A stretch of 64,000 nucleotides of DNA, taken from the NCBI GenBank assembly GCA_947591495.1, contig CANQDG010000004.1, positions 5,358 to 69,357 on the forward strand. Reading direction: 5' to 3'. Under the pieces are notes generated by a model. That model worked only from the letters and a program-made list of their open reading frames with translations. It did not search any database and had not been told where the DNA came from. The position numbers and the translations under genes are program-made. Positions 1-64,000 of this stretch are shown here, in pieces. The number at the start of each line of letters is the position of its first letter. Positions within the stretch are counted from its first letter, which is position 1. This DNA comes from an uncultured Bacilli bacterium (GTDB taxonomy: Bacteria; Bacillota_I; Bacilli_A; ML615J-28; CAG-313).

Positions 1-21
1 TTTCCTTTTTATTTTTTACAT

Positions 22-62
22 AAAAAAACAATACAAGAAAAAGATCTCTTGTATTGTTTTTT
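22..62. terminator. Bidirectional rho-independent terminator hairpin
   Basis: Perfect 11-bp stem acaatacaaga (28-38) / tcttgtattgt (47-57). An A-run lies to the left and a T-run to the right. It sits just past the stop of the small minus-strand ORF 61..201. Confidence 0.6.
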
Positions 63-201
63 ATTGATCATCACTATCTAAAATTATTGGCTTTAAATAA
101 GGACAGCTTTTAAGACTAATGAAACATCCACCATTATAAAAGCAATCACCACATTTAGCACTTTTAACTTTCTTAACTTTTTTTGTTATTTTTATTTCCA
201 C
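61..201 (-). CDS. Small Cys-rich protein, 46 aa (VEIKITKKVKKVKSAKCGDCFYNGGCFISLKSCPYLKPIILDSDDQ); below the length cutoff of the ORF track
   Basis: GTG start 7 nt after a GGAGG box (aaaggaggaaaaaagtGTG). TAA stop lies immediately before the hairpin at 28-57. Four Cys in a CxxC...C...C pattern. Confidence 0.4.
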   Translation of the reverse strand: MEIKITKKVKKVKSAKCGDCFYNGGCFISLKSCPYLKPIILDSDDQ

Positions 202-310
202 TTTTTTCCTCCTTTTTTATTATTATAAACAAAATTTAAAAACATATGTAAACAATTTTCAAAACATTTTAGAGTATGCTATAATATAACCAAAAGGAGA
301 ACTGATAACA

Positions 311-1426
311 ATGATTTGGATTAACGATAAAAGTTATGAATTTATCAATAATATGACCATTTTTACATTTTTAAAAGATCACAAAATCTTTCTTCCTGCC
401 CTTAATGATGATTTAAGTAAAACTGATAATGAACTATGTATGGTAGAAATTGAAAATCAAAGAGAACTTGTTAATGCGAAAACAACTTATTTAGAAGATG
501 AAATGATTATACATACTAACTCACAAAAAGTCTATGATTATTTAAATGAATATATATATAATCCTTTAAAAGCCTCTACAAATCCTAATCTAGAAATAAA
601 CGCAAATGATTATAATATTTTATTATGTGATGAAGAATTATATGATGAATGTTTATTAAAATATAAAAATACTTATTTTAATGATATTGTTACAACTCAA
701 ATGGGCAAAATGATTTTTTTAGTTGAAGCAAGCAATCAAATGATGCTTCACATTGAAAAAAACTTACAAAACAAAAAACATTCTAATCTTGTTATAAGTG
801 ATTATAGCATTATTAGATATCCCAAAAGTTTACAAGTTAATCTAAAAGAGCCCGAAGAAATCCTTGCACAGTTGATAAAAAACTATTATAAGGTTGCTTT
901 AAAAATTACTAAAGAAATAAAAATAGTTTACATTACAAATAAAAAAGAAAAACTAATTAGTTCTTATGCTAAAAATATTCAATACAAATCTTTTATTGAT
1001 TATATTGTAAACTATGATGATTTTATTTTAAATGAAAGTTTTGAAGTTAGTTATGATGGCCTTATAAGCAAAGCGCTTTATTTTCGTCCAATCGATAAAA
1101 AAAATATTTGTTATCAAGATTTTTTTAATATTTTTAAAGATATGGGCTTTAAAGAAAAATCTTTTAGTATTGTAACTAATGAAGATGCTAAAGAAGTTGT
1201 CGCAACTTATCAAGGCTTTACTGTGAAATGTTTATTTACGACAAAATTTCTTAGTCCATCTAAGATCCAAAAGACCGACTATGACTTTATTTTTATTATA
1301 TCAACTAATGATTTAACAATAATTAGTAAAGAAAAAAATATTTTAAAAGACGATAACTTAAACAAAATATATCGTAAAATTTTAATTAAACCAAATTCTA
1401 GTGATCTTTTTAGGAGATTTGTATGA
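311..1426 (+). CDS. Hypothetical protein with a degenerate 2Fe-2S-ferredoxin-like N-terminus
   Basis: RBS aaaaggaga upstream of the ATG and a 4-nt ATGA overlap with the next gene. The first ~70 aa resemble the N-terminus of the HydA in this window (ELCMVEIENQRELVNAKTTYLEDEMIIHT versus SSCRVCVVEIEGMRSLKNSCTV) but keep only one Cys. The rest is unrecognisable. Confidence 0.6.
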   Translation: MIWINDKSYEFINNMTIFTFLKDHKIFLPALNDDLSKTDNELCMVEIENQRELVNAKTTYLEDEMIIHTNSQKVYDYLNEYIYNPLKASTNPNLEINANDYNILLCDEELYDECLLKYKNTYFNDIVTTQMGKMIFLVEASNQMMLHIEKNLQNKKHSNLVISDYSIIRYPKSLQVNLKEPEEILAQLIKNYYKVALKITKEIKIVYITNKKEKLISSYAKNIQYKSFIDYIVNYDDFILNESFEVSYDGLISKALYFRPIDKKNICYQDFFNIFKDMGFKEKSFSIVTNEDAKEVVATYQGFTVKCLFTTKFLSPSKIQKTDYDFIFIISTNDLTIISKEKNILKDDNLNKIYRKILIKPNSSDLFRRFV

Positions 1427-3318
1427 ATATATCTAAAACATTATTTAAAAATCTCACTAGGTGTCCAAGTTTTATGGGACTTTATGATTTATATCTTAAC
1501 CGCACCTTTAATGAGGTTAAAACAATTGATGGCAAAAAGATTAATCAAGAATTGTTAGATGACATTCTAAACTTAGATGATAATTTATTTAATGAAGAAC
1601 AAGAAAAATTGCAAGAATTACTTTATCAAATGTTTGATGATAGTGATGGTCATGACTTATTAGAACAAACTAATCCTCAAATGGAAGCCTTTAAAGATGT
1701 TTATAAAGAAGTTGAAATGCTTGCTGCAGAGCATGTTGAGGCTTTACTTGGAAAAAGTGTTCAGTTTTCAGATGATACCCATCAACAAAAGAAATTTTCT
1801 TATCGCTTAAATGGTAATGAATTTTATTGCTATTTAGATATCTATTATGAAGATGAAAAAAGCATTAAAGTTTTTGAAGTAAAAACAACAACTTCTTCTA
1901 AATTTGATGATCTTCATATTACGAAGAATAAGCAAACAAGGCCGCTTTTTATAAAAAAAGAAGACCACATCTTTCATCTAAATAAAACAATTGAGCCTAG
2001 TTTATTACAAAATAAATTAAATAAAATAGCAGATCGCTATGGTAAGGTTGGTAAATATATATATGATATTGCTATTCAAAGACATATTATTGAAAATAGT
2101 ATGGAAAATGCAGGCAAAAATGTAGACAAAAAGGTAGAATATTACTTAGTCGTACTTGATGCTAAATATCGCTTTAGTGGTAAATATGATGAAAACAATC
2201 AACCTCTTTATTTACCAGATCAAGATGGTAATGAACTATTCAATGTTTATGATGTAACAGAGTTAACGACACCTTATCAAGAACAAATTTTAAATGAACG
2301 CACTCTTCTTTTTGAGTGGCAGGAAAACTTGGCAATTAAAACGAATGTTTTAGGAAAACATTGTCAATATAAAGAAACTACTCAGTGTAAATTTTGCCCT
2401 GTATGTATGAAAAAGGTTTTAAAAGATGGTTCAATTTTGGAATATTTAGATAAACATCGGGCCTTTTTTGTGCAAAATGAAAAAGGACGTGATAAAAGGG
2501 TTGATGTTTATGATTTGATTAATCAAGGTCTTACCACGATTCCAGATGCCAAACCATATCTACGCAAGCCTAATAATCTTATGCAATGTGATACTTATGA
2601 AAATAATTATATATATATCAATAAGCCACAAATTGAGGCTTCTTTAGCAAATATTTCGTATCCAATTTATTATTTAGATTTTGAAAGTTACAATTCACCA
2701 CTTCCACGATTTTTCCAAGAGTCACCTTATATGCAATCTTTATTTCAATATTCTTTACATGTTGAGAAGGCTAAAAATCAGTGTGATTTAGTAAAAGATC
2801 ACAAAGAGTTCCTTGCGAAAGATCATTTAGACCATCGTGAAGAATTAATCAAACAATTAATTGAAGATATTGATTTAAGTCAAGGGGGAACGGTTATTGT
2901 TTATAATAAATCATTTGAACAAACGCGTTTAAAAGAACTTGCAAGAATATTTCCAAAATATCAAGAAGCTCTATATAATATTCATGATCATATTTATGAT
3001 TTATTAGATTCTTTAAAAGGTAAAGCCGATCAAGTAGAAGACAAAGATACACAACCAACCTTTAATTATTATCATCCATTACTTCATGGTTCCTTTTCTA
3101 TTAAGAAAGTTTTACCGCTTTTTAGTGATTTATCATATCAAAATTTAGAAGTTAAAAATGGTACTGAGGCGATTGTAACATATGGTATGTTACCTTATTT
3201 AACCGAACAAGAATATAAAGAAAAATATTTAGCATTAAGCGTTTATTGTAGGCAAGATACTTGGGCGATGGTTGAAATATTAAGAGGCCTTTACGAGTTA
3301 ATAAAAAACCCTAATTAG
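1423..3318 (+). CDS. DUF2779-type protein: Cas4/AddB-like Fe-S PD-(D/E)XK nuclease domain fused to a DEDD-type exonuclease-like domain
   Basis: Motifs: TRCPSF, DIYYEDEKSIKVFEVKTT, CQYKETTQCKFCPVC, then YYLDFES, VYNKSFEQTRL and CRQDTWAM. Confidence 0.8.
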   Translation: MNISKTLFKNLTRCPSFMGLYDLYLNRTFNEVKTIDGKKINQELLDDILNLDDNLFNEEQEKLQELLYQMFDDSDGHDLLEQTNPQMEAFKDVYKEVEMLAAEHVEALLGKSVQFSDDTHQQKKFSYRLNGNEFYCYLDIYYEDEKSIKVFEVKTTTSSKFDDLHITKNKQTRPLFIKKEDHIFHLNKTIEPSLLQNKLNKIADRYGKVGKYIYDIAIQRHIIENSMENAGKNVDKKVEYYLVVLDAKYRFSGKYDENNQPLYLPDQDGNELFNVYDVTELTTPYQEQILNERTLLFEWQENLAIKTNVLGKHCQYKETTQCKFCPVCMKKVLKDGSILEYLDKHRAFFVQNEKGRDKRVDVYDLINQGLTTIPDAKPYLRKPNNLMQCDTYENNYIYINKPQIEASLANISYPIYYLDFESYNSPLPRFFQESPYMQSLFQYSLHVEKAKNQCDLVKDHKEFLAKDHLDHREELIKQLIEDIDLSQGGTVIVYNKSFEQTRLKELARIFPKYQEALYNIHDHIYDLLDSLKGKADQVEDKDTQPTFNYYHPLLHGSFSIKKVLPLFSDLSYQNLEVKNGTEAIVTYGMLPYLTEQEYKEKYLALSVYCRQDTWAMVEILRGLYELIKNPN

Positions 3319-3332
3319 TTTTAGGGTTTTTT
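3303..3332. terminator. Bidirectional terminator between convergent genes
   Basis: Stem aaaaccctaa (3305-3314) / ttagggtttt (3321-3330), flanked by A and T runs. Confidence 0.6.
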
Positions 3333-3338
3333 ATGCTA

Positions 3339-4640
3339 TTAGAAAAGAAAAATAGCTTCTAAATCATAGGCTAACGCCTTAATAATTTTCACTTTTTGAA
3401 TGCTTCCTATCGTAATTTTGTCATCATAAGAAGTATTAACATATATATAACCATCAACATCATCAGGTGCATAAGCAAAACTTCGAACGACGTAACATCC
3501 ATGATAGTCATCATAACGATCAACTAAAACACTATAAGTTTTTCCAACTTCTTTTTGATTAAGTTCATAAGATATTTGTAGTTGCAAACGCATTAAAATA
3601 TCTTTTCGCTTTTCCATAACATTTTGATCTACTTTAGGATACATTAAGAATCCCTTTGTATCTTCTTCATCAGAATAAGTAAAAATACCTAAATGATTAA
3701 ATTTAATAGTTTTAACAAAATCAACTAATTCTAAAAAGTCCTCATCATCTTCAGTAGGAAAGCCCACCATTAAAGTTGTTCTAATTGTCGCATCAGGAAT
3801 TTCATGCCTTATTTTATTAAATAAATCTACTAAAAAGGCTTTACTTCCTCTTCTTGCCATATTAGTTAAAATCTTATCACTGGCATGTTGAATTGGTATA
3901 TCAAAATACTTAGCAACGCGCTGATTATTTTTGATTTCCGCAATCAATCCATCAGTAATTTCATCGGGATATAAATAAAGCACCCGAATTACTTTAATGC
4001 CATCTAGCATACTGATACTTCTTAATAAGTCTTCTAAACGTTTACCTTCATTTAAATCAGTTCCATAACGGGTAGTATCTTGTCCTATTAAAGTAATCTC
4101 TTTGACGTTTTGTTTGATTAGCGTTTTAGCTTCTTCAATGATTTTTTCAAAAGGTCGACTTCTAAATGGTCCTCTAATTAAAGGAATAGCACAATAATTA
4201 CAACGATTATTACATCCTTCAGAAATTCGTAAGTAAGCAGTATGAGAAGGGGTTGCAATTAAGCGATTGTTGTAATCCATTTTATATGAATAATTGGTAT
4301 TTAATATTTTTTGAAACAATTCATCTATATGACTATAATCTTTAATGGGAAAATAGATATCAACCTCAGGGATACTTTGTTTTAAATCTTCTAAATATCG
4401 TTCAACTAAACATCCCATCGCAATAATAATTTTTTTACCCTTATTCTTTGTAACATCTAAAATGGTATCAATAGCTTCTTTTTTGGCACTTTCAATAAAT
4501 CCACAAGTATTGACTACAATAATATCAGCTTGGGATAAATTAGTCGTGATAGTTAGATTGTATTTTTGGGCTACTCCTAAAAATAATTCTGAATCAATTA
4601 GATTTTTAGCACAACCCAAAGAAATCATTCCTAATTTCAT
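3339..4640 (-). CDS. rimO: Ribosomal protein S12 methylthiotransferase (MiaB/RimO radical-SAM family)
   Basis: N-terminal ISLGCAKNLIDSE, radical-SAM CNNRCNYCAIP, C-terminal TRAM-like segment; 433 aa. Confidence 0.85.
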   Translation of the reverse strand: MKLGMISLGCAKNLIDSELFLGVAQKYNLTITTNLSQADIIVVNTCGFIESAKKEAIDTILDVTKNKGKKIIIAMGCLVERYLEDLKQSIPEVDIYFPIKDYSHIDELFQKILNTNYSYKMDYNNRLIATPSHTAYLRISEGCNNRCNYCAIPLIRGPFRSRPFEKIIEEAKTLIKQNVKEITLIGQDTTRYGTDLNEGKRLEDLLRSISMLDGIKVIRVLYLYPDEITDGLIAEIKNNQRVAKYFDIPIQHASDKILTNMARRGSKAFLVDLFNKIRHEIPDATIRTTLMVGFPTEDDEDFLELVDFVKTIKFNHLGIFTYSDEEDTKGFLMYPKVDQNVMEKRKDILMRLQLQISYELNQKEVGKTYSVLVDRYDDYHGCYVVRSFAYAPDDVDGYIYVNTSYDDKITIGSIQKVKIIKALAYDLEAIFLF

Positions 4641-4784
4641 TTTGGACTCCTTTATTTTATATATATATTAACATTATACAACAAAGACATAAATTTTTCA
4701 AATTTATTAGGTTTAATTTTTGACCTTTATAAGTTTTTTTGTTATAATATATATATCTTAAATAATTTAGAAAGAAGGAATAAA

Positions 4785-5360
4785 ATGGCTAAAGAATTTA
4801 TTGTTGAAACATCTGCTCGTCATGTGCACCTAACAGAAGCCGATTTTAAAGCTTTATTTGGAACTGATGCAACCCTTACAGTGAAAAAGTATTTATCACA
4901 ACCTGGACAATTCGCTGCCGAAGAGCGAGTTAGTATTGTTGGCCCTAAAAAAGAAATTGCTAATGTATCAATTTTAGGTCCTTTTAGAAAAGCCTCTCAA
5001 GTTGAGCTTTCCGCAACCGATGCAAGAAGTATTGGTGTTCCCATTGTTATTAGAGAATCAGGTGATTTAGAAAACACCCCTGGATGTAAAATTGTTGGTC
5101 CAATTGGTAGCATTGAACTAAAGGAAGGGGTAATCGTGGCTAAACGTCATATTCATGCTACTGAAGCTGATGCTAAAGAACTTCAAGTTAAAGATAAAGA
5201 TATCGTTAAAGTTGAAGTTAACACGCCTGAAAGATCATTAATTTTTGGTGATGTAGTTGTAAGAGTTAGTAATACTTATGCGCTTGCTATGCATATTGAT
5301 ACGGATGAATCAAACGCTGCTGGTATGGTGCCAAATGTAATGGGAAAAATTGTTAAATAA
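4785..5360 (+). CDS. pduL: Phosphate acyltransferase PduL
   Basis: Duplicated PduL signatures SARHVHLTEADFKALFG and AKRHIHATEADA. Consensus promoter TTGACC-17-TATAAT lies upstream. Confidence 0.85.
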   Translation: MAKEFIVETSARHVHLTEADFKALFGTDATLTVKKYLSQPGQFAAEERVSIVGPKKEIANVSILGPFRKASQVELSATDARSIGVPIVIRESGDLENTPGCKIVGPIGSIELKEGVIVAKRHIHATEADAKELQVKDKDIVKVEVNTPERSLIFGDVVVRVSNTYALAMHIDTDESNAAGMVPNVMGKIVK

Positions 5361-5496
5361 AAAAACTAAAAAACTATAAAAGATGCTTAAGGAAAATATC
5401 AAAATCCTTAAAGCATCTTTTATTTTTCGTTATATGTGCAAAAAAAAACAAAATAGTGTATAATTATAGATAATTAAAAATATCACGAAAGGATCT

Positions 5497-5733
5497 ATGA
5501 TCAAAATGATTTGCCCTAACTGTCATAATGAAAATCGATATGATGCGTTAACTTGTGATTTTTGCATGGCTAAACTACCCATGACAACCAAGCGTCAAAA
5601 AGAAATTAAACAAAGACAAAAATTAGAAAAGAAAAATAAACTTAGTAAATCAATTACAAAACTATTAGGATTATTACTAGGACTTGTAGTCATTATTTTA
5701 ATTATTGTAGTTGTTTATTTAATAAGGAAGTAA
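5497..5733 (+). CDS. Zinc-ribbon membrane protein
   Basis: CPNC...CDFC zinc ribbon followed by a C-terminal hydrophobic helix. The stop is 3 nt before mnmG. Confidence 0.55.
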   Translation: MIKMICPNCHNENRYDALTCDFCMAKLPMTTKRQKEIKQRQKLEKKNKLSKSITKLLGLLLGLVVIILIIVVVYLIRK

Positions 5734-5736
5734 AAT

Positions 5737-7653
5737 ATGAGTCCACTTATTAACAAAGAAGCAATCAAAAAACAATATGATGTATTAGTAGTAGGTGGTG
5801 GACATGCCGGAATTGAGGCCGCTCTTGCGACAAGTCGAGTTGGACTTTCCACTATTATGGTATGTGGTAGTTTTAAACGAATTGGTAACATGCCTTGTAA
5901 TCCTTCTATTGGTGGACCGGCTAAAGGTATTTTAGTGCGTGAAATTGATGCCTTAGGTGGACAAATGGCTAAATCAGCTGATAAAACAGCTCTTCAAGTT
6001 AAGATGTTAAATAGTTCTAAAGGTCCAGCAGTTAGAGCTATGCGTGTTCAATCTGATAAATTAAAATATGCAAGGTATATGCAAGAAGTGGTCACAGCTG
6101 AACCTCATTTAGATATATATATCGCTCTAGTTGATCGCCTTATTAGTTCATCATCTAACCAAATAGAAGGTGTTATCCTTGAAGATGATACAAAGATTAT
6201 GGCTAAAGCTGTTATTATTACGACTGGTACTTATTTATCATCACGTGTGCTCTGTGGCAAAAATGCTACACCATCAGGCCCTGATGGTGAGAAAACTAAT
6301 TATGGTTTATCAAAATCGTTAAAAGCAATGGGCTTTAATCTAATTAGATTAAAAACGGGCACACCACCTAGAATTTATACCGACTCCATTGATTTTTCAA
6401 AAGCTAAAATTGAACTAGGAACTAATATGCCTTTAACTTTTAGTTATGAAACTGATCCAAAAGATATGTTAGAATATGATAAACAAGTCCCATGTTACCT
6501 TATTTATACTACTTCAAAAACTCACCAAATTATTTTAGAACATCTTCATGAATCAAGTATGTATTCGGGGATTGTTGAAGGAGTAGGACCAAGATACTGC
6601 CCATCAATTGAAGATAAAATTGTAAGGTTTGCTGACAAAGAGCGCCACCAATTATTTTTAGAACCAGAAAGTTTAGAAATTAATGAAACTTATCTTCAAG
6701 GTTTTTCAACTAGTATGCCTCATGAAGTTCAAGAACAAATGGTTCATTCCCTTATCGGATTTGAAAATGCTAAAATTGCTAAATATGCTTATGCCATTGA
6801 ATATGATGCCATTAATCCCTTAGAGTTAAAACCATCACTTGAAAGTAAAAAGATAAGTGGCTTATTCTTTGGTGGTCAAGTTAATGGCACTAGTGGTTAT
6901 GAAGAAGCCGCTGCTCAAGGCTTAATAGCAGGCATCAATGCTATTAATTATATCAAACATAATCCACCCCTTATCTTAAGACGAGATGAGGCCTATATTG
7001 GTGTTTTAATTGATGACTTAGTAACTAAAGGAGTCACTGATCCTTATAGAATGTTAACCTCAAGAGCTGAATATCGCTTACTTTTAAGACATGATAACGC
7101 TGAAGAAAGATTAATTAAATATGGCTATCAAGTAGGATTAATTAAAGAAAAACGTTATCAAGCCTATCTTGATAAACGAGTTGCTATTGATAATGAAAAG
7201 AAGCGTCTTCAAACCTTAAAGATAACTCCTAAAATGCAAGTTAATGAATACTTAAACCAAATTAACTCAGCCCCTCTTCATGAAGGAATGTTTGCGATTG
7301 AGTTAATGAGACGCCCTGAAATTAATTATCAAGATCTTGTTAAAATGTTAAATTTAGATAATCCTTTAAATTATGAACTAGGCGATATGTTAAATATTGA
7401 AATTAAATATCAAGGTTATATTGATAAAGCTTACAAAGAAGCATCCCGCGTCTTAAAACTAGAAAGCCTCAAGATACCATCTGATCTTTCTTATGATGAT
7501 GTATCTAATCTTGCAAGCGAAGCACGGGAAAAGCTTACACGTATTAAGCCTGTCACAATTGCACAAGCAGCTAGAATTAGTGGAGTTAATCCCGCTGATA
7601 TTTCTATTCTCATTGTTTATCTTGAAAGCCTAAGAAGGAAACAACATGAATAA
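5737..7653 (+). CDS. mnmG: tRNA uridine 5-carboxymethylaminomethyl modification enzyme MnmG (GidA)
   Basis: FAD motif VVGGGHAGIEAA, NPSIGGPAKG and GPRYCPSIEDK; 638 aa. Confidence 0.97.
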   Translation: MSPLINKEAIKKQYDVLVVGGGHAGIEAALATSRVGLSTIMVCGSFKRIGNMPCNPSIGGPAKGILVREIDALGGQMAKSADKTALQVKMLNSSKGPAVRAMRVQSDKLKYARYMQEVVTAEPHLDIYIALVDRLISSSSNQIEGVILEDDTKIMAKAVIITTGTYLSSRVLCGKNATPSGPDGEKTNYGLSKSLKAMGFNLIRLKTGTPPRIYTDSIDFSKAKIELGTNMPLTFSYETDPKDMLEYDKQVPCYLIYTTSKTHQIILEHLHESSMYSGIVEGVGPRYCPSIEDKIVRFADKERHQLFLEPESLEINETYLQGFSTSMPHEVQEQMVHSLIGFENAKIAKYAYAIEYDAINPLELKPSLESKKISGLFFGGQVNGTSGYEEAAAQGLIAGINAINYIKHNPPLILRRDEAYIGVLIDDLVTKGVTDPYRMLTSRAEYRLLLRHDNAEERLIKYGYQVGLIKEKRYQAYLDKRVAIDNEKKRLQTLKITPKMQVNEYLNQINSAPLHEGMFAIELMRRPEINYQDLVKMLNLDNPLNYELGDMLNIEIKYQGYIDKAYKEASRVLKLESLKIPSDLSYDDVSNLASEAREKLTRIKPVTIAQAARISGVNPADISILIVYLESLRRKQHE

Positions 7654-8335
7654 TATTATTTTAAACATTCAACCCTTATCAGCTTTACAACTAGAACAAT
7701 TACATCAATATTACGAGCTTTTAATTACTAAAGCTAAAATAATGAATCTTACAACGATTACCGAAGAACAAGAAGTATATATCAAACATTTCTATGATAG
7801 TCTTTTAGTTTTAAAAGAAGAATCATCATTAGATGGTAAAACTCTTTTAGATCTTGGTAGTGGTGCAGGACTTCCGGGGATTGTTTTAAAAATTGCCTAT
7901 CCAGCACTTAAAGTAACACTCCTTGATGCAACCCAAAAAAAGTGTCAATTTTTACAAGAAGTAATCGACACTTTAGCCTTAAAAGATATCACTGTTATAT
8001 GTGATAGAGCTGAACATTTCATCAAAGAAAAACACGAAACCTTTGATTTAGTTGTCGCACGTGCGGTTGCAAGCCTTAATATTCTTTCAGAATTAGCCCT
8101 TGGTTTTGTCAAAAAAGGGGGTAAATTTCTTGCGATGAAAGGGGCTTCTTATCAAGAAGAATTAAACAGTGCAACCAGTGCAATTACTATTTTAGGGGGA
8201 AAATTAACTAATAAATATCAATATGAATTACCCCTTTTGATGGGAACTAGATGTATTTTAGAAATAACTAAAGAAAAAAATACCCCTCATAACTATCCTA
8301 GACCTTATGCCAAAATCAAACAAAAACCCCTTTAA
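7646..8335 (+). CDS. rsmG: 16S rRNA (guanine527-N7)-methyltransferase RsmG (GidB)
   Basis: SAM motif LLDLGSGAGLPGIVLKI and VARAVA. Overlaps the mnmG stop, the conserved mnmG-rsmG order. Confidence 0.93.
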   Translation: MNNIILNIQPLSALQLEQLHQYYELLITKAKIMNLTTITEEQEVYIKHFYDSLLVLKEESSLDGKTLLDLGSGAGLPGIVLKIAYPALKVTLLDATQKKCQFLQEVIDTLALKDITVICDRAEHFIKEKHETFDLVVARAVASLNILSELALGFVKKGGKFLAMKGASYQEELNSATSAITILGGKLTNKYQYELPLLMGTRCILEITKEKNTPHNYPRPYAKIKQKPL

Positions 8336-8349
8336 AACTGGAGGTGCAC

Positions 8350-9135
8350 ATGAGTAAAATAATATCAATTGTCAACCAAAAAGGAGGAGTAGGTAAGACT
8401 ACAACAACGATTAATCTAGGTGCTTCACTTGCTTACTATAACCAAAAAGTCCTAATCATCGACTATGATCAACAAGCAAATGCAACCATTGGACTAGGAA
8501 TTAATCGCGAAGACATTTTATTTGATGTTACTGATTTTTTCACTCATATTGGCTTTTTAAGAAAAGCTATTATTAAAACTAAAATTAAAAATCTAGACTT
8601 AATAGCCTCATCTATTAAACTTGCTAACATTGAAGAAAGCCTTTATATGATTCCAGATAAAGAACAATTACTAAAACGTAAACTAGACATGATTAAAGAT
8701 GAATATGATTTCATCTTAATTGATTGTCCCCCATCACTTGGCTTAATTGTTGATAATGCTTTATACGCCAGTGATTCGGTTTTAATACCGGTTGAATGTG
8801 GGTTTTATGCTTATGATGCCTTAACCCAAATGATTAATAAAATTGATAAAATTCAAGCTAGTAAAGATATCGAAATAGAAGGTATTTTACTAACTAAACT
8901 AGATAATAAAAATACTTTAGGATATGATATCGTCGAAAAAGTTAAATTCTTATTCCCTGAAAAAATCTTTCATACCATCATTACCCGTTCTTCCCATTTA
9001 CAAGAAGCACCCATGCATGGTAAAAGTGTCTTAGATTTTTCTTTTAATTCAAGAGGAGCTAAAGAATATCGCATGCTCGCTGAAGAAATCCTAAACAATA
9101 ACAAAATTCCTATTTTAAAGGAGCTAAAAATATGA
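8350..9135 (+). CDS. parA: ParA/Soj-type partition ATPase
   Basis: Deviant Walker A NQKGGVGKTTT and DCPPSLG. I prefer the ATG at 8350 (GGAGG 5-6 nt upstream) over the GTG at 8344 given in the ORF track. Confidence 0.9.
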   Translation: MSKIISIVNQKGGVGKTTTTINLGASLAYYNQKVLIIDYDQQANATIGLGINREDILFDVTDFFTHIGFLRKAIIKTKIKNLDLIASSIKLANIEESLYMIPDKEQLLKRKLDMIKDEYDFILIDCPPSLGLIVDNALYASDSVLIPVECGFYAYDALTQMINKIDKIQASKDIEIEGILLTKLDNKNTLGYDIVEKVKFLFPEKIFHTIITRSSHLQEAPMHGKSVLDFSFNSRGAKEYRMLAEEILNNNKIPILKELKI

Positions 9136-9329
9136 TTGATGCAACCCAAGTAGAAGTAGGCGACTTTTTAAAATTCAAAAAAAATCATCCATGTGGGGCT
9201 AATACATGGAAAGTTTTAAGAATAGGCCTTGATTTCAAATTAGAATGCACAACTTGTAAAAGAGTCATTATGATTGAAAGACTTAACGTTATCAAAAAAG
9301 CTAAAGAAATCATTAAACAGCCATCATAA
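9132..9329 (+). CDS. DUF951-family small protein
   Basis: VGDFLKFKKNHPCGANTWKVLRIGLDFKLECTTCKR matches the DUF951 pattern. Overlaps the parA stop. Confidence 0.7.
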   Translation: MIDATQVEVGDFLKFKKNHPCGANTWKVLRIGLDFKLECTTCKRVIMIERLNVIKKAKEIIKQPS

Positions 9330-9439
9330 AAAAATAAAAAAGCAAAAGCAAGTGCTATTTATCTTGTTTTTGCTTTTTATGACAAAAAGAAGTTGTATAA
9401 TAAAGAAAATCAATACTATAAATCTAGGGGGAAACTTTT

Positions 9440-11680
9440 ATGCTAAAGAAAATCAATATGATCATTGTCGCCTTTTTCTTAATTTTAACAATCAAAGGCG
9501 GCTTTTTATTTAGTATCTATTTACCAGTTTTATTATTTTATCTTTTACAAGACAAAAAAAATATCTATTACATCTACCCAACATCTTTTATTAGTGTACT
9601 AATCTTTGCGCGGGGAGAACTTTTTTTATACTTAATAGTAATTGGCCTTTGTACTATTTTTTTATTTTTCTTAAAAAAAAGTATCACCAAAGGCTACTAT
9701 ATATTTGCTAATTTAAACATCAGCATTCCCATTTACCTTACCATCATCAATTTGATTAGTTTTTTTATTTACCCTAAAAATGCTAATCCGTTAATTTTAA
9801 ATATTATCTATATTATTTTAAGTATCCTTATTTATCTATTTTTAAACTTTTATTTAAAAAACCTCTTAAAAGATATTAAACATATTAAAGAACGAATTTT
9901 AATAAATGATAACAAAACTTATCATACATATATCTATCTTGAAATTCTCATTGCGATTCTTACAAGTCTTGGCGCATGTTATATTACCATCTTTAATCTT
10001 AATTTAGGAATTATCGTTGGTGCATATTTTGCGATGTATTTAAGTCGCAAATTTCAAAACATTTATAGTCTTCTATATAGTATATTACTAGTAAGCATTG
10101 AATATGTCATTTTAGATATTAAAGAAAGCCTAATTATTGTAAGTCTTGCGGGGATATACCTTGCAAGAAGTATTTATACGATCGGCATTTTAAATATCTT
10201 TTTAGCCATCATTATTTTAACAAATCGTAATTATGCAACATTTAACATCTATCCATATATTGCTCTAATGGGTTTAAGTGTTATCTTTGAATTAATTTCC
10301 CACTTCTTAATTAAAATTAAAGTAGAAAATGTTGATGAATATCAAGAATTACATCAAAGTGTTCAAAAACATGTCAATGAAGAAATCCTCAAATTTGCCA
10401 GTTTCCTAGATCAATTTGTCATTGGGTTTCAAAACCCCAAAGACTTTAATGACAAACTAAGTAGTGGGATTAAAACAATGGTTGATCGGCACTGCTCTAA
10501 CTGTCAAAAACAAAAACTTTGTTTTAATACCAATAAATCAACTCTTTATCCTATTTTTAAAGATATCTTAATGTTAAATGAAGATGCTATCTATAATGAT
10601 GAAAACTTTGCGAAAAACTGTCCTAAATATCCGTCTTTAATCAATACCTCTAAACTATTAAACGAAAAAGTCAATTATAAAGATTCGATAAGAGATGCCA
10701 AAGATGCTAATAATTATATTTTACTAGCCCAAATTAGTGGTGTATCAAATGCCCTTAAAAACTATGTAGTTGATACTATTTCTAAAAACGAACTAAACTA
10801 TCAAAACCTATATAAAGCCAAAGATTACCTCATTGAATTAGAATATTACATTACCTATTATGAAGTAATGCGCAATTACGAAGACGATTTTCTCATTGTC
10901 ATTGGCGTTAAAAACACCACCTTTACCATTATTAAACCAGTCCTTCAAACACTTTTTGAGGCTATCATTAATCAAGAAGTATCAATTGAACTAGTCAAAG
11001 AAGAAAACACTACCCTTTACATTCATGTTTTACCAAAACTACTCATTGATATTACGTATGCTTATGGCAATATTCCTGCCCTTGAAGAAGCAATCAGTGG
11101 CGATAACTATTTAATCAAAGAACAAAATAATGGTCATATACTTTTTGCTATATCAGATGGTATGGGTAAAGGTTATAGTGCCTTTTATGAAAGTAATATG
11201 ACCTTAAAATTAGTAGAAGATATCGTTCGGCTCAATGTTGAATCATCAACAGCCTTAGAAATCCTTAATACCTTCTATACCGTTCAAGACTACCTTGAAC
11301 GCTATGCAACCCTTGATTTTTTGGATATCAATCGCCATACCAAAATAGCCACCTTTTATAAAATGGGAGCTAACACCACCTATATTCTTAAAAAAAATGG
11401 TCAACTAGATAAAATCATAAACAAAGCCTTACCCCTTGGTATCGATGAAGAAGTAGATCAAAATACTTATACTCTAGAAGATGAAGATCTCATTATTATG
11501 AGTAGTGATGGTATTTTAGAAAATCTCATAGATAACGATCAATTAGAAGAATTTATCAAAAAGATAGCTATTCTTTTACCTCAACAAATAGTATATGAAA
11601 TCTTAAATTATACCACTACCCATGAAATTAAAGTAAAAGATGATATGACCTTAATTGTGTTAAAAATTCATAAAAAATAA
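9440..11680 (+). CDS. spoIIE: SpoIIE-family membrane PP2C phosphatase
   Basis: About 10 N-terminal hydrophobic helices, then a C-terminal PP2C-like domain (FAISDGMGKGYSA, IMSSDGILE, DDMTLIVLK). Confidence 0.75.
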   Translation: MLKKINMIIVAFFLILTIKGGFLFSIYLPVLLFYLLQDKKNIYYIYPTSFISVLIFARGELFLYLIVIGLCTIFLFFLKKSITKGYYIFANLNISIPIYLTIINLISFFIYPKNANPLILNIIYIILSILIYLFLNFYLKNLLKDIKHIKERILINDNKTYHTYIYLEILIAILTSLGACYITIFNLNLGIIVGAYFAMYLSRKFQNIYSLLYSILLVSIEYVILDIKESLIIVSLAGIYLARSIYTIGILNIFLAIIILTNRNYATFNIYPYIALMGLSVIFELISHFLIKIKVENVDEYQELHQSVQKHVNEEILKFASFLDQFVIGFQNPKDFNDKLSSGIKTMVDRHCSNCQKQKLCFNTNKSTLYPIFKDILMLNEDAIYNDENFAKNCPKYPSLINTSKLLNEKVNYKDSIRDAKDANNYILLAQISGVSNALKNYVVDTISKNELNYQNLYKAKDYLIELEYYITYYEVMRNYEDDFLIVIGVKNTTFTIIKPVLQTLFEAIINQEVSIELVKEENTTLYIHVLPKLLIDITYAYGNIPALEEAISGDNYLIKEQNNGHILFAISDGMGKGYSAFYESNMTLKLVEDIVRLNVESSTALEILNTFYTVQDYLERYATLDFLDINRHTKIATFYKMGANTTYILKKNGQLDKIINKALPLGIDEEVDQNTYTLEDEDLIIMSSDGILENLIDNDQLEEFIKKIAILLPQQIVYEILNYTTTHEIKVKDDMTLIVLKIHKK

Positions 11681-11795
11681 AATAATTTATAATATTTTTT
11701 TGTTATAATGATTTAATATAGTGTATTTTTCTTGCTGGACTTTTTAAGTTGTTTATGATAGAATATATATGATTTATACTATTATGAGGTAGAGT

Positions 11796-12503
11796 ATGGA
11801 AGATCAATTTACAAGATTTAAGTATTTAATAGGTGATGATAAACTTCAACTTTTAAAACAAAAAAGCATTGCGGTATTTGGCCTTGGTGGCGTTGGTGGC
11901 AATGTATGTGATGCACTAGTTAGAAGTGGAATTGGAAGAGTTGATTTATTTGATTGTGATAAAGTAACAATTACTAATCTTAACAGACAACTTATTGCAA
12001 CCTCTAAGACAATTGGACTTGATAAAGTAGATGTAATGAAAGAACATCTTTTAAGTATTAATGATCAAGTAGTTATTAATGTTAATAAAACCTTTTTACT
12101 TCCTGATAATATTGATATAATTGATTTTTCCGTATATGATTATGTTGTTGATGCAATCGATACAATTAGCACTAAGATTGCTATTATTACAAAGTGTGAT
12201 CAAGAAGGGATTAAAATTATTTCCTCAATGGGTACAGGTAATAAATTAAATCCATTAGATTTAGAAGTTAGTGATATATATCAAACATCAGTTTGTCCAC
12301 TTGCAAAAGTTATGCGTTATGAATTAAAAAAAAGAGGGATTAAACATTTAAAAGTAGTTTATTCTAAAGAGTTACCCATTAAGGTTCATATCATGAATGA
12401 AAATAATAAAGCTATATGTGGTAGTAGTGCTTTTGTACCAAGTGTAGCAGGAATAATCATCGCAAGTGAAATTGTTAAAGATTTAATAAAAGATATTAAT
12501 TAG
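11796..12503 (+). CDS. tcdA: tRNA threonylcarbamoyladenosine dehydratase (ThiF/TcdA family)
   Basis: VFGLGGVGGNVCDALVRSGIGRVDLFDCDKVTITNLNRQ Rossmann/adenylation motif; 235 aa. Confidence 0.8.
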   Translation: MEDQFTRFKYLIGDDKLQLLKQKSIAVFGLGGVGGNVCDALVRSGIGRVDLFDCDKVTITNLNRQLIATSKTIGLDKVDVMKEHLLSINDQVVINVNKTFLLPDNIDIIDFSVYDYVVDAIDTISTKIAIITKCDQEGIKIISSMGTGNKLNPLDLEVSDIYQTSVCPLAKVMRYELKKRGIKHLKVVYSKELPIKVHIMNENNKAICGSSAFVPSVAGIIIASEIVKDLIKDIN

Positions 12504-12614
12504 TTCAAGATCAAAAGATATTGATTACTTCAATATCTTTTTTTATTAAAATAAGGCTTTTAATAAATGTTTGTGATATAATCTATTTATTAATAACGAA
12601 AGGACCAGTTTAAA

Positions 12615-14891
12615 ATGTTATCATTTATAGAAAAACTAAAAAAAGAAAAAAACATTGTTTTTCTTTCCTCTAATAATATTAAAAATAAACTCATTAAATT
12701 AACATCTAGTTTTTTAAATGACTTTACCTTTAAATCATACCAAGAATTTAAAGAAGATTTAGTAGGAATAATTGATGGTAAAGTATTATTAGAAAACTAT
12801 CAAGAAGGATTAACTTTTGATATTTTAAAATTAAAATTAGAAAGTAACATTTTACTAAGTCCTTCTTTAAAACTTAACTTAGATTTAAAAAACTTTTATG
12901 AAAATAAAAAAATATATCTTATTAATTATAATCATAATGATGATTTAATTAATAAACTGCTATCAAATTTTAGTAATGTTTTTGATATTACTTTATCTTG
13001 TGATAATTCTTCTATTAAAGATTTACTATGCTTTGAAGACTATAATGAAGAAGTCACATATGTAATTAATGATATAGCTAAAAAAATCAATCTAGGAATT
13101 AAACCATCAGATATTCTCATATATTATCCTAATAGAGATTATCTAAATAAATTAAAAGAAATCTTAACTATTTATAATATTGATTATCAAACTGATGAGA
13201 TGATTTATCTTATTAGTTTTGATCAAACAAAAACTTTTTTAAGTTTTTTAAAAGATCATCTAAATCAAGCTAAACTTCAAAACATCTGTGAAGCATACTT
13301 AAAGATGCATAATGATGAAATTCTAAATGAAATTATGAATGCCATTAACTTTCTAATGGAAACAGATTTAAATCAAGTTACTTATAATTTAATTTCTTAT
13401 ATTTTAAGAACAACTTCTAAAAAACAAATTAACTATCAAAATGTCATTACCCTTTTTAGTAATTTTGATAATATTTTTGATTATAATACATATATATATC
13501 TTTTAGGTTGTGCTAATAATATTTTATTTAGTTATGCTAAAGATATTAAATATTTAAAAGATGAAATAAGAATAAAAAATGGTCTTCTTACAAGTTCTAA
13601 ACAAAATGAAAATATGATAAATCAGATTATTACTTTTATTAATAGCTATAATAATATATATTTAAGCTATGCTAAAATAGTTAATTTAAAAGAATATATT
13701 TTAAACCAAATCATAGATCAAATAAAAGTAAATAAAATATCTAAAGTTTTAGATATAGAAGAAATTGTATCAAATAAAATGGCACAGCTTATTTACCAAA
13801 AAAATCGTCATCTTTATGATCTTTATGGTGAAAAAACTCCAAACTTTGATAAAGGTTTTAATACTTTTAATGACAGTCATCATCTTTTTAATCCTGAATA
13901 TAATGGTGTGCTTAATAAACCTGATGTAAAACTTGTTTTATCTGATAGTAAAATTGAAAACTATGTTAAATGTCCTTTTAAATATTATCTTAAAGAGTGC
14001 TTGAAAATAAAAGAACCACTAAGTGATTCAATTATGCTTGGTAACATTGTTCATTATGTTTTACAAAAAATTGTTGATAATATCTATCAAAATAACCAAG
14101 ATAAAGATATGGTTTTAACTAATATCACCCTTTATTTAAAAGAATATCTTAGTAGCATCAATTATCAAACGACCAAAAAAGATGAAATCTATTTTACAAA
14201 ATATATTAAAGAACTTCAAGATTTCGCTAAAATAATTATTAACTTTATGGATAATTCAGGTTTTAAATTACATAAAACCGAAGAAACCTTAAGTATTAAT
14301 TTAGATGATATAACTATTTTAACTGGCAAAATTGATAAATCAATGGTTTATAATGATTACTTTATTGTAATTGACTATAAAACTGGTAGTGTTGATTTTG
14401 ATTGGAAAAGTCTTGATGTAGGTTTAGATTTACAATTACCAATCTATTTAATATTATATAGCAAAACTTATAACTCGAAACCTGCTGGAGCATATCTTGA
14501 AAACGTATATCAAAAGAAATTTAACGTTGATAATAAATTAAAATTAAAGGAATATGCCTATCAAGGCTATACTAATATCGAAAACGATATTCATTTAAAA
14601 ATAGATGAAAGTCCTAACCATCAAGCTCTTTATAATATGAAAAAAGATAAATCTTTAATTGACGATGATTTTGATATTATCATTGATTTTGCTATAAAAA
14701 AGATTTTAGATATTGCTTCGCAAATTAGACAAGGCGAGTTTTTTATTAAACCCCTTTTTGATGGCAAAAGTAAAGTTGGTTGTGCGTATTGTAATTTTAA
14801 AGATATATGTTATGCACGCCCTCATATGATAAGAAAATACGAAACACATGACAATTTAGATTATCTTAAGGAGAATGATCATGAAATTTAG
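12615..14891 (+). CDS. addB: AddB/RexB-like nuclease subunit (short form, no Walker A seen)
   Basis: C-terminal Fe-S PD-(D/E)XK nuclease: KCPFKYYLKE, GKIDKS...VIDYKTG, GCAYCNFKDICY. Overlaps the addA start. Confidence 0.75.
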   Translation: MLSFIEKLKKEKNIVFLSSNNIKNKLIKLTSSFLNDFTFKSYQEFKEDLVGIIDGKVLLENYQEGLTFDILKLKLESNILLSPSLKLNLDLKNFYENKKIYLINYNHNDDLINKLLSNFSNVFDITLSCDNSSIKDLLCFEDYNEEVTYVINDIAKKINLGIKPSDILIYYPNRDYLNKLKEILTIYNIDYQTDEMIYLISFDQTKTFLSFLKDHLNQAKLQNICEAYLKMHNDEILNEIMNAINFLMETDLNQVTYNLISYILRTTSKKQINYQNVITLFSNFDNIFDYNTYIYLLGCANNILFSYAKDIKYLKDEIRIKNGLLTSSKQNENMINQIITFINSYNNIYLSYAKIVNLKEYILNQIIDQIKVNKISKVLDIEEIVSNKMAQLIYQKNRHLYDLYGEKTPNFDKGFNTFNDSHHLFNPEYNGVLNKPDVKLVLSDSKIENYVKCPFKYYLKECLKIKEPLSDSIMLGNIVHYVLQKIVDNIYQNNQDKDMVLTNITLYLKEYLSSINYQTTKKDEIYFTKYIKELQDFAKIIINFMDNSGFKLHKTEETLSINLDDITILTGKIDKSMVYNDYFIVIDYKTGSVDFDWKSLDVGLDLQLPIYLILYSKTYNSKPAGAYLENVYQKKFNVDNKLKLKEYAYQGYTNIENDIHLKIDESPNHQALYNMKKDKSLIDDDFDIIIDFAIKKILDIASQIRQGEFFIKPLFDGKSKVGCAYCNFKDICYARPHMIRKYETHDNLDYLKENDHEI

Positions 14892-17800
14892 TCAAGAACA
14901 ATTACAAGCAATTAATGAATCTGGTCATGACATCTTAGTAAATGCGGGAGCAGGAAGCGGTAAAACCGCTGTTTTAACAAATCGTTTAATTCGCCTAATT
15001 AATAATGGCGTTAAAATTGACGAATTAATCGTCTTAACTTTTACTAATCCTGCCGCAAACGAAATGAAAGAAAGACTAAGAAAAGAGCTAAAACAAACGA
15101 ATACACCAAACGCTAAAGAAGCCTTACAAAAAATTGATGTTGCAAATATTCAAACCTTTGATGGATTTATCAATGAATTTATCAAAAAGTATCATTATCT
15201 TTTAAATATGAAACAAGACTTTACAATCATTGATAGTGTCATTTCTAAAAAAGTTAAAACCGAATTTTTAGATCAAATTTTTGAAGATCTTTATTTAGCA
15301 AAAGATGCCAACTTTCTTGAACTAATCAATACTTATACTATCGATAATGATGATAACATTAAAAAATCTCTTTTAGAAATGTATGATAAATTAATTCTAA
15401 ACCCTAACTATCTAAAGATATTAGAGTACATTGATAATGAATTTAACCTTGATGTTATTAATAAACTTTTAGATGAATATTTAAAAATCATGAAGACATC
15501 GGTTAATAATATGACATCTTATTTAGATGAACTAGCGTTATATACAGCTAATCCTAAACTTTTAGATAAATATCAAGAAATAGTGCAATTAATTGATAAT
15601 TTAAATAAATGTAATTGTTATGATGATTTTTATGCTTGGAAAAGCCTTTCTTTTCCAGATAAAGTTAGAAGTCAAAAAAATGTTGATCCAGATGAAAAAG
15701 CAAGTTTTGATATAGTGCATGATAAAATTAAAAATGACTTTACAAAATTAAATAGTTTATTAATTTATCCAAATGATACATATATTAAAGAGGCTTATCT
15801 TAATACCAAAAATAGTACGAAAGCCATTTGTGATATTTTATTAAAACTAGATGCTTTATTAAAACAATATAAAGACTTGCATAATGTTTATGAATTTAAT
15901 GATCTTGCAACAAAAGCTATTCAAATATTAAAAGAAAACGATGATATAAGAGAAAAAATAAAAAATCACACTAAAGAAATTCTTATTGATGAATATCAAG
16001 ATACATCCGACATGCAAGAAGAATTGATAAAATTAATCGCTAATAATAATGTTTATATGGTTGGCGATATTAAACAATCCATTTATGGTTTTCGTAATGC
16101 TAATCCTAATCTTTTTAAAGCTAAATTTGAAGAGCTAAAAACAACCGGTGTAATTAATTTTACTAATAATTTTCGTTCTCGCCATAATGTATTAGATGTA
16201 GTAAATGTCATTTTTAGTAAACTAATGAGTGAAAATATTGGCGGAGTTATTTACAATGAGAACCATAAATTAAATTGTGGTTTTACTGACTATCAAAAAT
16301 TTGATGATAATTCATATGATCTAAAAATATATACCTATAGTACAAAAGAAATGAAAGCCTTAGAAGATATATATAAAGAGCAAGAAATCGAAGCATTTAT
16401 CATTTGTCAAAAGATTAAAAAAATGTTAAATACCAAAACGATTTATGATAAAGATAGTCAAACTTTTCGGCCATTAATGCTAAAAGATATTGCTATTATC
16501 ACCAGTACGAAAACTAATTTTGATACCTATAAAAAAATCTTTGAATATAATGGTTTACCACTCCAAATTATTAAAGATGAAGAAATTAGTAATAGTGAAG
16601 AAATATATGCCATCAATAGTTTATTAAAACTAATATACTTTTTTGATAAAACAAGTGAAAATTTCAATGATTTTAAATATGCTCTTATTAGTTTTTTAAG
16701 AAGTTTCATCTACCAAACAAGTGATAATGCAATATATGAAATTATTACAAGCCCTTCAATAAAAGAAGCCTTAAAAAACAAAATCCCATCTTTATATGAA
16801 AAATTAAAAGAACTAAATCAAAAATACCTTACGATTAGTTTAACTAATCTAATGATAACTATTTATCAAGAATTTGACGTTTATGGTAAAATCATCTTAC
16901 TTGACAATGTTGAAGCAAGCGAAGAAAAACTAATGTATCTTAGTGATTTAATTGATAAACTTAGTGCTTTAGATTACCAATTAATAGATGTAATTAATTT
17001 TTTAAATCTCTTAAAAGAAGATGATAGTTTCAAATATACAATTAAGGGAGAAACGACATTTAGTAATAATACTATTAGAATGTTAACTATCCATGCTTCA
17101 AAAGGATTAGAGTATCCGGTCTGTTTTTTTCCAGATATGTATAAACAATTCAATAAAAATGATTTTAAACAACTTATGATGTATACTAAAAATTATCACT
17201 TCATTTTACCTTTCATAGAAGAATTTAATAAAACGCCAAATATCAAATTTATTTTAGAAAAAAATGCATATGAGGAAGCTTTAGTTAGTGAAGAATTAAG
17301 AAAATTATATGTAGCTTTCACGCGCGCAAGAGAACAAATCATTTTAGTAATGCCAGAAGATGATAAAACTAGTGAATTAAGTGAAAATGCTAAAAAAGAA
17401 GCTAATTCATTTTTAAAATTACTATGTTTAATAAAAGATGATTTAACCCCATTTATAACAAAGATAAATTTAACTAGTTTAAATCTATCAAAAGAGTATG
17501 AGTTACTAATTAAACAAAAACAATATATACCTACGTTTACTAAAAAATTAACTTTTATCGATACTTCATCCAAAAAGGTAGCAGTTAATGAATATAAGGC
17601 ATCTAAAAAAGTTTTATTACCATCAATAAGTGAACAAAAATTAATGGATATAGGTACTAAATTTCATAAGGCTTTGGAAATATCACAAATGGATATTAAC
17701 ATCATTGATAGTCTTCATTTTAGTAGTGATATAAAGATGCATCTAAAAGCTTTTCTTAATAATGAATTTATTAAAAGTTTACAAATCATTAACCACTATC

Positions 17801-18033
17801 ATGAATATGCTTTTAGTTATGAAAAAGATCATAATGAAATTAATGGAGTTATGGATTTAGTTTTAGAAACACCTGATGCCTTTTATATCATTGACTATAA
17901 ATTATCTAATATTGATGATGTAGCTTATCAAAAACAATTAAATATATATAGGGAATACTTAAAAACCATAACTACTAAACCTATATATACATATTTATAT
18001 TCCATATATAAAAATGAATTTAAAAAAGTCTAG
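14875..18033 (+). CDS. addA: Helicase-nuclease AddA (UvrD/PcrA family with C-terminal nuclease)
   Basis: NAGAGSGKT, LIDEYQDTS, VGDIKQSIYGFR, LTIHASKGLEYP, YVAFTRAR, and C-terminal MDLVLE...IIDYK. Confidence 0.9.
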   Translation: MIMKFSQEQLQAINESGHDILVNAGAGSGKTAVLTNRLIRLINNGVKIDELIVLTFTNPAANEMKERLRKELKQTNTPNAKEALQKIDVANIQTFDGFINEFIKKYHYLLNMKQDFTIIDSVISKKVKTEFLDQIFEDLYLAKDANFLELINTYTIDNDDNIKKSLLEMYDKLILNPNYLKILEYIDNEFNLDVINKLLDEYLKIMKTSVNNMTSYLDELALYTANPKLLDKYQEIVQLIDNLNKCNCYDDFYAWKSLSFPDKVRSQKNVDPDEKASFDIVHDKIKNDFTKLNSLLIYPNDTYIKEAYLNTKNSTKAICDILLKLDALLKQYKDLHNVYEFNDLATKAIQILKENDDIREKIKNHTKEILIDEYQDTSDMQEELIKLIANNNVYMVGDIKQSIYGFRNANPNLFKAKFEELKTTGVINFTNNFRSRHNVLDVVNVIFSKLMSENIGGVIYNENHKLNCGFTDYQKFDDNSYDLKIYTYSTKEMKALEDIYKEQEIEAFIICQKIKKMLNTKTIYDKDSQTFRPLMLKDIAIITSTKTNFDTYKKIFEYNGLPLQIIKDEEISNSEEIYAINSLLKLIYFFDKTSENFNDFKYALISFLRSFIYQTSDNAIYEIITSPSIKEALKNKIPSLYEKLKELNQKYLTISLTNLMITIYQEFDVYGKIILLDNVEASEEKLMYLSDLIDKLSALDYQLIDVINFLNLLKEDDSFKYTIKGETTFSNNTIRMLTIHASKGLEYPVCFFPDMYKQFNKNDFKQLMMYTKNYHFILPFIEEFNKTPNIKFILEKNAYEEALVSEELRKLYVAFTRAREQIILVMPEDDKTSELSENAKKEANSFLKLLCLIKDDLTPFITKINLTSLNLSKEYELLIKQKQYIPTFTKKLTFIDTSSKKVAVNEYKASKKVLLPSISEQKLMDIGTKFHKALEISQMDINIIDSLHFSSDIKMHLKAFLNNEFIKSLQIINHYHEYAFSYEKDHNEINGVMDLVLETPDAFYIIDYKLSNIDDVAYQKQLNIYREYLKTITTKPIYTYLYSIYKNEFKKV

Positions 18034-18048
18034 ATTTTCTAGACTTTT
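18024..18048. terminator. Bidirectional terminator between addA and the rhodanese gene
   Basis: Stem aaaagtctaga (18024-18034) / tctagactttt (18038-18048). Confidence 0.6.
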
Positions 18049-18049
18049 A

Positions 18050-18361
18050 TTATGCATATTTAGTTATAACCGATCCCATCCAATGATCAATACCCCCAAT
18101 CACATTAATCACATTATACCCAAGCCTTGATAAAAAGCGTGTTGCTTGATAACTATTATTACCATTTTTACACATAATAAAATAGGTATATTTCTTATTC
18201 AAAAAAAGATGATACTTTTCACGTAAAATATAATAGGGAATATTGATAGCATCTATAATATGATATTGTTCAAAATCCCGTGAATCTCTAATATCAATAA
18301 TTTTAAAATTTAGATTTTTTTGATAATATTTAAAAAATTTAATTGGTGAAATTTCATTCAT
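18050..18361 (-). CDS. Rhodanese-domain protein
   Basis: IIDIRDSRDFEQYHIIDAINIP and active-site loop CKNGNNS; 103 aa. Confidence 0.8.
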   Translation of the reverse strand: MNEISPIKFFKYYQKNLNFKIIDIRDSRDFEQYHIIDAINIPYYILREKYHLFLNKKYTYFIMCKNGNNSYQATRFLSRLGYNVINVIGGIDHWMGSVITKYA

Positions 18362-18433
18362 AAAAGCCTCCTTGATTATGTTTTAATAATTCTAACAAAG
18401 TTAGTTAAAAAATAAGGTCGCTTTATGGTAGGA

Positions 18434-18468
18434 AATAAAAAAAGTGATAAGTGAACACTTATCACTTT
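18434..18468 (-). terminator. Terminator of the toxN transcript
   Basis: 13-bp stem aaagtgataagtg (18441-18453) / cacttatcacttt (18456-18468), followed on the minus strand by a T-run. Confidence 0.65.
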
Positions 18469-19028
18469 TAGGCTGCAATATGAGAATACTCTTCGCATTT
18501 TTCTTCAGCTTCTTTAAAAGGCATAATACTCTTTAGAAACTTCATATTGTTTCCGTTAATAATAGTGCTTTCGTTGATCTTGATGGTATATAAATATTTT
18601 GCTTTTTTATAAATTAAATCAGTATTTTTTTTAATCCACTTTAATTCATCAAAAATTAAAGACTTATATTTTACATCAGATTCTTCAGCAGTATTATAAT
18701 AGTTGATTTCTGATAAAGGTACAGGGATCATATTGTTTAATTTAATAGTACCTATTAACACTAATTTATTTTTAGATGTTTTAGTAATACGTAAAATTGA
18801 ATAAGTGGATTTTTTAATAGAACCATTAGAATTATAATCCGATGGTTTTGGTGAAGATAGTGGTGCGAAATAGTTGAAATTATTGACTTTTAAAATGACA
18901 CCAATGTATTTACGAGGATGTACTCTGGTTTTTTCTTTGTTAGATAACATCGTGTTCTTAAAAAAGTTCATCATATAATTAATGTATTGATCAGAAACTT
19001 CTATTATTATAATTTTTTGTAAATTCAT
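18468..19028 (-). CDS. toxN: Type III toxin-antitoxin endoribonuclease toxin, ToxN/AbiQ family
   Basis: Matches ToxN blocks as I remember them. KYIGVILKVNNFNYFAPLSSPK resembles AFIGIVLEIQGHKYLAPLTSPK. IGTIKLNNMIPV resembles LGLINLKFMIPI. YKSLIFDELKWIKKNTDLIYKKA resembles YKRMLYKQLQFIRANSDKI. RBS aaaaggggt upstream; repeat RNA cassettes upstream. Confidence 0.9.
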   Translation of the reverse strand: MNLQKIIIIEVSDQYINYMMNFFKNTMLSNKEKTRVHPRKYIGVILKVNNFNYFAPLSSPKPSDYNSNGSIKKSTYSILRITKTSKNKLVLIGTIKLNNMIPVPLSEINYYNTAEESDVKYKSLIFDELKWIKKNTDLIYKKAKYLYTIKINESTIINGNNMKFLKSIMPFKEAEEKCEEYSHIAA

Positions 19029-19051
19029 ACGATACCCCTTTTTTAAATTAT

Positions 19052-19202
19052 AATAATAAAATGGTAAGATATCAATATCTCACCATTATTGTTTAAAATC
19101 AGCATAGCTTATTTATATCTACTATTCAATGGTCGGTGTGGAATCACCTGTTCATTAAAGCTTCCGCGCTTATTGCGAAAGCAAATAATAAATCAACTAT
19201 GC
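19052..19202 (-). ncRNA. Antitoxin-like RNA cassette A (toxin-proximal, repeat block decayed)
   Basis: On the minus strand: promoter 19209-19237, closing-helix arms (19101-19122 and 19181-19205), about one repeat-equivalent (ggtgtggaatcacc-tgttcattaaa-gcttccgcgcttat), a hairpin at 19061-19086 and a T-run, then the toxN RBS. Confidence 0.55.
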
Positions 19203-19208
19203 ACTAGC

Positions 19209-19237
19209 ATTATATCAAAAAAGAAATTAAGTGTCAA
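19209..19237 (-). promoter_or_regulatory. Sigma-70-type promoter of cassette A
   Basis: Minus strand TTGACA (19237-19232), 17-nt spacer, TATAAT (19214-19209). Confidence 0.7.
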
Positions 19238-19302
19238 TATCTTTTTAAAAAAATCTATAATTTTTTTGGGTAATATATATCATTGTAATAAAAAATTTTT
19301 AT

Positions 19303-19498
19303 AATAAAAATGGTAAGATTAATATCTTACCATTACTATTTAATATAAGGCATAGTTACTTATTCTTACAACTCCCGCACTTATGGTGGAGGATCACCGT
19401 TCATTACAACTCCCGCACTTATGGTGGAGGATCACCTGTTTACTTACAACTCCCGCACTTATGGTGGAGGATCACCGGATGAATAAGAATAACTACGC
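19303..19498 (-). ncRNA. Antitoxin-like RNA cassette B (three repeats inside a closing helix)
   Basis: Own promoter 19505-19533. Helix arms ggcatagttacttattcttaca (19349-19370) / ggatgaataagaataactacgc (19477-19498). Three cores. Terminator hairpin atggtaagat-taat-atcttaccat (19310-19333) followed by TTTTTATT on the minus strand. Confidence 0.7.
19371..19476 (-). repeat. 3 x tandem repeat, identical 28-nt core actcccgcacttatggtggaggatcacc
   Basis: Cores start at 19371, 19409 and 19449 (periods 38 and 40 nt). Linkers are gttcattaca and tgtttacttaca. Confidence 0.9.
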
Positions 19499-19504
19499 AT
19501 TAAC

Positions 19505-19533
19505 ATTATATCAAAAAAGAAATTAAGTGTCAA
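19505..19533 (-). promoter_or_regulatory. Sigma-70-type promoter of cassette B
   Basis: Minus strand TTGACA (19533-19528), 17-nt spacer, TATAAT (19510-19505). Confidence 0.7.
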
Positions 19534-19596
19534 TATCTTTTTAAAAAAATCTATAATTTTCTTGGGAAATATATATCCTTGTAATCAAAATTTTTA

Positions 19597-19789
19597 TAAT
19601 AAAAATGGTAAGATATTAATCTTACCATAATAGTTTAAATGTAGCATAGCATCTTATTCTTACAGCTTCCGCGCTAAGGTGGGGAATCACCGTTCTATAG
19701 AGCTCCCGCGCTTATGGTGGGGGATCACCTGTTCATTACAGCTTCCGCGCTAAGGTGGGGAATCACCGGGTGAATAAGAATAACTATGT
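19597..19789 (-). ncRNA. Antitoxin-like RNA cassette C (three repeats, variant cores)
   Basis: Own promoter 19796-19824. Helix arms at 19644-19664 / 19768-19792. Terminator hairpin atggtaagat-atta-atcttaccat (19605-19628) followed by a T-run on the minus strand. Confidence 0.7.
19665..19767 (-). repeat. 3 x tandem repeat, cores gcttccgcgctaaggtggggaatcacc / gctcccgcgcttatggtgggggatcacc / gcttccgcgctaaggtggggaatcacc
   Basis: Cores start at 19665, 19702 and 19741. The first and third are identical; the middle one is closer to the cassette B core. Confidence 0.9.
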
Positions 19790-19795
19790 ACTAAC

Positions 19796-19824
19796 ATTAT
19801 ACCAAAAAAGAAAATCAGTGTCAA
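19796..19824 (-). promoter_or_regulatory. Sigma-70-type promoter of cassette C
   Basis: Minus strand TTGACA (19824-19819), 17-nt spacer, TATAAT (19801-19796). Confidence 0.7.
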
Positions 19825-19865
19825 TGCTTTTTTAAAACTTATTAATATTTTTTATATGTTAGGAC

Positions 19866-21185
19866 TTAATATTCTGTTAAAAGAAATCCAAGGTAAAGTG
19901 GAATCGTAAGTATTTTATCTACTTTTCCAATATTATAATGTCCAAGTTTAATTACGCCTGCAACATGATATTTTTCAGGATGTGCAAGAATAGTTTTTGC
20001 ACTTTTAGTATTGCCAGTTGTGGATTTAATTTCTATAAGATAGCATCCACCCTTGTATCTTGTGACAAAATCAATTTCAAGTCCTGAATCTTTGTGATAA
20101 TAATATAACTTTCTACCCATCTTCACAAAGATATCCGCAATTAGATTTTCAAAGATTGCGCCTTTATAAGCATAAAGATTGCCTTGTAAAATATCGTACT
20201 GCGTTCCATTTTCTAGCATACTTACAAATAGCCCTGTATCATTCATATAAACTTTAAAAACATCTTGTATGGCATTGCCATCGAGAGGAAGTTCAGGAAG
20301 TTCAAGATTATAACAACGCGAAACGATTCCTGCATCTTCAATCCATTGTAAGCTCCCCGCAAATTTTCTTGCGGGAGTACCTTTTTTTACCACCGAATAT
20401 TGAAACTTTTTATTTTCTTTACTAAGTTGCATAGGGATTGATTGAAAACATTCTCTAATAAGGGGTTTATCCATCTTTCTAGCATATTTTACCATATCAT
20501 CTTCATAAGAGTTGATAATATTACGTTGCATAGTTAGGACTATATTCATTTGTTTAGTGTCAATAAATTTTTGAACAACAGCTGGCATCCCTCCAACAAC
20601 TGTATATTGAAGCATAAGTTCATACATCTTGTTGTGCAAAGCATCAGGAACAGGTGTTACTGTTTGTAAACACATCTTTAATTTTTCAATAATCTTTTCG
20701 CTTATGCCATTAGCCCAAAGGAACTCTTCAAAATCAAGTGGTCGCATTTCAATAAGCGCCTCAGAGCCTACTGGAACAGATTTTGGTTGTTTACCATAAC
20801 CCCTAACGCCAAGAAGTGAGCCTGTGCTAATGACATCAAATCTACCATCTTCCTTAAAAAATTTCAATGATGTTCGTGCCTCAGGACAATCTTGTATCTC
20901 ATCAAAAATAATAATTGTTTCGTATGGTACAAAAATTGCCTCATCACCAAGAAGTGCCGACATCATAATGATGAGATCATCCACTTTTAATGAATCATTA
21001 AAAATAGTAATATAGTTGGGATTAGTTAAAAAATTCAAATAAACAACATGCTTATAATTTTCTTTCGCAAACTTGAGAACCGAAAAGGTTTTGCCACATT
21101 GCCTTTGCCCTTTAATGATAAGGGGACTTTTATTAGGAGTATTCTTCCAATCTTTCAGTACATTTTCAATCTTTCTTTTTAACAT
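19866..21185 (-). CDS. AAA+ ATPase with C-terminal DUF4143-type domain (COG1373-like), paralog 1
   Basis: Walker A GQRQCGKT and Walker B IIIFDEIQ. Clear paralog of 54295..55614: same 439-aa length and shared blocks (ARTSLKF, DGRFDVISTGSLLG, VVGGMP, KKFQYS, YYHKDSGLEIDF). Confidence 0.85.
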   Translation of the reverse strand: MLKRKIENVLKDWKNTPNKSPLIIKGQRQCGKTFSVLKFAKENYKHVVYLNFLTNPNYITIFNDSLKVDDLIIMMSALLGDEAIFVPYETIIIFDEIQDCPEARTSLKFFKEDGRFDVISTGSLLGVRGYGKQPKSVPVGSEALIEMRPLDFEEFLWANGISEKIIEKLKMCLQTVTPVPDALHNKMYELMLQYTVVGGMPAVVQKFIDTKQMNIVLTMQRNIINSYEDDMVKYARKMDKPLIRECFQSIPMQLSKENKKFQYSVVKKGTPARKFAGSLQWIEDAGIVSRCYNLELPELPLDGNAIQDVFKVYMNDTGLFVSMLENGTQYDILQGNLYAYKGAIFENLIADIFVKMGRKLYYYHKDSGLEIDFVTRYKGGCYLIEIKSTTGNTKSAKTILAHPEKYHVAGVIKLGHYNIGKVDKILTIPLYLGFLLTEY

Positions 21186-21212
21186 AATTGATCACCTCGC
21201 ACTTTTGATAAT

Positions 21213-21241
21213 ATTATATCACAAATTTAAAACTTTTTCAA
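21213..21241 (-). promoter_or_regulatory. Promoter of ATPase paralog 1
   Basis: Minus strand TTGAAA (21241-21236), 17-nt spacer, TATAAT (21218-21213). The -35 lies inside the first 33-bp repeat unit. Confidence 0.6.
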
Positions 21242-21329
21242 GGGAGTTTTAGTTAAAAATTACAACTTTTTCAAGGGACTTTTTGCTAGGTGTTGCAACT
21301 TTTTCAAGGGAGTTTTATATTTTTAGTAA
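21231..21329. repeat. 3 x 33-bp tandem repeat with conserved core aactttttcaaggga(g/c)t
   Basis: Units start at 21231, 21264 and 21297, exactly 33 bp apart. Confidence 0.85.
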
Positions 21330-21337
21330 TTTTTTTA

Positions 21338-21484
21338 TTAAATATAAGGCATAGCTTATATACATTTATTATCAATATTTGGTAAAAAATCACTTGTTCA
21401 TTACAATTTTTATGCGTATTTTAAAAGCCAATAATAAGTCAACTATGCACTAAATATTAAAATTGGTTTAATATTAAATGTCAA
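21338..21484 (-). other. Decayed fourth copy of the antitoxin-like cassette (D)
   Basis: ttaaatataaggcatagcttata (21338-21360), aatcacttgttcattaca (21388-21405), ccaataataagtcaactatgcacta (21428-21452) and tgtcaa (21479-21484) are collinear with the helix arm, linker, helix arm and -35 of cassettes A to C. Cores and the terminator hairpin are lost. Confidence 0.6.
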
Positions 21485-21646
21485 TATAAAACACAAATAA
21501 CACTAATAATCTTATATTAATTGATTGAAAAAATATCTCTAATATTATATAATAAGTTTAAATGGTAGTGATAATTGATAGAAAAAATAAAAATTAGAAA
21601 TTATCATTAATATTTATAATAAAATATTAGCTAGTTGGAGATTAAT

Positions 21647-23488
21647 ATGGAAAAAAACCTTCAAAAAACTAAACCATTACAAAATTTACGTTATATCTTA
21701 AGTAGTATTCATCATCATGAAAAAGGGGTTTTAATATGCACTATTTTGCAATCTGTTATAAATGCAATCAATGCTTTTATTATTCCCTATTTGTTAAAAC
21801 TTATTATTGATATTATTACTACTGTTAGACTAAATACAATGAATGATCTAAATCCTATTTTTTTAAAAATAGGGTTAATTTGTTTAGGGAAAATTATTAT
21901 TGAAATTGTTACTGATTTTCTATCTTTACGTATATTAAACGTTAAAATGATATCTCTTAGAAATAAGGTTAAAATTGAAGAAAATGAAAAAATTCTAAGT
22001 TTAGATTATGAAACACTTGAAAATCCTGATATACAAGATAAAATTAATAAAGCTAATATGGCTTTAAGTAATGCTTGGCAAGGTTATGAGGGAATGTATA
22101 ATTATCTGAAAAATATTTTACAAAATATTATTTCTTCGCTTATTGCTTTTGCTGTAATATTTAAGGTGCATTTTAGTATTGTTATTGTTGTATTAGGTAT
22201 TGTTTTGATTAAATATTTATTAAGAGATTATACCAATAAAATTAATAAAAGAAAATTCTGGGATGTTATTCCTATTTACCGAAGAAAACATAGTTATGTT
22301 AATAACATTTCACAAAACTTTGATATCAGTAAAGATTTACGTCTTTATAATATGAAAACCTTTATTGAAAAAAATCAAAAAGAAGTTCAAAAAAACATTA
22401 ATGATCTTTTAATCCAAAAAGAAAAAAGACTTGTTAGACTTTTAACCGTTTTAAATATTTTAAGTATTTTACAAGAAGGTTTTTTGTATGCTATTTTAAT
22501 TTATCAAGTATTACATCAAAAAATTACGATTGGTGATTTTACTTTTATGTTATCATCTGTTCGAACGCTTTCTTTTCAATTATCTTTCTTATTTGGTAAT
22601 TTAGCTAGTCTAAATAATTGTAGTAGAGAAGTTGATGATTTAAGATGGCTTTTAGAATATCAAGATCAGTTAGCAACAAAACAAACCCAAATGCTAAGCG
22701 ATGATTTTACTTTTGAAAGTTTAGAATTTAAAGGTGTATATTTTAAATATCTTAATGCAACCGATTATACAATTAAAGATGTTTCTTTTACTTTATCAAA
22801 AAATGAAAAGGTGGCTTTAGTTGGTTATAATGGAGCAGGAAAAACCACCCTTATTAAACTTTTAATGGGACTATACCATCCAACTAAAGGTGAAATTTTA
22901 TTAAATGGTCAAAATATTGAAGTGTTAAATCGTGATAGTTATTTAAAAAGAATAGCGCCTATTTTCCAAGATGTTAATATGTTTAGCTTTAAGCTTGCGG
23001 AAAACGTTGCAATGGATTTTGCTGAAGACTTAAATGAAACAAAAGTTGAAGATGCCTTAAGGGTTGCAGGACTATATGATAAAGTTATGAGTTTTCCCGA
23101 AAAGTTGCAAACCCCGCTTTTGAAAAATCTTTATGAAAATGGTGTTGACCTATCAGGCGGTGAAAAGCAAAAATTAGCAATAGCAAGATTAATCTATAAA
23201 CAAAAAGATATTGCTATTTTTGATGAACCAACATCAGCTTTAGATGCGCTTGCAGAAAGTAAATTATATCAAGAATTTAATGAAATTGTGAAAAATACAA
23301 GTGCTATTTTTATTTCTCATCGTCTTGCTTCTACTTATTTTTGTGACAAAGTCTTCTTTTTAAAAGAAGGTCAAATCATAGAACAAGGAACTCATCAAGA
23401 ATTAATGGCTTTACAAAAAGAATATTATCAGCTTTTCCTTCTTCAAGCTAAATATTATCAAAAGGAGGAAATCGAAGATGAAAAATAA
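21647..23488 (+). CDS. ABC exporter, fused permease and ATPase (subunit 1 of a heterodimer)
   Basis: Six-helix N-terminal half, GYNGAGKTT, LSGGEKQK and IFDEPTSALD. I prefer the ATG at 21647 (GGAG 6 nt upstream) over the TTG at 21635. Confidence 0.9.
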   Translation: MEKNLQKTKPLQNLRYILSSIHHHEKGVLICTILQSVINAINAFIIPYLLKLIIDIITTVRLNTMNDLNPIFLKIGLICLGKIIIEIVTDFLSLRILNVKMISLRNKVKIEENEKILSLDYETLENPDIQDKINKANMALSNAWQGYEGMYNYLKNILQNIISSLIAFAVIFKVHFSIVIVVLGIVLIKYLLRDYTNKINKRKFWDVIPIYRRKHSYVNNISQNFDISKDLRLYNMKTFIEKNQKEVQKNINDLLIQKEKRLVRLLTVLNILSILQEGFLYAILIYQVLHQKITIGDFTFMLSSVRTLSFQLSFLFGNLASLNNCSREVDDLRWLLEYQDQLATKQTQMLSDDFTFESLEFKGVYFKYLNATDYTIKDVSFTLSKNEKVALVGYNGAGKTTLIKLLMGLYHPTKGEILLNGQNIEVLNRDSYLKRIAPIFQDVNMFSFKLAENVAMDFAEDLNETKVEDALRVAGLYDKVMSFPEKLQTPLLKNLYENGVDLSGGEKQKLAIARLIYKQKDIAIFDEPTSALDALAESKLYQEFNEIVKNTSAIFISHRLASTYFCDKVFFLKEGQIIEQGTHQELMALQKEYYQLFLLQAKYYQKEEIEDEK

Positions 23489-25304
23489 ACTTTCTAAAAA
23501 AGAACGTTATCAAATGTCAATTAGAAGAAATCTTAAGTATTTTTTACCGCTTGCTTTTAAAAAAGAAAAAGGTTATTTTCTTTTATATTTATTTAAAATT
23601 CTTTTAAATAGCTTTACTCCTTTAATTAATATATATCTACCAGCTTTAATTATTCAACAATTATTATTATCAAATCCTAATATAACTAAAATTGTTATAT
23701 ATATCTTAATCATTATTTTAGGCAATAACTTATCAACAATGTTTAATGATTTACTTGACTCTAAACTTAGAATTGTTAATGATCGCTTAAATAAATACCT
23801 AAACCAGATATTAAATTATAAATGTTTAAGATTGGATTATGAAGAAGTAGAAGATCCAAAAATTAAAGATTTAGTTCACAAAGCAAGTGAAGGAATGAAT
23901 CAAAAAACTGCGGGAATTGCTCAACCTATGATGCATTTATCAGATATCATTTCTTCTTGCATTTCAATCGGATCAGTTATCGTAATTATTATTACTACTA
24001 AAATGTATGGTTTAGTTTTAATTACAGCTATTAATACCGGTATTCGTCTTTTAATTTCTATTATTAATTCTAAACTTGATATTCAATTTTATGAAACTAG
24101 TGTGAGAATATATCGCAAAATGGGTTATTTTTTGTATGACTTAATGGATTTTAAATTTGCTAAAGACTTTAAAGCATATAATGCTCAATCTTTAATTATC
24201 AAAAATAGTAAACAAGAAGCTACCCAAATCGTTAAAGAATATGACCATGTTGCCCGAAAAGTTTTTCATAATGCCCTTATTCAACGTATTTTTAGTAACA
24301 TAATTGATAATCTTTTAATATATATCTATTTAGTTATTGCATGTTTTAGACACCTAATAGATATATCACAATTAACAATGCTTGTTAGTGCTTATGCTAC
24401 CTTTAATGAAGCATTTTATAAACTGTTCTATTCTATTTTTGATTTTCGCTTTATTGCTGAATACCAAAATAGTTTCATTGATTTTATGGAACTTGAAAGT
24501 CATAAAAAAAGTGGTCATAAAAAAGTTCCTCAAACAATTACAACGATTGAATTTAAACATGTTTATTTTAAATATCCAAGAACTGATAATTATGTCATTG
24601 AAAACTTTAACTTAAAAATTAAGCCAAATGAAAGGATTTCTATTGTAGGATTAAATGGTGCAGGAAAAACCACTTTAATTAAACTCTTATGTCGACTTTA
24701 TGATGTTGATAAAGGATCTATTTTGGTTAATGGTATTAATATTAAAAAATATGATTATGAAGAATATTTAAGTCTCTTTTCCGTTGTGTTCCAAGATTTT
24801 CGTTTAATCTCTTTTACCATCAAAGATAATATTGAAGGATTAGATGATAATCATGAAGCATTATATGATGCTTTTACTAGAGCAGGAATTGTTAATCGCA
24901 TTGAGGCATTACCTGATAAAGAAAACACCTATATCAATAAATGGTTTAGTAAAGATGGAGTTGAATTTAGCGGTGGTGAAATGCAAAAATTAGCTATTGC
25001 AAGAGCTATTTACAAAGATGGTCCCATTGTTATTTTAGATGAACCGACATCTGCTTTAGATCCGCTTGCGGAAGCCGAAATCTATTATCACTTTAATGAG
25101 GTTATTGGCAATAATAAAACAACAATCTTTATATCACATCGCCTATCTAGTTGTCGTTTTGCTAACCGGATTATTGTTTTAGATGGTAAGAAAATAGCAG
25201 AAGAAGGCACTCATGAAAAGTTGATGAATCGGCCTAATGGCATATATCGTAAGATGTTTTTAGAACAAGCTAAATATTATCAACAAAAAGAAAACGAAAA
25301 CTAA
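23478..25304 (+). CDS. ABC exporter, fused permease and ATPase (subunit 2)
   Basis: GLNGAGKTT, FSGGEMQK and ILDEPTSALD. Overlaps the previous gene. Confidence 0.9.
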   Translation: MKNKLSKKERYQMSIRRNLKYFLPLAFKKEKGYFLLYLFKILLNSFTPLINIYLPALIIQQLLLSNPNITKIVIYILIIILGNNLSTMFNDLLDSKLRIVNDRLNKYLNQILNYKCLRLDYEEVEDPKIKDLVHKASEGMNQKTAGIAQPMMHLSDIISSCISIGSVIVIIITTKMYGLVLITAINTGIRLLISIINSKLDIQFYETSVRIYRKMGYFLYDLMDFKFAKDFKAYNAQSLIIKNSKQEATQIVKEYDHVARKVFHNALIQRIFSNIIDNLLIYIYLVIACFRHLIDISQLTMLVSAYATFNEAFYKLFYSIFDFRFIAEYQNSFIDFMELESHKKSGHKKVPQTITTIEFKHVYFKYPRTDNYVIENFNLKIKPNERISIVGLNGAGKTTLIKLLCRLYDVDKGSILVNGINIKKYDYEEYLSLFSVVFQDFRLISFTIKDNIEGLDDNHEALYDAFTRAGIVNRIEALPDKENTYINKWFSKDGVEFSGGEMQKLAIARAIYKDGPIVILDEPTSALDPLAEAEIYYHFNEVIGNNKTTIFISHRLSSCRFANRIIVLDGKKIAEEGTHEKLMNRPNGIYRKMFLEQAKYYQQKENEN

Positions 25305-25366
25305 AAGGGCTTGGCCTTGAAAAAAAACCCAAAATAGTGTATAATAAATAAGAAGGTGGTGATACT

Positions 25367-26203
25367 TTGCTTTTGAAATTAAAAGAAATGTATAAAGATC
25401 AATTAATTGAAGATGTTAAAGATCTCAATCAAGATTATTACTACTTTTATCAAGATGAAAGAAAGAATAATTTATTTGCTATATCAAAAAGTATTTCTAA
25501 GAATGAATATGAACTTTTAAAAAAACTTTATATTGAAAAAAAAGTTTATACAAGTAGTCAACAAGAACAAAAAATATATGAATATCTATTAGAAAATAAA
25601 CCCTTCCCGTTTAAAGAAAAGCAACTTAAAATGATTATTTATAACCTTAAGAAAAGTGATGAAGAAGTTGTTTATGATATTTTAAAACAAGTATATGATA
25701 AATGTTACTACCTTAAACTTTTTGATTTCAACCTTTGCTTTTTTAGTGATGATAAGATTAAAGTTCAAGAATTATTTACAACTCTTAGTGATGATTTAGG
25801 TTATGATATTAATTTACATGATGGCTTAATTATTAATAATGGTTATCAAGGAAAGCTCATCTATTCATATATTAAAGCCTTTACTAGCAATAATAAAATT
25901 AACAATCGTTCTTATACTGATTTAGCTGATATGATTTTGGAAATGGATTTAAGCACTAATAAAGAAGTCTTAGAAGGCCTTAAAATTAATCTATTTGATA
26001 AACTTTTTCAAGATGTTACAATTAGAGATATCATCAATGTAATGATTAAAAACGATTTGAATGTTTCGCAAAGTGCTAAACTTTTATATATGAATCGTAA
26101 TAGTCTTATCAATAAACTTGATACAATTTATAAACAAACAAATCTCAATTTACAAAAATTTACGCATGCTGCTATCATTTATATGATGATGAATTATCGG
26201 TAA
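25367..26203 (+). CDS. PucR/CdaR-like regulator with C-terminal HTH
   Basis: C-terminal NVSQSAKLLYMNRNSLINKLDTIYKQTNLNL helix-turn-helix. TTG start after aaggtgg. Confidence 0.6.
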   Translation: MLLKLKEMYKDQLIEDVKDLNQDYYYFYQDERKNNLFAISKSISKNEYELLKKLYIEKKVYTSSQQEQKIYEYLLENKPFPFKEKQLKMIIYNLKKSDEEVVYDILKQVYDKCYYLKLFDFNLCFFSDDKIKVQELFTTLSDDLGYDINLHDGLIINNGYQGKLIYSYIKAFTSNNKINNRSYTDLADMILEMDLSTNKEVLEGLKINLFDKLFQDVTIRDIINVMIKNDLNVSQSAKLLYMNRNSLINKLDTIYKQTNLNLQKFTHAAIIYMMMNYR

Positions 26204-26322
26204 TTTTTAATAATTGTTTAAAAAAACTTTTAATAATATAACAATTTGCCTATGTTAATTATGTTATTTTTTTGATATAATATAATTGCTACAAAAAATA
26301 AAATTAAAATTAGGAGGTATTT

Positions 26323-27459
26323 ATGGCAACTGTTGAACTTAAAAATATCAACAAAATTTATAGTAACAATGTTCAAGCGGTATTTGATTTTAATTTAAAA
26401 ATTAAAGATCGTGAATTTATCGTTTTTGTCGGACCATCAGGATGTGGTAAAACAACAACCCTTAGAATGATCGCCGGCCTTGAAGAAATCACTAGTGGTC
26501 AACTTTTAATTGATGGTGAAGTTATGAATGATGTTGCGCCAAGAGATCGTAATATCGCCATGGTTTTCCAATCTTATGCGTTATATCCACACTTTACTGT
26601 TTATGATAATATGGCCTTTGGTTTAAAACTTCGTAAATTCTCACGTAATGAAATCGATCGTCGTGTGCAAAATGCGGCTGAAAAATTAGGTTTAAAACCT
26701 TACTTAGATCGTAAACCAGCTGCCTTATCAGGCGGACAACGTCAAAGAGTTGCGCTTGGTCGTGCCATTGTTCGTGATGCGAAAGTATTCTTAATGGACG
26801 AACCACTATCTAACCTTGATGCTAAACTTCGTGTACAAATGCGTTCAGAATTAATTAAAATTCATGAAAGCTTAGGTACAACTACTATTTATGTTACCCA
26901 TGACCAAATTGAAGCTATGACAATGGCCTCAAGAATCGTTGTTATGAAAGATGGTTGGATTCAACAAGTAGGTGCACCAAAAGAAATTTATGATAAACCA
27001 AACAATATCTTTGTTGGTGGCTTTATTGGAACTCCACCAATGAACTTTGTTAATGGTGTTGTTGGTAAAGATGGTGTATTTGAATGTGGTAGCAACAAAT
27101 TTGGTGTTGTAAGAATCCCTGTTCCAGAAGAACAATTAGAAATCTTAAAAGAAAAGAATTTCATTGAAAAAGATATCATTTTAGGTATTAGACCAGAAGA
27201 TATTTCAGACCAAAATGAAGACTTTGCTAAACACCCTGAATGGACTCATGAATTCAAAGTTGATATTTCTGAATTACTTGGTGCTGAATCACAAATTAGA
27301 GTTAAACTTCCTGGTAAAGATGTTGCAGGACAATCAATTACCGCTAAAGTTCCTGCTCGTGTTGATATTCATACTAACGATAATATTCAATTAATGCTTA
27401 ATATGAATAAATGCCATTTCTTTGATCCAGAAACTGAAAATCGTATTAAAAGGGATTAG
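26323..27459 (+). CDS. msmX: Carbohydrate-type ABC transporter ATPase (MsmX/MalK/UgpC family)
   Basis: GPSGCGKTT, LSGGQRQRVALGRA, LMDEPLSNLD and a C-terminal TOBE-like domain. No permease gene is adjacent. Confidence 0.85.
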   Translation: MATVELKNINKIYSNNVQAVFDFNLKIKDREFIVFVGPSGCGKTTTLRMIAGLEEITSGQLLIDGEVMNDVAPRDRNIAMVFQSYALYPHFTVYDNMAFGLKLRKFSRNEIDRRVQNAAEKLGLKPYLDRKPAALSGGQRQRVALGRAIVRDAKVFLMDEPLSNLDAKLRVQMRSELIKIHESLGTTTIYVTHDQIEAMTMASRIVVMKDGWIQQVGAPKEIYDKPNNIFVGGFIGTPPMNFVNGVVGKDGVFECGSNKFGVVRIPVPEEQLEILKEKNFIEKDIILGIRPEDISDQNEDFAKHPEWTHEFKVDISELLGAESQIRVKLPGKDVAGQSITAKVPARVDIHTNDNIQLMLNMNKCHFFDPETENRIKRD

Positions 27460-27465
27460 GTTAGA

Positions 27466-27894
27466 GTGATTAATCAAGATATTCTATACCTCAAAAAATC
27501 TAATCGTTCCACCTTTATTAAATATATCAATCAATCAGAAATGACTGTTAATATCCTAATGGATAATTTATTAAATGATTATTTATTACAAGATTTAACA
27601 ACCCTTAAAGGGCGAATAGATGCTATTTCGAAGGTATACCATATCTTTAAACACATCCCAATATACTTAAAAGATAATATTGTTTTAATTCAAACAAATA
27701 ATAAGAAAGAGATCGATAATATATATATCAATAGTTATAATATTATTGATATGGTTAAGGATAGCAATCAAACAACAAAAGTAGTATTTATAGATGGTAG
27801 TCAAATGATAGTTAATAGACCCTATCACTTATTGAAGAAATACTATGATTTAAGTTTACAAATAAGAAAAAATAAATTGATTAGAGGTAAATAA
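27466..27894 (+). CDS. ComK-like protein (tentative)
   Basis: [23 protein letters not shown] ... IYINSYNI ... [20 protein letters not shown] resembles the ComK family layout. GTG start. Confidence 0.4.
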
Positions 27895-27898
27895 TAAA

Positions 27899-29128
27899 AT
27901 GGCAAAGAAAAATATTAAAGACTTAAATTTAAAAGGTAAAAAAGTTTTAATGCGTGTTGATTTCAATGTTCCAATGAAAGCAGGCGTTATTACGGATGAT
28001 AACCGTATTGTTCAAGCAGTGCCTACAATTAAGTATGCATTAGAACAAGGGGGAAAAGTTATTTTATTCTCACATCTTGGACGAATTAAAACAAAAGAAG
28101 ATCTTGCTAAAAACAGTTTAGCTCCGGTTGCTAAAAGATTATCAGAAATCTTAGGTGATGAAGTTTTATTTGTGAAAGCAACTCGTGGTAAAGAATTAGA
28201 AGATGCAATCAACAATTTACAAGAAGGTCATGCTTTAATGTTTGAAAACACTAGATACGAAGATTTAGATGGCAAGAAAGAATCAGGTAATGATCCTGAA
28301 CTTGGTGCTTATTGGGCAAGTCTTGGTGATGTTTTTGTTAATGATGCTTTTGGAACTGCTCATCGTGCTCATGCTTCAAATCAAGGAATTGCAAGTCATT
28401 TCCCTCATGATTCAGCAGCTGGCTTTTTACTTGAAAAAGAAATTAAATTTATTGGTGGTGCAGTAGATAATCCAGTAAGACCATTTGTTGCTATTTTAGG
28501 TGGAGCTAAAGTAAGTGATAAAATCTCAGTTATTGAAAACTTACTAAACAAAGCTGATAAAGTTTTAATTTGCGGGGCAATGGCATATACTTTCTTTAAA
28601 GCTCAAGGCTTAGAAGTTGGTAAATCAAAATGTGAAGATGATTTTGTTGAATATGCTAAAGGATTACTTGCAAAAGCTAATGGTAAAATTGTTTTACCAG
28701 TTGATGTTGTAAGTGTTACAGTTTCAGATGAAGACTGTGCTAATGATTTCTTTGGCACAATCGCAAAAGCTGATACAAAAGTTGTATCTGTAAAAGCAAT
28801 TGCTAAAGATGCTCAAGGCTTAGATTGCGGTCCTGCAACAATTGAACTTTTCAAAAAAGAATTAGATGGTGCTAAAACCGTTGTTTGGAATGGCCCTGCT
28901 GGTGTTTTTGAAGTTGAAAAGTTTGCTAAAGGCACAAAAGCTATTTGTGAAGTTTTAGCATCATTAAAAGATGCAACAACTATTATCGGTGGTGGTGATT
29001 CAGCGGCAGCTGCTATTTCGATGGGATATGAAAGTAAATTTACACATATTTCAACAGGCGGCGGTGCTAGCTTAGAATATTTAGAAGGTAAAGCCTTACC
29101 TGGTGTTACTTGCTTAAGTGATAAATAA
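27899..29128 (+). CDS. pgk: Phosphoglycerate kinase
   Basis: [27 protein letters not shown] and GGGDSAAA. Confidence 0.97.
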
Positions 29129-29142
29129 TTAAGGTGAAGAAA

Positions 29143-29910
29143 ATGCGAAAACCTATAATTGCGGGAAACTGGAAGATGTTTAAAACAAGAGATGAAGCTT
29201 TAGCCTTCGTTTATGCCGTAAACGAAAAGCTTCCATCAATTGATGTTGTTGATACAGTCATTTGTGCACCATTTGTAGTTTTACGTTGTCTTGTAAAACG
29301 TCAAGGTGATAACCTTAGAATCGGTGCTCAAAATATGCATTATGAAGAAAAAGGCGCATTTACGGGTGAAATTGCTCCACAAATGTTAACTTCACTCGAT
29401 GTATCATATGTTATTATTGGTCACTCTGAAAGACGAGCAATGTTTAATGAAACCGATGAAACAGTTAATAAAAAATTACATGCTGCTTTTAAATATGGTT
29501 TAACTCCGATTCTTTGTGTTGGTGAACACCTTGAAGAAAGAGAAAATGGACAAACCGAAGAAGTTATTAAAAATCAACTTGTTAAAGATTTAGAAGGTCT
29601 TTCTAAAAAAGAAGTTAAAGATTTAGTAATTGCTTATGAACCTATTTGGGCCATTGGTACAGGTAAAACGGCGACAGCTGAAATTGCTGATGAAACATGT
29701 GGATTTATTCGCAAAATGATTGCCTCATTATATGATGAAGAAACCTCATCTGCCATTCGTATTCAATATGGTGGTAGTGTAAAAGTTTCTAACATTGAAG
29801 AATTAATGAAAATGCCTAATATTGATGGGGCTTTAATTGGTGGTGCAAGTTTAGTTGCTGAAGACTTTATTTACTTTGCTAATGTAGCAAAAAAATATAC
29901 TGAACAATAA
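29143..29910 (+). CDS. tpiA: Triosephosphate isomerase
   Basis: IIAGNWKM, IIGHSERR, AYEPIWAIGTG and YGGSV. ATG at 29143 follows aaggtg; the ORF track starts at the GTG at 29134. Confidence 0.96.
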   Translation: MRKPIIAGNWKMFKTRDEALAFVYAVNEKLPSIDVVDTVICAPFVVLRCLVKRQGDNLRIGAQNMHYEEKGAFTGEIAPQMLTSLDVSYVIIGHSERRAMFNETDETVNKKLHAAFKYGLTPILCVGEHLEERENGQTEEVIKNQLVKDLEGLSKKEVKDLVIAYEPIWAIGTGKTATAEIADETCGFIRKMIASLYDEETSSAIRIQYGGSVKVSNIEELMKMPNIDGALIGGASLVAEDFIYFANVAKKYTEQ

Positions 29911-29997
29911 AAAGATGGTCTATATTCTTATCACTTGAATATAGACCCTTTAATAATTTATTGATGAATTTATCTAATTAAAACATTCGAGGATATT

Positions 29998-30660
29998 ATG
30001 AACCCAAAACAAAGATATAAAGAATTAATCAAAGAAAACGATAATGCCATTTTACAATTAAGTGAAGATTATCAAGTAATTGCTAATGCTTATACTAAAA
30101 AAGCAAGAGGTTATGGAACTAAAAGCCTTGATACCGAAGTAAGAATTAAAGAAGTTATAGAAGAGTTAATTTCTTTTGACGAACAGCATCTTGATAAAAA
30201 CGAAGCCATAGGTAATATGACAGATTATATTGAAAATAATATCAAAAAAATTGCCAAAGCTCCTGGTCGTGCAAATAAAATCAAAGAAATAATTGCTGTA
30301 AGTATTTTTATTTTATTAATAGCTGGTTATTTTGTTCTTAATACATGGCTTAATCGTAAACGTCCTCTTGCTGCCCCAACTGATATTACAATTGATCTTG
30401 ATGAAGAAGGATGCTTTAAACTTACTTGGACTTATAATGTTCTTGCAACTGAAGGATACGAAGTAATCATTTATAAAGATGGCGAAAAGTTAAAAAGCTT
30501 AACGGTTGATAAAATGGTAAGTGAAGGAACTAATACGCAACTTTTTTCCTCAAAAATTGCATATGAAGAAAATCATGTATATATCTTTGAAATAACGGCT
30601 AAAGGAACAGATGATTATAAAGAATCACAAAAAGCGCAAATCACTTATCCTATAGAATAA
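29998..30660 (+). CDS. Hypothetical single-pass membrane protein with an FN3-like C-terminal domain
   Basis: Central hydrophobic helix IIAVSIFILLIAGYFVL. No catalytic motifs. Confidence 0.55.
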   Translation: MNPKQRYKELIKENDNAILQLSEDYQVIANAYTKKARGYGTKSLDTEVRIKEVIEELISFDEQHLDKNEAIGNMTDYIENNIKKIAKAPGRANKIKEIIAVSIFILLIAGYFVLNTWLNRKRPLAAPTDITIDLDEEGCFKLTWTYNVLATEGYEVIIYKDGEKLKSLTVDKMVSEGTNTQLFSSKIAYEENHVYIFEITAKGTDDYKESQKAQITYPIE

Positions 30661-30677
30661 ATCACTTTACATAATGT

Positions 30678-30706
30678 TTGACAAAAGTGGTAAAATATAG
30701 TATAAT
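30678..30706 (+). promoter_or_regulatory. rpsD promoter
   Basis: TTGACA (30678-30683), 17-nt spacer, TATAAT (30701-30706). Confidence 0.7.
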
Positions 30707-30884
30707 TAACAAGGTGCGATAAATGCAGCATTCATTTGATTTTTAACCAATAGATTATCACGGCATATGGATACTAGTAATCTCGCTGCTTAGGTGAAAG
30801 TAATTGGGTAATCTAATTAAAAATTGTATTTGAATTTTTATCCACAAAAAAATAGTCAAAAAGACTTAAAAAGGAGAAAAAAGA
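30707..30884 (+). promoter_or_regulatory. Long rpsD 5' leader, candidate S4 autoregulatory element
   Basis: About 178 nt lie between the -10 box and the start codon. S4 autoregulation through the rpsD leader is known in Bacillus. I have not verified a fold. Confidence 0.4.
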
Positions 30885-31484
30885 ATGGCACGTTATACAG
30901 GCCCAAGTTGGAAACAATCAAGAAGACTTAAATTTTCTGTTTTAGAAAATGGTAAAGAATTACAAAAAAGAAATTATGCTCCAGGTCAACATGGTCAAAG
31001 AAGAGCAAAACTTTCTGAATATGGTCTTCAATTACAAGAAAAACAAAAAGTTCGTTTTACATATGGTGTAAGCGAAAAACAATTTAGAAACCTTTTCAAT
31101 AAAGCAGAAAAATTAGAAGGTAAACATGGTGAAAATTTCTTATTCTTACTAGAATCAAGACTTGATAATCTAGTATATAGAATGGGATTTGCGACAACTC
31201 GTCGTCAAGCAAGACAATTAGTTAACCATGGTCATGTTGTAGTAGATGGTAAAAAAGTTGATATTCCATCATATACAGTAAAACCAGGTCAAACAATTGC
31301 TATGCGTGAAAGTTCTAAAAATTTACAAATTGTTAAAGATGCTTTAGAAAATTGTGTTTCACGTTTAGGTTTTATTAGCTTTGATGAAGCAACTGGTGTA
31401 GGTACATATGTACGTTTACCAGAACGTAGTGAAATCTTACCTGAAATTCGTGAGAACTTAATCGTTGAATTCTATAACAGATAA
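30885..31484 (+). CDS. rpsD: 30S ribosomal protein S4
   Basis: [25 protein letters not shown] and [15 protein letters not shown]. Confidence 0.97.
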
Positions 31485-31640
31485 TAATTAAAATTAAAGG
31501 ATGTTAATCGTTGATTCTATTAGCATCTTTTTTTGCTTTTTTATAATAAAAGATCGTAGTATAAAATGATAATGTTAATGCTATAATATATAAGTAATAC
31601 AAAAATCGTAACAAAATGTTACGATTTTATGAATATTTTA

Positions 31641-31669
31641 TTGACTAAAAGAATATTATTTGATATAAT
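31641..31669 (+). promoter_or_regulatory. Promoter of the ATPase/Toprim-like operon
   Basis: TTGACT (31641-31646), 17-nt spacer, TATAAT (31664-31669). GGAG lies 9 nt before the ATG at 31684. Confidence 0.65.
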
Positions 31670-31683
31670 AGGAGTATAAAAAA

Positions 31684-33069
31684 ATGAAAAGGAAAAAAGA
31701 AATGGAAAATTTAGTAGTAAAATTAGATAGTATAAAAATGATTAATTTTAAAAATATTGTTAAAAGTGAAATATCATTTTCTGATAAAAATAAAATTCTT
31801 AATACAGTTGGTATTTATGGACAAAATGGCAGCGGCAAAACTGCTGTTGTTGAAAGCTTAAACATTTTAAAATCTTTATTAATGAATATAGCCTTTCCTA
31901 AAGATTTATATTATTATATAAATGTTGTAAATAATGATGCTAAATTAGATTATAAGTTTATTTTTAATAAAGATAAAGAAAAATATATTGTTAAATATTA
32001 TGTAAAATTTACCAAAAATGTTAAATATAATAGTGAAAAAAATATTGAAGAAAAAATAGTTATTTTATCAGAAGAAAAAATAAAAATATTTAATATTGAT
32101 AAAAAATTATTAGCAAGCATTGATTGTAAAAATGATCAAAAAAAAATTAGTATCAATTGTCAAGATTATACTGATAGCACCGATCAAGATCTTATTTCTA
32201 ATGATATTGCAATAGCAACAGTTCATTTATCTAATCAATTATCAACAACCATTATTTTTCAAGATATGTTTAGAGAAAATATAAAAAAGAATACCTTATT
32301 AAAAATGATTTTAGATAGTATGCATTTTAATGCAATAACTAATTTATTTGTTATAGGAATGAAAGAAACAAGTCTTATTTCGGCATTAGATAATTTACCA
32401 CTTACTATTCGTACATCAAATAATAAAAAGACAATTACTTCAGGAACTGCCCTACTTAATTTATTTTCTCCATCAACTATACCAATTATTATTTTAGACA
32501 CCATTACAAAAGAATTAGAACGAATAAATCTTGTTATGACGCAACTAATTCCTAATATGAAAATAGGATATAAAACCATTAGTGAAGGTTTGGACAAACT
32601 AGGCAATCCCACTATTACTATTCAACTCGTTTCCATTATTGGTGATGCACAAATTCCCTTAAAATATGAATCTGAAGGTATCAAAAAATTAATTGCTTTA
32701 TGTAGTGTTCTAATTAGTGTATACAATAATGAGGCTGTATGTTTAGTGGTAGATGAGTTAGATTCTGGTATTTTTGAATATCTTTTAGGTGAAATAGTAA
32801 AAATTTTGCATAGTGAGGCAAAAGGACAATTAATTTTTACTTCGCACAATTTACGCTTGCTAGAAGTATTACCAAAAGAATGCATAATTTTTTCTACTAC
32901 TAATCCTCAAAAACGTTTTGTTAAAATGGCAAATGTTAAACCTAATCATAATTTAAGAGATTTTTATTATCGAACAATTTTATTAGGTGGCCAAAAAGAA
33001 TTATTATATAACGAAACAGAAGAATATGAGATAGAAAGGGCTTTTAGAATATGTCAGCCCCAAGCATGA
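31684..33069 (+). CDS. ABC/SMC-like ATPase of the AAA_15/AAA_21 type (same clade as OLD, GajA, AriA, AbiLi)
   Basis: Walker A GQNGSGKT, signature-like YESEGIKKLIAL, Walker B CLVVDELDSGIFEY and H-loop IFTSHN. Confidence 0.8.
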   Translation: MKRKKEMENLVVKLDSIKMINFKNIVKSEISFSDKNKILNTVGIYGQNGSGKTAVVESLNILKSLLMNIAFPKDLYYYINVVNNDAKLDYKFIFNKDKEKYIVKYYVKFTKNVKYNSEKNIEEKIVILSEEKIKIFNIDKKLLASIDCKNDQKKISINCQDYTDSTDQDLISNDIAIATVHLSNQLSTTIIFQDMFRENIKKNTLLKMILDSMHFNAITNLFVIGMKETSLISALDNLPLTIRTSNNKKTITSGTALLNLFSPSTIPIIILDTITKELERINLVMTQLIPNMKIGYKTISEGLDKLGNPTITIQLVSIIGDAQIPLKYESEGIKKLIALCSVLISVYNNEAVCLVVDELDSGIFEYLLGEIVKILHSEAKGQLIFTSHNLRLLEVLPKECIIFSTTNPQKRFVKMANVKPNHNLRDFYYRTILLGGQKELLYNETEEYEIERAFRICQPQA

Positions 33070-33779
33070 AGAAGCTAATTTTATTTATAGTAGAAGGGCC
33101 GAGTGATAAAGCTTATTTATATCCAGTGAAAAAAATGGTAGTGCAACATTTTAATAATAGACTTGCATTTAAAGTTACAAGATGTGATTTGTTAGTAAAA
33201 CCAGATACTAATTATATTAATATTGAAATCAAAGTAGCAGTAGCTGTTCAAGAATATTTAGAATTGTATGGTCTTGAATATAGTGATATAAAACAAGTTA
33301 TACATATTGTTGATTTAGATGGTACTTTCATTGATCAAAAAAATGTCGAGAGTGATCCTTCTTTATTAAGAGGTCAAACAATATATTTTAGAGACAAAAT
33401 AACAAATATAAATAAAGATAATATTATAAATCGCAACAATAAAAAAGCTAAATGTTTAGATGTTTTGTATAATCTTAAAGAAATTAATTATGGAACATTG
33501 AAAACTATCCCTTATAGAGTATATTATTTTTCTACTAATATCGATGATTATTTTTATGGAAACCAAAATGCGACCGATGAAGAAAAGAAAGAATATTCAA
33601 ATGCAATTTCTGATAAATACGTTAATTGTCCCAACGAATATCGAAATATGATAGAAAGACTATATTGCGTTAAAGGAAATTATTTTGAAACATGGGATTT
33701 CGTTAAAAAAAATAATCAATCATTAAATAGATGGACTAATTTTAATAAATTTTTTACTGAAATAATAGACAAACTTTAA
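33051..33779 (+). CDS. Toprim-like protein (RloB / DUF4435 / DUF4276-like)
   Basis: LILFIVEGPSDKAYL (Toprim Glu) and VIHIVDLDGTFID (DxD). The alternative start ATG at 33066 gives a 4-nt ATGA overlap with the ATPase stop. Confidence 0.7.
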   Translation: MSAPSMKKLILFIVEGPSDKAYLYPVKKMVVQHFNNRLAFKVTRCDLLVKPDTNYINIEIKVAVAVQEYLELYGLEYSDIKQVIHIVDLDGTFIDQKNVESDPSLLRGQTIYFRDKITNINKDNIINRNNKKAKCLDVLYNLKEINYGTLKTIPYRVYYFSTNIDDYFYGNQNATDEEKKEYSNAISDKYVNCPNEYRNMIERLYCVKGNYFETWDFVKKNNQSLNRWTNFNKFFTEIIDKL

Positions 33780-33960
33780 TAAAGCGTATTTTGCAAAAAT
33801 TAAAACTAATAATGGAAGTGATAACAGATTAATTTCTTTTATCACTTTTATATATTATGCTTTAATATAATTATTCAAAGCAATAACTAATAAATAAAAC
33901 CATTTGTATTTTTAAATAAAATTTAGTATAATATATATGAAAATAATAAAGGAGGAAACA

Positions 33961-36417
33961 ATGAATAAAAAATTAAGAAAAATTTTTACTTTATTTAGTG
34001 GCATTTTTGTTTTAACATTCTTCTTATTTTTCAGCACTGCCTGCAATAAAAAATATAAAGTAACATTTATTGCGGACGACGAAGTATGGAAAATAATAGA
34101 AGTTAAAAAAGGTGCAACAGTAGAAAAAGTAGAAGCTCCTAGCAAAGAATATTATGCTTTTGTTGATTGGATGGATGGCGATAACGTTTTTGATTTTTCC
34201 ACTAAAATTAAAAAAGATTATCAATTAACAGCAGCATATGAATGCACATGTGAACATGATTGGCTTGATGCAACGTGTGTTGAACCAGAAAGATGTAGCA
34301 TATGTTTAACAACTAGAGGTGAAGCTTTAGGTCACTCTTGGGTTGATGCAACCTATGATGCACCAAAAACTTGTGAAAGATGTGGCATTACCGAAGGCGA
34401 AGCTATTCCTAAACCAAAAGAAATTGAAACAGAATTTGATCAAGTTACAATCTATGTTGGTCAAAGCGTTCAAATAAAGGCTAAAGTATTCCCTGCAAAT
34501 GCTTCACAAGATATTGAATATAGTATAAGATATGCTGATGCAGGTGAAGGAACTTTTGATGAGGAAACCGCAACCTTTAATGCACTTCATGAAGGTATCG
34601 CATATTTGACAGTTAATTCAGTTGATGTTAAATATGTAAATAAAGTAATTACGATTAATATTTTACATCCACTATTAGAAGAAGAAGTTTATGAGGCTTT
34701 CAATATTATGACAGGTTTAGGCAATAATGCTTCAACCGATATTGAAATTAATTATCATACATATAATACTAAATCATTTGTTGAATATACAACGGCTGAT
34801 GATCCTAACTTTGGTAATTTATCGACCATCGCAGGTGAGGGCTATTATTTTACAGAAGGAACCGATATCGTTGTTGCGCCATTTACTCCAAGAAATGTTT
34901 ATCGCGTATCGCTTCATGATTTAACTCCTAATACAGAATATATTTATCGAATTAATTTAGGTAATGATACTTATAGCGAAGTATACCATTTTAAAACGGC
35001 TAATAATGATGGTGGTGATTCAGCATTTATTTTAATGTCAGATACGCACTATGCTTTAACAACTGATGCAGATGGTAATGAAGTATCTCATGGTTCTGAA
35101 ATTAGCGAACAAGCAATTCAACAAGCGCTTGCGCTTAATCCTAATGTTGGCTTTATTGGCACAGCCGGTGATACAGTCGATCGAGGCGGTAGTTCTAAAA
35201 TTTGGAATATTTTCTTTGAAAAATCAGAAAGTTTAAAGACATTACCAAGAATAGGTATTGCCGGAAACCATGAATATTATATTGATGATAAAACGGCTCA
35301 ATCAGATGGAAGATATCAAAAAGCTCATTATGCAACCGCTAATAATGGACCAGAAGGACAAATCGGTCTTAGTCAATACTTCATTTATAATGATATTTTA
35401 TTTATCGCTGTTGATAATGAAACTGCAGCTGGCCGTGATAATTTATTAGCATGGATGGAAGATTTACTTGCTAATAAAGAATATCGTTATAGTATTATAA
35501 TGATGCATCGCCCTGTTTATCATGACAATACTGATCGTGATGAAAAATTCTTAGCTATCTTTGAAAAATACGCTGTCGATTTAGTTGTAAGTGGTCATTA
35601 TCATAGTGATGATTATGTAGCTAATTATTATGAAGGCAATATATCAACTGATCAAGGTTTAGGTGTTAATTACATTACTCTTTCATTTAGTGGTGCTAAG
35701 AGCCAATCCGATTCTAATAAGCCATCGGTTTATTTATTTGAAACTCATGATGGTACCATCAAAATTACAAGAATTGATATTGATGGTAAAGTTAAGAGCA
35801 CAAGAACAGTTACTTCTAAACGTAACAAACAAGTAGTTGAAGATACTAAAGAAAATTTAATTAATTCAATTAATCCTGTTTATGATAGTCAAACTGCTAC
35901 ATATACAATTAATGTTAAAAATACTTTCTATGGTAATGTTAAAAAAATGACAGTTGTTGAAACTACTCGTGAAGAAATTAATGTCAATATGTTTTTCCCA
36001 ACATCTTCATATACAAGCCTTAAAATTACTAATATCATTCCTAACTATGAATATAATTTCCGTATAACCTTAGAGTTTATGGATGGCACAACAGAAGTTG
36101 TCGAAAAGGCCCTAAATTTGGCTCCAGAATTGAATTTAAGAGTTAGCAAGGTTACTGCTGATACCGCAAGTTTATGGTATGATGAGTTAGATAGTAGTCT
36201 AAATCAAATTATAAAATACTTTGAAGTATATGTTAATGGTCAAAAATGGGATGAATTCAACTATTTAGATGAATACTATTATCCCGTAACTTTCTATCGA
36301 TTAAAAAATTTAGAAAGTAATACAACCTATAATGTTACATTTGTTGCTATCGACCGAAATGGTAAAAGAATGTTTAGTTATGATCTTAAAGATAGTTTTA
36401 CAACTTTAGAAGCATAA
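33961..36417 (+). CDS. Surface lipoprotein: Listeria-Bacteroides-type repeat, Cys-rich repeats, Big_2-like domain, calcineurin-like metallophosphoesterase, FN3-like domains
   Basis: aggagg RBS then ATG at 33961. Lipobox FFSTAC. Phosphoesterase motifs GDTVDRG, GNHEY, MMHRP and SGHYH. Confidence 0.8.
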   Translation: MNKKLRKIFTLFSGIFVLTFFLFFSTACNKKYKVTFIADDEVWKIIEVKKGATVEKVEAPSKEYYAFVDWMDGDNVFDFSTKIKKDYQLTAAYECTCEHDWLDATCVEPERCSICLTTRGEALGHSWVDATYDAPKTCERCGITEGEAIPKPKEIETEFDQVTIYVGQSVQIKAKVFPANASQDIEYSIRYADAGEGTFDEETATFNALHEGIAYLTVNSVDVKYVNKVITINILHPLLEEEVYEAFNIMTGLGNNASTDIEINYHTYNTKSFVEYTTADDPNFGNLSTIAGEGYYFTEGTDIVVAPFTPRNVYRVSLHDLTPNTEYIYRINLGNDTYSEVYHFKTANNDGGDSAFILMSDTHYALTTDADGNEVSHGSEISEQAIQQALALNPNVGFIGTAGDTVDRGGSSKIWNIFFEKSESLKTLPRIGIAGNHEYYIDDKTAQSDGRYQKAHYATANNGPEGQIGLSQYFIYNDILFIAVDNETAAGRDNLLAWMEDLLANKEYRYSIIMMHRPVYHDNTDRDEKFLAIFEKYAVDLVVSGHYHSDDYVANYYEGNISTDQGLGVNYITLSFSGAKSQSDSNKPSVYLFETHDGTIKITRIDIDGKVKSTRTVTSKRNKQVVEDTKENLINSINPVYDSQTATYTINVKNTFYGNVKKMTVVETTREEINVNMFFPTSSYTSLKITNIIPNYEYNFRITLEFMDGTTEVVEKALNLAPELNLRVSKVTADTASLWYDELDSSLNQIIKYFEVYVNGQKWDEFNYLDEYYYPVTFYRLKNLESNTTYNVTFVAIDRNGKRMFSYDLKDSFTTLEA

Positions 36418-36571
36418 ATAAAATTACATAGATTAAAAAAATAAAAGGGATACAAGTCAAACTTAGTAATGGTTTGGCTTATATCCTTATTTTTTATAGG
36501 AAATAATCACTTAATAAAAAAAGGATTATTATGAAATTTTTTACATCTTTCCAAAATTTAGTTTGAAATAT

Positions 36572-36600
36572 TTGAAAAAAAAAGCCACTTATGCTATAAT
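36572..36600 (+). promoter_or_regulatory. Promoter of the hydrogenase operon
   Basis: TTGAAA (36572-36577), 17-nt spacer, TATAAT (36595-36600). Confidence 0.6.
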
Positions 36601-36626
36601 AAGTTACGTTAATTAGGAGGTTTAAA

Positions 36627-37109
36627 ATGTCAGTTAAATTAGAAATGTCAGAAGACCAAGTTAAACTATTAAAACAAAAAATAGCCGAACATAAACAAAA
36701 ACCAGGTCCTCTTATGCCTACCCTTCATGATGCCCAAACAATTTTTGGATGCATTCCTCTTGAGGTTCAAAAAATTATCGCTGAAGAGTTAGGTGAAAGT
36801 ATTGCCAAGATCAATGGTGTTGTTACATTCTATTCACGTTTTACTTTAGAACCTAAAGGAAAACATGTAATAAGTGTTTGCCTTGGTACAGCATGCTATG
36901 TTAGAGGCTCACAAATGGTAATTGATGAGTTCAAAAAATTATTAAATATAGGTTCAAATCAAACAACCGAAGATGGTAACTTTACATTAATGGAAACAAG
37001 ATGTATTGGTGCTTGTGGTCTTGCGCCAGTATTCACTGTTGATGATGATGTATATGGAACATCTAGTCCGAAGACCGCAAGAGAGGTTTTCGCTAAATTA
37101 ACGGAATAG
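36627..37109 (+). CDS. NuoE-like 2Fe-2S subunit (HydC/HndA type)
   Basis: CLGTACYVRGS ... CIGACGLAP thioredoxin-like 2Fe-2S motif. Confidence 0.88.
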   Translation: MSVKLEMSEDQVKLLKQKIAEHKQKPGPLMPTLHDAQTIFGCIPLEVQKIIAEELGESIAKINGVVTFYSRFTLEPKGKHVISVCLGTACYVRGSQMVIDEFKKLLNIGSNQTTEDGNFTLMETRCIGACGLAPVFTVDDDVYGTSSPKTAREVFAKLTE

Positions 37110-37112
37110 CCC

Positions 37113-37487
37113 ATGACAGTTCAAAAAATAGTTGAAGTAATTAGAGGTAAAGAACTTACCCCTAAAATCAAAGATGAAGATTTTGAATTAAAATATGCTT
37201 TTAGTGGCGATTTAATGAGTGATGCTTTAATGGTTTTAAGAGAAGCACCCGAAGGCTTTTGTGAGGCTGGAATCTTAATTACTGGTAATGTTACAATGCA
37301 AAGTATTAGAACAGCTGAAATGTTAGATTTTGCCGCCATCTTGATTACTAGAGGTAAAGTGCCTTCTAAACAAGTATTAGAACAAGCATATGAATCAAAC
37401 ATTATTGTTCTTGGCACTAACGATGTATCATTTTCAGTATGTGGTAAATTATATAGTGCCGGAATCAAAGGATTAAGCGATTTATAA
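37113..37487 (+). CDS. DRTGG-domain protein
   Basis: GDLMSDALMV ... AILITRGKVPSKQVLEQAYESNIIVLGT pattern. Confidence 0.6.
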   Translation: MTVQKIVEVIRGKELTPKIKDEDFELKYAFSGDLMSDALMVLREAPEGFCEAGILITGNVTMQSIRTAEMLDFAAILITRGKVPSKQVLEQAYESNIIVLGTNDVSFSVCGKLYSAGIKGLSDL

Positions 37488-37903
37488 TGGAAAATACAGG
37501 TAAATTTCAAATTGAAGCAATGGATTTAGAAAATGCTGGCAATGTTTCAAGTTTCATCAAAAAAACTCTCATCAACAAAGGTATTGCAAAAAACATTATT
37601 AAAAGGGTTTCAATTGCAGTATACGAAGCAGAAATCAATGTCGTAATTCATTCTTATGGTGGATGGTGCACATATATGATTGATGATGATAAAATTAGAG
37701 TTGTTTTTGAAGATACTGGTCCTGGCATTGAAGATATCGAACAAGCTATTCAACCAGGCTTTTCTACGGCTAATACCCAAGCAATTTATTATGGCTTTGG
37801 TGCTGGAATGGGACTGATGAATATTAAAAATGCAAGCGATACTTTTAATCTAACTTCATCGCCTAAAGGAACCATTTTAGATATTGTAATTAATTTTAAC
37901 TAG
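37487..37903 (+). CDS. GHKL ATPase, anti-sigma-factor / Ser-kinase-like
   Basis: YEAEINVVIHS, FEDTGPGIEDI and GFGAGMGLMNI. Confidence 0.7.
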   Translation: MENTGKFQIEAMDLENAGNVSSFIKKTLINKGIAKNIIKRVSIAVYEAEINVVIHSYGGWCTYMIDDDKIRVVFEDTGPGIEDIEQAIQPGFSTANTQAIYYGFGAGMGLMNIKNASDTFNLTSSPKGTILDIVINFN

Positions 37904-37910
37904 GTGATTC

Positions 37911-38237
37911 ATGATGCAAGTAATTGATATTTTAGAAAAAATCAAAGGAGAAATCCTTACTAAAAAAAGCACCAATCAAACCTTTGATGATATATATGCC
38001 GGTGATTTATTAAGTCATGTAATGGCTCATGCTAAAGAAAACAATTTATTTTTAACCATTATGGCTAATATGAATGCGATTGCGGTAGCAAGTTTGTTAG
38101 ATATGAAAGTTATCGTTTTTGCAGAAGATGTTAAACCAACACTTGAGATGATTAGTAAAGCTGATGATGAAGGCATTATGTTAATTACTAGCCCTTATAA
38201 TGTGGTAGAAATCATTCGTAAGGTTTATGAAATATGA
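37911..38237 (+). CDS. DRTGG-domain protein (second copy)
   Basis: GDLLSHVMAH ... VIVFAEDVKPTLEMISKADDEGIMLITS. Paralog of 37113..37487. Confidence 0.55.
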   Translation: MMQVIDILEKIKGEILTKKSTNQTFDDIYAGDLLSHVMAHAKENNLFLTIMANMNAIAVASLLDMKVIVFAEDVKPTLEMISKADDEGIMLITSPYNVVEIIRKVYEI

Positions 38238-38950
38238 AATATTTTTATGATTTACACATTCATACAGCCCTTTCACCTTGTGCTGATATCTTAATGAGTC
38301 CCAATAATATTTTAAATATGGCTTTTTTAAAATCACTAAATATTATTGCCATTACTGATCATAATTCAACTTTACAACTTGATGTTTTTGATGAATTAAA
38401 AAATAGTTATGAAATGTTAGTTGTTCCCGGTGCAGAAATTGAAGTAAAAGAAAAATATCATGTAGTTTGTTTATTTAAAACTTTTGCTACAGCTAAAAAA
38501 TTTCAAAAAGCTTTAAACGTATATTTAGATCGAAAAATGCATGATGAAGTAATTTATGGCGAACAAAATCTTTTTGATGAATATGATGATATTATTAGTA
38601 ATTATCAAATTAGCTTAATGGGATCTTCTAATATTGCTCTTGTTGATTTGCGCAAAATTATTAAGGGCTTAGATGGTGTAATGATTTTAGCTCATATTGA
38701 AAAATATGATTCCCAAATTTTTGAAAAATTAAAGACGGAATATCATGATTTATTTGATGCTATTGAAGTTAATGCCTTATATGACATTAATAAAATTGCA
38801 AGTAAACTAGACGAATTACCATACCTTGTTGTTCGTGATTCAGATGCACATCAAATTACTGATATTTCTGAAGCTGTTAATGCGATTGAATTAGAAGAAT
38901 TAACAATCGAAGCTCTGTTTAAAAAATTAAAGGAAAAAAAGCATGATTGA
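38234..38950 (+). CDS. PHP-domain phosphoesterase
   Basis: YDLHIHTALSPCAD and ITDHNS. Confidence 0.75.
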   Translation: MKYFYDLHIHTALSPCADILMSPNNILNMAFLKSLNIIAITDHNSTLQLDVFDELKNSYEMLVVPGAEIEVKEKYHVVCLFKTFATAKKFQKALNVYLDRKMHDEVIYGEQNLFDEYDDIISNYQISLMGSSNIALVDLRKIIKGLDGVMILAHIEKYDSQIFEKLKTEYHDLFDAIEVNALYDINKIASKLDELPYLVVRDSDAHQITDISEAVNAIELEELTIEALFKKLKEKKHD

Positions 38951-39476
38951 TTTATCACTACATATTTTAGATGTTGCAAGTAATGCTTTTAAAGCGCAAG
39001 CATCGCTTGTTAAAATAACAATTAAAGAAAATAGCACGACAATTCAAATATGGATTGAAGATAATGGTTGTGGAATGAGTCAAGAGGTTTTATCACAAGT
39101 TACAAATCCCTTTTATACCTCAAGAACCACCAGAAAAGTTGGACTTGGACTACCACTTTTTAAACAAACATGTGAACAAACAGGTGGCTTTTTAGAAATT
39201 ACATCCCAAATAAACCAAGGAACAATGGTTCATGCTTTGATGTATAAAAATCATATTGATGCCATTCCGATGGGAAATTTAGCGGAAAGTCTTTTTGTCT
39301 TAATTATGAATCCATATAATTGTGATGTTGCTTTTGAAATGAATTTTGAAGATCCAAATAAAACGCCTTTTGTGCTTGACACAAGAGAAATTAAAGAAGT
39401 TTTAGATGGCGTTGCCTTAACCGAAAATGCGGTAAGCATTTGGCTTAAAGAATATATAGAAAAGGAATTATTATAA
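38943..39476 (+). CDS. GHKL (HATPase_c) ATP-binding protein
   Basis: HILDVASNA, IEDNGCGM and GLGLPLFKQ. Confidence 0.7.
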   Translation: MIDLSLHILDVASNAFKAQASLVKITIKENSTTIQIWIEDNGCGMSQEVLSQVTNPFYTSRTTRKVGLGLPLFKQTCEQTGGFLEITSQINQGTMVHALMYKNHIDAIPMGNLAESLFVLIMNPYNCDVAFEMNFEDPNKTPFVLDTREIKEVLDGVALTENAVSIWLKEYIEKELL

Positions 39477-39494
39477 GAAAGTAGAGGAATAGCA

Positions 39495-39869
39495 ATGAAA
39501 AGTTTAGCAGAATTAAAGAAAATTAGAGAAGAAGCCGCCAATCGAATGAATTTGCGGGCTGCTAAGGATGGTTATCGTGTAGCAGTTGGAATGGCTACAT
39601 GTGGAATCACTGCTGGTGCAAGACCAGTTTTAGCTGCTTTTGTTGAAAAGGTTGCTAAAGAAAACTTAGATAACGTTATAGTTACTCAAGTAGGTTGCCT
39701 TGGCGAATGTGCCCTTGAACCTGTTGTTGAAGTATTTGATGCAGAAGGCAATCGTACAACATATGCTAAAGTTCACGTTGAAGATGTTGATAAAATTGTT
39801 GAAGAACATCTTAAAGGTGGCAAAGTTGTAACAGAAAAAACATTAGAAGTAATTAAAAATGCAAAGTAG
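39495..39869 (+). CDS. Thioredoxin-like 2Fe-2S ferredoxin (HydD/HndB type)
   Basis: VGMATCGITAGA ... VGCLGECALEP. Confidence 0.8.
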   Translation: MKSLAELKKIREEAANRMNLRAAKDGYRVAVGMATCGITAGARPVLAAFVEKVAKENLDNVIVTQVGCLGECALEPVVEVFDAEGNRTTYAKVHVEDVDKIVEEHLKGGKVVTEKTLEVIKNAK

Positions 39870-39878
39870 GTGTAAGAT

Positions 39879-41672
39879 ATGTTAGTACGTGCACAAGTAT
39901 TAGTATGTGGTGGCACAGGATGCCTATCATCAAAATCCGATAAAATTAAAGATGCTTTTATTGAAAATATTAAAGCCCTTGGTCTTGATAATGAAATTCA
40001 AGTTATCCAAACAGGATGCTTTGGTCTTTGTGAAAGAGGTCCAATTGTAATTGTATACCCTGATCAAACATTCTATTCACATGTTAAAGTAGAAGACGTT
40101 CCTAAAATTTGTTCTGAACATCTTTTAAAGGGTCGTATTTATGAACCTAAAGCCTATAAAGAAGCAACTGAAGAAGAACTTGCAAAAATCAAATCTTTTG
40201 GTGAGGTTGGTTTTTATAATAAACAACTTCGAATTGCTCTTCGTAATTGTGGAATGATTAATCCTTTTGATATCAATGAGGCAATAGGTAAAAATGCTTA
40301 TCAAGCACTTGGAAAATGTTTAACTGAATATACTCCTAGTGAAGTTATTGATATTATTAAAAAATCCGGACTTCGTGGTCGTGGAGGCGGTGGCTTTCCA
40401 ACTGGCTTAAAATGGGAACTTTGTGCTAAAAATAATGCTGATCAAAAATATGTTATTTGTAATGCTGATGAAGGCGACCCTGGAGCATTTATGGATCGTT
40501 CGGTCTTAGAAGGTGATCCTCATAGTGTAATTGAGGCAATGGCAATTGCAGGATACGCAATTGGCGCTTCAATGGGTTATGTTTATATTAGAGCAGAATA
40601 CCCTGTTGCGGTTGAAAGACTCCAATATGCAATCAAACAAGCTAGAGAATATGGTCTTCTTGGCCAAGATATTTTTGGTAGTGGTTTTAATTTTGATATT
40701 GATGTAAGACTTGGTGCTGGTGCATTCGTTTGTGGTGAAGAAACCGCCCTAATTGCTTCAATTGAAGGTGAACGTGGTATGCCAAGAAATAAACCACCAT
40801 TCCCTGCTGAAAAAGGTCTTTGGGGTAAACCTACTATCATCAATAATGTTGAAACTTTAGCTAATATTCCTGTAATTATCCTTAATGGTTGGGAATGGTT
40901 CTCATCAATTGGAACAGAAAAATCTAAAGGAACAAAAGTATTTGCTCTTGGTGGTAAAATTAAAAATACAGGTCTTGTTGAAATTCCAATGGGAACAACT
41001 TTAAGAGAAGTTATTTATGATATTGGTGGAGGATGCCCTAATGGTAAAGCCTTTAAAGCTGTTCAAACAGGTGGTCCATCAGGTGGATGCTTAACAGCCA
41101 AACATTTAGATACGCCAATCGATTATGATAACCTTGTAGCACTTGGATCAATGATGGGTTCTGGTGGTATGATTGTTATGGATGAAAATAACTGTATGGT
41201 CGATGTTGCAAGATTCTTCTTAGACTTTACGGTTGATGAATCATGTGGTAAATGTACACCTTGTCGTGAAGGAACTAAAAGAATGTTAGAAATTCTTAAG
41301 AAAATTACGGAAGGTAAAGGCACTTTAGAAGATTTAGATCGATTAGAAGAACTTGCTAAAATGATTAAAGATTCATCTCTTTGTGGTCTTGGTCAAAGTG
41401 CACCAAACCCTGTTCTTTCAACGCTTGCTAACTTTAGAGATGAATATGTTGCACACGTTGTTGATAAAAAATGTCCTGCAGGTGTATGTAAACCATTACT
41501 TACTTTTGTAATTACTGATGATTGTATTGGTTGCACAAAATGTAAGAGAAATTGCCCAGCTGATGCTATTAGTGGTGAACTTAAAGGTAAACACTATATT
41601 GATCCTGCAAAATGTATTAAATGTGGAACTTGCGTAAAGGGTTGCCCTAAGAACGCAATTGTTGTCCAATAA
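39879..41672 (+). CDS. NuoF-like NAD(P)H/FMN subunit (HydB/HndC type)
   Basis: GLRGRGGGGFPTG, ADEGDPGAF, ESCGKCTPCREG and two C-terminal CxxCxxCxxxCP motifs. Confidence 0.93.
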   Translation: MLVRAQVLVCGGTGCLSSKSDKIKDAFIENIKALGLDNEIQVIQTGCFGLCERGPIVIVYPDQTFYSHVKVEDVPKICSEHLLKGRIYEPKAYKEATEEELAKIKSFGEVGFYNKQLRIALRNCGMINPFDINEAIGKNAYQALGKCLTEYTPSEVIDIIKKSGLRGRGGGGFPTGLKWELCAKNNADQKYVICNADEGDPGAFMDRSVLEGDPHSVIEAMAIAGYAIGASMGYVYIRAEYPVAVERLQYAIKQAREYGLLGQDIFGSGFNFDIDVRLGAGAFVCGEETALIASIEGERGMPRNKPPFPAEKGLWGKPTIINNVETLANIPVIILNGWEWFSSIGTEKSKGTKVFALGGKIKNTGLVEIPMGTTLREVIYDIGGGCPNGKAFKAVQTGGPSGGCLTAKHLDTPIDYDNLVALGSMMGSGGMIVMDENNCMVDVARFFLDFTVDESCGKCTPCREGTKRMLEILKKITEGKGTLEDLDRLEELAKMIKDSSLCGLGQSAPNPVLSTLANFRDEYVAHVVDKKCPAGVCKPLLTFVITDDCIGCTKCKRNCPADAISGELKGKHYIDPAKCIKCGTCVKGCPKNAIVVQ

Positions 41673-41683
41673 GGAGGTATAAC

Positions 41684-43474
41684 ATGGAAAATTTAGTAAA
41701 AATCACTATTAATAATCAAACGGTCGAAGTTCCATCTAATTATACCATTATGCAAGCCGCCGATTCGGTTGGTATTGATATTCCTCGTCTTTGTTATTTA
41801 AAAGGCATTAATGAAAATTCTTCTTGCCGTGTTTGTGTTGTTGAAATTGAAGGGATGAGATCACTTAAAAACTCTTGCACCGTAACGGTTGGTTCTATTT
41901 TAAATCGTGAAAGAACGGCTAAAATTTATACCAACTCTAAACGCGTAAGATCAGCTGTTCGTCAAACCCTTGAATTAATTGCGGCTAATCATCGCTTTGA
42001 TTGTTGGAAATGTCCAAGAGAACATAACTGTGAACTTCTTAGCTTACTTAGAAGATTTGCTATCGATAATACAATGGCAGAATCAGGTGAATTTGTTAAA
42101 AAATTACCTATCATCAACGAAAGTGATGCAATTGTATTTGATTCATCAAAATGTGTACTTTGTGGAAGATGTATTGGTGCTTGTGAAAAATTAGCCGGAA
42201 CCGGCGTGCTTAATTTCAATGAACGTGGCTTTGTTACATGTGTTGGAACCGCCCTAAATCATGATATTGAAGATGCTGGTTGTATATATTGTGGTAAATG
42301 TATTCAAGCATGTCCAACAGGTGCTATTCATGAAAAAGAACAAATTGATTTAGTTGAAGAAGAACTTTCAAATCATGAAAATTATTTAGTTGCAACCTTT
42401 GCTCCAGCTGTTCGTGCTGCGATTGGTGAAGAATTTGGTAACGAAATTGGCACTAACTGTGAAGGTAAACTTTATGCATCATTTAAAGAACTTGGTTTTG
42501 ATGATATTACTGATGTTAACTTTGGCGCTGATCTTACCATTATGGAAGAAGGAACTGAATTTATTGAACGTTTAACTAAATTCTTAAAAGGTGAAAAAGT
42601 AGCTTTCCCAATGATTACTTCTTGCTCACCTGGTTGGATTCGTTATATTGAACATTATTATCCAGAATATTTAGCTAATCTTTCAACATGTAAATCACCA
42701 CAACAAATGCAAGGTTCAATGATTAAACATTATTACGCAAAGAAAATTGGTGTTGATCCAAGTAAAATTAAAGTCGTTTCTGTAATGCCTTGTATTGCTA
42801 AAAAATATGAAGCACATCGCCCTGAAATGGAAAATGATGGCCTTCGTGACATTGACTATGTTTTAACTACAAGAGAATATGCTCGCCTTGTTAAGCGTAG
42901 TGGCATTGATTTTAACAATTTAAAAGATTATGTTCCAACAAGTCCGCTTGCTAAATACACTGGTGCTGGTGTTATCTTTGGCGCAACCGGTGGTGTAATG
43001 GAAGCAGCCCTTAGAACAGTTGCTTTTAAACTTGATCCAAAACATGCTGATAGCCTTGATTTTTCGGCTGTTAGAGGTGTTGATAATGGTATCAAAGAAA
43101 CAACCGTTAAAATTGCTGATGTTGATGTCAATATCGCTGTTGTTCATGGCACAGTTAATCTTCCTGAAATGTTTAGAAGAATTAAAGAAGGCAAAAAACA
43201 ATATCATTTTATTGAAGTAATGGCATGTACTGGTGGATGCATCAATGGTGGTGGTCAACCAATTGTCAAAGCAAAACGTCAAGAAGAAGTAGATGTTAGA
43301 AAACTTCGTGCTGATGTTTTATATCAAATTGATAAAGATGCTAAACTTCATAAATCACATGAAAATCCAGCTATAATTGATGCATATAAAGAATTCTTAG
43401 GTGAACCTAATGGTCATCTTGCTCATAAATTATTACATACAACTTATAGCGCAAAGGGTAAATATTCTAAATAA
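41684..43474 (+). CDS. hydA: [FeFe] hydrogenase catalytic subunit, multi-cluster (HydA; NuoG-like N-terminus)
   Basis: N-terminal 2Fe-2S Cys, HRFDCWKCPREHNC, CVLCGRCIGAC, CIYCGKCIQACP. H-cluster motifs are TSCSPGW, MPCIAKKYE and EVMACTGGCINGGGQP. Confidence 0.92.
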   Translation: MENLVKITINNQTVEVPSNYTIMQAADSVGIDIPRLCYLKGINENSSCRVCVVEIEGMRSLKNSCTVTVGSILNRERTAKIYTNSKRVRSAVRQTLELIAANHRFDCWKCPREHNCELLSLLRRFAIDNTMAESGEFVKKLPIINESDAIVFDSSKCVLCGRCIGACEKLAGTGVLNFNERGFVTCVGTALNHDIEDAGCIYCGKCIQACPTGAIHEKEQIDLVEEELSNHENYLVATFAPAVRAAIGEEFGNEIGTNCEGKLYASFKELGFDDITDVNFGADLTIMEEGTEFIERLTKFLKGEKVAFPMITSCSPGWIRYIEHYYPEYLANLSTCKSPQQMQGSMIKHYYAKKIGVDPSKIKVVSVMPCIAKKYEAHRPEMENDGLRDIDYVLTTREYARLVKRSGIDFNNLKDYVPTSPLAKYTGAGVIFGATGGVMEAALRTVAFKLDPKHADSLDFSAVRGVDNGIKETTVKIADVDVNIAVVHGTVNLPEMFRRIKEGKKQYHFIEVMACTGGCINGGGQPIVKAKRQEEVDVRKLRADVLYQIDKDAKLHKSHENPAIIDAYKEFLGEPNGHLAHKLLHTTYSAKGKYSK

Positions 43475-43532
43475 CAAAAAACTCTAGAGGATAAATCCTT
43501 TAGAGTTTTTATTAGGCTTATTAAAATAAAAA

Positions 43533-44165
43533 TTATCGAAGATTACTTGATGGATCATGCAATGTCAAATAAAGATAGCCATCCTTTTTAATTTTACTAA
43601 TGATATGTTTTTTTTCTAATTTAGTGATTTCTCTTGCAAGTGATGGTCTAGGAATAGAAAGAGTTTTCGCAAGTGCTGTCACATTTTTAATTCTAATTTG
43701 ATTTGTTTTTTGCTTTTTTTCTTTACTAGATAAATAATAAATTAAACGATCAGTAATATTCTTATGTTTAAATAGTTTTATTTCTTGTTTGAGACTTAAT
43801 GCTTTTGTGGAAATAATAGTTAAAAATTCTTTTAAAAATAAGGGATTTTCTTTAAATAAAATTAGTAAATGATCTTTAGATATATATCTAATAGTTGTTT
43901 TCTTTAAACTAATAGCATGGCCTAAATAAAAAGGTTCTTGACTAAATAATAGTAAATCTCCAAAATAGTCACCTTCTTTTAAATAGGTAATACTTTCTTC
44001 TTTTTCAGTATAGGTTATTTCAACTATATCAACTTCTCCTTTAAGAAGATAACCAATTCTTTCACAAAGTTGATTTTCATTAAAAAGAACTTCATTTGTT
44101 TTATAAGTTTTAGTATATGTATATTTTGCTAATTGTTCAGGTGTTAATAAATCAAATATATTCAT
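43533..44165 (-). CDS. Crp/Fnr-family transcriptional regulator
   Basis: cNMP-binding-like N-terminus (GDYFGDLLLF) and C-terminal HTH (LAKTLSIPRPSLAREITKLEK). I prefer the start at MNIFDLL (AGGAG 7 nt upstream) over the ORF-track start at 44228. Confidence 0.8.
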   Translation of the reverse strand: MNIFDLLTPEQLAKYTYTKTYKTNEVLFNENQLCERIGYLLKGEVDIVEITYTEKEESITYLKEGDYFGDLLLFSQEPFYLGHAISLKKTTIRYISKDHLLILFKENPLFLKEFLTIISTKALSLKQEIKLFKHKNITDRLIYYLSSKEKKQKTNQIRIKNVTALAKTLSIPRPSLAREITKLEKKHIISKIKKDGYLYLTLHDPSSNLR

Positions 44166-44219
44166 AAGCATTCTCCTACATAATAAAAATGTTACAAAAT
44201 TGTAGCATACGTTACCAAA

Positions 44220-44237
44220 GTGTAACATTTGTTACAC
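44220..44237. promoter_or_regulatory. Perfect inverted repeat GTGTAACA-tt-TGTTACAC (TGTAA-N6-TTACA core), candidate Crp/Fnr-type operator
   Basis: Sits in the divergent intergenic region between the Crp/Fnr gene and the ABC substrate-binding gene. More GTTAC/GTAGC pentamers occur at 44191, 44202 and 44211. Confidence 0.5.
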
Positions 44238-44315
44238 TTTTTTATTATATCATATGATATAATATTTTTGCAAAATAAATAATAAATTATCGTAAATAAT
44301 ATTAATGGAGGATAT

Positions 44316-45257
44316 ATGAAAAAAAGTAATTTAATTTTTAAAATGTGTTTTTTATTAACCATTATCTTAATGGTTTTTACGACAACTGGATGCGTTAATG
44401 ATAGTAAAGTTAGTGTTATTACACCAACTGGAACACCATCACTTGGCATAAGTAATGCCTTAAGCGATGAAAAGTTAATTAAATGTAATATTGTAGCAGG
44501 ATCTGATCCATTAATTGGTGCTTTTACTAATGCTAATTATGATATCATTTTAGCTCCTGTTAATCTTGGTGCTAAATTTTATAATAGCAATCCTAATTTT
44601 CAATATGTTTTATATGAAACCATTGTTTGGGGTAATTATTATCTTGCATCAACAAAAGAAATAAAAAGTTTTAGCGAAATGGATGGTCAAAAATTATTAG
44701 TATTTGGTAAAAATTCAACCCCTGATGTCGTTGTTAGAACCTTAATTGCTTCCTTAAATTTAGATGTTGAATTAGAATATGTTGATGATGTTTCAACAGC
44801 TAATTCGTATTTAATAGCAGGAAAAGCTGATTATATTGTTAGTGCTGAACCATCGCTTACTAAAGTTCAAAATAATCAAACCATTTACACACTTGATTTA
44901 CAAAGTGAATGGCAAAAATTAACTAATAGTTATGAACTTCCTCAAGCTGGTATTTTTGTTAAGAAAAGTAAAATTGATAATACACAAGTAAAAAAAGCCT
45001 TAGAAAAAATGATTGAATCAGTCAAAATGGCAAGTAGCGATCCTAATAGTTTAGTTGAACAAGCGGTTAGTATTGATGAGGCTTTAGCTAAAATAGGTAG
45101 CGAAACGCTTAAAAGTGCTATCAGTAGATGTAACCTTCGAACAAATGATAAACAAAAAGAAGCAATTGAATTTTATTTTAACAAAGTAATTGAACTAGGA
45201 ATCGGACAAACAGTTGGAGGAAAACTCCCAGATGAGGCATTCTACTACCAAAAATAA
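44316..45257 (+). CDS. ABC transporter substrate-binding lipoprotein (NMT1/sulfonate-nitrate-like)
   Basis: Lipobox TTTGC. Periplasmic-binding-protein-like length and composition. Confidence 0.7.
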   Translation: MKKSNLIFKMCFLLTIILMVFTTTGCVNDSKVSVITPTGTPSLGISNALSDEKLIKCNIVAGSDPLIGAFTNANYDIILAPVNLGAKFYNSNPNFQYVLYETIVWGNYYLASTKEIKSFSEMDGQKLLVFGKNSTPDVVVRTLIASLNLDVELEYVDDVSTANSYLIAGKADYIVSAEPSLTKVQNNQTIYTLDLQSEWQKLTNSYELPQAGIFVKKSKIDNTQVKKALEKMIESVKMASSDPNSLVEQAVSIDEALAKIGSETLKSAISRCNLRTNDKQKEAIEFYFNKVIELGIGQTVGGKLPDEAFYYQK

Positions 45258-46002
45258 AATTATCGATTCAACTTTCTTTTTACTCGCACTTTTTATTTTA
45301 TTAATTGCTTGGCTAATTACGGCCCATCATTATCAAAACGAATTGATTTTTCCTAAACTATCACAGATTTTTTTGGCTTTTATCAATATTTTTAAAAATG
45401 GAACTGCGTTAAAAGCGATTGGTTTTACGATTTTAAGAGTCATAATTAGTGTTGGTATTTGCTTTTTAATCGGTTTTATTATTATGAGTTTATATATCAT
45501 TTGGCCGATTAGTTTAGCTTTTTTCCGCCCATTTATAAGTATAATGCGCAGTATGCCCCTTGCCATCATCTCGCTTTTCATCTTTATTTTAATTGGTGAT
45601 AGGCTTGGCCCTTATCTTATTACTATTTTAATGAGTTTACCTGTTACAATTGAAGGCTTAATTGTTGCAACCGATGAAATCAATCAAGGGATTATTGATG
45701 AGGTTAAAACCTTAAAGGGAAGTATTTTTCAAAAAATAATTCATATTTATTTACCGATTATTATGCCTTATCTTTTAATGTGTTTAATTCAAACTTTAGG
45801 AATGAGTTTTAAGGTAATGATTATGGGTGAATATATATGTCAGTCCGCAAACAGTATTGGTAAAACTTTATATGGTATTAAAAGTAGTCTTGCTATGGAT
45901 GAATTAATCGCATATGGCATCTTAATTATTATTATTTCTTTTTTGTTTGAGTTTTTTGTTAATTTGTTAAAACAAGCAAATAATAAAAAAAGTAATATTT
46001 AA
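45232..46002 (+). CDS. ABC transporter permease
   Basis: Six hydrophobic segments with an EAA-like loop region. ATG at 45232; the ORF track starts at the TTG at 45214. Confidence 0.75.
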   Translation: MRHSTTKNKIIDSTFFLLALFILLIAWLITAHHYQNELIFPKLSQIFLAFINIFKNGTALKAIGFTILRVIISVGICFLIGFIIMSLYIIWPISLAFFRPFISIMRSMPLAIISLFIFILIGDRLGPYLITILMSLPVTIEGLIVATDEINQGIIDEVKTLKGSIFQKIIHIYLPIIMPYLLMCLIQTLGMSFKVMIMGEYICQSANSIGKTLYGIKSSLAMDELIAYGILIIIISFLFEFFVNLLKQANNKKSNI

Positions 46003-46058
46003 TTAAAAAAATCAAAAACGCTGTATAATAGTATTAGTAATGGTTTAGGAGGCTTAAA

Positions 46059-46532
46059 ATGAAAAAATATTTTATCATTTCACCATTTGTTTTTATTGCC
46101 TATTTCTTTCTTGTGTTTGATTATAAAGATTTATCAATAGAAAATATAATTAGCAGTATATTTGCAATCATCTTTTTATATGGAATTGTAACCTTAATTG
46201 CTTGGCTTATCGTAGAACATAAAGCCAAAGCAAAAGCGAAAAAAAATAATCCTAAAACCAAAACTACTCCACGCTCTACTAATAAGATTACGATTACTTT
46301 TGATAATGATGATAATAATGAAGAACCATCCTTAGTTAACCGAATTGCGAGAAGAGAATATATAAAAAACGGAATAAATTTAAACGATAAGAAAAAAAGT
46401 AATTTTGATGATATATTTGTTGATAATGAATTCTTACCTGGTGATAAATTATCAGCCGTTGATATGTTTTGGCTTGATGAAGATATCCAAGATGAAAAAA
46501 AACGCAAACAAAATCAAAAAAAGAAATATTAA
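46059..46532 (+). CDS. Hypothetical membrane protein with a Lys-rich tail
   Basis: ggagg RBS and two N-terminal hydrophobic helices. Confidence 0.5.
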   Translation: MKKYFIISPFVFIAYFFLVFDYKDLSIENIISSIFAIIFLYGIVTLIAWLIVEHKAKAKAKKNNPKTKTTPRSTNKITITFDNDDNNEEPSLVNRIARREYIKNGINLNDKKKSNFDDIFVDNEFLPGDKLSAVDMFWLDEDIQDEKKRKQNQKKKY

Positions 46533-46652
46533 AAGAGTCTTTTTAAAACTAAAAAATAATCAAAAGGCATTTATACTTTTTGATTATTTTCTTTTTTGTC
46601 TTCTTCTTTACAAAAAGTCCTAAATATTATATAATTTAAGTAAGAAAGGAAT

Positions 46653-47858
46653 ATGCTTATGTTTTTTGCAAAACCAGGTCAATTTCCCCCTTGTGGGATG
46701 TTTAGTCTAACTCATTTAATCGTCTTATTTATATGTATTTGTTTAATCATTACAGGTGTTTTTTTATCAAGACATATGTCCTATCACCAGCTTACCATTA
46801 TAACAAGAATCATTGCGATTGGACTAGTTATTTTAGAAACTAGTAAGATGATCTTTTCTTATTTTAATGAAAATAAAGCTATTACAAGTATTTTACCCCT
46901 CCATTTTTGTTCCATTTTTATTTATGCGACTATTCTTGCGGGATTTACTAAAGGCATATTTCAAAAAGTAGGAGAAGCTTTTATTGCCAGTGGTGCAATT
47001 GTTGCGGGGGGATTCTTTTTAGTAATGCCCACAACTTCTGTTACAATTTTTCCAATGTTTCATTTTTTGTCTTGTTATAGTATGCTTTTTCATAGTTTAA
47101 TGGTTTATTTAGGTATTACCTATTTAATAACAAAACGCGTTTCATTAAATAAAAAAGTTTTCTTAAGATATAGCGTTTTTTGCACTATCTTTGCGGTGAT
47201 TGCTTATGTTATTAATTTAATTTGTGATAGTAACTTAATGTTTTTAAAAGAGCCTTATAATATTCCTATTACCTTACTAGCCGATATTGCAACAAATGTC
47301 CCTTTCTTATATAGCTTAATTATTTATGCTAGTTGCACATATGGCACTTATTTTATTGTTTATGCTATTTATTTAATTTGTAACCGAAATGTTTATAAAG
47401 AAAATGTCATTTTAACAAATATGTGTTTAATTGAAAACCTTGATACGGATGAGGTTGTTGTCATTAATCGCATTAAAGATTGGAAAGGTGTTGCTTTTCC
47501 AGGAGGTCATATTGAAAAAGGCGAGGCCATTGTGCCATCGGTAATAAGAGAAATCAAAGAAGAAACGGGTTTAGATATAACTAATCTTCAATTTTGTGGT
47601 ATTAGAGATTGGTTTGATTCTAAAACAGCCGAAAGAAATATAGTCTTTATGTTTAAAACATCAACCTACACTGGAGAACTTATTAAAGATGATTTTCCTG
47701 AAGGAATGGTCGAATGGCGCAATTTAAAGATGGTCAAAGAAGAAGAATATGCTCGCGGTTTAGATAAAGAATTAGCAATCTTTTATCAACAGGATATCAA
47801 TGAATTCTTTTCTGAATATAACGAAAAAGATGACACATGGAATTTAAAAAAATATTAA
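46653..47858 (+). CDS. Fusion of a YwaF-like integral membrane domain and a NUDIX hydrolase
   Basis: N-terminal FFAKPGQFPPCGMFSLTHL and multiple TM helices. C-terminal NUDIX box GGHIEKGEAIVPSVIREIKEETGL. Confidence 0.75.
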   Translation: MLMFFAKPGQFPPCGMFSLTHLIVLFICICLIITGVFLSRHMSYHQLTIITRIIAIGLVILETSKMIFSYFNENKAITSILPLHFCSIFIYATILAGFTKGIFQKVGEAFIASGAIVAGGFFLVMPTTSVTIFPMFHFLSCYSMLFHSLMVYLGITYLITKRVSLNKKVFLRYSVFCTIFAVIAYVINLICDSNLMFLKEPYNIPITLLADIATNVPFLYSLIIYASCTYGTYFIVYAIYLICNRNVYKENVILTNMCLIENLDTDEVVVINRIKDWKGVAFPGGHIEKGEAIVPSVIREIKEETGLDITNLQFCGIRDWFDSKTAERNIVFMFKTSTYTGELIKDDFPEGMVEWRNLKMVKEEEYARGLDKELAIFYQQDINEFFSEYNEKDDTWNLKKY

Positions 47859-47868
47859 AGGAGTAGTT

Positions 47869-48918
47869 ATGGATAAACAGTTATTAATTAAAATGTTAAA
47901 TACCCCATCGCCAAGTGGTTTTGAACTAGGAATACAAAAAATGTTAATTGAAGAGTTAAAAGAAGTAGATGAGGCCGTTTATACACATCATAGTTATACA
48001 TGTGTTCATGCTATTAATCCGACATCACCATTTAAAGTAATGTTACTTGCTCATATTGATGAGATAGGTTTAATCATTGAAAAAGTTTTAGATAATGGTA
48101 TTTGTAAATTAACTAATATTGGATCTGTTAGACCCCAAATGTATTTAGGTCAAAGAGTTTGGGTTATCAAATTTGATGAAAAAGGTAATTATCAAACCAT
48201 TGAAGGAGTAATTGGATATTGTCCTAACTATAATAAAGGCGAGATTAGTGTTTGTGACTTAAATTTAGATTTAGGCGTATCATCAAAAGAAGAAGCCTTA
48301 AAACTAGTTGATATTGGCGATGTTGTTCTTTGTCAAAATAAGGTAGTAGAATTACCTAATAATTTACTTGCAAGTAGAGCCTTAGATGATAAGATTGGAG
48401 CTTTTATTGCCATTGAAGTTTTGAAAAAATTAAAATCATTAACCAAATTAGGCGTTTATTTTGCTTCAACAGTAGGAGAAGAAACCACTAAAAGAGGTGC
48501 CATCTTTGCTTGTGAAATGATTAAGCCAACAATTACAATTAGTTTAGATGTTGGTTCAAGCACCGATGTGGCTTATCGAGCTGACTTTACCCATGATGTT
48601 AAATTAGGTGGTGGACCAATAATTACAATTGCTTCAAATGCCAATTTAAAAATGGTTAATTTATTAAAAAAGGTTGCCACTAAATATCATATTCCTTATC
48701 AATACGCCGTTGAAATTTCTAAAACCTATACTGACTTTGATGAGGCTTATAAACTAAATGGTGGAATCCCCTCTGAATTAATTAGTATACCTTTACGCTA
48801 TATGCATTCAAGTGTGGAAGTATGTAGCTTAGACGATGTTTTTTATACAATTGATTTATTATGTCAATTTATTTTAAATTTGGTCGAAAATGAAACCTTT
48901 GACCCTTTTGATAAATAA
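47869..48918 (+). CDS. M42-family metallopeptidase
   Basis: NTPSPSGFE, LLAHIDEIG, SRALDDKIG and VGEETT. Confidence 0.85.
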   Translation: MDKQLLIKMLNTPSPSGFELGIQKMLIEELKEVDEAVYTHHSYTCVHAINPTSPFKVMLLAHIDEIGLIIEKVLDNGICKLTNIGSVRPQMYLGQRVWVIKFDEKGNYQTIEGVIGYCPNYNKGEISVCDLNLDLGVSSKEEALKLVDIGDVVLCQNKVVELPNNLLASRALDDKIGAFIAIEVLKKLKSLTKLGVYFASTVGEETTKRGAIFACEMIKPTITISLDVGSSTDVAYRADFTHDVKLGGGPIITIASNANLKMVNLLKKVATKYHIPYQYAVEISKTYTDFDEAYKLNGGIPSELISIPLRYMHSSVEVCSLDDVFYTIDLLCQFILNLVENETFDPFDK

Positions 48919-48977
48919 ATACTAACTTTACCTATAAAAATGCAAAAAAGGGCTTAATTTAAGCCTAAAAAGAAAGG

Positions 48978-49544
48978 ATGAGTAAAATGAGAAAAGATTT
49001 AGGTAGTAAAACATATTTATTTCCAATGCCAGTTTTAATTATTGGCACATATGATGATCAAGGACTCCCTAATGCCATGAATGCCGCATGGGGAACAATT
49101 AGAGATTATGGAATTGTTGAAATCAATTTAGGACCCCATAAAACAACTGATAATATTTTATTAAAAAAAGCTTTTAGTATTGCATTTGCTACTAAAGAAT
49201 ATGTTAAAGAAGCTGACTATGTTGGTATTGTTTCCCAAAATGAAGTGAAAAATAAATTAGAAATTGCCAACTTTCATACCACTAAAAGTAAATTTGTTGA
49301 TGCCCCCATTATTGAAGAATTTCCGGTATCTTTAGAATGTAGTCTAATTAAGATGGACGAAAATGGCGTAGTATTAGGTCAAATTGTTAATGTTAATGCT
49401 ACTGAAGAAGTGCTTGATGAAAAAGGTAATATTGATGTTACTAAAATGCATTTAATAGCTTATGAACCAGCAGGTCATAGATATCTTGAATTAACTAATG
49501 TCGTAGGTCATGCTTTTAAAGATGGCTTACAATTAAAGAAGTAA
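48978..49544 (+). CDS. Flavin reductase-like domain protein
   Basis: PMPVLIIGTYDDQGLPNAMNAAWG. Alternative start ATG at 48987. Confidence 0.75.
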   Translation: MSKMRKDLGSKTYLFPMPVLIIGTYDDQGLPNAMNAAWGTIRDYGIVEINLGPHKTTDNILLKKAFSIAFATKEYVKEADYVGIVSQNEVKNKLEIANFHTTKSKFVDAPIIEEFPVSLECSLIKMDENGVVLGQIVNVNATEEVLDEKGNIDVTKMHLIAYEPAGHRYLELTNVVGHAFKDGLQLKK

Positions 49545-49549
49545 GATAT

Positions 49550-50695
49550 ATGGAATATCGTAGACTAGGTAAAACGAATTTAATGGTTAGTCAAATTGGT
49601 CTTGGTGGGGAATGGTTAGAAGGTAAAAGTCAAATAGAAGTAAGTGAAATTATTTGCTATGCAAAAGACCAGGGCATTAATCTTTTAGATTGTTGGATGT
49701 CAGAACCTACTGTGAGAAGCAATATTGGTGAGGCAATAAAAAATGATCGTGCTAGTTGGATTATTCAAGGTCATATCGGTTCTACTTGGCAAAATGGTGA
49801 ATATGTAAGAAGTAGAGATATCATAAAAGTTCAAAAAGCCTTTGACGATTTGTTAGAAAGGCTTAAGACAGACTATCTTGATTTAGGGATGATTCATTAT
49901 GTTGATGAAGAAAAAGATTTTTTAGAAATCATTAATGGTCCTTTTTTAGCCTATGTTCAAAACCTTAAAGCTTTAGGTAAGATTAAACATATCGGTCTTA
50001 GCACCCATAATCCTAAAATTGCTAAAATGGCGGTTCAAAAAAAGATTGTCGAAATGATTTTATTTAGTATTAATCCCGCTTTTGACTTTTTGCCCGCAAC
50101 CGAAAATGTTGATGACTATTTTCAAGAAAATTTCGACGATAGTTTACATGGCATTAATCCTGATCGGGCAGAACTTTACAAACTATGTGAAGCAAACGAT
50201 ATTGGAATAACCGTTATGAAAGGCTTTTGTGGAGGACGCTTATTTAATAAAGATACATCACCTTTTAAAGTAGCACTTACTCCAACTATGTGTCTTCATT
50301 ATGCTTTAACAAGGCCTGCTGTAGCAAGTGTGCTTGGCGGATTTGCAAGTATAAAAGAAATTAATGAAAGTTTGCATTATTTTGTCGCAACAGTCGAAGA
50401 AAAAGATTATGCTAGTATTCTTGCTAATAGCCCTAAACATGCCTATATTGGGGACTGCACATATTGTGGCCATTGTGCTTTTTGTCCTAAACATATCGAT
50501 ATTGCGATGATTAATAAATTATATGATCTAGCAACAATGCAAGAAAAACTTCCTGCTAGTATTAAAAACCATTATGATGTTTTAAAAGCACATGCAAGTG
50601 ATTGTATCGAATGTGGTAATTGTATGAAGCATTGTCCATTTGGTGTTGATATTATCACACGTATGAAAAAAACCAAAACCCTTTTTGGTAAATAG
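49550..50695 (+). CDS. Aldo/keto reductase with a C-terminal 4Fe-4S dicluster domain
   Basis: MEYRRLGKTNLMVSQIGLGG and GLSTHN. C-terminal CTYCGHCAFCP and CIECGNCMKHCP. Confidence 0.85.
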   Translation: MEYRRLGKTNLMVSQIGLGGEWLEGKSQIEVSEIICYAKDQGINLLDCWMSEPTVRSNIGEAIKNDRASWIIQGHIGSTWQNGEYVRSRDIIKVQKAFDDLLERLKTDYLDLGMIHYVDEEKDFLEIINGPFLAYVQNLKALGKIKHIGLSTHNPKIAKMAVQKKIVEMILFSINPAFDFLPATENVDDYFQENFDDSLHGINPDRAELYKLCEANDIGITVMKGFCGGRLFNKDTSPFKVALTPTMCLHYALTRPAVASVLGGFASIKEINESLHYFVATVEEKDYASILANSPKHAYIGDCTYCGHCAFCPKHIDIAMINKLYDLATMQEKLPASIKNHYDVLKAHASDCIECGNCMKHCPFGVDIITRMKKTKTLFGK

Positions 50696-50707
50696 AGGAG
50701 GACTATT

Positions 50708-52129
50708 ATGCTTGGTGATAAAATCAAACTATTAAGGCTTCAAAACCAAAAAACTCTTGAAGAAATGGCCCAACTTCTTGATGTAGATTTAAAAACAATG
50801 CAAGATTTTGAAGATAATATTCGTCCATTAAATAAAGAACAATTAAAAAAAATTAGCACAACTTTTAATATAACTGTTGATGAACTATTAGAAAGCCAAA
50901 ACGATGCTAAAAAATTTCCTAATTATGCTAAAACAATCTATAACAAAGAAAGCCTTCAAATTATTGAAAAAATTAATTATCACACGCGATTAAAAATTAT
51001 AGGATATATCTTTTCTTTGATAATCTTTATAGTGCTTTTACTTATACATGAAAACTTTCTTTTAAGCTTAGTAGAGTGTTTATGCTATTTTGGCTTAGCT
51101 TTCTTGGCATGTTATTTATGTAGTTTAATGCTTTTAAAAAAAGCAGTTAATATATATAAAGGTAGTTGTGAATTTTACTTTTATTTAGATCACTTCATCA
51201 TTGAAACTAATACTAATAAAGGTTTTACTAAATATCAAAGATTATATAGTAGTATTAGTAAAATGATTGAAATGGATAAATTTATTATCATTTATTTTGA
51301 TAATCAGATAGCTATAATCGATAAAACGAGCTTTTTATATGATCCGCTTCCAATAATTTTAAAAATGAAAGAAGAGGCAAGAGAATATCAATTACGTTCG
51401 AAAAATAAAAAAACTAAATCACAAAACTTTTTTAAAACCCATTTTATTAATGCGATGGCTATTTTATCAGTGGTAAGCTTTTTTCTAGGTATAATTCTTA
51501 TTAAATTTATCAAGAATCCGTTCTTATTTAGCACTAATCTTTGGGCTATAAAGAATCTTTGGGTTTTATATTTCTTGTTACCTATTGACCTTATTGCAAT
51601 TATTTTAGGAATAATTTATAAAAGAAAACGCAATATTGTCATAGGATCTATAATGAGTGCTTTATTAATCTTAGTTGGAACATTTCCGTTTATATTTAAA
51701 AACACTTATAGCTTTACAACTAAACCAATTGAAACGATGGAAAAAATAACTAAAATGGATTATTCAGATATCTGTTTTACCATCACTAAAATTAACGAAG
51801 TAAACACTCAAAAAGAAGTTTTTCCATTAGAAACAACCAAAAGAAGTGAAATTACCTATTTAAAATATAGCCAAGCCGAAGAAATGAAAATTGAAAAGAA
51901 TTTAGCATCTAGTAACATTTGGTCTTCCACAAATGATAAAGCCTATTTATTAGACCAAACAATGAGAATGCAACTTCAAGATTATGATTATTGGTTATTC
52001 TATGATTTAACTAATGAAAGTTTTACGATTAGTTTAGATGATGATAATATTAATCTAAAAGATTATATGATTGCATCATATGATCTTCAAACTAATACTT
52101 TTGTAATAATTAATTATTTTGCAAAATAG
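50708..52129 (+). CDS. XRE-family HTH fused to a multi-pass membrane region
   Basis: N-terminal LGDKIKLLRLQNQKTLEEMAQLLDV HTH followed by several hydrophobic helices. Confidence 0.7.
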   Translation: MLGDKIKLLRLQNQKTLEEMAQLLDVDLKTMQDFEDNIRPLNKEQLKKISTTFNITVDELLESQNDAKKFPNYAKTIYNKESLQIIEKINYHTRLKIIGYIFSLIIFIVLLLIHENFLLSLVECLCYFGLAFLACYLCSLMLLKKAVNIYKGSCEFYFYLDHFIIETNTNKGFTKYQRLYSSISKMIEMDKFIIIYFDNQIAIIDKTSFLYDPLPIILKMKEEAREYQLRSKNKKTKSQNFFKTHFINAMAILSVVSFFLGIILIKFIKNPFLFSTNLWAIKNLWVLYFLLPIDLIAIILGIIYKRKRNIVIGSIMSALLILVGTFPFIFKNTYSFTTKPIETMEKITKMDYSDICFTITKINEVNTQKEVFPLETTKRSEITYLKYSQAEEMKIEKNLASSNIWSSTNDKAYLLDQTMRMQLQDYDYWLFYDLTNESFTISLDDDNINLKDYMIASYDLQTNTFVIINYFAK

Positions 52130-52132
52130 AAA

Positions 52133-52161
52133 TTGACAATTTTATGAAAGTATGCTAAAAT
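52133..52161 (+). promoter_or_regulatory. ssrA promoter
   Basis: TTGACA (52133-52138), 17-nt spacer, TAAAAT (52156-52161). About 50 nt of AT-rich hairpin leader precede the mature 5' end. Confidence 0.6.
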
Positions 52162-52219
52162 AATATATGTAAAAAATAATAATAATATATTTATAAATAG
52201 AAAATATATTATTATTTAT

Positions 52220-52585
52220 GGGTCTGTATATTGGTTTCGATTGAATTTCGGAAGTTATGTAAGCATGTCGTGGTTGTGCACGTTAAAACACCGAGATAAA
52301 ATAAACGGAAATACAAATTACGCTTTCTGCTAAGCTTAAAATAGCAGGCTAGTTTTATACTAGTTTTATCTCTTATATTGCTTGCCTACGTGTGGTATAA
52401 GGGTAAGTAGAGTAGGCTTGGAAGAAATACTGCTGTTTCTAGGTATAATTCGAAATTTTAGAACTGGCAATTATTATCTTTGCTAATTGTGATAGTAGTT
52501 GTAAGATATATACAAAAAGCTAAACATGTAGAAGACATAGCGAATGATGTTTAAGACCCGAGTTCGAATCTCGGCAGATCCACCA
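52220..52585 (+). ncRNA. ssrA: tmRNA (SsrA)
   Basis: Acceptor stem GGGTCTG / CAGATCC with the G3-U pair. T-arm CCGAG-TTCGAAT-CTCGG. Encoded CCA at 52583-52585. Tag-like frame GGA AAT ACA AAT TAC GCT TTC TGC TAA at 52307-52333. Confidence 0.92.
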
Positions 52586-52597
52586 TATTGAATGAAC

Positions 52598-52661
52598 CAG
52601 ACTGATACAAACGCAAACTTGTTTGCATTGCATACAAGTATGAATTATCAGTCTGTTTTTT
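52598..52661 (+). terminator. ssrA terminator
   Basis: Outer stem cagactgata (52598-52607) / tatcagtctg (52646-52655), inner gcaaac/gtttgc hairpin, then TTTTTT. Confidence 0.7.
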
Positions 52662-52819
52662 ATATAAAATGTCATTTTTTTATGTAAAACATACTATTTA
52701 AAAATTATTAGCTATCTAAAAGATTTATTTGAAATTGACAAATCGCTATTAACGTGTTATAATAAATACGGGTTAAAAATGCGTATTTACACAAAAATAA
52801 CCTGTTAGGAGGTTTTTTT

Positions 52820-54112
52820 ATGATTGAAAGAAAACAGTATCTTGATAAATTAATTAGAAAAAAAGAAAACGGACTAGTCAAAATTATCACTGGAATAAGA
52901 AGATGTGGTAAGTCCTATTTACTATTTAATATTTATTATGATTATTTGAAGTCGATAGGTGTAGACGATAAGCATATTATAACATTAGCCTTAGATGAAA
53001 ATCAAAATGCAAAATATAGAAATCCCCTTCATTTAGATGAATATATTCAAAGCAAACTTCAAGATGATAAAATGCATTATGTATTTCTTGATGAAATTCA
53101 AAAAGTTAAATCAGTAAAAAATCCATATTTAGAAGATGAAGAAGAAAAAATAGGCTTTGTTGACGTTTTACTTGGATTAATGAAAAAACCTAATGTTGAT
53201 CTTTATGTTACAGGTAGTAATTCTAAAATGTTGTCTTCTGATATTTTAACAGAATTTAGAGGAAGAGGGGACGAAATAAGAGTAAATCCATTGTCTTATA
53301 AAGAATTTTATGATGCTTATAAAAAAGATAAACATCTTGCATGGCAGGAGTATTTTACTTATGGCGGAATGCCATTTATTATGTCATTAGAAACTCATGA
53401 GGATAAAAGAAATTATTTAACAAATTTATTTGAACAAGTGTATTTATCTGACATATTAGAAAGACATCACCTTCAAAATGATAAAAGAATTTTAGAAGAT
53501 TTGTTAAATATAATTTCTTCTTCGGTTGGATCTTTAACAAACCCTACTAAGCTGTCAAATACTTTTTTATCTGTAAAACACATTAATATCAAAAATACCA
53601 CGATAAGTAATTACTTAGATTATTTTATTGATGCTTTTATGATTTTTAAAGCCCAAAGATATGATATTAAAGGAAAGAAGTATATAGAAACTCCTTTAAA
53701 ATATTATTTTTCAGATATTGGGCTTAGAAATGCTAGATTAAATTTTAGACAACAAGAAGAAACCCATATTATGGAAAACATCATTTATAATGAGTTGTTA
53801 ATAAGAGGTTTTAGTGTTGATGTCGGAATTGTAGAATATAATTTTAAATCTTCTAAGGGAATAAGTAAAAAAACACAATTAGAGGTTGATTTTATTGCTA
53901 ATAAAGGTAGCAATAGATACTATATTCAATCTGCTTTCGCTATCCCTACAGAAGATAAAAGAAAACAAGAAACTAAAGTATTTTCACGCATTAATGATTC
54001 ATTTAAAAAAATTGTCGTTGTTAAGGAAAATATTATTCCTTGGCATGATGAAAATGGAATATTGTATGTAGGTGTAGAGCAATTTTTATTAGAAGATTTT
54101 TTACATGATTAG
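52820..54112 (+). CDS. AAA+ ATPase with DUF4143-type C-terminus, paralog 2 (divergent)
   Basis: Walker A GIRRCGKS and Walker B VFLDEIQ. Promoter TTGACA-17-TATAAT at about 52737-52765. Confidence 0.85.
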   Translation: MIERKQYLDKLIRKKENGLVKIITGIRRCGKSYLLFNIYYDYLKSIGVDDKHIITLALDENQNAKYRNPLHLDEYIQSKLQDDKMHYVFLDEIQKVKSVKNPYLEDEEEKIGFVDVLLGLMKKPNVDLYVTGSNSKMLSSDILTEFRGRGDEIRVNPLSYKEFYDAYKKDKHLAWQEYFTYGGMPFIMSLETHEDKRNYLTNLFEQVYLSDILERHHLQNDKRILEDLLNIISSSVGSLTNPTKLSNTFLSVKHINIKNTTISNYLDYFIDAFMIFKAQRYDIKGKKYIETPLKYYFSDIGLRNARLNFRQQEETHIMENIIYNELLIRGFSVDVGIVEYNFKSSKGISKKTQLEVDFIANKGSNRYYIQSAFAIPTEDKRKQETKVFSRINDSFKKIVVVKENIIPWHDENGILYVGVEQFLLEDFLHD

Positions 54113-54195
54113 TAAAGAATAGATTAAAAGTAGCTATAGTTTCATCGTGCCCAATATTTTTATACGTGATTAGAATATAGAATTTTCTTTCATAT

Positions 54196-54250
54196 AAAAA
54201 ATTCAAAAAAACTTTGATACGTTAAATATCAAAGTTTTTTTGAATTTTTT
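54196..54250. terminator. Bidirectional terminator, 24-bp perfect inverted repeat
   Basis: aaaaaattcaaaaaaactttgata (54196-54219) / tatcaaagtttttttgaatttttt (54227-54250), between convergent ATPase genes. Confidence 0.7.
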
Positions 54251-54294
54251 GAAAGTAAAATATACAAGTTAATATAAATTAAAAGCTTTAATAA

Positions 54295-55614
54295 TTAAAT
54301 AAACATAGCAAGAAAATGAGGAATACTAAATTTCTTATCTTTCATCCCTATGTTGCCACTAATTAACTTCATAGCAATAGATGGTGAAAATTCTTTTATA
54401 AAAAAGTCAAGAGATTTGGTTGCTGAATTACCTGCCTTAACTTCAATTGGAATAACTTCGGCATTTTTTTCAATAATAAATTCAAGTTCAGAATTATCAT
54501 TTGGTTTATAATAATGAAGGGTATAACCATTTTTGACAAGCGTTTCAGCGATGAAGTTTTCATATATACCACCTTTAGCAAATCCCTTTAATGTTCCATT
54601 AAGTAACGCTTGCTTTGTGGCAAAGCCAAATAATGCAAGTAAAAGTCCTGTATCTGCTATATAAAGTTTGAATTCATTGCTTTTTTCATAAGCATTAAGT
54701 GGCAAAATAGGTGTCGTAGTATTATAGCAGATATAAGCCATATTGGCATCGTGTAACCACTGCACACTATCCATAAATTTACGAGCCGTAGCTTTTTTTT
54801 CAATTTCAGAATATTTGAATTTTTTATTTTCTTTAGCTAGTTGACGTGGAATACTTTCATAACACTTACGAACCTTTAATTTTTCGGCACCTTTAGCGTG
54901 TTGAGAAATATCGTCTATGTAAGATATTAAGATTTTATCTTGAATTTCTTGCACTTTAGTGAAATCTTTGAATTCCATAAAATTGGCAACTACTTCCGGC
55001 ATTCCACCTACTACAAGATATTCACGAAGTAGCATTTCAAATTTTTCATTGATTTCAGGTGGTATCTTTTCTTTTGATGTATAAAAACTTTTAAGATAAG
55101 CAATCGTTTCATCACTATAGCCATATGCCCATAAAAATTCTTCAAAATCCATAGAATACATCATAGCAGTCTTTTCGTAACCAACTGGAATTGATTCAAC
55201 CGGTTTAACTTCCTTATCATCGTCATCACCATAAGATAAACCAAGAAGTGAACCCGAAGCAATCACATCATAACGGCCATCTTCGGCGAGAAACTTTAAT
55301 GATGTGCGAGCATCAGCACATTTTTGAATTTCATCAAGGAATATAAGAGTTTTGCCAGGGATTAGTTTTACCCCAGGAATATTGGCAGTCAATCTTTTAT
55401 ATATTTCTTCAGCAGTCTTGTTACCACTAAAGATAATCTTTAGACTTTTTTGTTCATGGAAGTTAATTTCCACAAAACTTTCATATTCCCTTTTACCAAA
55501 TTCTCGGATTAAATATGTCTTACCTACTTGTCTTGCACCCTTTACTAAAAGACATTCTTTTTTATCTTTATTTTTCCATGCAAGCAAAGTATCATACATT
55601 TTTCTTTTTAACAT
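54295..55614 (-). CDS. AAA+ ATPase with DUF4143-type C-terminus, paralog 3
   Basis: Walker A GARQVGKT and Walker B IFLDEIQ. 439 aa; close paralog of 19866..21185. Confidence 0.85.
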   Translation of the reverse strand: MLKRKMYDTLLAWKNKDKKECLLVKGARQVGKTYLIREFGKREYESFVEINFHEQKSLKIIFSGNKTAEEIYKRLTANIPGVKLIPGKTLIFLDEIQKCADARTSLKFLAEDGRYDVIASGSLLGLSYGDDDDKEVKPVESIPVGYEKTAMMYSMDFEEFLWAYGYSDETIAYLKSFYTSKEKIPPEINEKFEMLLREYLVVGGMPEVVANFMEFKDFTKVQEIQDKILISYIDDISQHAKGAEKLKVRKCYESIPRQLAKENKKFKYSEIEKKATARKFMDSVQWLHDANMAYICYNTTTPILPLNAYEKSNEFKLYIADTGLLLALFGFATKQALLNGTLKGFAKGGIYENFIAETLVKNGYTLHYYKPNDNSELEFIIEKNAEVIPIEVKAGNSATKSLDFFIKEFSPSIAMKLISGNIGMKDKKFSIPHFLAMFI

Positions 55615-55638
55615 GATATTACCTCATTTCTTGAACTT

Positions 55639-55667
55639 ATTATAGCATAGTATTACCGCCTTTTCAA
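55639..55667 (-). promoter_or_regulatory. Promoter of ATPase paralog 3
   Basis: Minus strand TTGAAA (55667-55662), 17-nt spacer, TATAAT (55644-55639). Confidence 0.6.
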
Positions 55668-55759
55668 AAAATATGCATATTTTGGCATATTGAAAAATTG
55701 AAATTATGCATATTTTAGGATATTAAAAAATGAAAAATATGCATATTTTTGGTTTATAT
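55661..55759. repeat. 3 x 33-bp tandem repeat centred on the palindrome (a/t)tatgcatat
   Basis: ATGCAT centres at 55673, 55706 and 55739, exactly 33 bp apart. Units are ttttcaaaaaatatgcatattttggcatattga / aaaattgaaattatgcatattttaggatattaa / aaaatgaaaaatatgcatatttttggtttatat. Confidence 0.85.
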
Positions 55760-55844
55760 ACAATTTTGATAGTATAAAACGAGATTGATTAATTATCAAA
55801 TTGTTTAAAAAAAAATAAAAATATAAGAATCTAATTATTTTAAT

Positions 55845-55892
55845 AGAGTTGTTAAATACCTATTTTTATATGGTAGTAAACAACTCTTTTTT
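55845..55892 (+). terminator. Orphan plus-strand terminator-like hairpin
   Basis: Stem agagttgtt (55845-55853) / aacaactct (55879-55887), then TTTTT. No annotated plus-strand gene lies upstream. Confidence 0.4.
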
Positions 55893-56142
55893 ATTATCCC
55901 GATAAAATTGATAAAAAAATAACTTTCTTCTTATAAGCCATTATTTTTCCTCTTTTTTAATAATAAAAAATTTAATTATCACCAATTTTCGACATAATTT
56001 TAATCATTAAATTTGGTAATGTTGCTAAAAGACGACATTTTATTGAAAAAAATGATATAATTAGACGAATTTTAATATCTTTTTAAACGTTAATATTTAA
56101 TTAAGATTAAAAAAAAATAGAGAAATTAAAAAAGGAGGTAGT

Positions 56143-56778
56143 ATGATGGACTTTACACAATTTGTAGAGAAAATAAAATCAAAATATAAAAAGGATGAAT
56201 TAAAGATCTTTAATGCAATTGAATGTTTTGATAAACTTCATTTATCTTCTTTAGGTTCAAATGATAGTGAGGGATATCAAGTTTTTACTCCACAATTCAT
56301 TGTTAAACAAATGACGGAATTGGTAGAAAACGATATTCTTGATTTTACCAAAAATGTTCTTGAGCCAACCTCAGGTGATGGAGCATTTACAACCTATATT
56401 TTTCAAAAAAGGCTTGAAACAATTTCTAGCAATTTTGAGATTGAGTCACTTAAAGCTCTTTCGACTATTTATTCTATAGAAATGGATAAAGAACTTATTA
56501 TTAAACAAAGAAGTAATATTTTTACATTAATTAGTCTCTATCTAAAAAAACAAAAAATTGAAGTTGATAAATCCTACTTTGATATGGTGAAGTGTATTAT
56601 TGTTTCAAACTTTATGTGGGCAATGTTTAATTCAGACAATTCAATGGAAGGAATGATTAAAGAAGTTGCGTATAAAATGCCAAATGCTGAAAAGAAAGAT
56701 TATATATCTTTAGAGTTTCCCGTTTGGGAGATATCTGAAAATAACATTACTATGCATAAGGAGTATTTCGAAATATGA
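56143..56778 (+). CDS. Methyltransferase-like protein with an intact SAM-binding loop and no NPPY catalytic motif
   Basis: VFTPQFIVKQM (motif X), VLEPTSGDGAF (motif I) and YSIEMD (motif II/III-like). No (N/D/S)PP(Y/F/W) motif anywhere. A second ATG at 56146 is spaced better from GGAGG. Confidence 0.75.
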   Translation: MMDFTQFVEKIKSKYKKDELKIFNAIECFDKLHLSSLGSNDSEGYQVFTPQFIVKQMTELVENDILDFTKNVLEPTSGDGAFTTYIFQKRLETISSNFEIESLKALSTIYSIEMDKELIIKQRSNIFTLISLYLKKQKIEVDKSYFDMVKCIIVSNFMWAMFNSDNSMEGMIKEVAYKMPNAEKKDYISLEFPVWEISENNITMHKEYFEI

Positions 56779-58541
56779 TAGAAGAAAAGAAAAATGAAGC
56801 ACTAGATGCAGAAAATGAATACAGAACAGCAGTTGAAGAAGCATACGACTACGTTGAAAATTTTGATATTTTAGAAACAATTACAAATGTTGGTAATGAT
56901 GAAGTTTTTACGCCTAGAAAAACAGTCGATATGATGCTGAATTGCTTGCCTGAAGAAGTTTGGCACAATCCTAATTATAAATGGTTTAATCCTGCAACTA
57001 AAAATGGCGTTTTTGAACGTGAAATTGCAATTAGATTAGATAAAGGATTGGAAGATATAATTCCAAATATAGAACAAAGAAAAAAACATATTCTTCAAAA
57101 TATGATTTATTCATTAGGTCAAACAAAATTCACTTCAAATGTTGCAAGAAGAACAGTTTATTATTGTTCAGATGCTAATAGAAAATGTGATGGATTAAAA
57201 GCACCAGATGGTCATTATGTTAATGGATATGCCATTGGAAATGGAACATGGTTTAATAATAAAGAGGGGAACATAAAAACACCAAATACAAATCATACAT
57301 TTGTTGATGACAAAGATAGAATAATGTCTGAATCGAATATAGGTGATGAAAGAAAAAAATACAAATGTAAGTATTGTGGTATATCGGGTGCTTCAAAATA
57401 TAACGATAAAAATCAAAGAGAAACCTATGCGTATGAATTTATTCATGTTGATCAGTTAAATTTACAAAGTTATTTACAAAATAGATTTTTTGGAGGAGAT
57501 AAAACTATGAAATTTGATATTATTATTGGAAATCCGCCATATCAATTAAGTGATGGGGGAGCACAAGCATCTGCAAAACCCATATATAATTTATTTATCG
57601 AGCAAGCAAAATTTCTTAACCCAAAATATCTTTGTATGATTATTCCATCACGTTGGATGATTGGTGGAAAAGGACTTGATGATTTTAGAGAAAATATGAT
57701 AAATGATAAAAGATTTAGAGAGTTGCATGATTTTATTAATCCTAAAACTTGTTTTCCAAATAATGACATTAAAGGAGGAGTATGTTATTTTTTATGGGAT
57801 AAAGATTATGATGGAATGTGTAACATTTATACATATACTTCTAATGAAGTAAGAAAAAGTATCCGTTATTTAAAAGAGGAAGGCATAGATATTTTCATAA
57901 GAGATGAAATACTAATTAATATTATGAAGAAAGTTATGGCATGTAGTGAAGATACATTCGACAGCATTGTTTCTGCACGAAAACCATATGGTTTAGAAGC
58001 AGAAACAATGCTGTCAGCATCAAAATATGGATTACCAGAATTTTCGACTGAAAAAATTGCTGATGGATATGAAATTTTAGGATTAGGTGAAAAAATGAAA
58101 AGAGTTTGGAAATACTTACCTTTAAATTATCCTATTCCTAAAAAAAGCCCGTGTTTATTTAAATTTAAAGTTTTTATTGCTGAAGCTTACGGATGTGGTG
58201 CAATTGGCGAAATACCTAGCACGCCAGTGCTAAGCACGCCAAGACAACTTTGCACAGAAACTTTTTTAGAAATTGGTCCTTTTGATACACGTTTAGAGGC
58301 AGAAAATGTTATTAAATATATAAAGACAAAATTTTTTAGAGCATTAGTTGGAATTCAAAAACAAACTCAGCATACCACACAAAAAGTATATCGTTTTGTT
58401 CCTATCTTAGATTTTAGTTCAAATAAATCAATAGATTGGAGTCAGCCAATTAGTAATATTGATAAGCAACTATTTTCAAAGTATAAACTTTCTAATGAAG
58501 AAATTGAATTTATTGAAAAGCATATTCAGGAGATGAATTAA
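56775..58541 (+). CDS. N6-adenine DNA methyltransferase (Eco57I/TaqI-like gamma class) with a C-terminal specificity-like region
   Basis: VFTPRKTVDMM (motif X), degenerate motif I FNPATKNGVF and motif IV IIIGNPPYQ. ATGA overlap with the previous gene. Confidence 0.8.
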   Translation: MIEEKKNEALDAENEYRTAVEEAYDYVENFDILETITNVGNDEVFTPRKTVDMMLNCLPEEVWHNPNYKWFNPATKNGVFEREIAIRLDKGLEDIIPNIEQRKKHILQNMIYSLGQTKFTSNVARRTVYYCSDANRKCDGLKAPDGHYVNGYAIGNGTWFNNKEGNIKTPNTNHTFVDDKDRIMSESNIGDERKKYKCKYCGISGASKYNDKNQRETYAYEFIHVDQLNLQSYLQNRFFGGDKTMKFDIIIGNPPYQLSDGGAQASAKPIYNLFIEQAKFLNPKYLCMIIPSRWMIGGKGLDDFRENMINDKRFRELHDFINPKTCFPNNDIKGGVCYFLWDKDYDGMCNIYTYTSNEVRKSIRYLKEEGIDIFIRDEILINIMKKVMACSEDTFDSIVSARKPYGLEAETMLSASKYGLPEFSTEKIADGYEILGLGEKMKRVWKYLPLNYPIPKKSPCLFKFKVFIAEAYGCGAIGEIPSTPVLSTPRQLCTETFLEIGPFDTRLEAENVIKYIKTKFFRALVGIQKQTQHTTQKVYRFVPILDFSSNKSIDWSQPISNIDKQLFSKYKLSNEEIEFIEKHIQEMN

Positions 58542-58542
58542 T

Positions 58543-61500
58543 ATGAGTGAGATAGTAGTAAAAAAATCTACTGATATTAATCAATTTGATTCGGCAAAAT
58601 ACAAAGGACAGCCTAAGACATTTCATCTAGATGATATAAATGATACTAACCAAGATCTTATTCTTTTATATATGTATATTCTTCCTAAATTTCAAAGTCA
58701 TGGAATTAAGGTAGGCATGACAAAATGCAAAATGGATGAAACCTTTTGGCATGCTATTAAATCAAGAATTAGGAATCAACAACATGAACTTGCTTTAACT
58801 CAAGAACAATATCCTAAATATGGGCTCGAAAGAGAAGTGATTTATTGGGGCGTATGTCTTGATGCACAGAGTGAATCATTCAAAGATTATAGAGTTCATG
58901 ATCAAATTCTTACTATGAAAGCAGGACTTACCGAAAAAGAACAAGAATGGTTTCAAAATCTTCCAGCTGATGAATTAGTAGAAGTTTTCGAAGAATGTAG
59001 AAAAGATGATTCAAACAATGAAATATATATACCTAGAAAAGAACAAAGAGAATGTGTTGATGCTCTAATAGATTATTTTAAGAATCATAAGACTGGTGGA
59101 CGTTTTCTTCTTAATTGCAAAATGCGTTATGGAAAATCGTTTACAACTTATAAATATTGTGAAGAAGCTGATTTAAATAAGATATTAATTCTTACATTTA
59201 TTCCTGCCGTTGAGTCTTCTTGGCGAGAGGATTTAACTCATATAAAAAAACATTATGATTATTATACAGATGATAATTTGAAAAAAGATAGTTTTATGCT
59301 TAATTGGATTACTGATCCATATGTTTTGTTTTTATCGTTACAGAATTATTTAGGTAAAGATAGAAATTCGAGTGAAACAAAAGCTAAAATTAAGCAATTG
59401 CAAGATGTTGAATGGGATTTGGTTATTTTAGATGAGTATCATTTTGGAGCGTGGAATGAAAAAACACAAGGAACACTAGAAAGTCAAGAAGATCTTGATA
59501 AGGAATATCAATCTGAACTTAAAAAAACAAATGATGTTTTAGATAGATTTAAAATTAAAACTAAACAAACTATTTGTCTTTCGGGAACTCCTTTCAAAGC
59601 TATCGCAAAAGGTGAGTTTACTAAAGAAAATACATTTACATATTCATATTTTGAGGAACAAAGAAATAAATATCCAAAAAGTGACGAAGGCGATTTTAAA
59701 ACAGTAAATCCTGATTATGCTCATTTTCCTGATATGAAAATTTTTGGCTACAATATGACTAGACTTTTTACTAATATGACTGCTTCAGTGTTTTCTGGCG
59801 ATGCATTATACGGAAAGAAGTATTTTTCTTTAAATAAATTTTTTGAAACAAGAAAAGATTCAAATCCTAATGAGCCTTGCGTTTTTGTGTATGAAGAAGA
59901 AATCAAAAAATGGTTAAACATTATTAAAGGACAATCTACATTTGGTAATAAATTTCCTTATTCAAATCAAGACATGCTTGATAATAATAAACATACTTTA
60001 TGGCTTTTGCCAAGGGTTAATGCTGTGCATGCAATGGCTAAACTTTTAGAGAAAGATGATTATTTTAAAAAATATCAAATTATTAATCTTTCCAAAGATG
60101 GCGTTGGTGCAGGAGTAGATGCTTATGAATATTTAAACGAACAAATAACGGTGGCCAATAATACAAATAAAATTGGTTCGATTGCTCTTACAGTGAATAA
60201 ATTGACAATAGGTGTAACTGTTAAACAATGGTTTAGCGTATTTGTGCTTAAGGATTTAGCTTCACCAGAACAATATTTTCAATCCATATTTAGAATTCAA
60301 ACACCTTATAAAGAAAAAGGGAAAATATTAAAATTTAATGGTTTTGTATATGATTTTAACATTGATAGAGCTGCCGCGTTGCTTTTAAAATATGCAGAAC
60401 AATCTGAAGAAGGTAGTGTAACGAAACTTCAAATAGCCAAGCTTATTGTAAAATATATACCTATTTTTGTTAATGGAGATATGTCACAACCAATTAGTGC
60501 GGATGTATTTTATGAACTTGCTGAATTCGGTGATACTACTGGTATACCACTTTCTAGAAAGATTACAGATACAACTAAAACTACAAGAATGCTTGATGAT
60601 GATGTCATAGCTTCAATGCTTAATGATGATGATGTCAGCGATATAATCAAGAGAGTTTTTGCACATGCTAAATTCAACAAACCTAAAAGTCAAACAATGA
60701 CTCAAAAACCAGATATAGATGGATTTCAGACCAAAATTGCTAAAGCCGGACGTGATAAGGGATATGAACTTGGTATGCAAGATTATGAACGATATGTTGA
60801 TTATGACAATACTGAAATTCAAATAGCTTTTGAAAAAGCAATAGCGGATTATATAAGTAAATTATGTCCTAAAGACTATGATCAAAATAATGCAACATGG
60901 TGGTCTAATGGATTTATCAAAGGATACGAAAGCGGCGTGAATGCTCCAATTAAAAAAATTAATTGTGGCCATGATGATGGTATTAAATTTGTTGATGAAA
61001 TCAAAAAAAGATTTGGTCAAAACATTGTTTGGAAAGAAGATAACAAAAAGATGATAATTGATTTTATTCATAAACATCTAAATGTTACTGAAAATATTCC
61101 TCAAGAATATAGAGGCGCATTGTATAGAAGATGGTATTCGGATTCCTTTAAGCGTGCTATCAGAAATGAATTATCACCTAAAATTCCTTATGAAAAAGGT
61201 AAATCAGTAGAAGATGCGGACAATGTTATGAAACATATATTAGCACGGTTATTTGAATTCTTATATATAAGTGTTTACCGCGAAACTACGTTTCAAGAAA
61301 TCTTTAACAACGCTGATTCAAATCTCTTTTTAGAAGCTGTAGGTATTACAAAGCAGGATTTTGAAGTGCTTAATAAGTATCACGTATTTCAAGAAAATGT
61401 TTTAAATAATTATATCCATCAGTTTTTTGTCAATGAGTCATTAGGTTCTAAACTAAATTTAGAAGATGAAGAAGTAAAAAAGCAATATAGGAATAGTTTC

Positions 61501-61794
61501 GATTGGTTTGGATTTGGACTTGATAGTGAAATTGAACCAGAAACAATGGTTACTGATAATGCTCAATACTTAGTCAACGAGATAAGCTATCAAGAAAATG
61601 AAATCAATGAAAAAAATATTGAGATTTCTAATTTAGATAGAATTAAAGAAATTTTAAATAACGAAAAACGAGGAATGAAAGCAGGCAAAATAGCTGATTT
61701 ACTTGATATGACAAAAAAAGAAGTAAATAAAATTCTTTATGCTAATAAAGAAATATTTGTTTCTGATTTCTTTAATAATTGGAAATTAAGATAA
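58543..61794 (+). CDS. T5orf172 (GIY-YIG-like) domain fused to an SF2 DExH helicase, a large C-terminal region and a terminal wHTH
   Basis: N-terminus: LLYMYILP...GIKVGMT...SRIRNQ...YRVHDQIL...EQEWFQNL. Helicase: MRYGKSFT (I), ILDEYH (II), LSGTPFK (III), QSIFRIQTP (VI). C-terminal end: IKEILNNEKRGMKAGKIADLLDMTKKEVNKILY. Confidence 0.8.
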   Translation: MSEIVVKKSTDINQFDSAKYKGQPKTFHLDDINDTNQDLILLYMYILPKFQSHGIKVGMTKCKMDETFWHAIKSRIRNQQHELALTQEQYPKYGLEREVIYWGVCLDAQSESFKDYRVHDQILTMKAGLTEKEQEWFQNLPADELVEVFEECRKDDSNNEIYIPRKEQRECVDALIDYFKNHKTGGRFLLNCKMRYGKSFTTYKYCEEADLNKILILTFIPAVESSWREDLTHIKKHYDYYTDDNLKKDSFMLNWITDPYVLFLSLQNYLGKDRNSSETKAKIKQLQDVEWDLVILDEYHFGAWNEKTQGTLESQEDLDKEYQSELKKTNDVLDRFKIKTKQTICLSGTPFKAIAKGEFTKENTFTYSYFEEQRNKYPKSDEGDFKTVNPDYAHFPDMKIFGYNMTRLFTNMTASVFSGDALYGKKYFSLNKFFETRKDSNPNEPCVFVYEEEIKKWLNIIKGQSTFGNKFPYSNQDMLDNNKHTLWLLPRVNAVHAMAKLLEKDDYFKKYQIINLSKDGVGAGVDAYEYLNEQITVANNTNKIGSIALTVNKLTIGVTVKQWFSVFVLKDLASPEQYFQSIFRIQTPYKEKGKILKFNGFVYDFNIDRAAALLLKYAEQSEEGSVTKLQIAKLIVKYIPIFVNGDMSQPISADVFYELAEFGDTTGIPLSRKITDTTKTTRMLDDDVIASMLNDDDVSDIIKRVFAHAKFNKPKSQTMTQKPDIDGFQTKIAKAGRDKGYELGMQDYERYVDYDNTEIQIAFEKAIADYISKLCPKDYDQNNATWWSNGFIKGYESGVNAPIKKINCGHDDGIKFVDEIKKRFGQNIVWKEDNKKMIIDFIHKHLNVTENIPQEYRGALYRRWYSDSFKRAIRNELSPKIPYEKGKSVEDADNVMKHILARLFEFLYISVYRETTFQEIFNNADSNLFLEAVGITKQDFEVLNKYHVFQENVLNNYIHQFFVNESLGSKLNLEDEEVKKQYRNSFDWFGFGLDSEIEPETMVTDNAQYLVNEISYQENEINEKNIEISNLDRIKEILNNEKRGMKAGKIADLLDMTKKEVNKILYANKEIFVSDFFNNWKLR

Positions 61795-61832
61795 AAAGGT
61801 TATACTAGTATATATAATATTGAAAAAAATTA

Positions 61833-61877
61833 GATCTTAAAAGAATGCTTTTATAGTAATCTTTTAGGATCTTTTTT
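61833..61877 (+). terminator. Terminator of the methyltransferase/helicase operon
   Basis: Stem gatcttaaaag (61833-61843) / cttttaggatc (61861-61871) with one G-U pair, then TTTTTT. Confidence 0.6.
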
Positions 61878-62128
61878 ATTGCTTAAATTAAGATAGCATT
61901 AAAAAATGAAGGCTGTTTTTTAATGAATTTATATATATATGAATAATTTACCTATTGAATTTTTAAACTAAAAATAAATATAAAAAAATCAAAAAATAAT
62001 AAGTAAGCGTTTTCTAGCACAAAAAGTATATAAATTTTAAAGTTATATTATATAATTTTTATAAGCTTTTGAAAGATAAGGGTAGCAAAAAATCTTTATT
62101 GATCAAAAGAAAACAAAGGAGGAAAAAA

Positions 62129-64000
62129 ATGAAAAATAAACTGTCTATTATGCTTTTATTATTTATAGCACTATTGCTTACAGGCTGTGTGCAAGATAAT
62201 AATAACAACAATAATAATGATATTGTCGCAACCGATATTCAAATTGAGGCTCCTGCTACTGCGACTATTTCACAAGGTGAAACCTTACAATTGGTAGCTA
62301 GTTTGACACCTAAAGAATCAAATAGTGTAGTAACATGGTCATCATCAGATGATGAAATTGCTTCTGTAAGTAAATCAGGCTTGGTTACTGCTTTAGGTGT
62401 TGGTAATGTAAAAATTACTGCTTCTGTTTCGACTAATGATGGCATTAAATCAGCTAGTGTTGACTTAACGATTAATCCTAATTTGCGAAATGTTTTGAAT
62501 AGTTTATCGCAAGAAATAACTTTAAATGGAACATATACACAAATAAGAGATGGTAGTTTGGTAACATCGATTGAATCTCAATTAAAGTTATATTTCAATA
62601 ATGAAATAGGTCATCAAGAATACTATCTTCAAGAATCAGTAGATGATGAATATGTAGATGAAAGACATTATTATGGTAATGCTAAAGGTGAATTAGTTAC
62701 ATTACAAATCAATCGTCTTAATGAAGTAGAAGAAAGAAACTTTGTTCATGCAGGATCATCTACTCAAAATCCATCAGATTATATTCTTTTTGATGATTTC
62801 ATTAGTAAATTTTCTGATGTCAAAGATAGTGAAGTAAAAATAGTATCACCTAATGAATTAGAAATAAATTTAACAAATGATTCAGCAGCTAAAGATTTAC
62901 TATATTCATTATCATTCTATGAAACGGATTTAACTAACCTTATTTCAATACGTTTAGATAAGTTAGGCAACCCTACTTTTATTAAGTTAGAAGGTAGTTA
63001 TGCTGATGAGGACTATGGCTTTACTTTCTTACAAACACTTGAATATAATGTTGTTACTAAAAATGATATCAAGGTTCCAGATAAGGTTGCACCATATCCA
63101 GAACTTGAAGGTGACGATGCTACTTTAGTTAGTAACTTTTTAGAAGCTTTGAAAAATCGAAATTACACCATAAATATTTTTGTAGATGATACTTCGACCC
63201 TAACAGGAAAAGTAACACCAAATAATGTATTAATGAGTGATAGCAATAATTCTTCTCGATATTTTTCTTACATCGCAGATAAGGGTGTATATGAAGTATC
63301 TTATAATGAAAGTGAAAATGCAATTACGCCAAAAAGTGCAAATAGTATTGCAACAAGTATGAATGAATTCTTAACACCAATTGATTTTTCTAAAGATTTA
63401 TTTGCACCATTAGGTAATGATATATATACATTAATATATGGTTTAGATGAAAGTGGTTTATTAATCGGTTTAGATCCAGCTATTCCTTTTTTCGATGTTT
63501 ATAATTCTATTTATGTTATCCGTAATTTAAGTTCTGTAAACATCGCTTTAAATCATGATGGTAATGATATAACAAAAGCTACTATTAGTTATGAAGGAAG
63601 ATTAATGACCTATTTATCTTATCAAATAAAAGTAGAAATAACTAATATTGGTAGCACGACTGTTCCATTTGAAGATGCAACGGTAAAAGAATATGTTGAA
63701 CCAACTGATTGGTCTTCATTAGATAATGAATGGTATGAAAGTTCTAATGAGCTTTTATCAGGTGAAATCAATAATGTTCCATATGTTCATACCGATTGGA
63801 ACACTTATTTAGAAGAAGATAAATCATTAGTTCAAACATCTCCAATGGATAAAGAAACAGCTGATGCATTATTATCGACACTTACTTCTTTATTACAAAA
63901 TGCATCATGGACTAAAACCGAAGATGTTTATTCAGATAGAGGCACAACTATTTTTGATGGAGTATATAGTAAAGATGGCGAGAATATTATTGTTGCTGTA
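62129..64000 (+). CDS. Surface lipoprotein with a Big_2-like domain (3' end outside the window)
   Basis: ggagg RBS then ATG at 62129. Lipobox LLLTGC and an Asn-rich linker. ISQGETLQLVASLTP...VTWSSSDDEIASVSKSGLVTALGVGNVKITA is Big_2-like. I translated the frame by hand and it stays open to position 64000. It is absent from the ORF track, presumably because there is no stop in the window. Confidence 0.8.
   Translation, partial: MKNKLSIMLLLFIALLLTGCVQDNNNNNNNDIVATDIQIEAPATATISQGETLQLVASLTPKESNSVVTWSSSDDEIASVSKSGLVTALGVGNVKITASVSTNDGIKSASVDLTINPNLRNVLNSLSQEITLNGTYTQIRDGSLVTSIESQLKLYFNNEIGHQEYYLQESVDDEYVDERHYYGNAKGELVTLQINRLNEVEERNFVHAGSSTQNPSDYILFDDFISKFSDVKDSEVKIVSPNELEINLTNDSAAKDLLYSLSFYETDLTNLISIRLDKLGNPTFIKLEGSYADEDYGFTFLQTLEYNVVTKNDIKVPDKVAPYPELEGDDATLVSNFLEALKNRNYTINIFVDDTSTLTGKVTPNNVLMSDSNNSSRYFSYIADKGVYEVSYNESENAITPKSANSIATSMNEFLTPIDFSKDLFAPLGNDIYTLIYGLDESGLLIGLDPAIPFFDVYNSIYVIRNLSSVNIALNHDGNDITKATISYEGRLMTYLSYQIKVEITNIGSTTVPFEDATVKEYVEPTDWSSLDNEWYESSNELLSGEINNVPYVHTDWNTYLEEDKSLVQTSPMDKETADALLSTLTSLLQNASWTKTEDVYSDRGTTIFDGVYSKDGENIIVAV

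Follow-up and report, generated by a model that had tools for sequence, protein, structure and literature searches.

The three genes described here, A, B and C, form one operon within a 64,000-nucleotide stretch of DNA from an uncultured Bacilli bacterium (the window) and probably encode a restriction-modification system that depends on ATP and on methylation, resembles Type ISP and is split over three proteins. This reading draws on domain homologies, catalytic-residue conservation, gene order and natural gene fusions.

Organization of the operon

Three tightly coupled ORFs had been described in the first-pass annotation, and direct reading of the sequence agreed with both their positions (Table 1) and their junctions. 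A and B share an ATGA overlap (56775–56778), and B and C are separated by a single nucleotide (TAA-t-ATG, 58539–58545). The AT-rich non-coding leader, estimated earlier at about 500 bp, measures 528 bp (55615–56142, GC 0.19–0.21) and contains no plus-strand ORF of 20 aa or longer. Its promoter-like site matches the consensus at 10 of 12 positions and has an extended −10 TG; it is a pattern match, and such sites are no more numerous in this region than in shuffled sequences. A terminator at the end of the cluster had also been proposed. RNA folding of 61825–61885 yielded a 17-bp hairpin (−19.6 kcal/mol, z = −5.5, equalled by none of 200 shuffles) followed by UUUUUU; a simple consensus scan found no terminator after C, since this hairpin has an AT-rich stem and a long loop region. 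A, B and C are co-transcribed genes of one unit. The GC content of the locus is flat at ∼0.28 and no tRNA is present, leaving no compositional trace of recent acquisition.

Table 1. Features of the operon in window coordinates.
Feature	Position	Strand	Basis
Promoter-like site, ACGACA / 18-nt spacer / TG-TATAAT	56032..56061	+	Consensus scan, AT-rich leader
Shine-Dalgarno AAGGAGG, 4 nt 5′ of gene A ATG	56132..56138	+	Sequence read
Gene A, 211-aa truncated methyltransferase-like protein	56143..56778	+	ORF, homologs, AF2 model
Gene B, 588-aa gamma-class N6-adenine DNA methyltransferase with C-terminal target-recognition region	56775..58541	+	Pfam, PADLOC, alignment
NPPY catalytic motif IV of B, residues 253–256	57531..57542	+	Invariant in alignment
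Gene C, 1083-aa restriction-type subunit: nuclease-like domain, SF2 translocase, post-helicase domain, tail	58543..61794	+	ORF, homology
T5orf172 (GIY-YIG-like) domain of C, residues 39–157	58657..59013	+	Family-level profile matches
SF2 ATPase/translocase core of C, residues 164–620	59032..60402	+	Pfam, PADLOC, motifs, fold
Post-helicase family domain part 1, residues 608–737	60364..60753	+	Family profile A8 positions 3–131, i-E 1.3e-07
Clade-specific helical insertion, residues 738–885	60754..61197	+	Splits A8 profile match; low model confidence
Post-helicase family domain part 2, residues 886–966	61198..61440	+	A8 profile positions 145–225, i-E 3.1e-16
Acidic low-confidence linker, residues 967–1021	61441..61605	+	pLDDT, length variation
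Zalpha-like winged-helix tail, residues 1022–1083	61606..61791	+	Profile matches to PDB, Pfam
Intrinsic-terminator-like hairpin and T-run, 38 nt past C stop codon	61832..61880	+	RNA folding

The methyltransferase-like protein A and the methyltransferase B

Judged from its sequence, A is a conserved methyltransferase-like protein of ∼215 aa that is predicted to be catalytically dead while retaining AdoMet-binding motifs X (FTP, residues 48–50), I (LEPTSGDGAF, residues 73–82) and II (including Y110 and E113). The earlier description of the first product as methyltransferase-like is correct for the fold and these motifs and does not extend to an actual methyltransferase; the protein is truncated and the NPPY-type catalytic motif IV is not present. 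All 255 close homologs are 210–229 aa long. A profile search returned at least 8000 matches, the best 120 of which are ∼210–260 aa, bar one 418-aa apparent A-B fusion; many carry partial PF20473 or PF02384 matches and are labelled 'N-6 DNA methylase'. Residues F48, T49, L73, E74, P75, G78, G80, F82, Y110 and N156 are invariant. Searches of PADLOC, PHROGs and NCBIfam gave only weak matches, to N-terminal parts of methyltransferases. The AF2 model (pLDDT 85.9, pTM 0.86) has only SAM-dependent methyltransferases as structural neighbors, all partial: CamA, BsaXI, MmeI, LlaGI, DrdV, BrxX and HsdM. Methyltransferase paralogs without activity mostly act as structural partners. A is read as a paralog that has the methyltransferase fold but not the catalysis; by analogy with the inactive member of other methyltransferase pairs it would most likely be a structural or regulatory partner of B, though this role is a guess.

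By its sequence, B is a complete adenine methyltransferase of the Eco57I family, with an NPPY motif and a target-recognition region of variable sequence at the C-terminus, in agreement with the original proposal of an NPPY enzyme with a long specificity-like C-terminus. It matches Pfam Eco57I (PF07669; E 1.1e-30, 107.5 bits against a cut-off of 25.3, residues 109–327), PADLOC MTase_II (PDLC03375; E 9e-69, residues 242–587) and positions 1001–1359 of PADLOC REase_MTase_IIG (PDLC03626; E 4.4e-57). In an alignment with eight relatives of different phyla, DEVFTP (motif X), P73, K76, G78 and F80 (motif I) and N253-P254-P255-Y256 are invariant; residues ∼400–500 are variable and their flanks are conserved.

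Domain architecture of C

More than 4000 homologs of C were found in a word-indexed search, and its relatives comprise 1488 cluster representatives at 50% identity (E up to 0.001). The AF2 model of C has a mean pLDDT of 79. The N-terminus is a divergent T5orf172 (GIY-YIG-like) domain by profile comparison and a predicted nuclease. The earlier assignment of such a module stands at the level of the family but not by Pfam on C alone: the window's own N-terminus does not match the Pfam T5orf172 model, whereas 46 of 50 homologous N-termini match PF10544 (best E 4.4e-12) and 34 of the 50 match MUG113. Hhalign aligned the window's clade with the PF10544-matching N-termini over 102 columns (98.3% probability, E 1.7e-14). 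Y43, K56, G58, R75, D115 and E135 are invariant or at least 90% conserved, and a 31%-identical relative is labelled 'GIY-YIG nuclease family protein' in RefSeq. The T5orf172 domains of ICP1 and PLE are active nucleases.

The domain is followed by the SF2 motor, which had been recognized at the outset. It passes Pfam ResIII (PF04851; 25.1 bits, cut-off 22.5) and matches positions 160–601 of PDLC03626 (E 7.7e-34). Motifs I (KMRYGKS, 193–199), II (DEYH, 297–300), III (SGTP, 347–350) and VI (QxxFR, 580–584), including the Walker A K198 and R584, are invariant across 70 distant relatives. Motif I, once considered unusual (MRYGKSFT), is in fact the family norm, with K193, M194, G197 and K198 invariant. 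The motor is modeled mostly at pLDDT above 90, and its best Foldseek matches in the PDB are Chd1, ISWI, INO80, LlaBIII (4xqk, E 9.5e-10), XPB, RadD and ZorD; the modeled fold resembles that of LlaBIII, a Type ISP enzyme, and that of Snf2 remodelers.

The ∼450 aa previously left unassigned resolve into a family-wide post-helicase domain in two parts, a clade-specific insertion between them and an acidic linker. Y908, E914, F929, F961 and E965 in the second part are at least 90% conserved in the C family alignment. Searches of Pfam and the PDB found no relative of the domain, which in C-B fusion proteins lies between helicase and methyltransferase. The insertion (∼150 aa) is missing from family members of ∼850 aa, and pLDDT is 40–60 at residues 710–800. 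In the linker, pLDDT falls below 50 at residues 967–1016, and relatives vary in length here, some with GGACT insertions.

The terminal wHTH-like segment was borne out and refined to a Zalpha-like domain. The tail profile matches PDB entries for Zalpha of ADAR1 (E 4e-5 to 9e-5), ZBP1 (1.3e-4), PKZ, ORF112, E3L and I73R (overall E 4e-5 to 3e-2). Of 27 tails, 22 match Pfam z-alpha (best E 2.8e-6); the one encoded in the window reaches 16.5 bits, under the 21-bit cut-off. The tail retains the recognition helix K-K-x-x-N-x-x-x-Y and the tryptophan of the wing (K1058, K1059, N1062, Y1066, W1080), whereas the two prolines are absent from the wing, which is ∼4 residues shorter than in known Zalpha domains. 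The setting also differs, since the domain is bacterial and terminates a motor protein of restriction type, and any binding to Z-form nucleic acid would be putative. The tail is restricted to the window's own clade, in which C would have gained both the helical insertion and this putative winged-helix DNA-binding module.

Distribution, known systems and alternative explanations

A search of species-representative genomes gave at least 593 matches, spread over most bacterial phyla. Among them, 54 loci from many phyla have enough upstream DNA to test the gene order, and in 53 of these A, B and C follow one another on the same strand, mostly with 4-nt overlaps. The same three genes are carried by a Rhizobium plasmid, and relatives occur in 81 plasmid records, many of them small mobilisable plasmids. 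On Bacillus cereus and Lactiplantibacillus plasmids a separate A accompanies a fused T5orf172-helicase-postdomain-MTase-TRD protein; the fused proteins of the B. cereus and L. plantarum plasmids align to C and B throughout. Fused forms are also present in phages and giant viruses. Related loci neighbor Schlafen-like helicases, AAA_15/21 ATPases, a C-protein-like HTH protein, transposases and resolvases, and the window holds two PDC-S01 ATPases (PADLOC); these neighborhoods look like defense islands.

The first-pass annotation likened the set to a Type ISP enzyme whose parts are separate polypeptides and saw no fit to the gene sets of Type I, III, ISP, BREX or DISARM; homology, gene order across phyla and natural C-B fusions in Type ISP order uphold both views. 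Type ISP enzymes (LlaGI, LlaBIII) have the same activities in the same order: nuclease, SF2 dsDNA translocase, connecting domain, gamma-class N6-adenine methyltransferase and target-recognition domain. The fused relatives reproduce this order literally. LlaBIII is among the closest structural matches of the C motor and LlaGI is a weak neighbor of A. Searches of the PDB with phmmer and hmmsearch found no sequence-level similarity to Type ISP and no profile-level relative of B or C among solved structures, so that the resemblance is one of fold and architecture only. Type ISP is a single enzyme with an Mrr-type PD-(D/E)XK nuclease, whereas the window system has a T5orf172/GIY-YIG-like domain, is divided into C and B, and always includes the dead methyltransferase-like A. 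Type III systems (Mod/Res) likewise pair a methyltransferase with a Res-type SF2 ATPase-nuclease subunit, in line with the ResIII match of C, and both probably modify asymmetric sites. However, the Res nuclease is a C-terminal PD-(D/E)XK domain in contrast to the N-terminal T5orf172 of C, Mod is beta-class whereas B has gamma-class motif order and a C-terminal recognition region, and Type III has no equivalent of A.

The novelty of the cluster had been overrated. The same gene set is found in hundreds of species and annotated in RefSeq, and clusters of methyltransferase, helicase and GIY-YIG/T5orf172 genes have been discussed as predicted restriction systems since 2009 (PMC2731913, PMC3553950, PMC4738411), among them the YeeA-YeeB-YeeC type (PMC2731913). 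The fused form already has a REBASE-derived PADLOC profile, where it is classed as Type IIG (PDLC03626); C and then B match it in order. The profiled proteins are single chains of ∼1360–1440 aa, whereas the window version comprises two genes, the insertion and the Zalpha-like tail. As far as we could find in the literature, PDLC03626 is a computational class and not a characterized enzyme, and our literature search found no experimental work on the A-B-C family. The operon is of a kind already known computationally and not a new category. DnmA(YeeA)-YeeB-YeeC, with an MmeI-like methyltransferase, a helicase and a T5orf172 protein, combines the same three activities in one conserved operon. It differs from the window set in several respects: B matches Eco57I and no MmeI-family Pfam model, the T5orf172 domain forms the N-terminus of the helicase protein where the Yee cluster has it as a protein of its own, the gene order is different, with the effector gene placed after the methyltransferase-like genes, and A is an extra subunit. 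C is set apart here from YeeB and YeeC by their descriptions. In Vibrio crassostreae, yeeAB protects against phage (bioRxiv 10.1101/2021.05.05.442762).

In B. subtilis, deletions of dnmA, yeeB or yeeC had no effect on phage or transformation, and the authors proposed a relic (PMC9973331). By extension, the window cluster could be mainly an epigenetic, orphan-like methyltransferase whose A and C are relic or accessory proteins that no longer restrict, and the flat composition of the locus would fit. This is unlikely: C has kept every catalytic motif, unchanged across 70 distant relatives, the three genes hold their order in 53 of 54 loci, and the system occurs on plasmids and in defense-type neighborhoods, a conservation not expected of relics. 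More doubtful still is exclusion in the manner of BREX or DISARM, in which B marks self and the motor with a non-cleaving T5orf172 domain blocks replication or remodels invading DNA. B belongs to the same broad Eco57I-like group as BREX PglX, BrxX is a weak structural neighbor of A, the motor resembles remodelers, and T5orf172 domains can be domesticated as DNA binders (PMC8096241). However, C conserves Y43, R75 and E135, the residues of GIY-YIG type, no PglZ, BrxC, BrxL, DrmA, DrmB or DrmC was found near the operon, and the fused relatives are built like Type ISP enzymes that bear a nuclease.

A universal subunit that keeps AdoMet-binding motifs, cannot catalyze transfer and has no obvious catalytic job would suit a sensor. 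A and B might then monitor AdoMet or methylation, and C might attack any DNA, the host's included, when a phage uses up AdoMet or blocks methylation. We consider such a guard or abortive-infection system improbable; it is purely inferential, a toxin-like or membrane effector is absent, and inactive paralogs generally have the structural role noted above. A selfish function in place of host defense, as plasmid addiction or a homing-type nuclease, is very improbable, even though relatives occur in plasmid records, phages and giant viruses also have fused forms, and T5orf172 genes act as phage homing endonucleases (PMC10448857). Addiction is a known side-effect of restriction-modification and not an alternative to it, no mobility genes were found flanking the chromosomal operon in the window, and only 23 of the IMG/VR contigs scanned contain relatives.

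For the favored split restriction-modification system, we infer how the proteins would assemble, translocate and cleave, how they would respond to methylation, and what A and the tail would do. B would recognize a DNA site, probably asymmetric, through its variable C-terminal region and N6-methylate an adenine there, marking host DNA. C would be the restriction subunit, docked on B by its post-helicase domain; since this domain has no known relative, the docking role is read only from its position in the fusions. At an unmethylated site, the Snf2/Type ISP-like motor of C would hydrolyze ATP and translocate on dsDNA, and the N-terminal T5orf172 domain would nick or cut the DNA away from the site. 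Judged on sequence comparison, the A-B-C set looks like a very widespread, biochemically unstudied type of restriction system against foreign DNA, in which the greatest interest lies in what A does and in the Zalpha-like tail of C.

Gene content, surroundings and distribution

The operon comprises genes A, B and C, which encode a methyltransferase-like protein, a methyltransferase, and a motor protein with a nuclease-like domain, respectively. The three open reading frames lie on the plus strand exactly where the first-pass annotation had placed them (56143–61794), and the tight coupling it described is seen at both junctions: A and B overlap in an ATGA, and B and C are separated by 1 nt (TAA-t-ATG). 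The AT-rich non-coding DNA ahead of A, put earlier at about 500 bp, measures 528 bp with a GC content of ~0.19–0.21. This leader contains no plus-strand open reading frame of 20 or more codons, includes a TG-extended −10 promoter-like site, and ends in an AAGGAGG ribosome-binding site. The terminator claimed at the other end escaped a simple consensus scan downstream of C and was seen on folding of 61825–61885, which gave a 17-bp hairpin (−19.6 kcal/mol, z = −5.5) with six U after it. The frame of C is not a chance one, since it runs for 1083 codons in DNA of 28% GC; an identical 1083-aa protein is recorded from metagenome contigs with the same gene order.

Coordinates in the window of the operon genes, the tail of C and the adjoining ATPase genes
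Feature	Position	Strand	Remark
AAA_14 + DUF4143 ATPase 1	52820–54112	+	directly upstream of the operon; paralog of ATPase 2
AAA_14 + DUF4143 ATPase 2	54295–55614	−	directly upstream of the operon; paralog of ATPase 1
Gene A	56143–56778	+	open reading frame, 211 aa
Gene B	56775–58541	+	open reading frame, 588 aa
Gene C	58543–61794	+	open reading frame, 1083 aa
Zalpha-like winged-helix tail of C	61606–61791	+	residues 1022–1083

Both ATPases upstream of the operon strongly match the PADLOC candidate defence family PDC-S01 (E 1e-107 and 2e-149), and ATPase 2 accompanies the operon on independent metagenome contigs. The other flanking genes encode an HTH-membrane protein and a Big_2 lipoprotein. 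The former, a 473-aa protein (50708–52129) with an N-terminal HTH_3 domain and a long, hydrophobic remainder that reads as membrane-like, stands at the border between housekeeping genes and the ATPase/restriction block. The spacer between ATPase 2 and A holds two repeat structures. Three head-to-tail 33-bp repeats (55668–55766), each containing the palindrome AAAATATGCATATTTT, adjoin a promoter-like site of the divergent ATPase gene and look like an operator array. An inverted repeat at 55842–55890 in the AT-rich spacer, with 19-nt arms that are 84% complementary and T-rich sequence at and after the 3′ arm, looks like a candidate terminator for transcription from upstream. The rest of the window is chromosomal housekeeping DNA; a recently acquired island was considered and rejected, the window having no tRNA gene, mobility gene or GC shift.

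Relatives of C number at least 593 in a scan of one genome per species. The matches listed include Actinomycetota, Pseudomonadota, Bacillota, Bacteroidota, Fibrobacterota, Spirochaetota, Chloroflexota, Cyanobacteriota, Verrucomicrobiota, Acidobacteriota and other phyla, and the same scan returned at least one Heimdallarchaeota bin. At 53 of the 54 best-matching loci with at least 3.3 kb of upstream sequence, the genes follow the order A-B-C on one strand, with median lengths of 217, 533 and 851 aa and a 4-nt overlap as the commonest junction. The same set resides on a Rhizobium phaseoli plasmid, where it is annotated as 'N-6 DNA methylase', 'Eco57I restriction-modification methylase domain-containing protein' and 'GIY-YIG nuclease family protein'. 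Plasmids of Bacillus cereus and Lactiplantibacillus plantarum encode C and B as one fused protein of 1417–1437 aa, arranged as T5orf172, helicase, post-helicase domain, methyltransferase and recognition region, with A as a separate upstream gene. The REBASE-derived PADLOC profile REase_MTase_IIG (PDLC03626) matches C at positions 160–601 and B at 1001–1359. On this comparative evidence, A, B and C are one widespread unit.

Relatives were also confirmed on at least 23 IMG/VR contigs. Fused helicase-methyltransferase proteins occur in giant viruses and gut phages (BFVD entries A0A1V0SG34 from Hokovirus and A0A6J5KT33 from an uncultured phage; phage records MT835565 and PV036449), with Foldseek E values of 3e-21 to 6e-19 and 29% tblastn identity over residues 42–712. 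Related loci contain Schlafen-type helicases, AAA_15/21 ATPases, transposases and a resolvase, as well as a 67-aa HTH_3 gene directly before A; from their gene content, the operon neighbourhoods look like defence islands. In locus L001, the small gene before A is HTH_3/MqsA-antitoxin-like and resembles a restriction controller protein.

The methyltransferase B and its truncated companion A

B was described as an NPPY adenine methyltransferase, and it matches the Eco57I family (Pfam PF07669) over the full profile (1–171) with 107.5 bits against a cut-off of 25.3, and the PADLOC Type II methyltransferase profile PDLC03375 at E 9e-69. Motif X (DEVFTP, 42–47), motif I (73–80, with P73, K76, G78 and F80) and motif IV (NPPY, 253–256) are invariant in an alignment of relatives from Alphaproteobacteria, Bacteroidota and Bacillota. 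The order of these motifs, FTP, I and NPPY, followed by a C-terminal recognition region, places B in the gamma class. The alignment also bears out the long specificity-like region: C-terminal to the catalytic core, residues ~400–500 are variable between conserved flanks, as expected of a target-recognition region. By these signatures, B is a complete N6-adenine DNA methyltransferase of the gamma class and belongs to the Eco57I family. No MmeI_* Pfam profile matched it. Searches of PDB sequences with B and C, using single sequences and profiles, found no relative, and thus no solved structure of a profile-level relative of either protein. In the stretch that separates motifs III and IV, B also has a cluster of invariant Cys and His residues (C131, H174, C198, C201 and H224; 57165–57446 of the window) that looks like a zinc site.

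The methyltransferase likeness of A stood only in part. A matches methyltransferase profiles weakly and over their N-terminal part alone. The elements FTP, LEPxxGxGxF and Y110 are invariant and E113 is at least 90% conserved among 59–62 aligned relatives, corresponding to the AdoMet-binding motifs X, I and II, but the catalytic motif IV, (D/N/S)PP(Y/F/W), is found neither in A nor in any of these relatives, so A is not a catalytic methyltransferase. A single invariant Asn (N156) occupies the place of motif IV, and the protein ends 55 residues further on. The AlphaFold model of A (pLDDT 85.9, pTM 0.86) gave partial and weak Foldseek matches only (E 0.01–0.1), all of them to SAM-dependent methyltransferases; the neighbours are CamA, BsaXI, MmeI, LlaGI, DrdV, BrxX and HsdM. 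A is probably a conserved, truncated paralog of the methyltransferase fold that is predicted to bind AdoMet.

Close homologs of A are all 210–229 aa long. A profile search returned at least 8000 proteins, and the matches listed are ~210–260 aa except one of 418 aa; many of them match MmeI_Mtase (PF20473) or N6_Mtase in part and are named 'N-6 DNA methylase'. The possibility that A is the N-terminus of B broken off by a frameshift was rejected, as motifs X and I are present in B itself; the stable ~215-aa family present at 53 of the 54 loci also argues against it. The 418-aa protein (P0391, on a 1.3-kb contig) joins an A-like segment (residues 6–175) and the N-terminal half of a B-like methyltransferase (227–410) in one frame; this may be a natural A-B fusion, or else the artefact of a frameshift where the two genes usually overlap by 4 nt. 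At two related loci (L001, 5118–6307; L006, 5344–6336), where C is 72% identical, A is replaced by a longer homologous variant of 328–330 aa.

Domains of protein C

When C was scanned directly, Pfam reported ResIII only, and NCBIfam and PHROGs gave no match. The T5orf172 module claimed for its N-terminus is accordingly absent from the Pfam results for the protein itself, PF10544 giving no match at E < 0.1 with the whole protein or with residues 1–165, but it is recovered through homologs. Relatives align to residues 39–157 with ~25–35% identity, 46 of 50 homologous N-termini match PF10544 (best E 4.4e-12), and profile-profile comparison by hhalign of the window's clade, that is, the close relatives of this C, with the PF10544-matching N-termini gave a probability of 98.3% and E 1.7e-14. 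Y43 and K56 do not vary among the aligned sequences, and conservation is at least 90% for G58, R75, D115 and E135. By homology, the N-terminus is a divergent T5orf172-like domain with the Tyr/Arg/Glu pattern of GIY-YIG-type nucleases. Its profile gave chance matches only against the PDB. The idea that it is a swappable module was rejected, since the N-terminus stays the same and variation falls in the C-terminal tail.

The SF2 motor (residues 164–620) was confirmed by ResIII (PF04851, 25.1 versus 22.5 bits) and by motifs I, II, III and VI, which are invariant in 70 sequences and include K198, D297, E298, H300, G348, T349, Q580 and R584. Motif I (KMRYGKS), which the first-pass annotation considered unusual, is the family norm and is likewise invariant in the 70 sequences. 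The motor is modeled mostly at pLDDT >90 and adopts the two-RecA-lobe fold of Snf2, XPB and Type ISP motors (Foldseek probability 1.00). Its structural matches are double-strand DNA translocases, namely Chd1, ISWI, INO80, LlaBIII (E 9.5e-10), XPB, RadD and ZorD.

The ~450 residues left unassigned before can be divided into a family-wide post-helicase domain, a clade insertion and an acidic linker (residues 967–1021). In the window, the post-helicase domain is in two parts (608–737 and 886–966), separated by a helical insertion (738–885) specific to the window's clade; searches of Pfam and the PDB with its profile found no relative. PADLOC named no system in the window beyond restriction-modification components, and weak matches to ZacC and PDC-M64B were disregarded.

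The terminal segment is a winged helix, as suggested earlier, and profile matches narrow it to a Zalpha-like one. The tail profile matches the Zalpha domains of ADAR1, ZBP1, PKZ, ORF112, E3L and I73R (E 4e-5 to 3e-2), and 22 of 27 homologous tails match Pfam z-alpha (PF02295) with E no higher than 1 (best 2.8e-6); the tail in the window itself reaches 16.5 bits, under the 21-bit cut-off. K1058, K1059, N1062, Y1066 and W1080 correspond to K169, K170, N173, Y177 and W195 of ADAR1. In this pattern (K-K-x-x-N-x-x-x-Y plus the wing Trp), the Lys and Trp are invariant and the Asn is at least 90% conserved; the wing prolines of Pro-Pro-x-Trp are absent. The bacterial Zalpha-related folds found in the literature searched are of the ArsR type, with Arg replacing the Asn (PMC11293857). 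The tail is confined to the window's own clade, and some relatives are without it or carry a GGACT domain ahead of it. In close relatives of C (P0023, P0024, P0030, P0033 and P0035; also at locus L005, 8001–11786), the GGACT/gamma-glutamyl cyclotransferase-like domain (PF06094) lies between the acidic linker and the tail. At L005, C is in addition directly followed by a stand-alone T5orf172 gene (11783–12463), and a second ResIII paralog (2520–5615) precedes A.

Relation to known systems and proposed function

The first-pass annotation stated that the operon fits none of the Type I, III, ISP, BREX or DISARM gene sets, and comparison with the defining features of each agrees. Type I systems have separate HsdS, HsdM and HsdR, and neither a Methylase_S nor an HsdR-type match was found in the operon and flanking ORFs. 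Type III enzymes combine a Res subunit bearing a C-terminal PD-(D/E)XK nuclease with a beta-class Mod, whereas the nuclease-like domain of C is N-terminal and of another fold and B is gamma-class. PglZ and BrxC, which with BrxA, BrxB and BrxL stand beside the BREX methyltransferase, are missing from the operon and its flanks, and DrmA (the DUF1998 helicase), DrmB, DrmC and DrmD of DISARM have no PADLOC or Pfam match in the window. Membership in these four types was rejected on such missing or differing hallmarks.

Type ISP enzymes are closer, with differences of their own. They are single polypeptides, while the activities here are split over B and C across a 1-nt gap, although fused relatives exist; and they use an Mrr-family PD-(D/E)XK nuclease where C has its T5orf172-like N-terminus, Pfam and PADLOC giving no Mrr or PD-(D/E)XK match in the operon proteins. 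The likeness lies in the domain order of the fused relatives, which runs as in Type ISP (nuclease, motor, coupler, methyltransferase, recognition domain), and in the motor fold. The suggested resemblance to a split Type ISP enzyme is kept.

The YeeABC clusters also have features in common with the operon. Nuclease-less MmeI-like methyltransferases that have a helicase (YeeB) and a GIY-YIG protein (YeeC) as neighbours have been described, and a Type I-like system was proposed for them (Morgan et al., 2009; PMC2731913). Type ISP relatives with helicase subunits and GIY-YIG nucleases have been mentioned (Sisakova et al., 2013; PMC3553950), a list of the nuclease domains in N6A restriction systems includes T5orf172 (Iyer et al., 2016; PMC4738411), PF10544 is paired with the Type III res subunit in a table derived from Makarova 2011, and yeeAB defends Vibrio crassostreae (Piel et al.). 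In DnmA-YeeB-YeeC, however, the methyltransferase is of the MmeI family without a nuclease domain; B lacks an MmeI match, and the partial PF20473 matches are among relatives of A. YeeABC, as described, is also set apart by a separate T5orf172 gene, this domain being part of C here. The operon reads as working like Type ISP enzymes and the YeeABC cluster, though it lacks the defining features of both. No characterised A-B-C set was found in the literature searched, and the YeeABC work was the only experimental study there of a T5orf172-helicase and methyltransferase system. The novelty of the gene set was nevertheless overrated at first, for it is common, annotated and partly modeled in defence databases. 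Its kind is known and computationally recognised; the new elements are the universal subunit A, the unassigned post-helicase domain and, in the window's clade, the Zalpha-like tail.

Domain homologies, motif conservation, synteny and the C-B fusions uphold the core view of a restriction-modification-like three-gene unit. It seems likely, with some reserve, that the operon encodes a split Type ISP-like, ATP-dependent restriction-modification enzyme, because the fusions follow the Type ISP order and the motor folds like that of Type ISP. From this we infer a methylation-sensitive complex in which B would recognise and methylate its site, and C would bind B, probably through the post-helicase domain that takes the coupler place in fusions. 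C would then translocate on double-stranded DNA from unmodified sites and cut it with the T5orf172 domain; A may be an inactive paralog partnering B.

Intact, invariant catalytic residues and a strictly conserved operon argue against two readings without restriction by cleavage. One, a relic or an epigenetic methyltransferase, the claim made for B. subtilis dnmA-yeeB-yeeC (PMC9973331), is quite unlikely; the other, a BREX-like exclusion without cleavage, is slightly less probable again. The operon could also act as an AdoMet-sensing guard, which is very unlikely, or play a selfish, addiction-type role, which is the most improbable of all. An extension of the split Type ISP-like scheme, in which the tail is a genuine bacterial Zalpha that binds Z-form DNA or RNA and ties the motor to Z-prone DNA and, in addition, A is an AdoMet-dependent licensing factor, is unlikely, though less so than any of these.

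With at least ~590 species-representative matches, thousands of metagenome proteins, and further copies carried by many plasmids and by some phages and giant viruses, the family is among the commoner restriction-type gene sets without biochemistry. Its split form is now reported as loose methyltransferase and helicase genes, and defence-finding tools could call it once it is worked out. The family raises the questions of whether a Type ISP-like translocase can power a GIY-YIG-type nuclease, how readily enzymes of this sort divide and join, and what part a methyltransferase paralog that is universally kept but catalytically dead has in a restriction complex. Its two intriguing features are this dead subunit and the presence of a Zalpha-like tail on a restriction motor from bacteria. 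If the Zalpha reading is true, the DNA concerned would be Z-prone or negatively supercoiled, for example behind a translocating enzyme or in invading genomes. Were the tail functional, bacterial immunity would join the settings in which Z-form nucleic acids are sensed, and the window's clade, were the Zalpha and licensing reading true, would be a prokaryotic immune system sharing the conformation sensor of ZBP1 and ADAR1.
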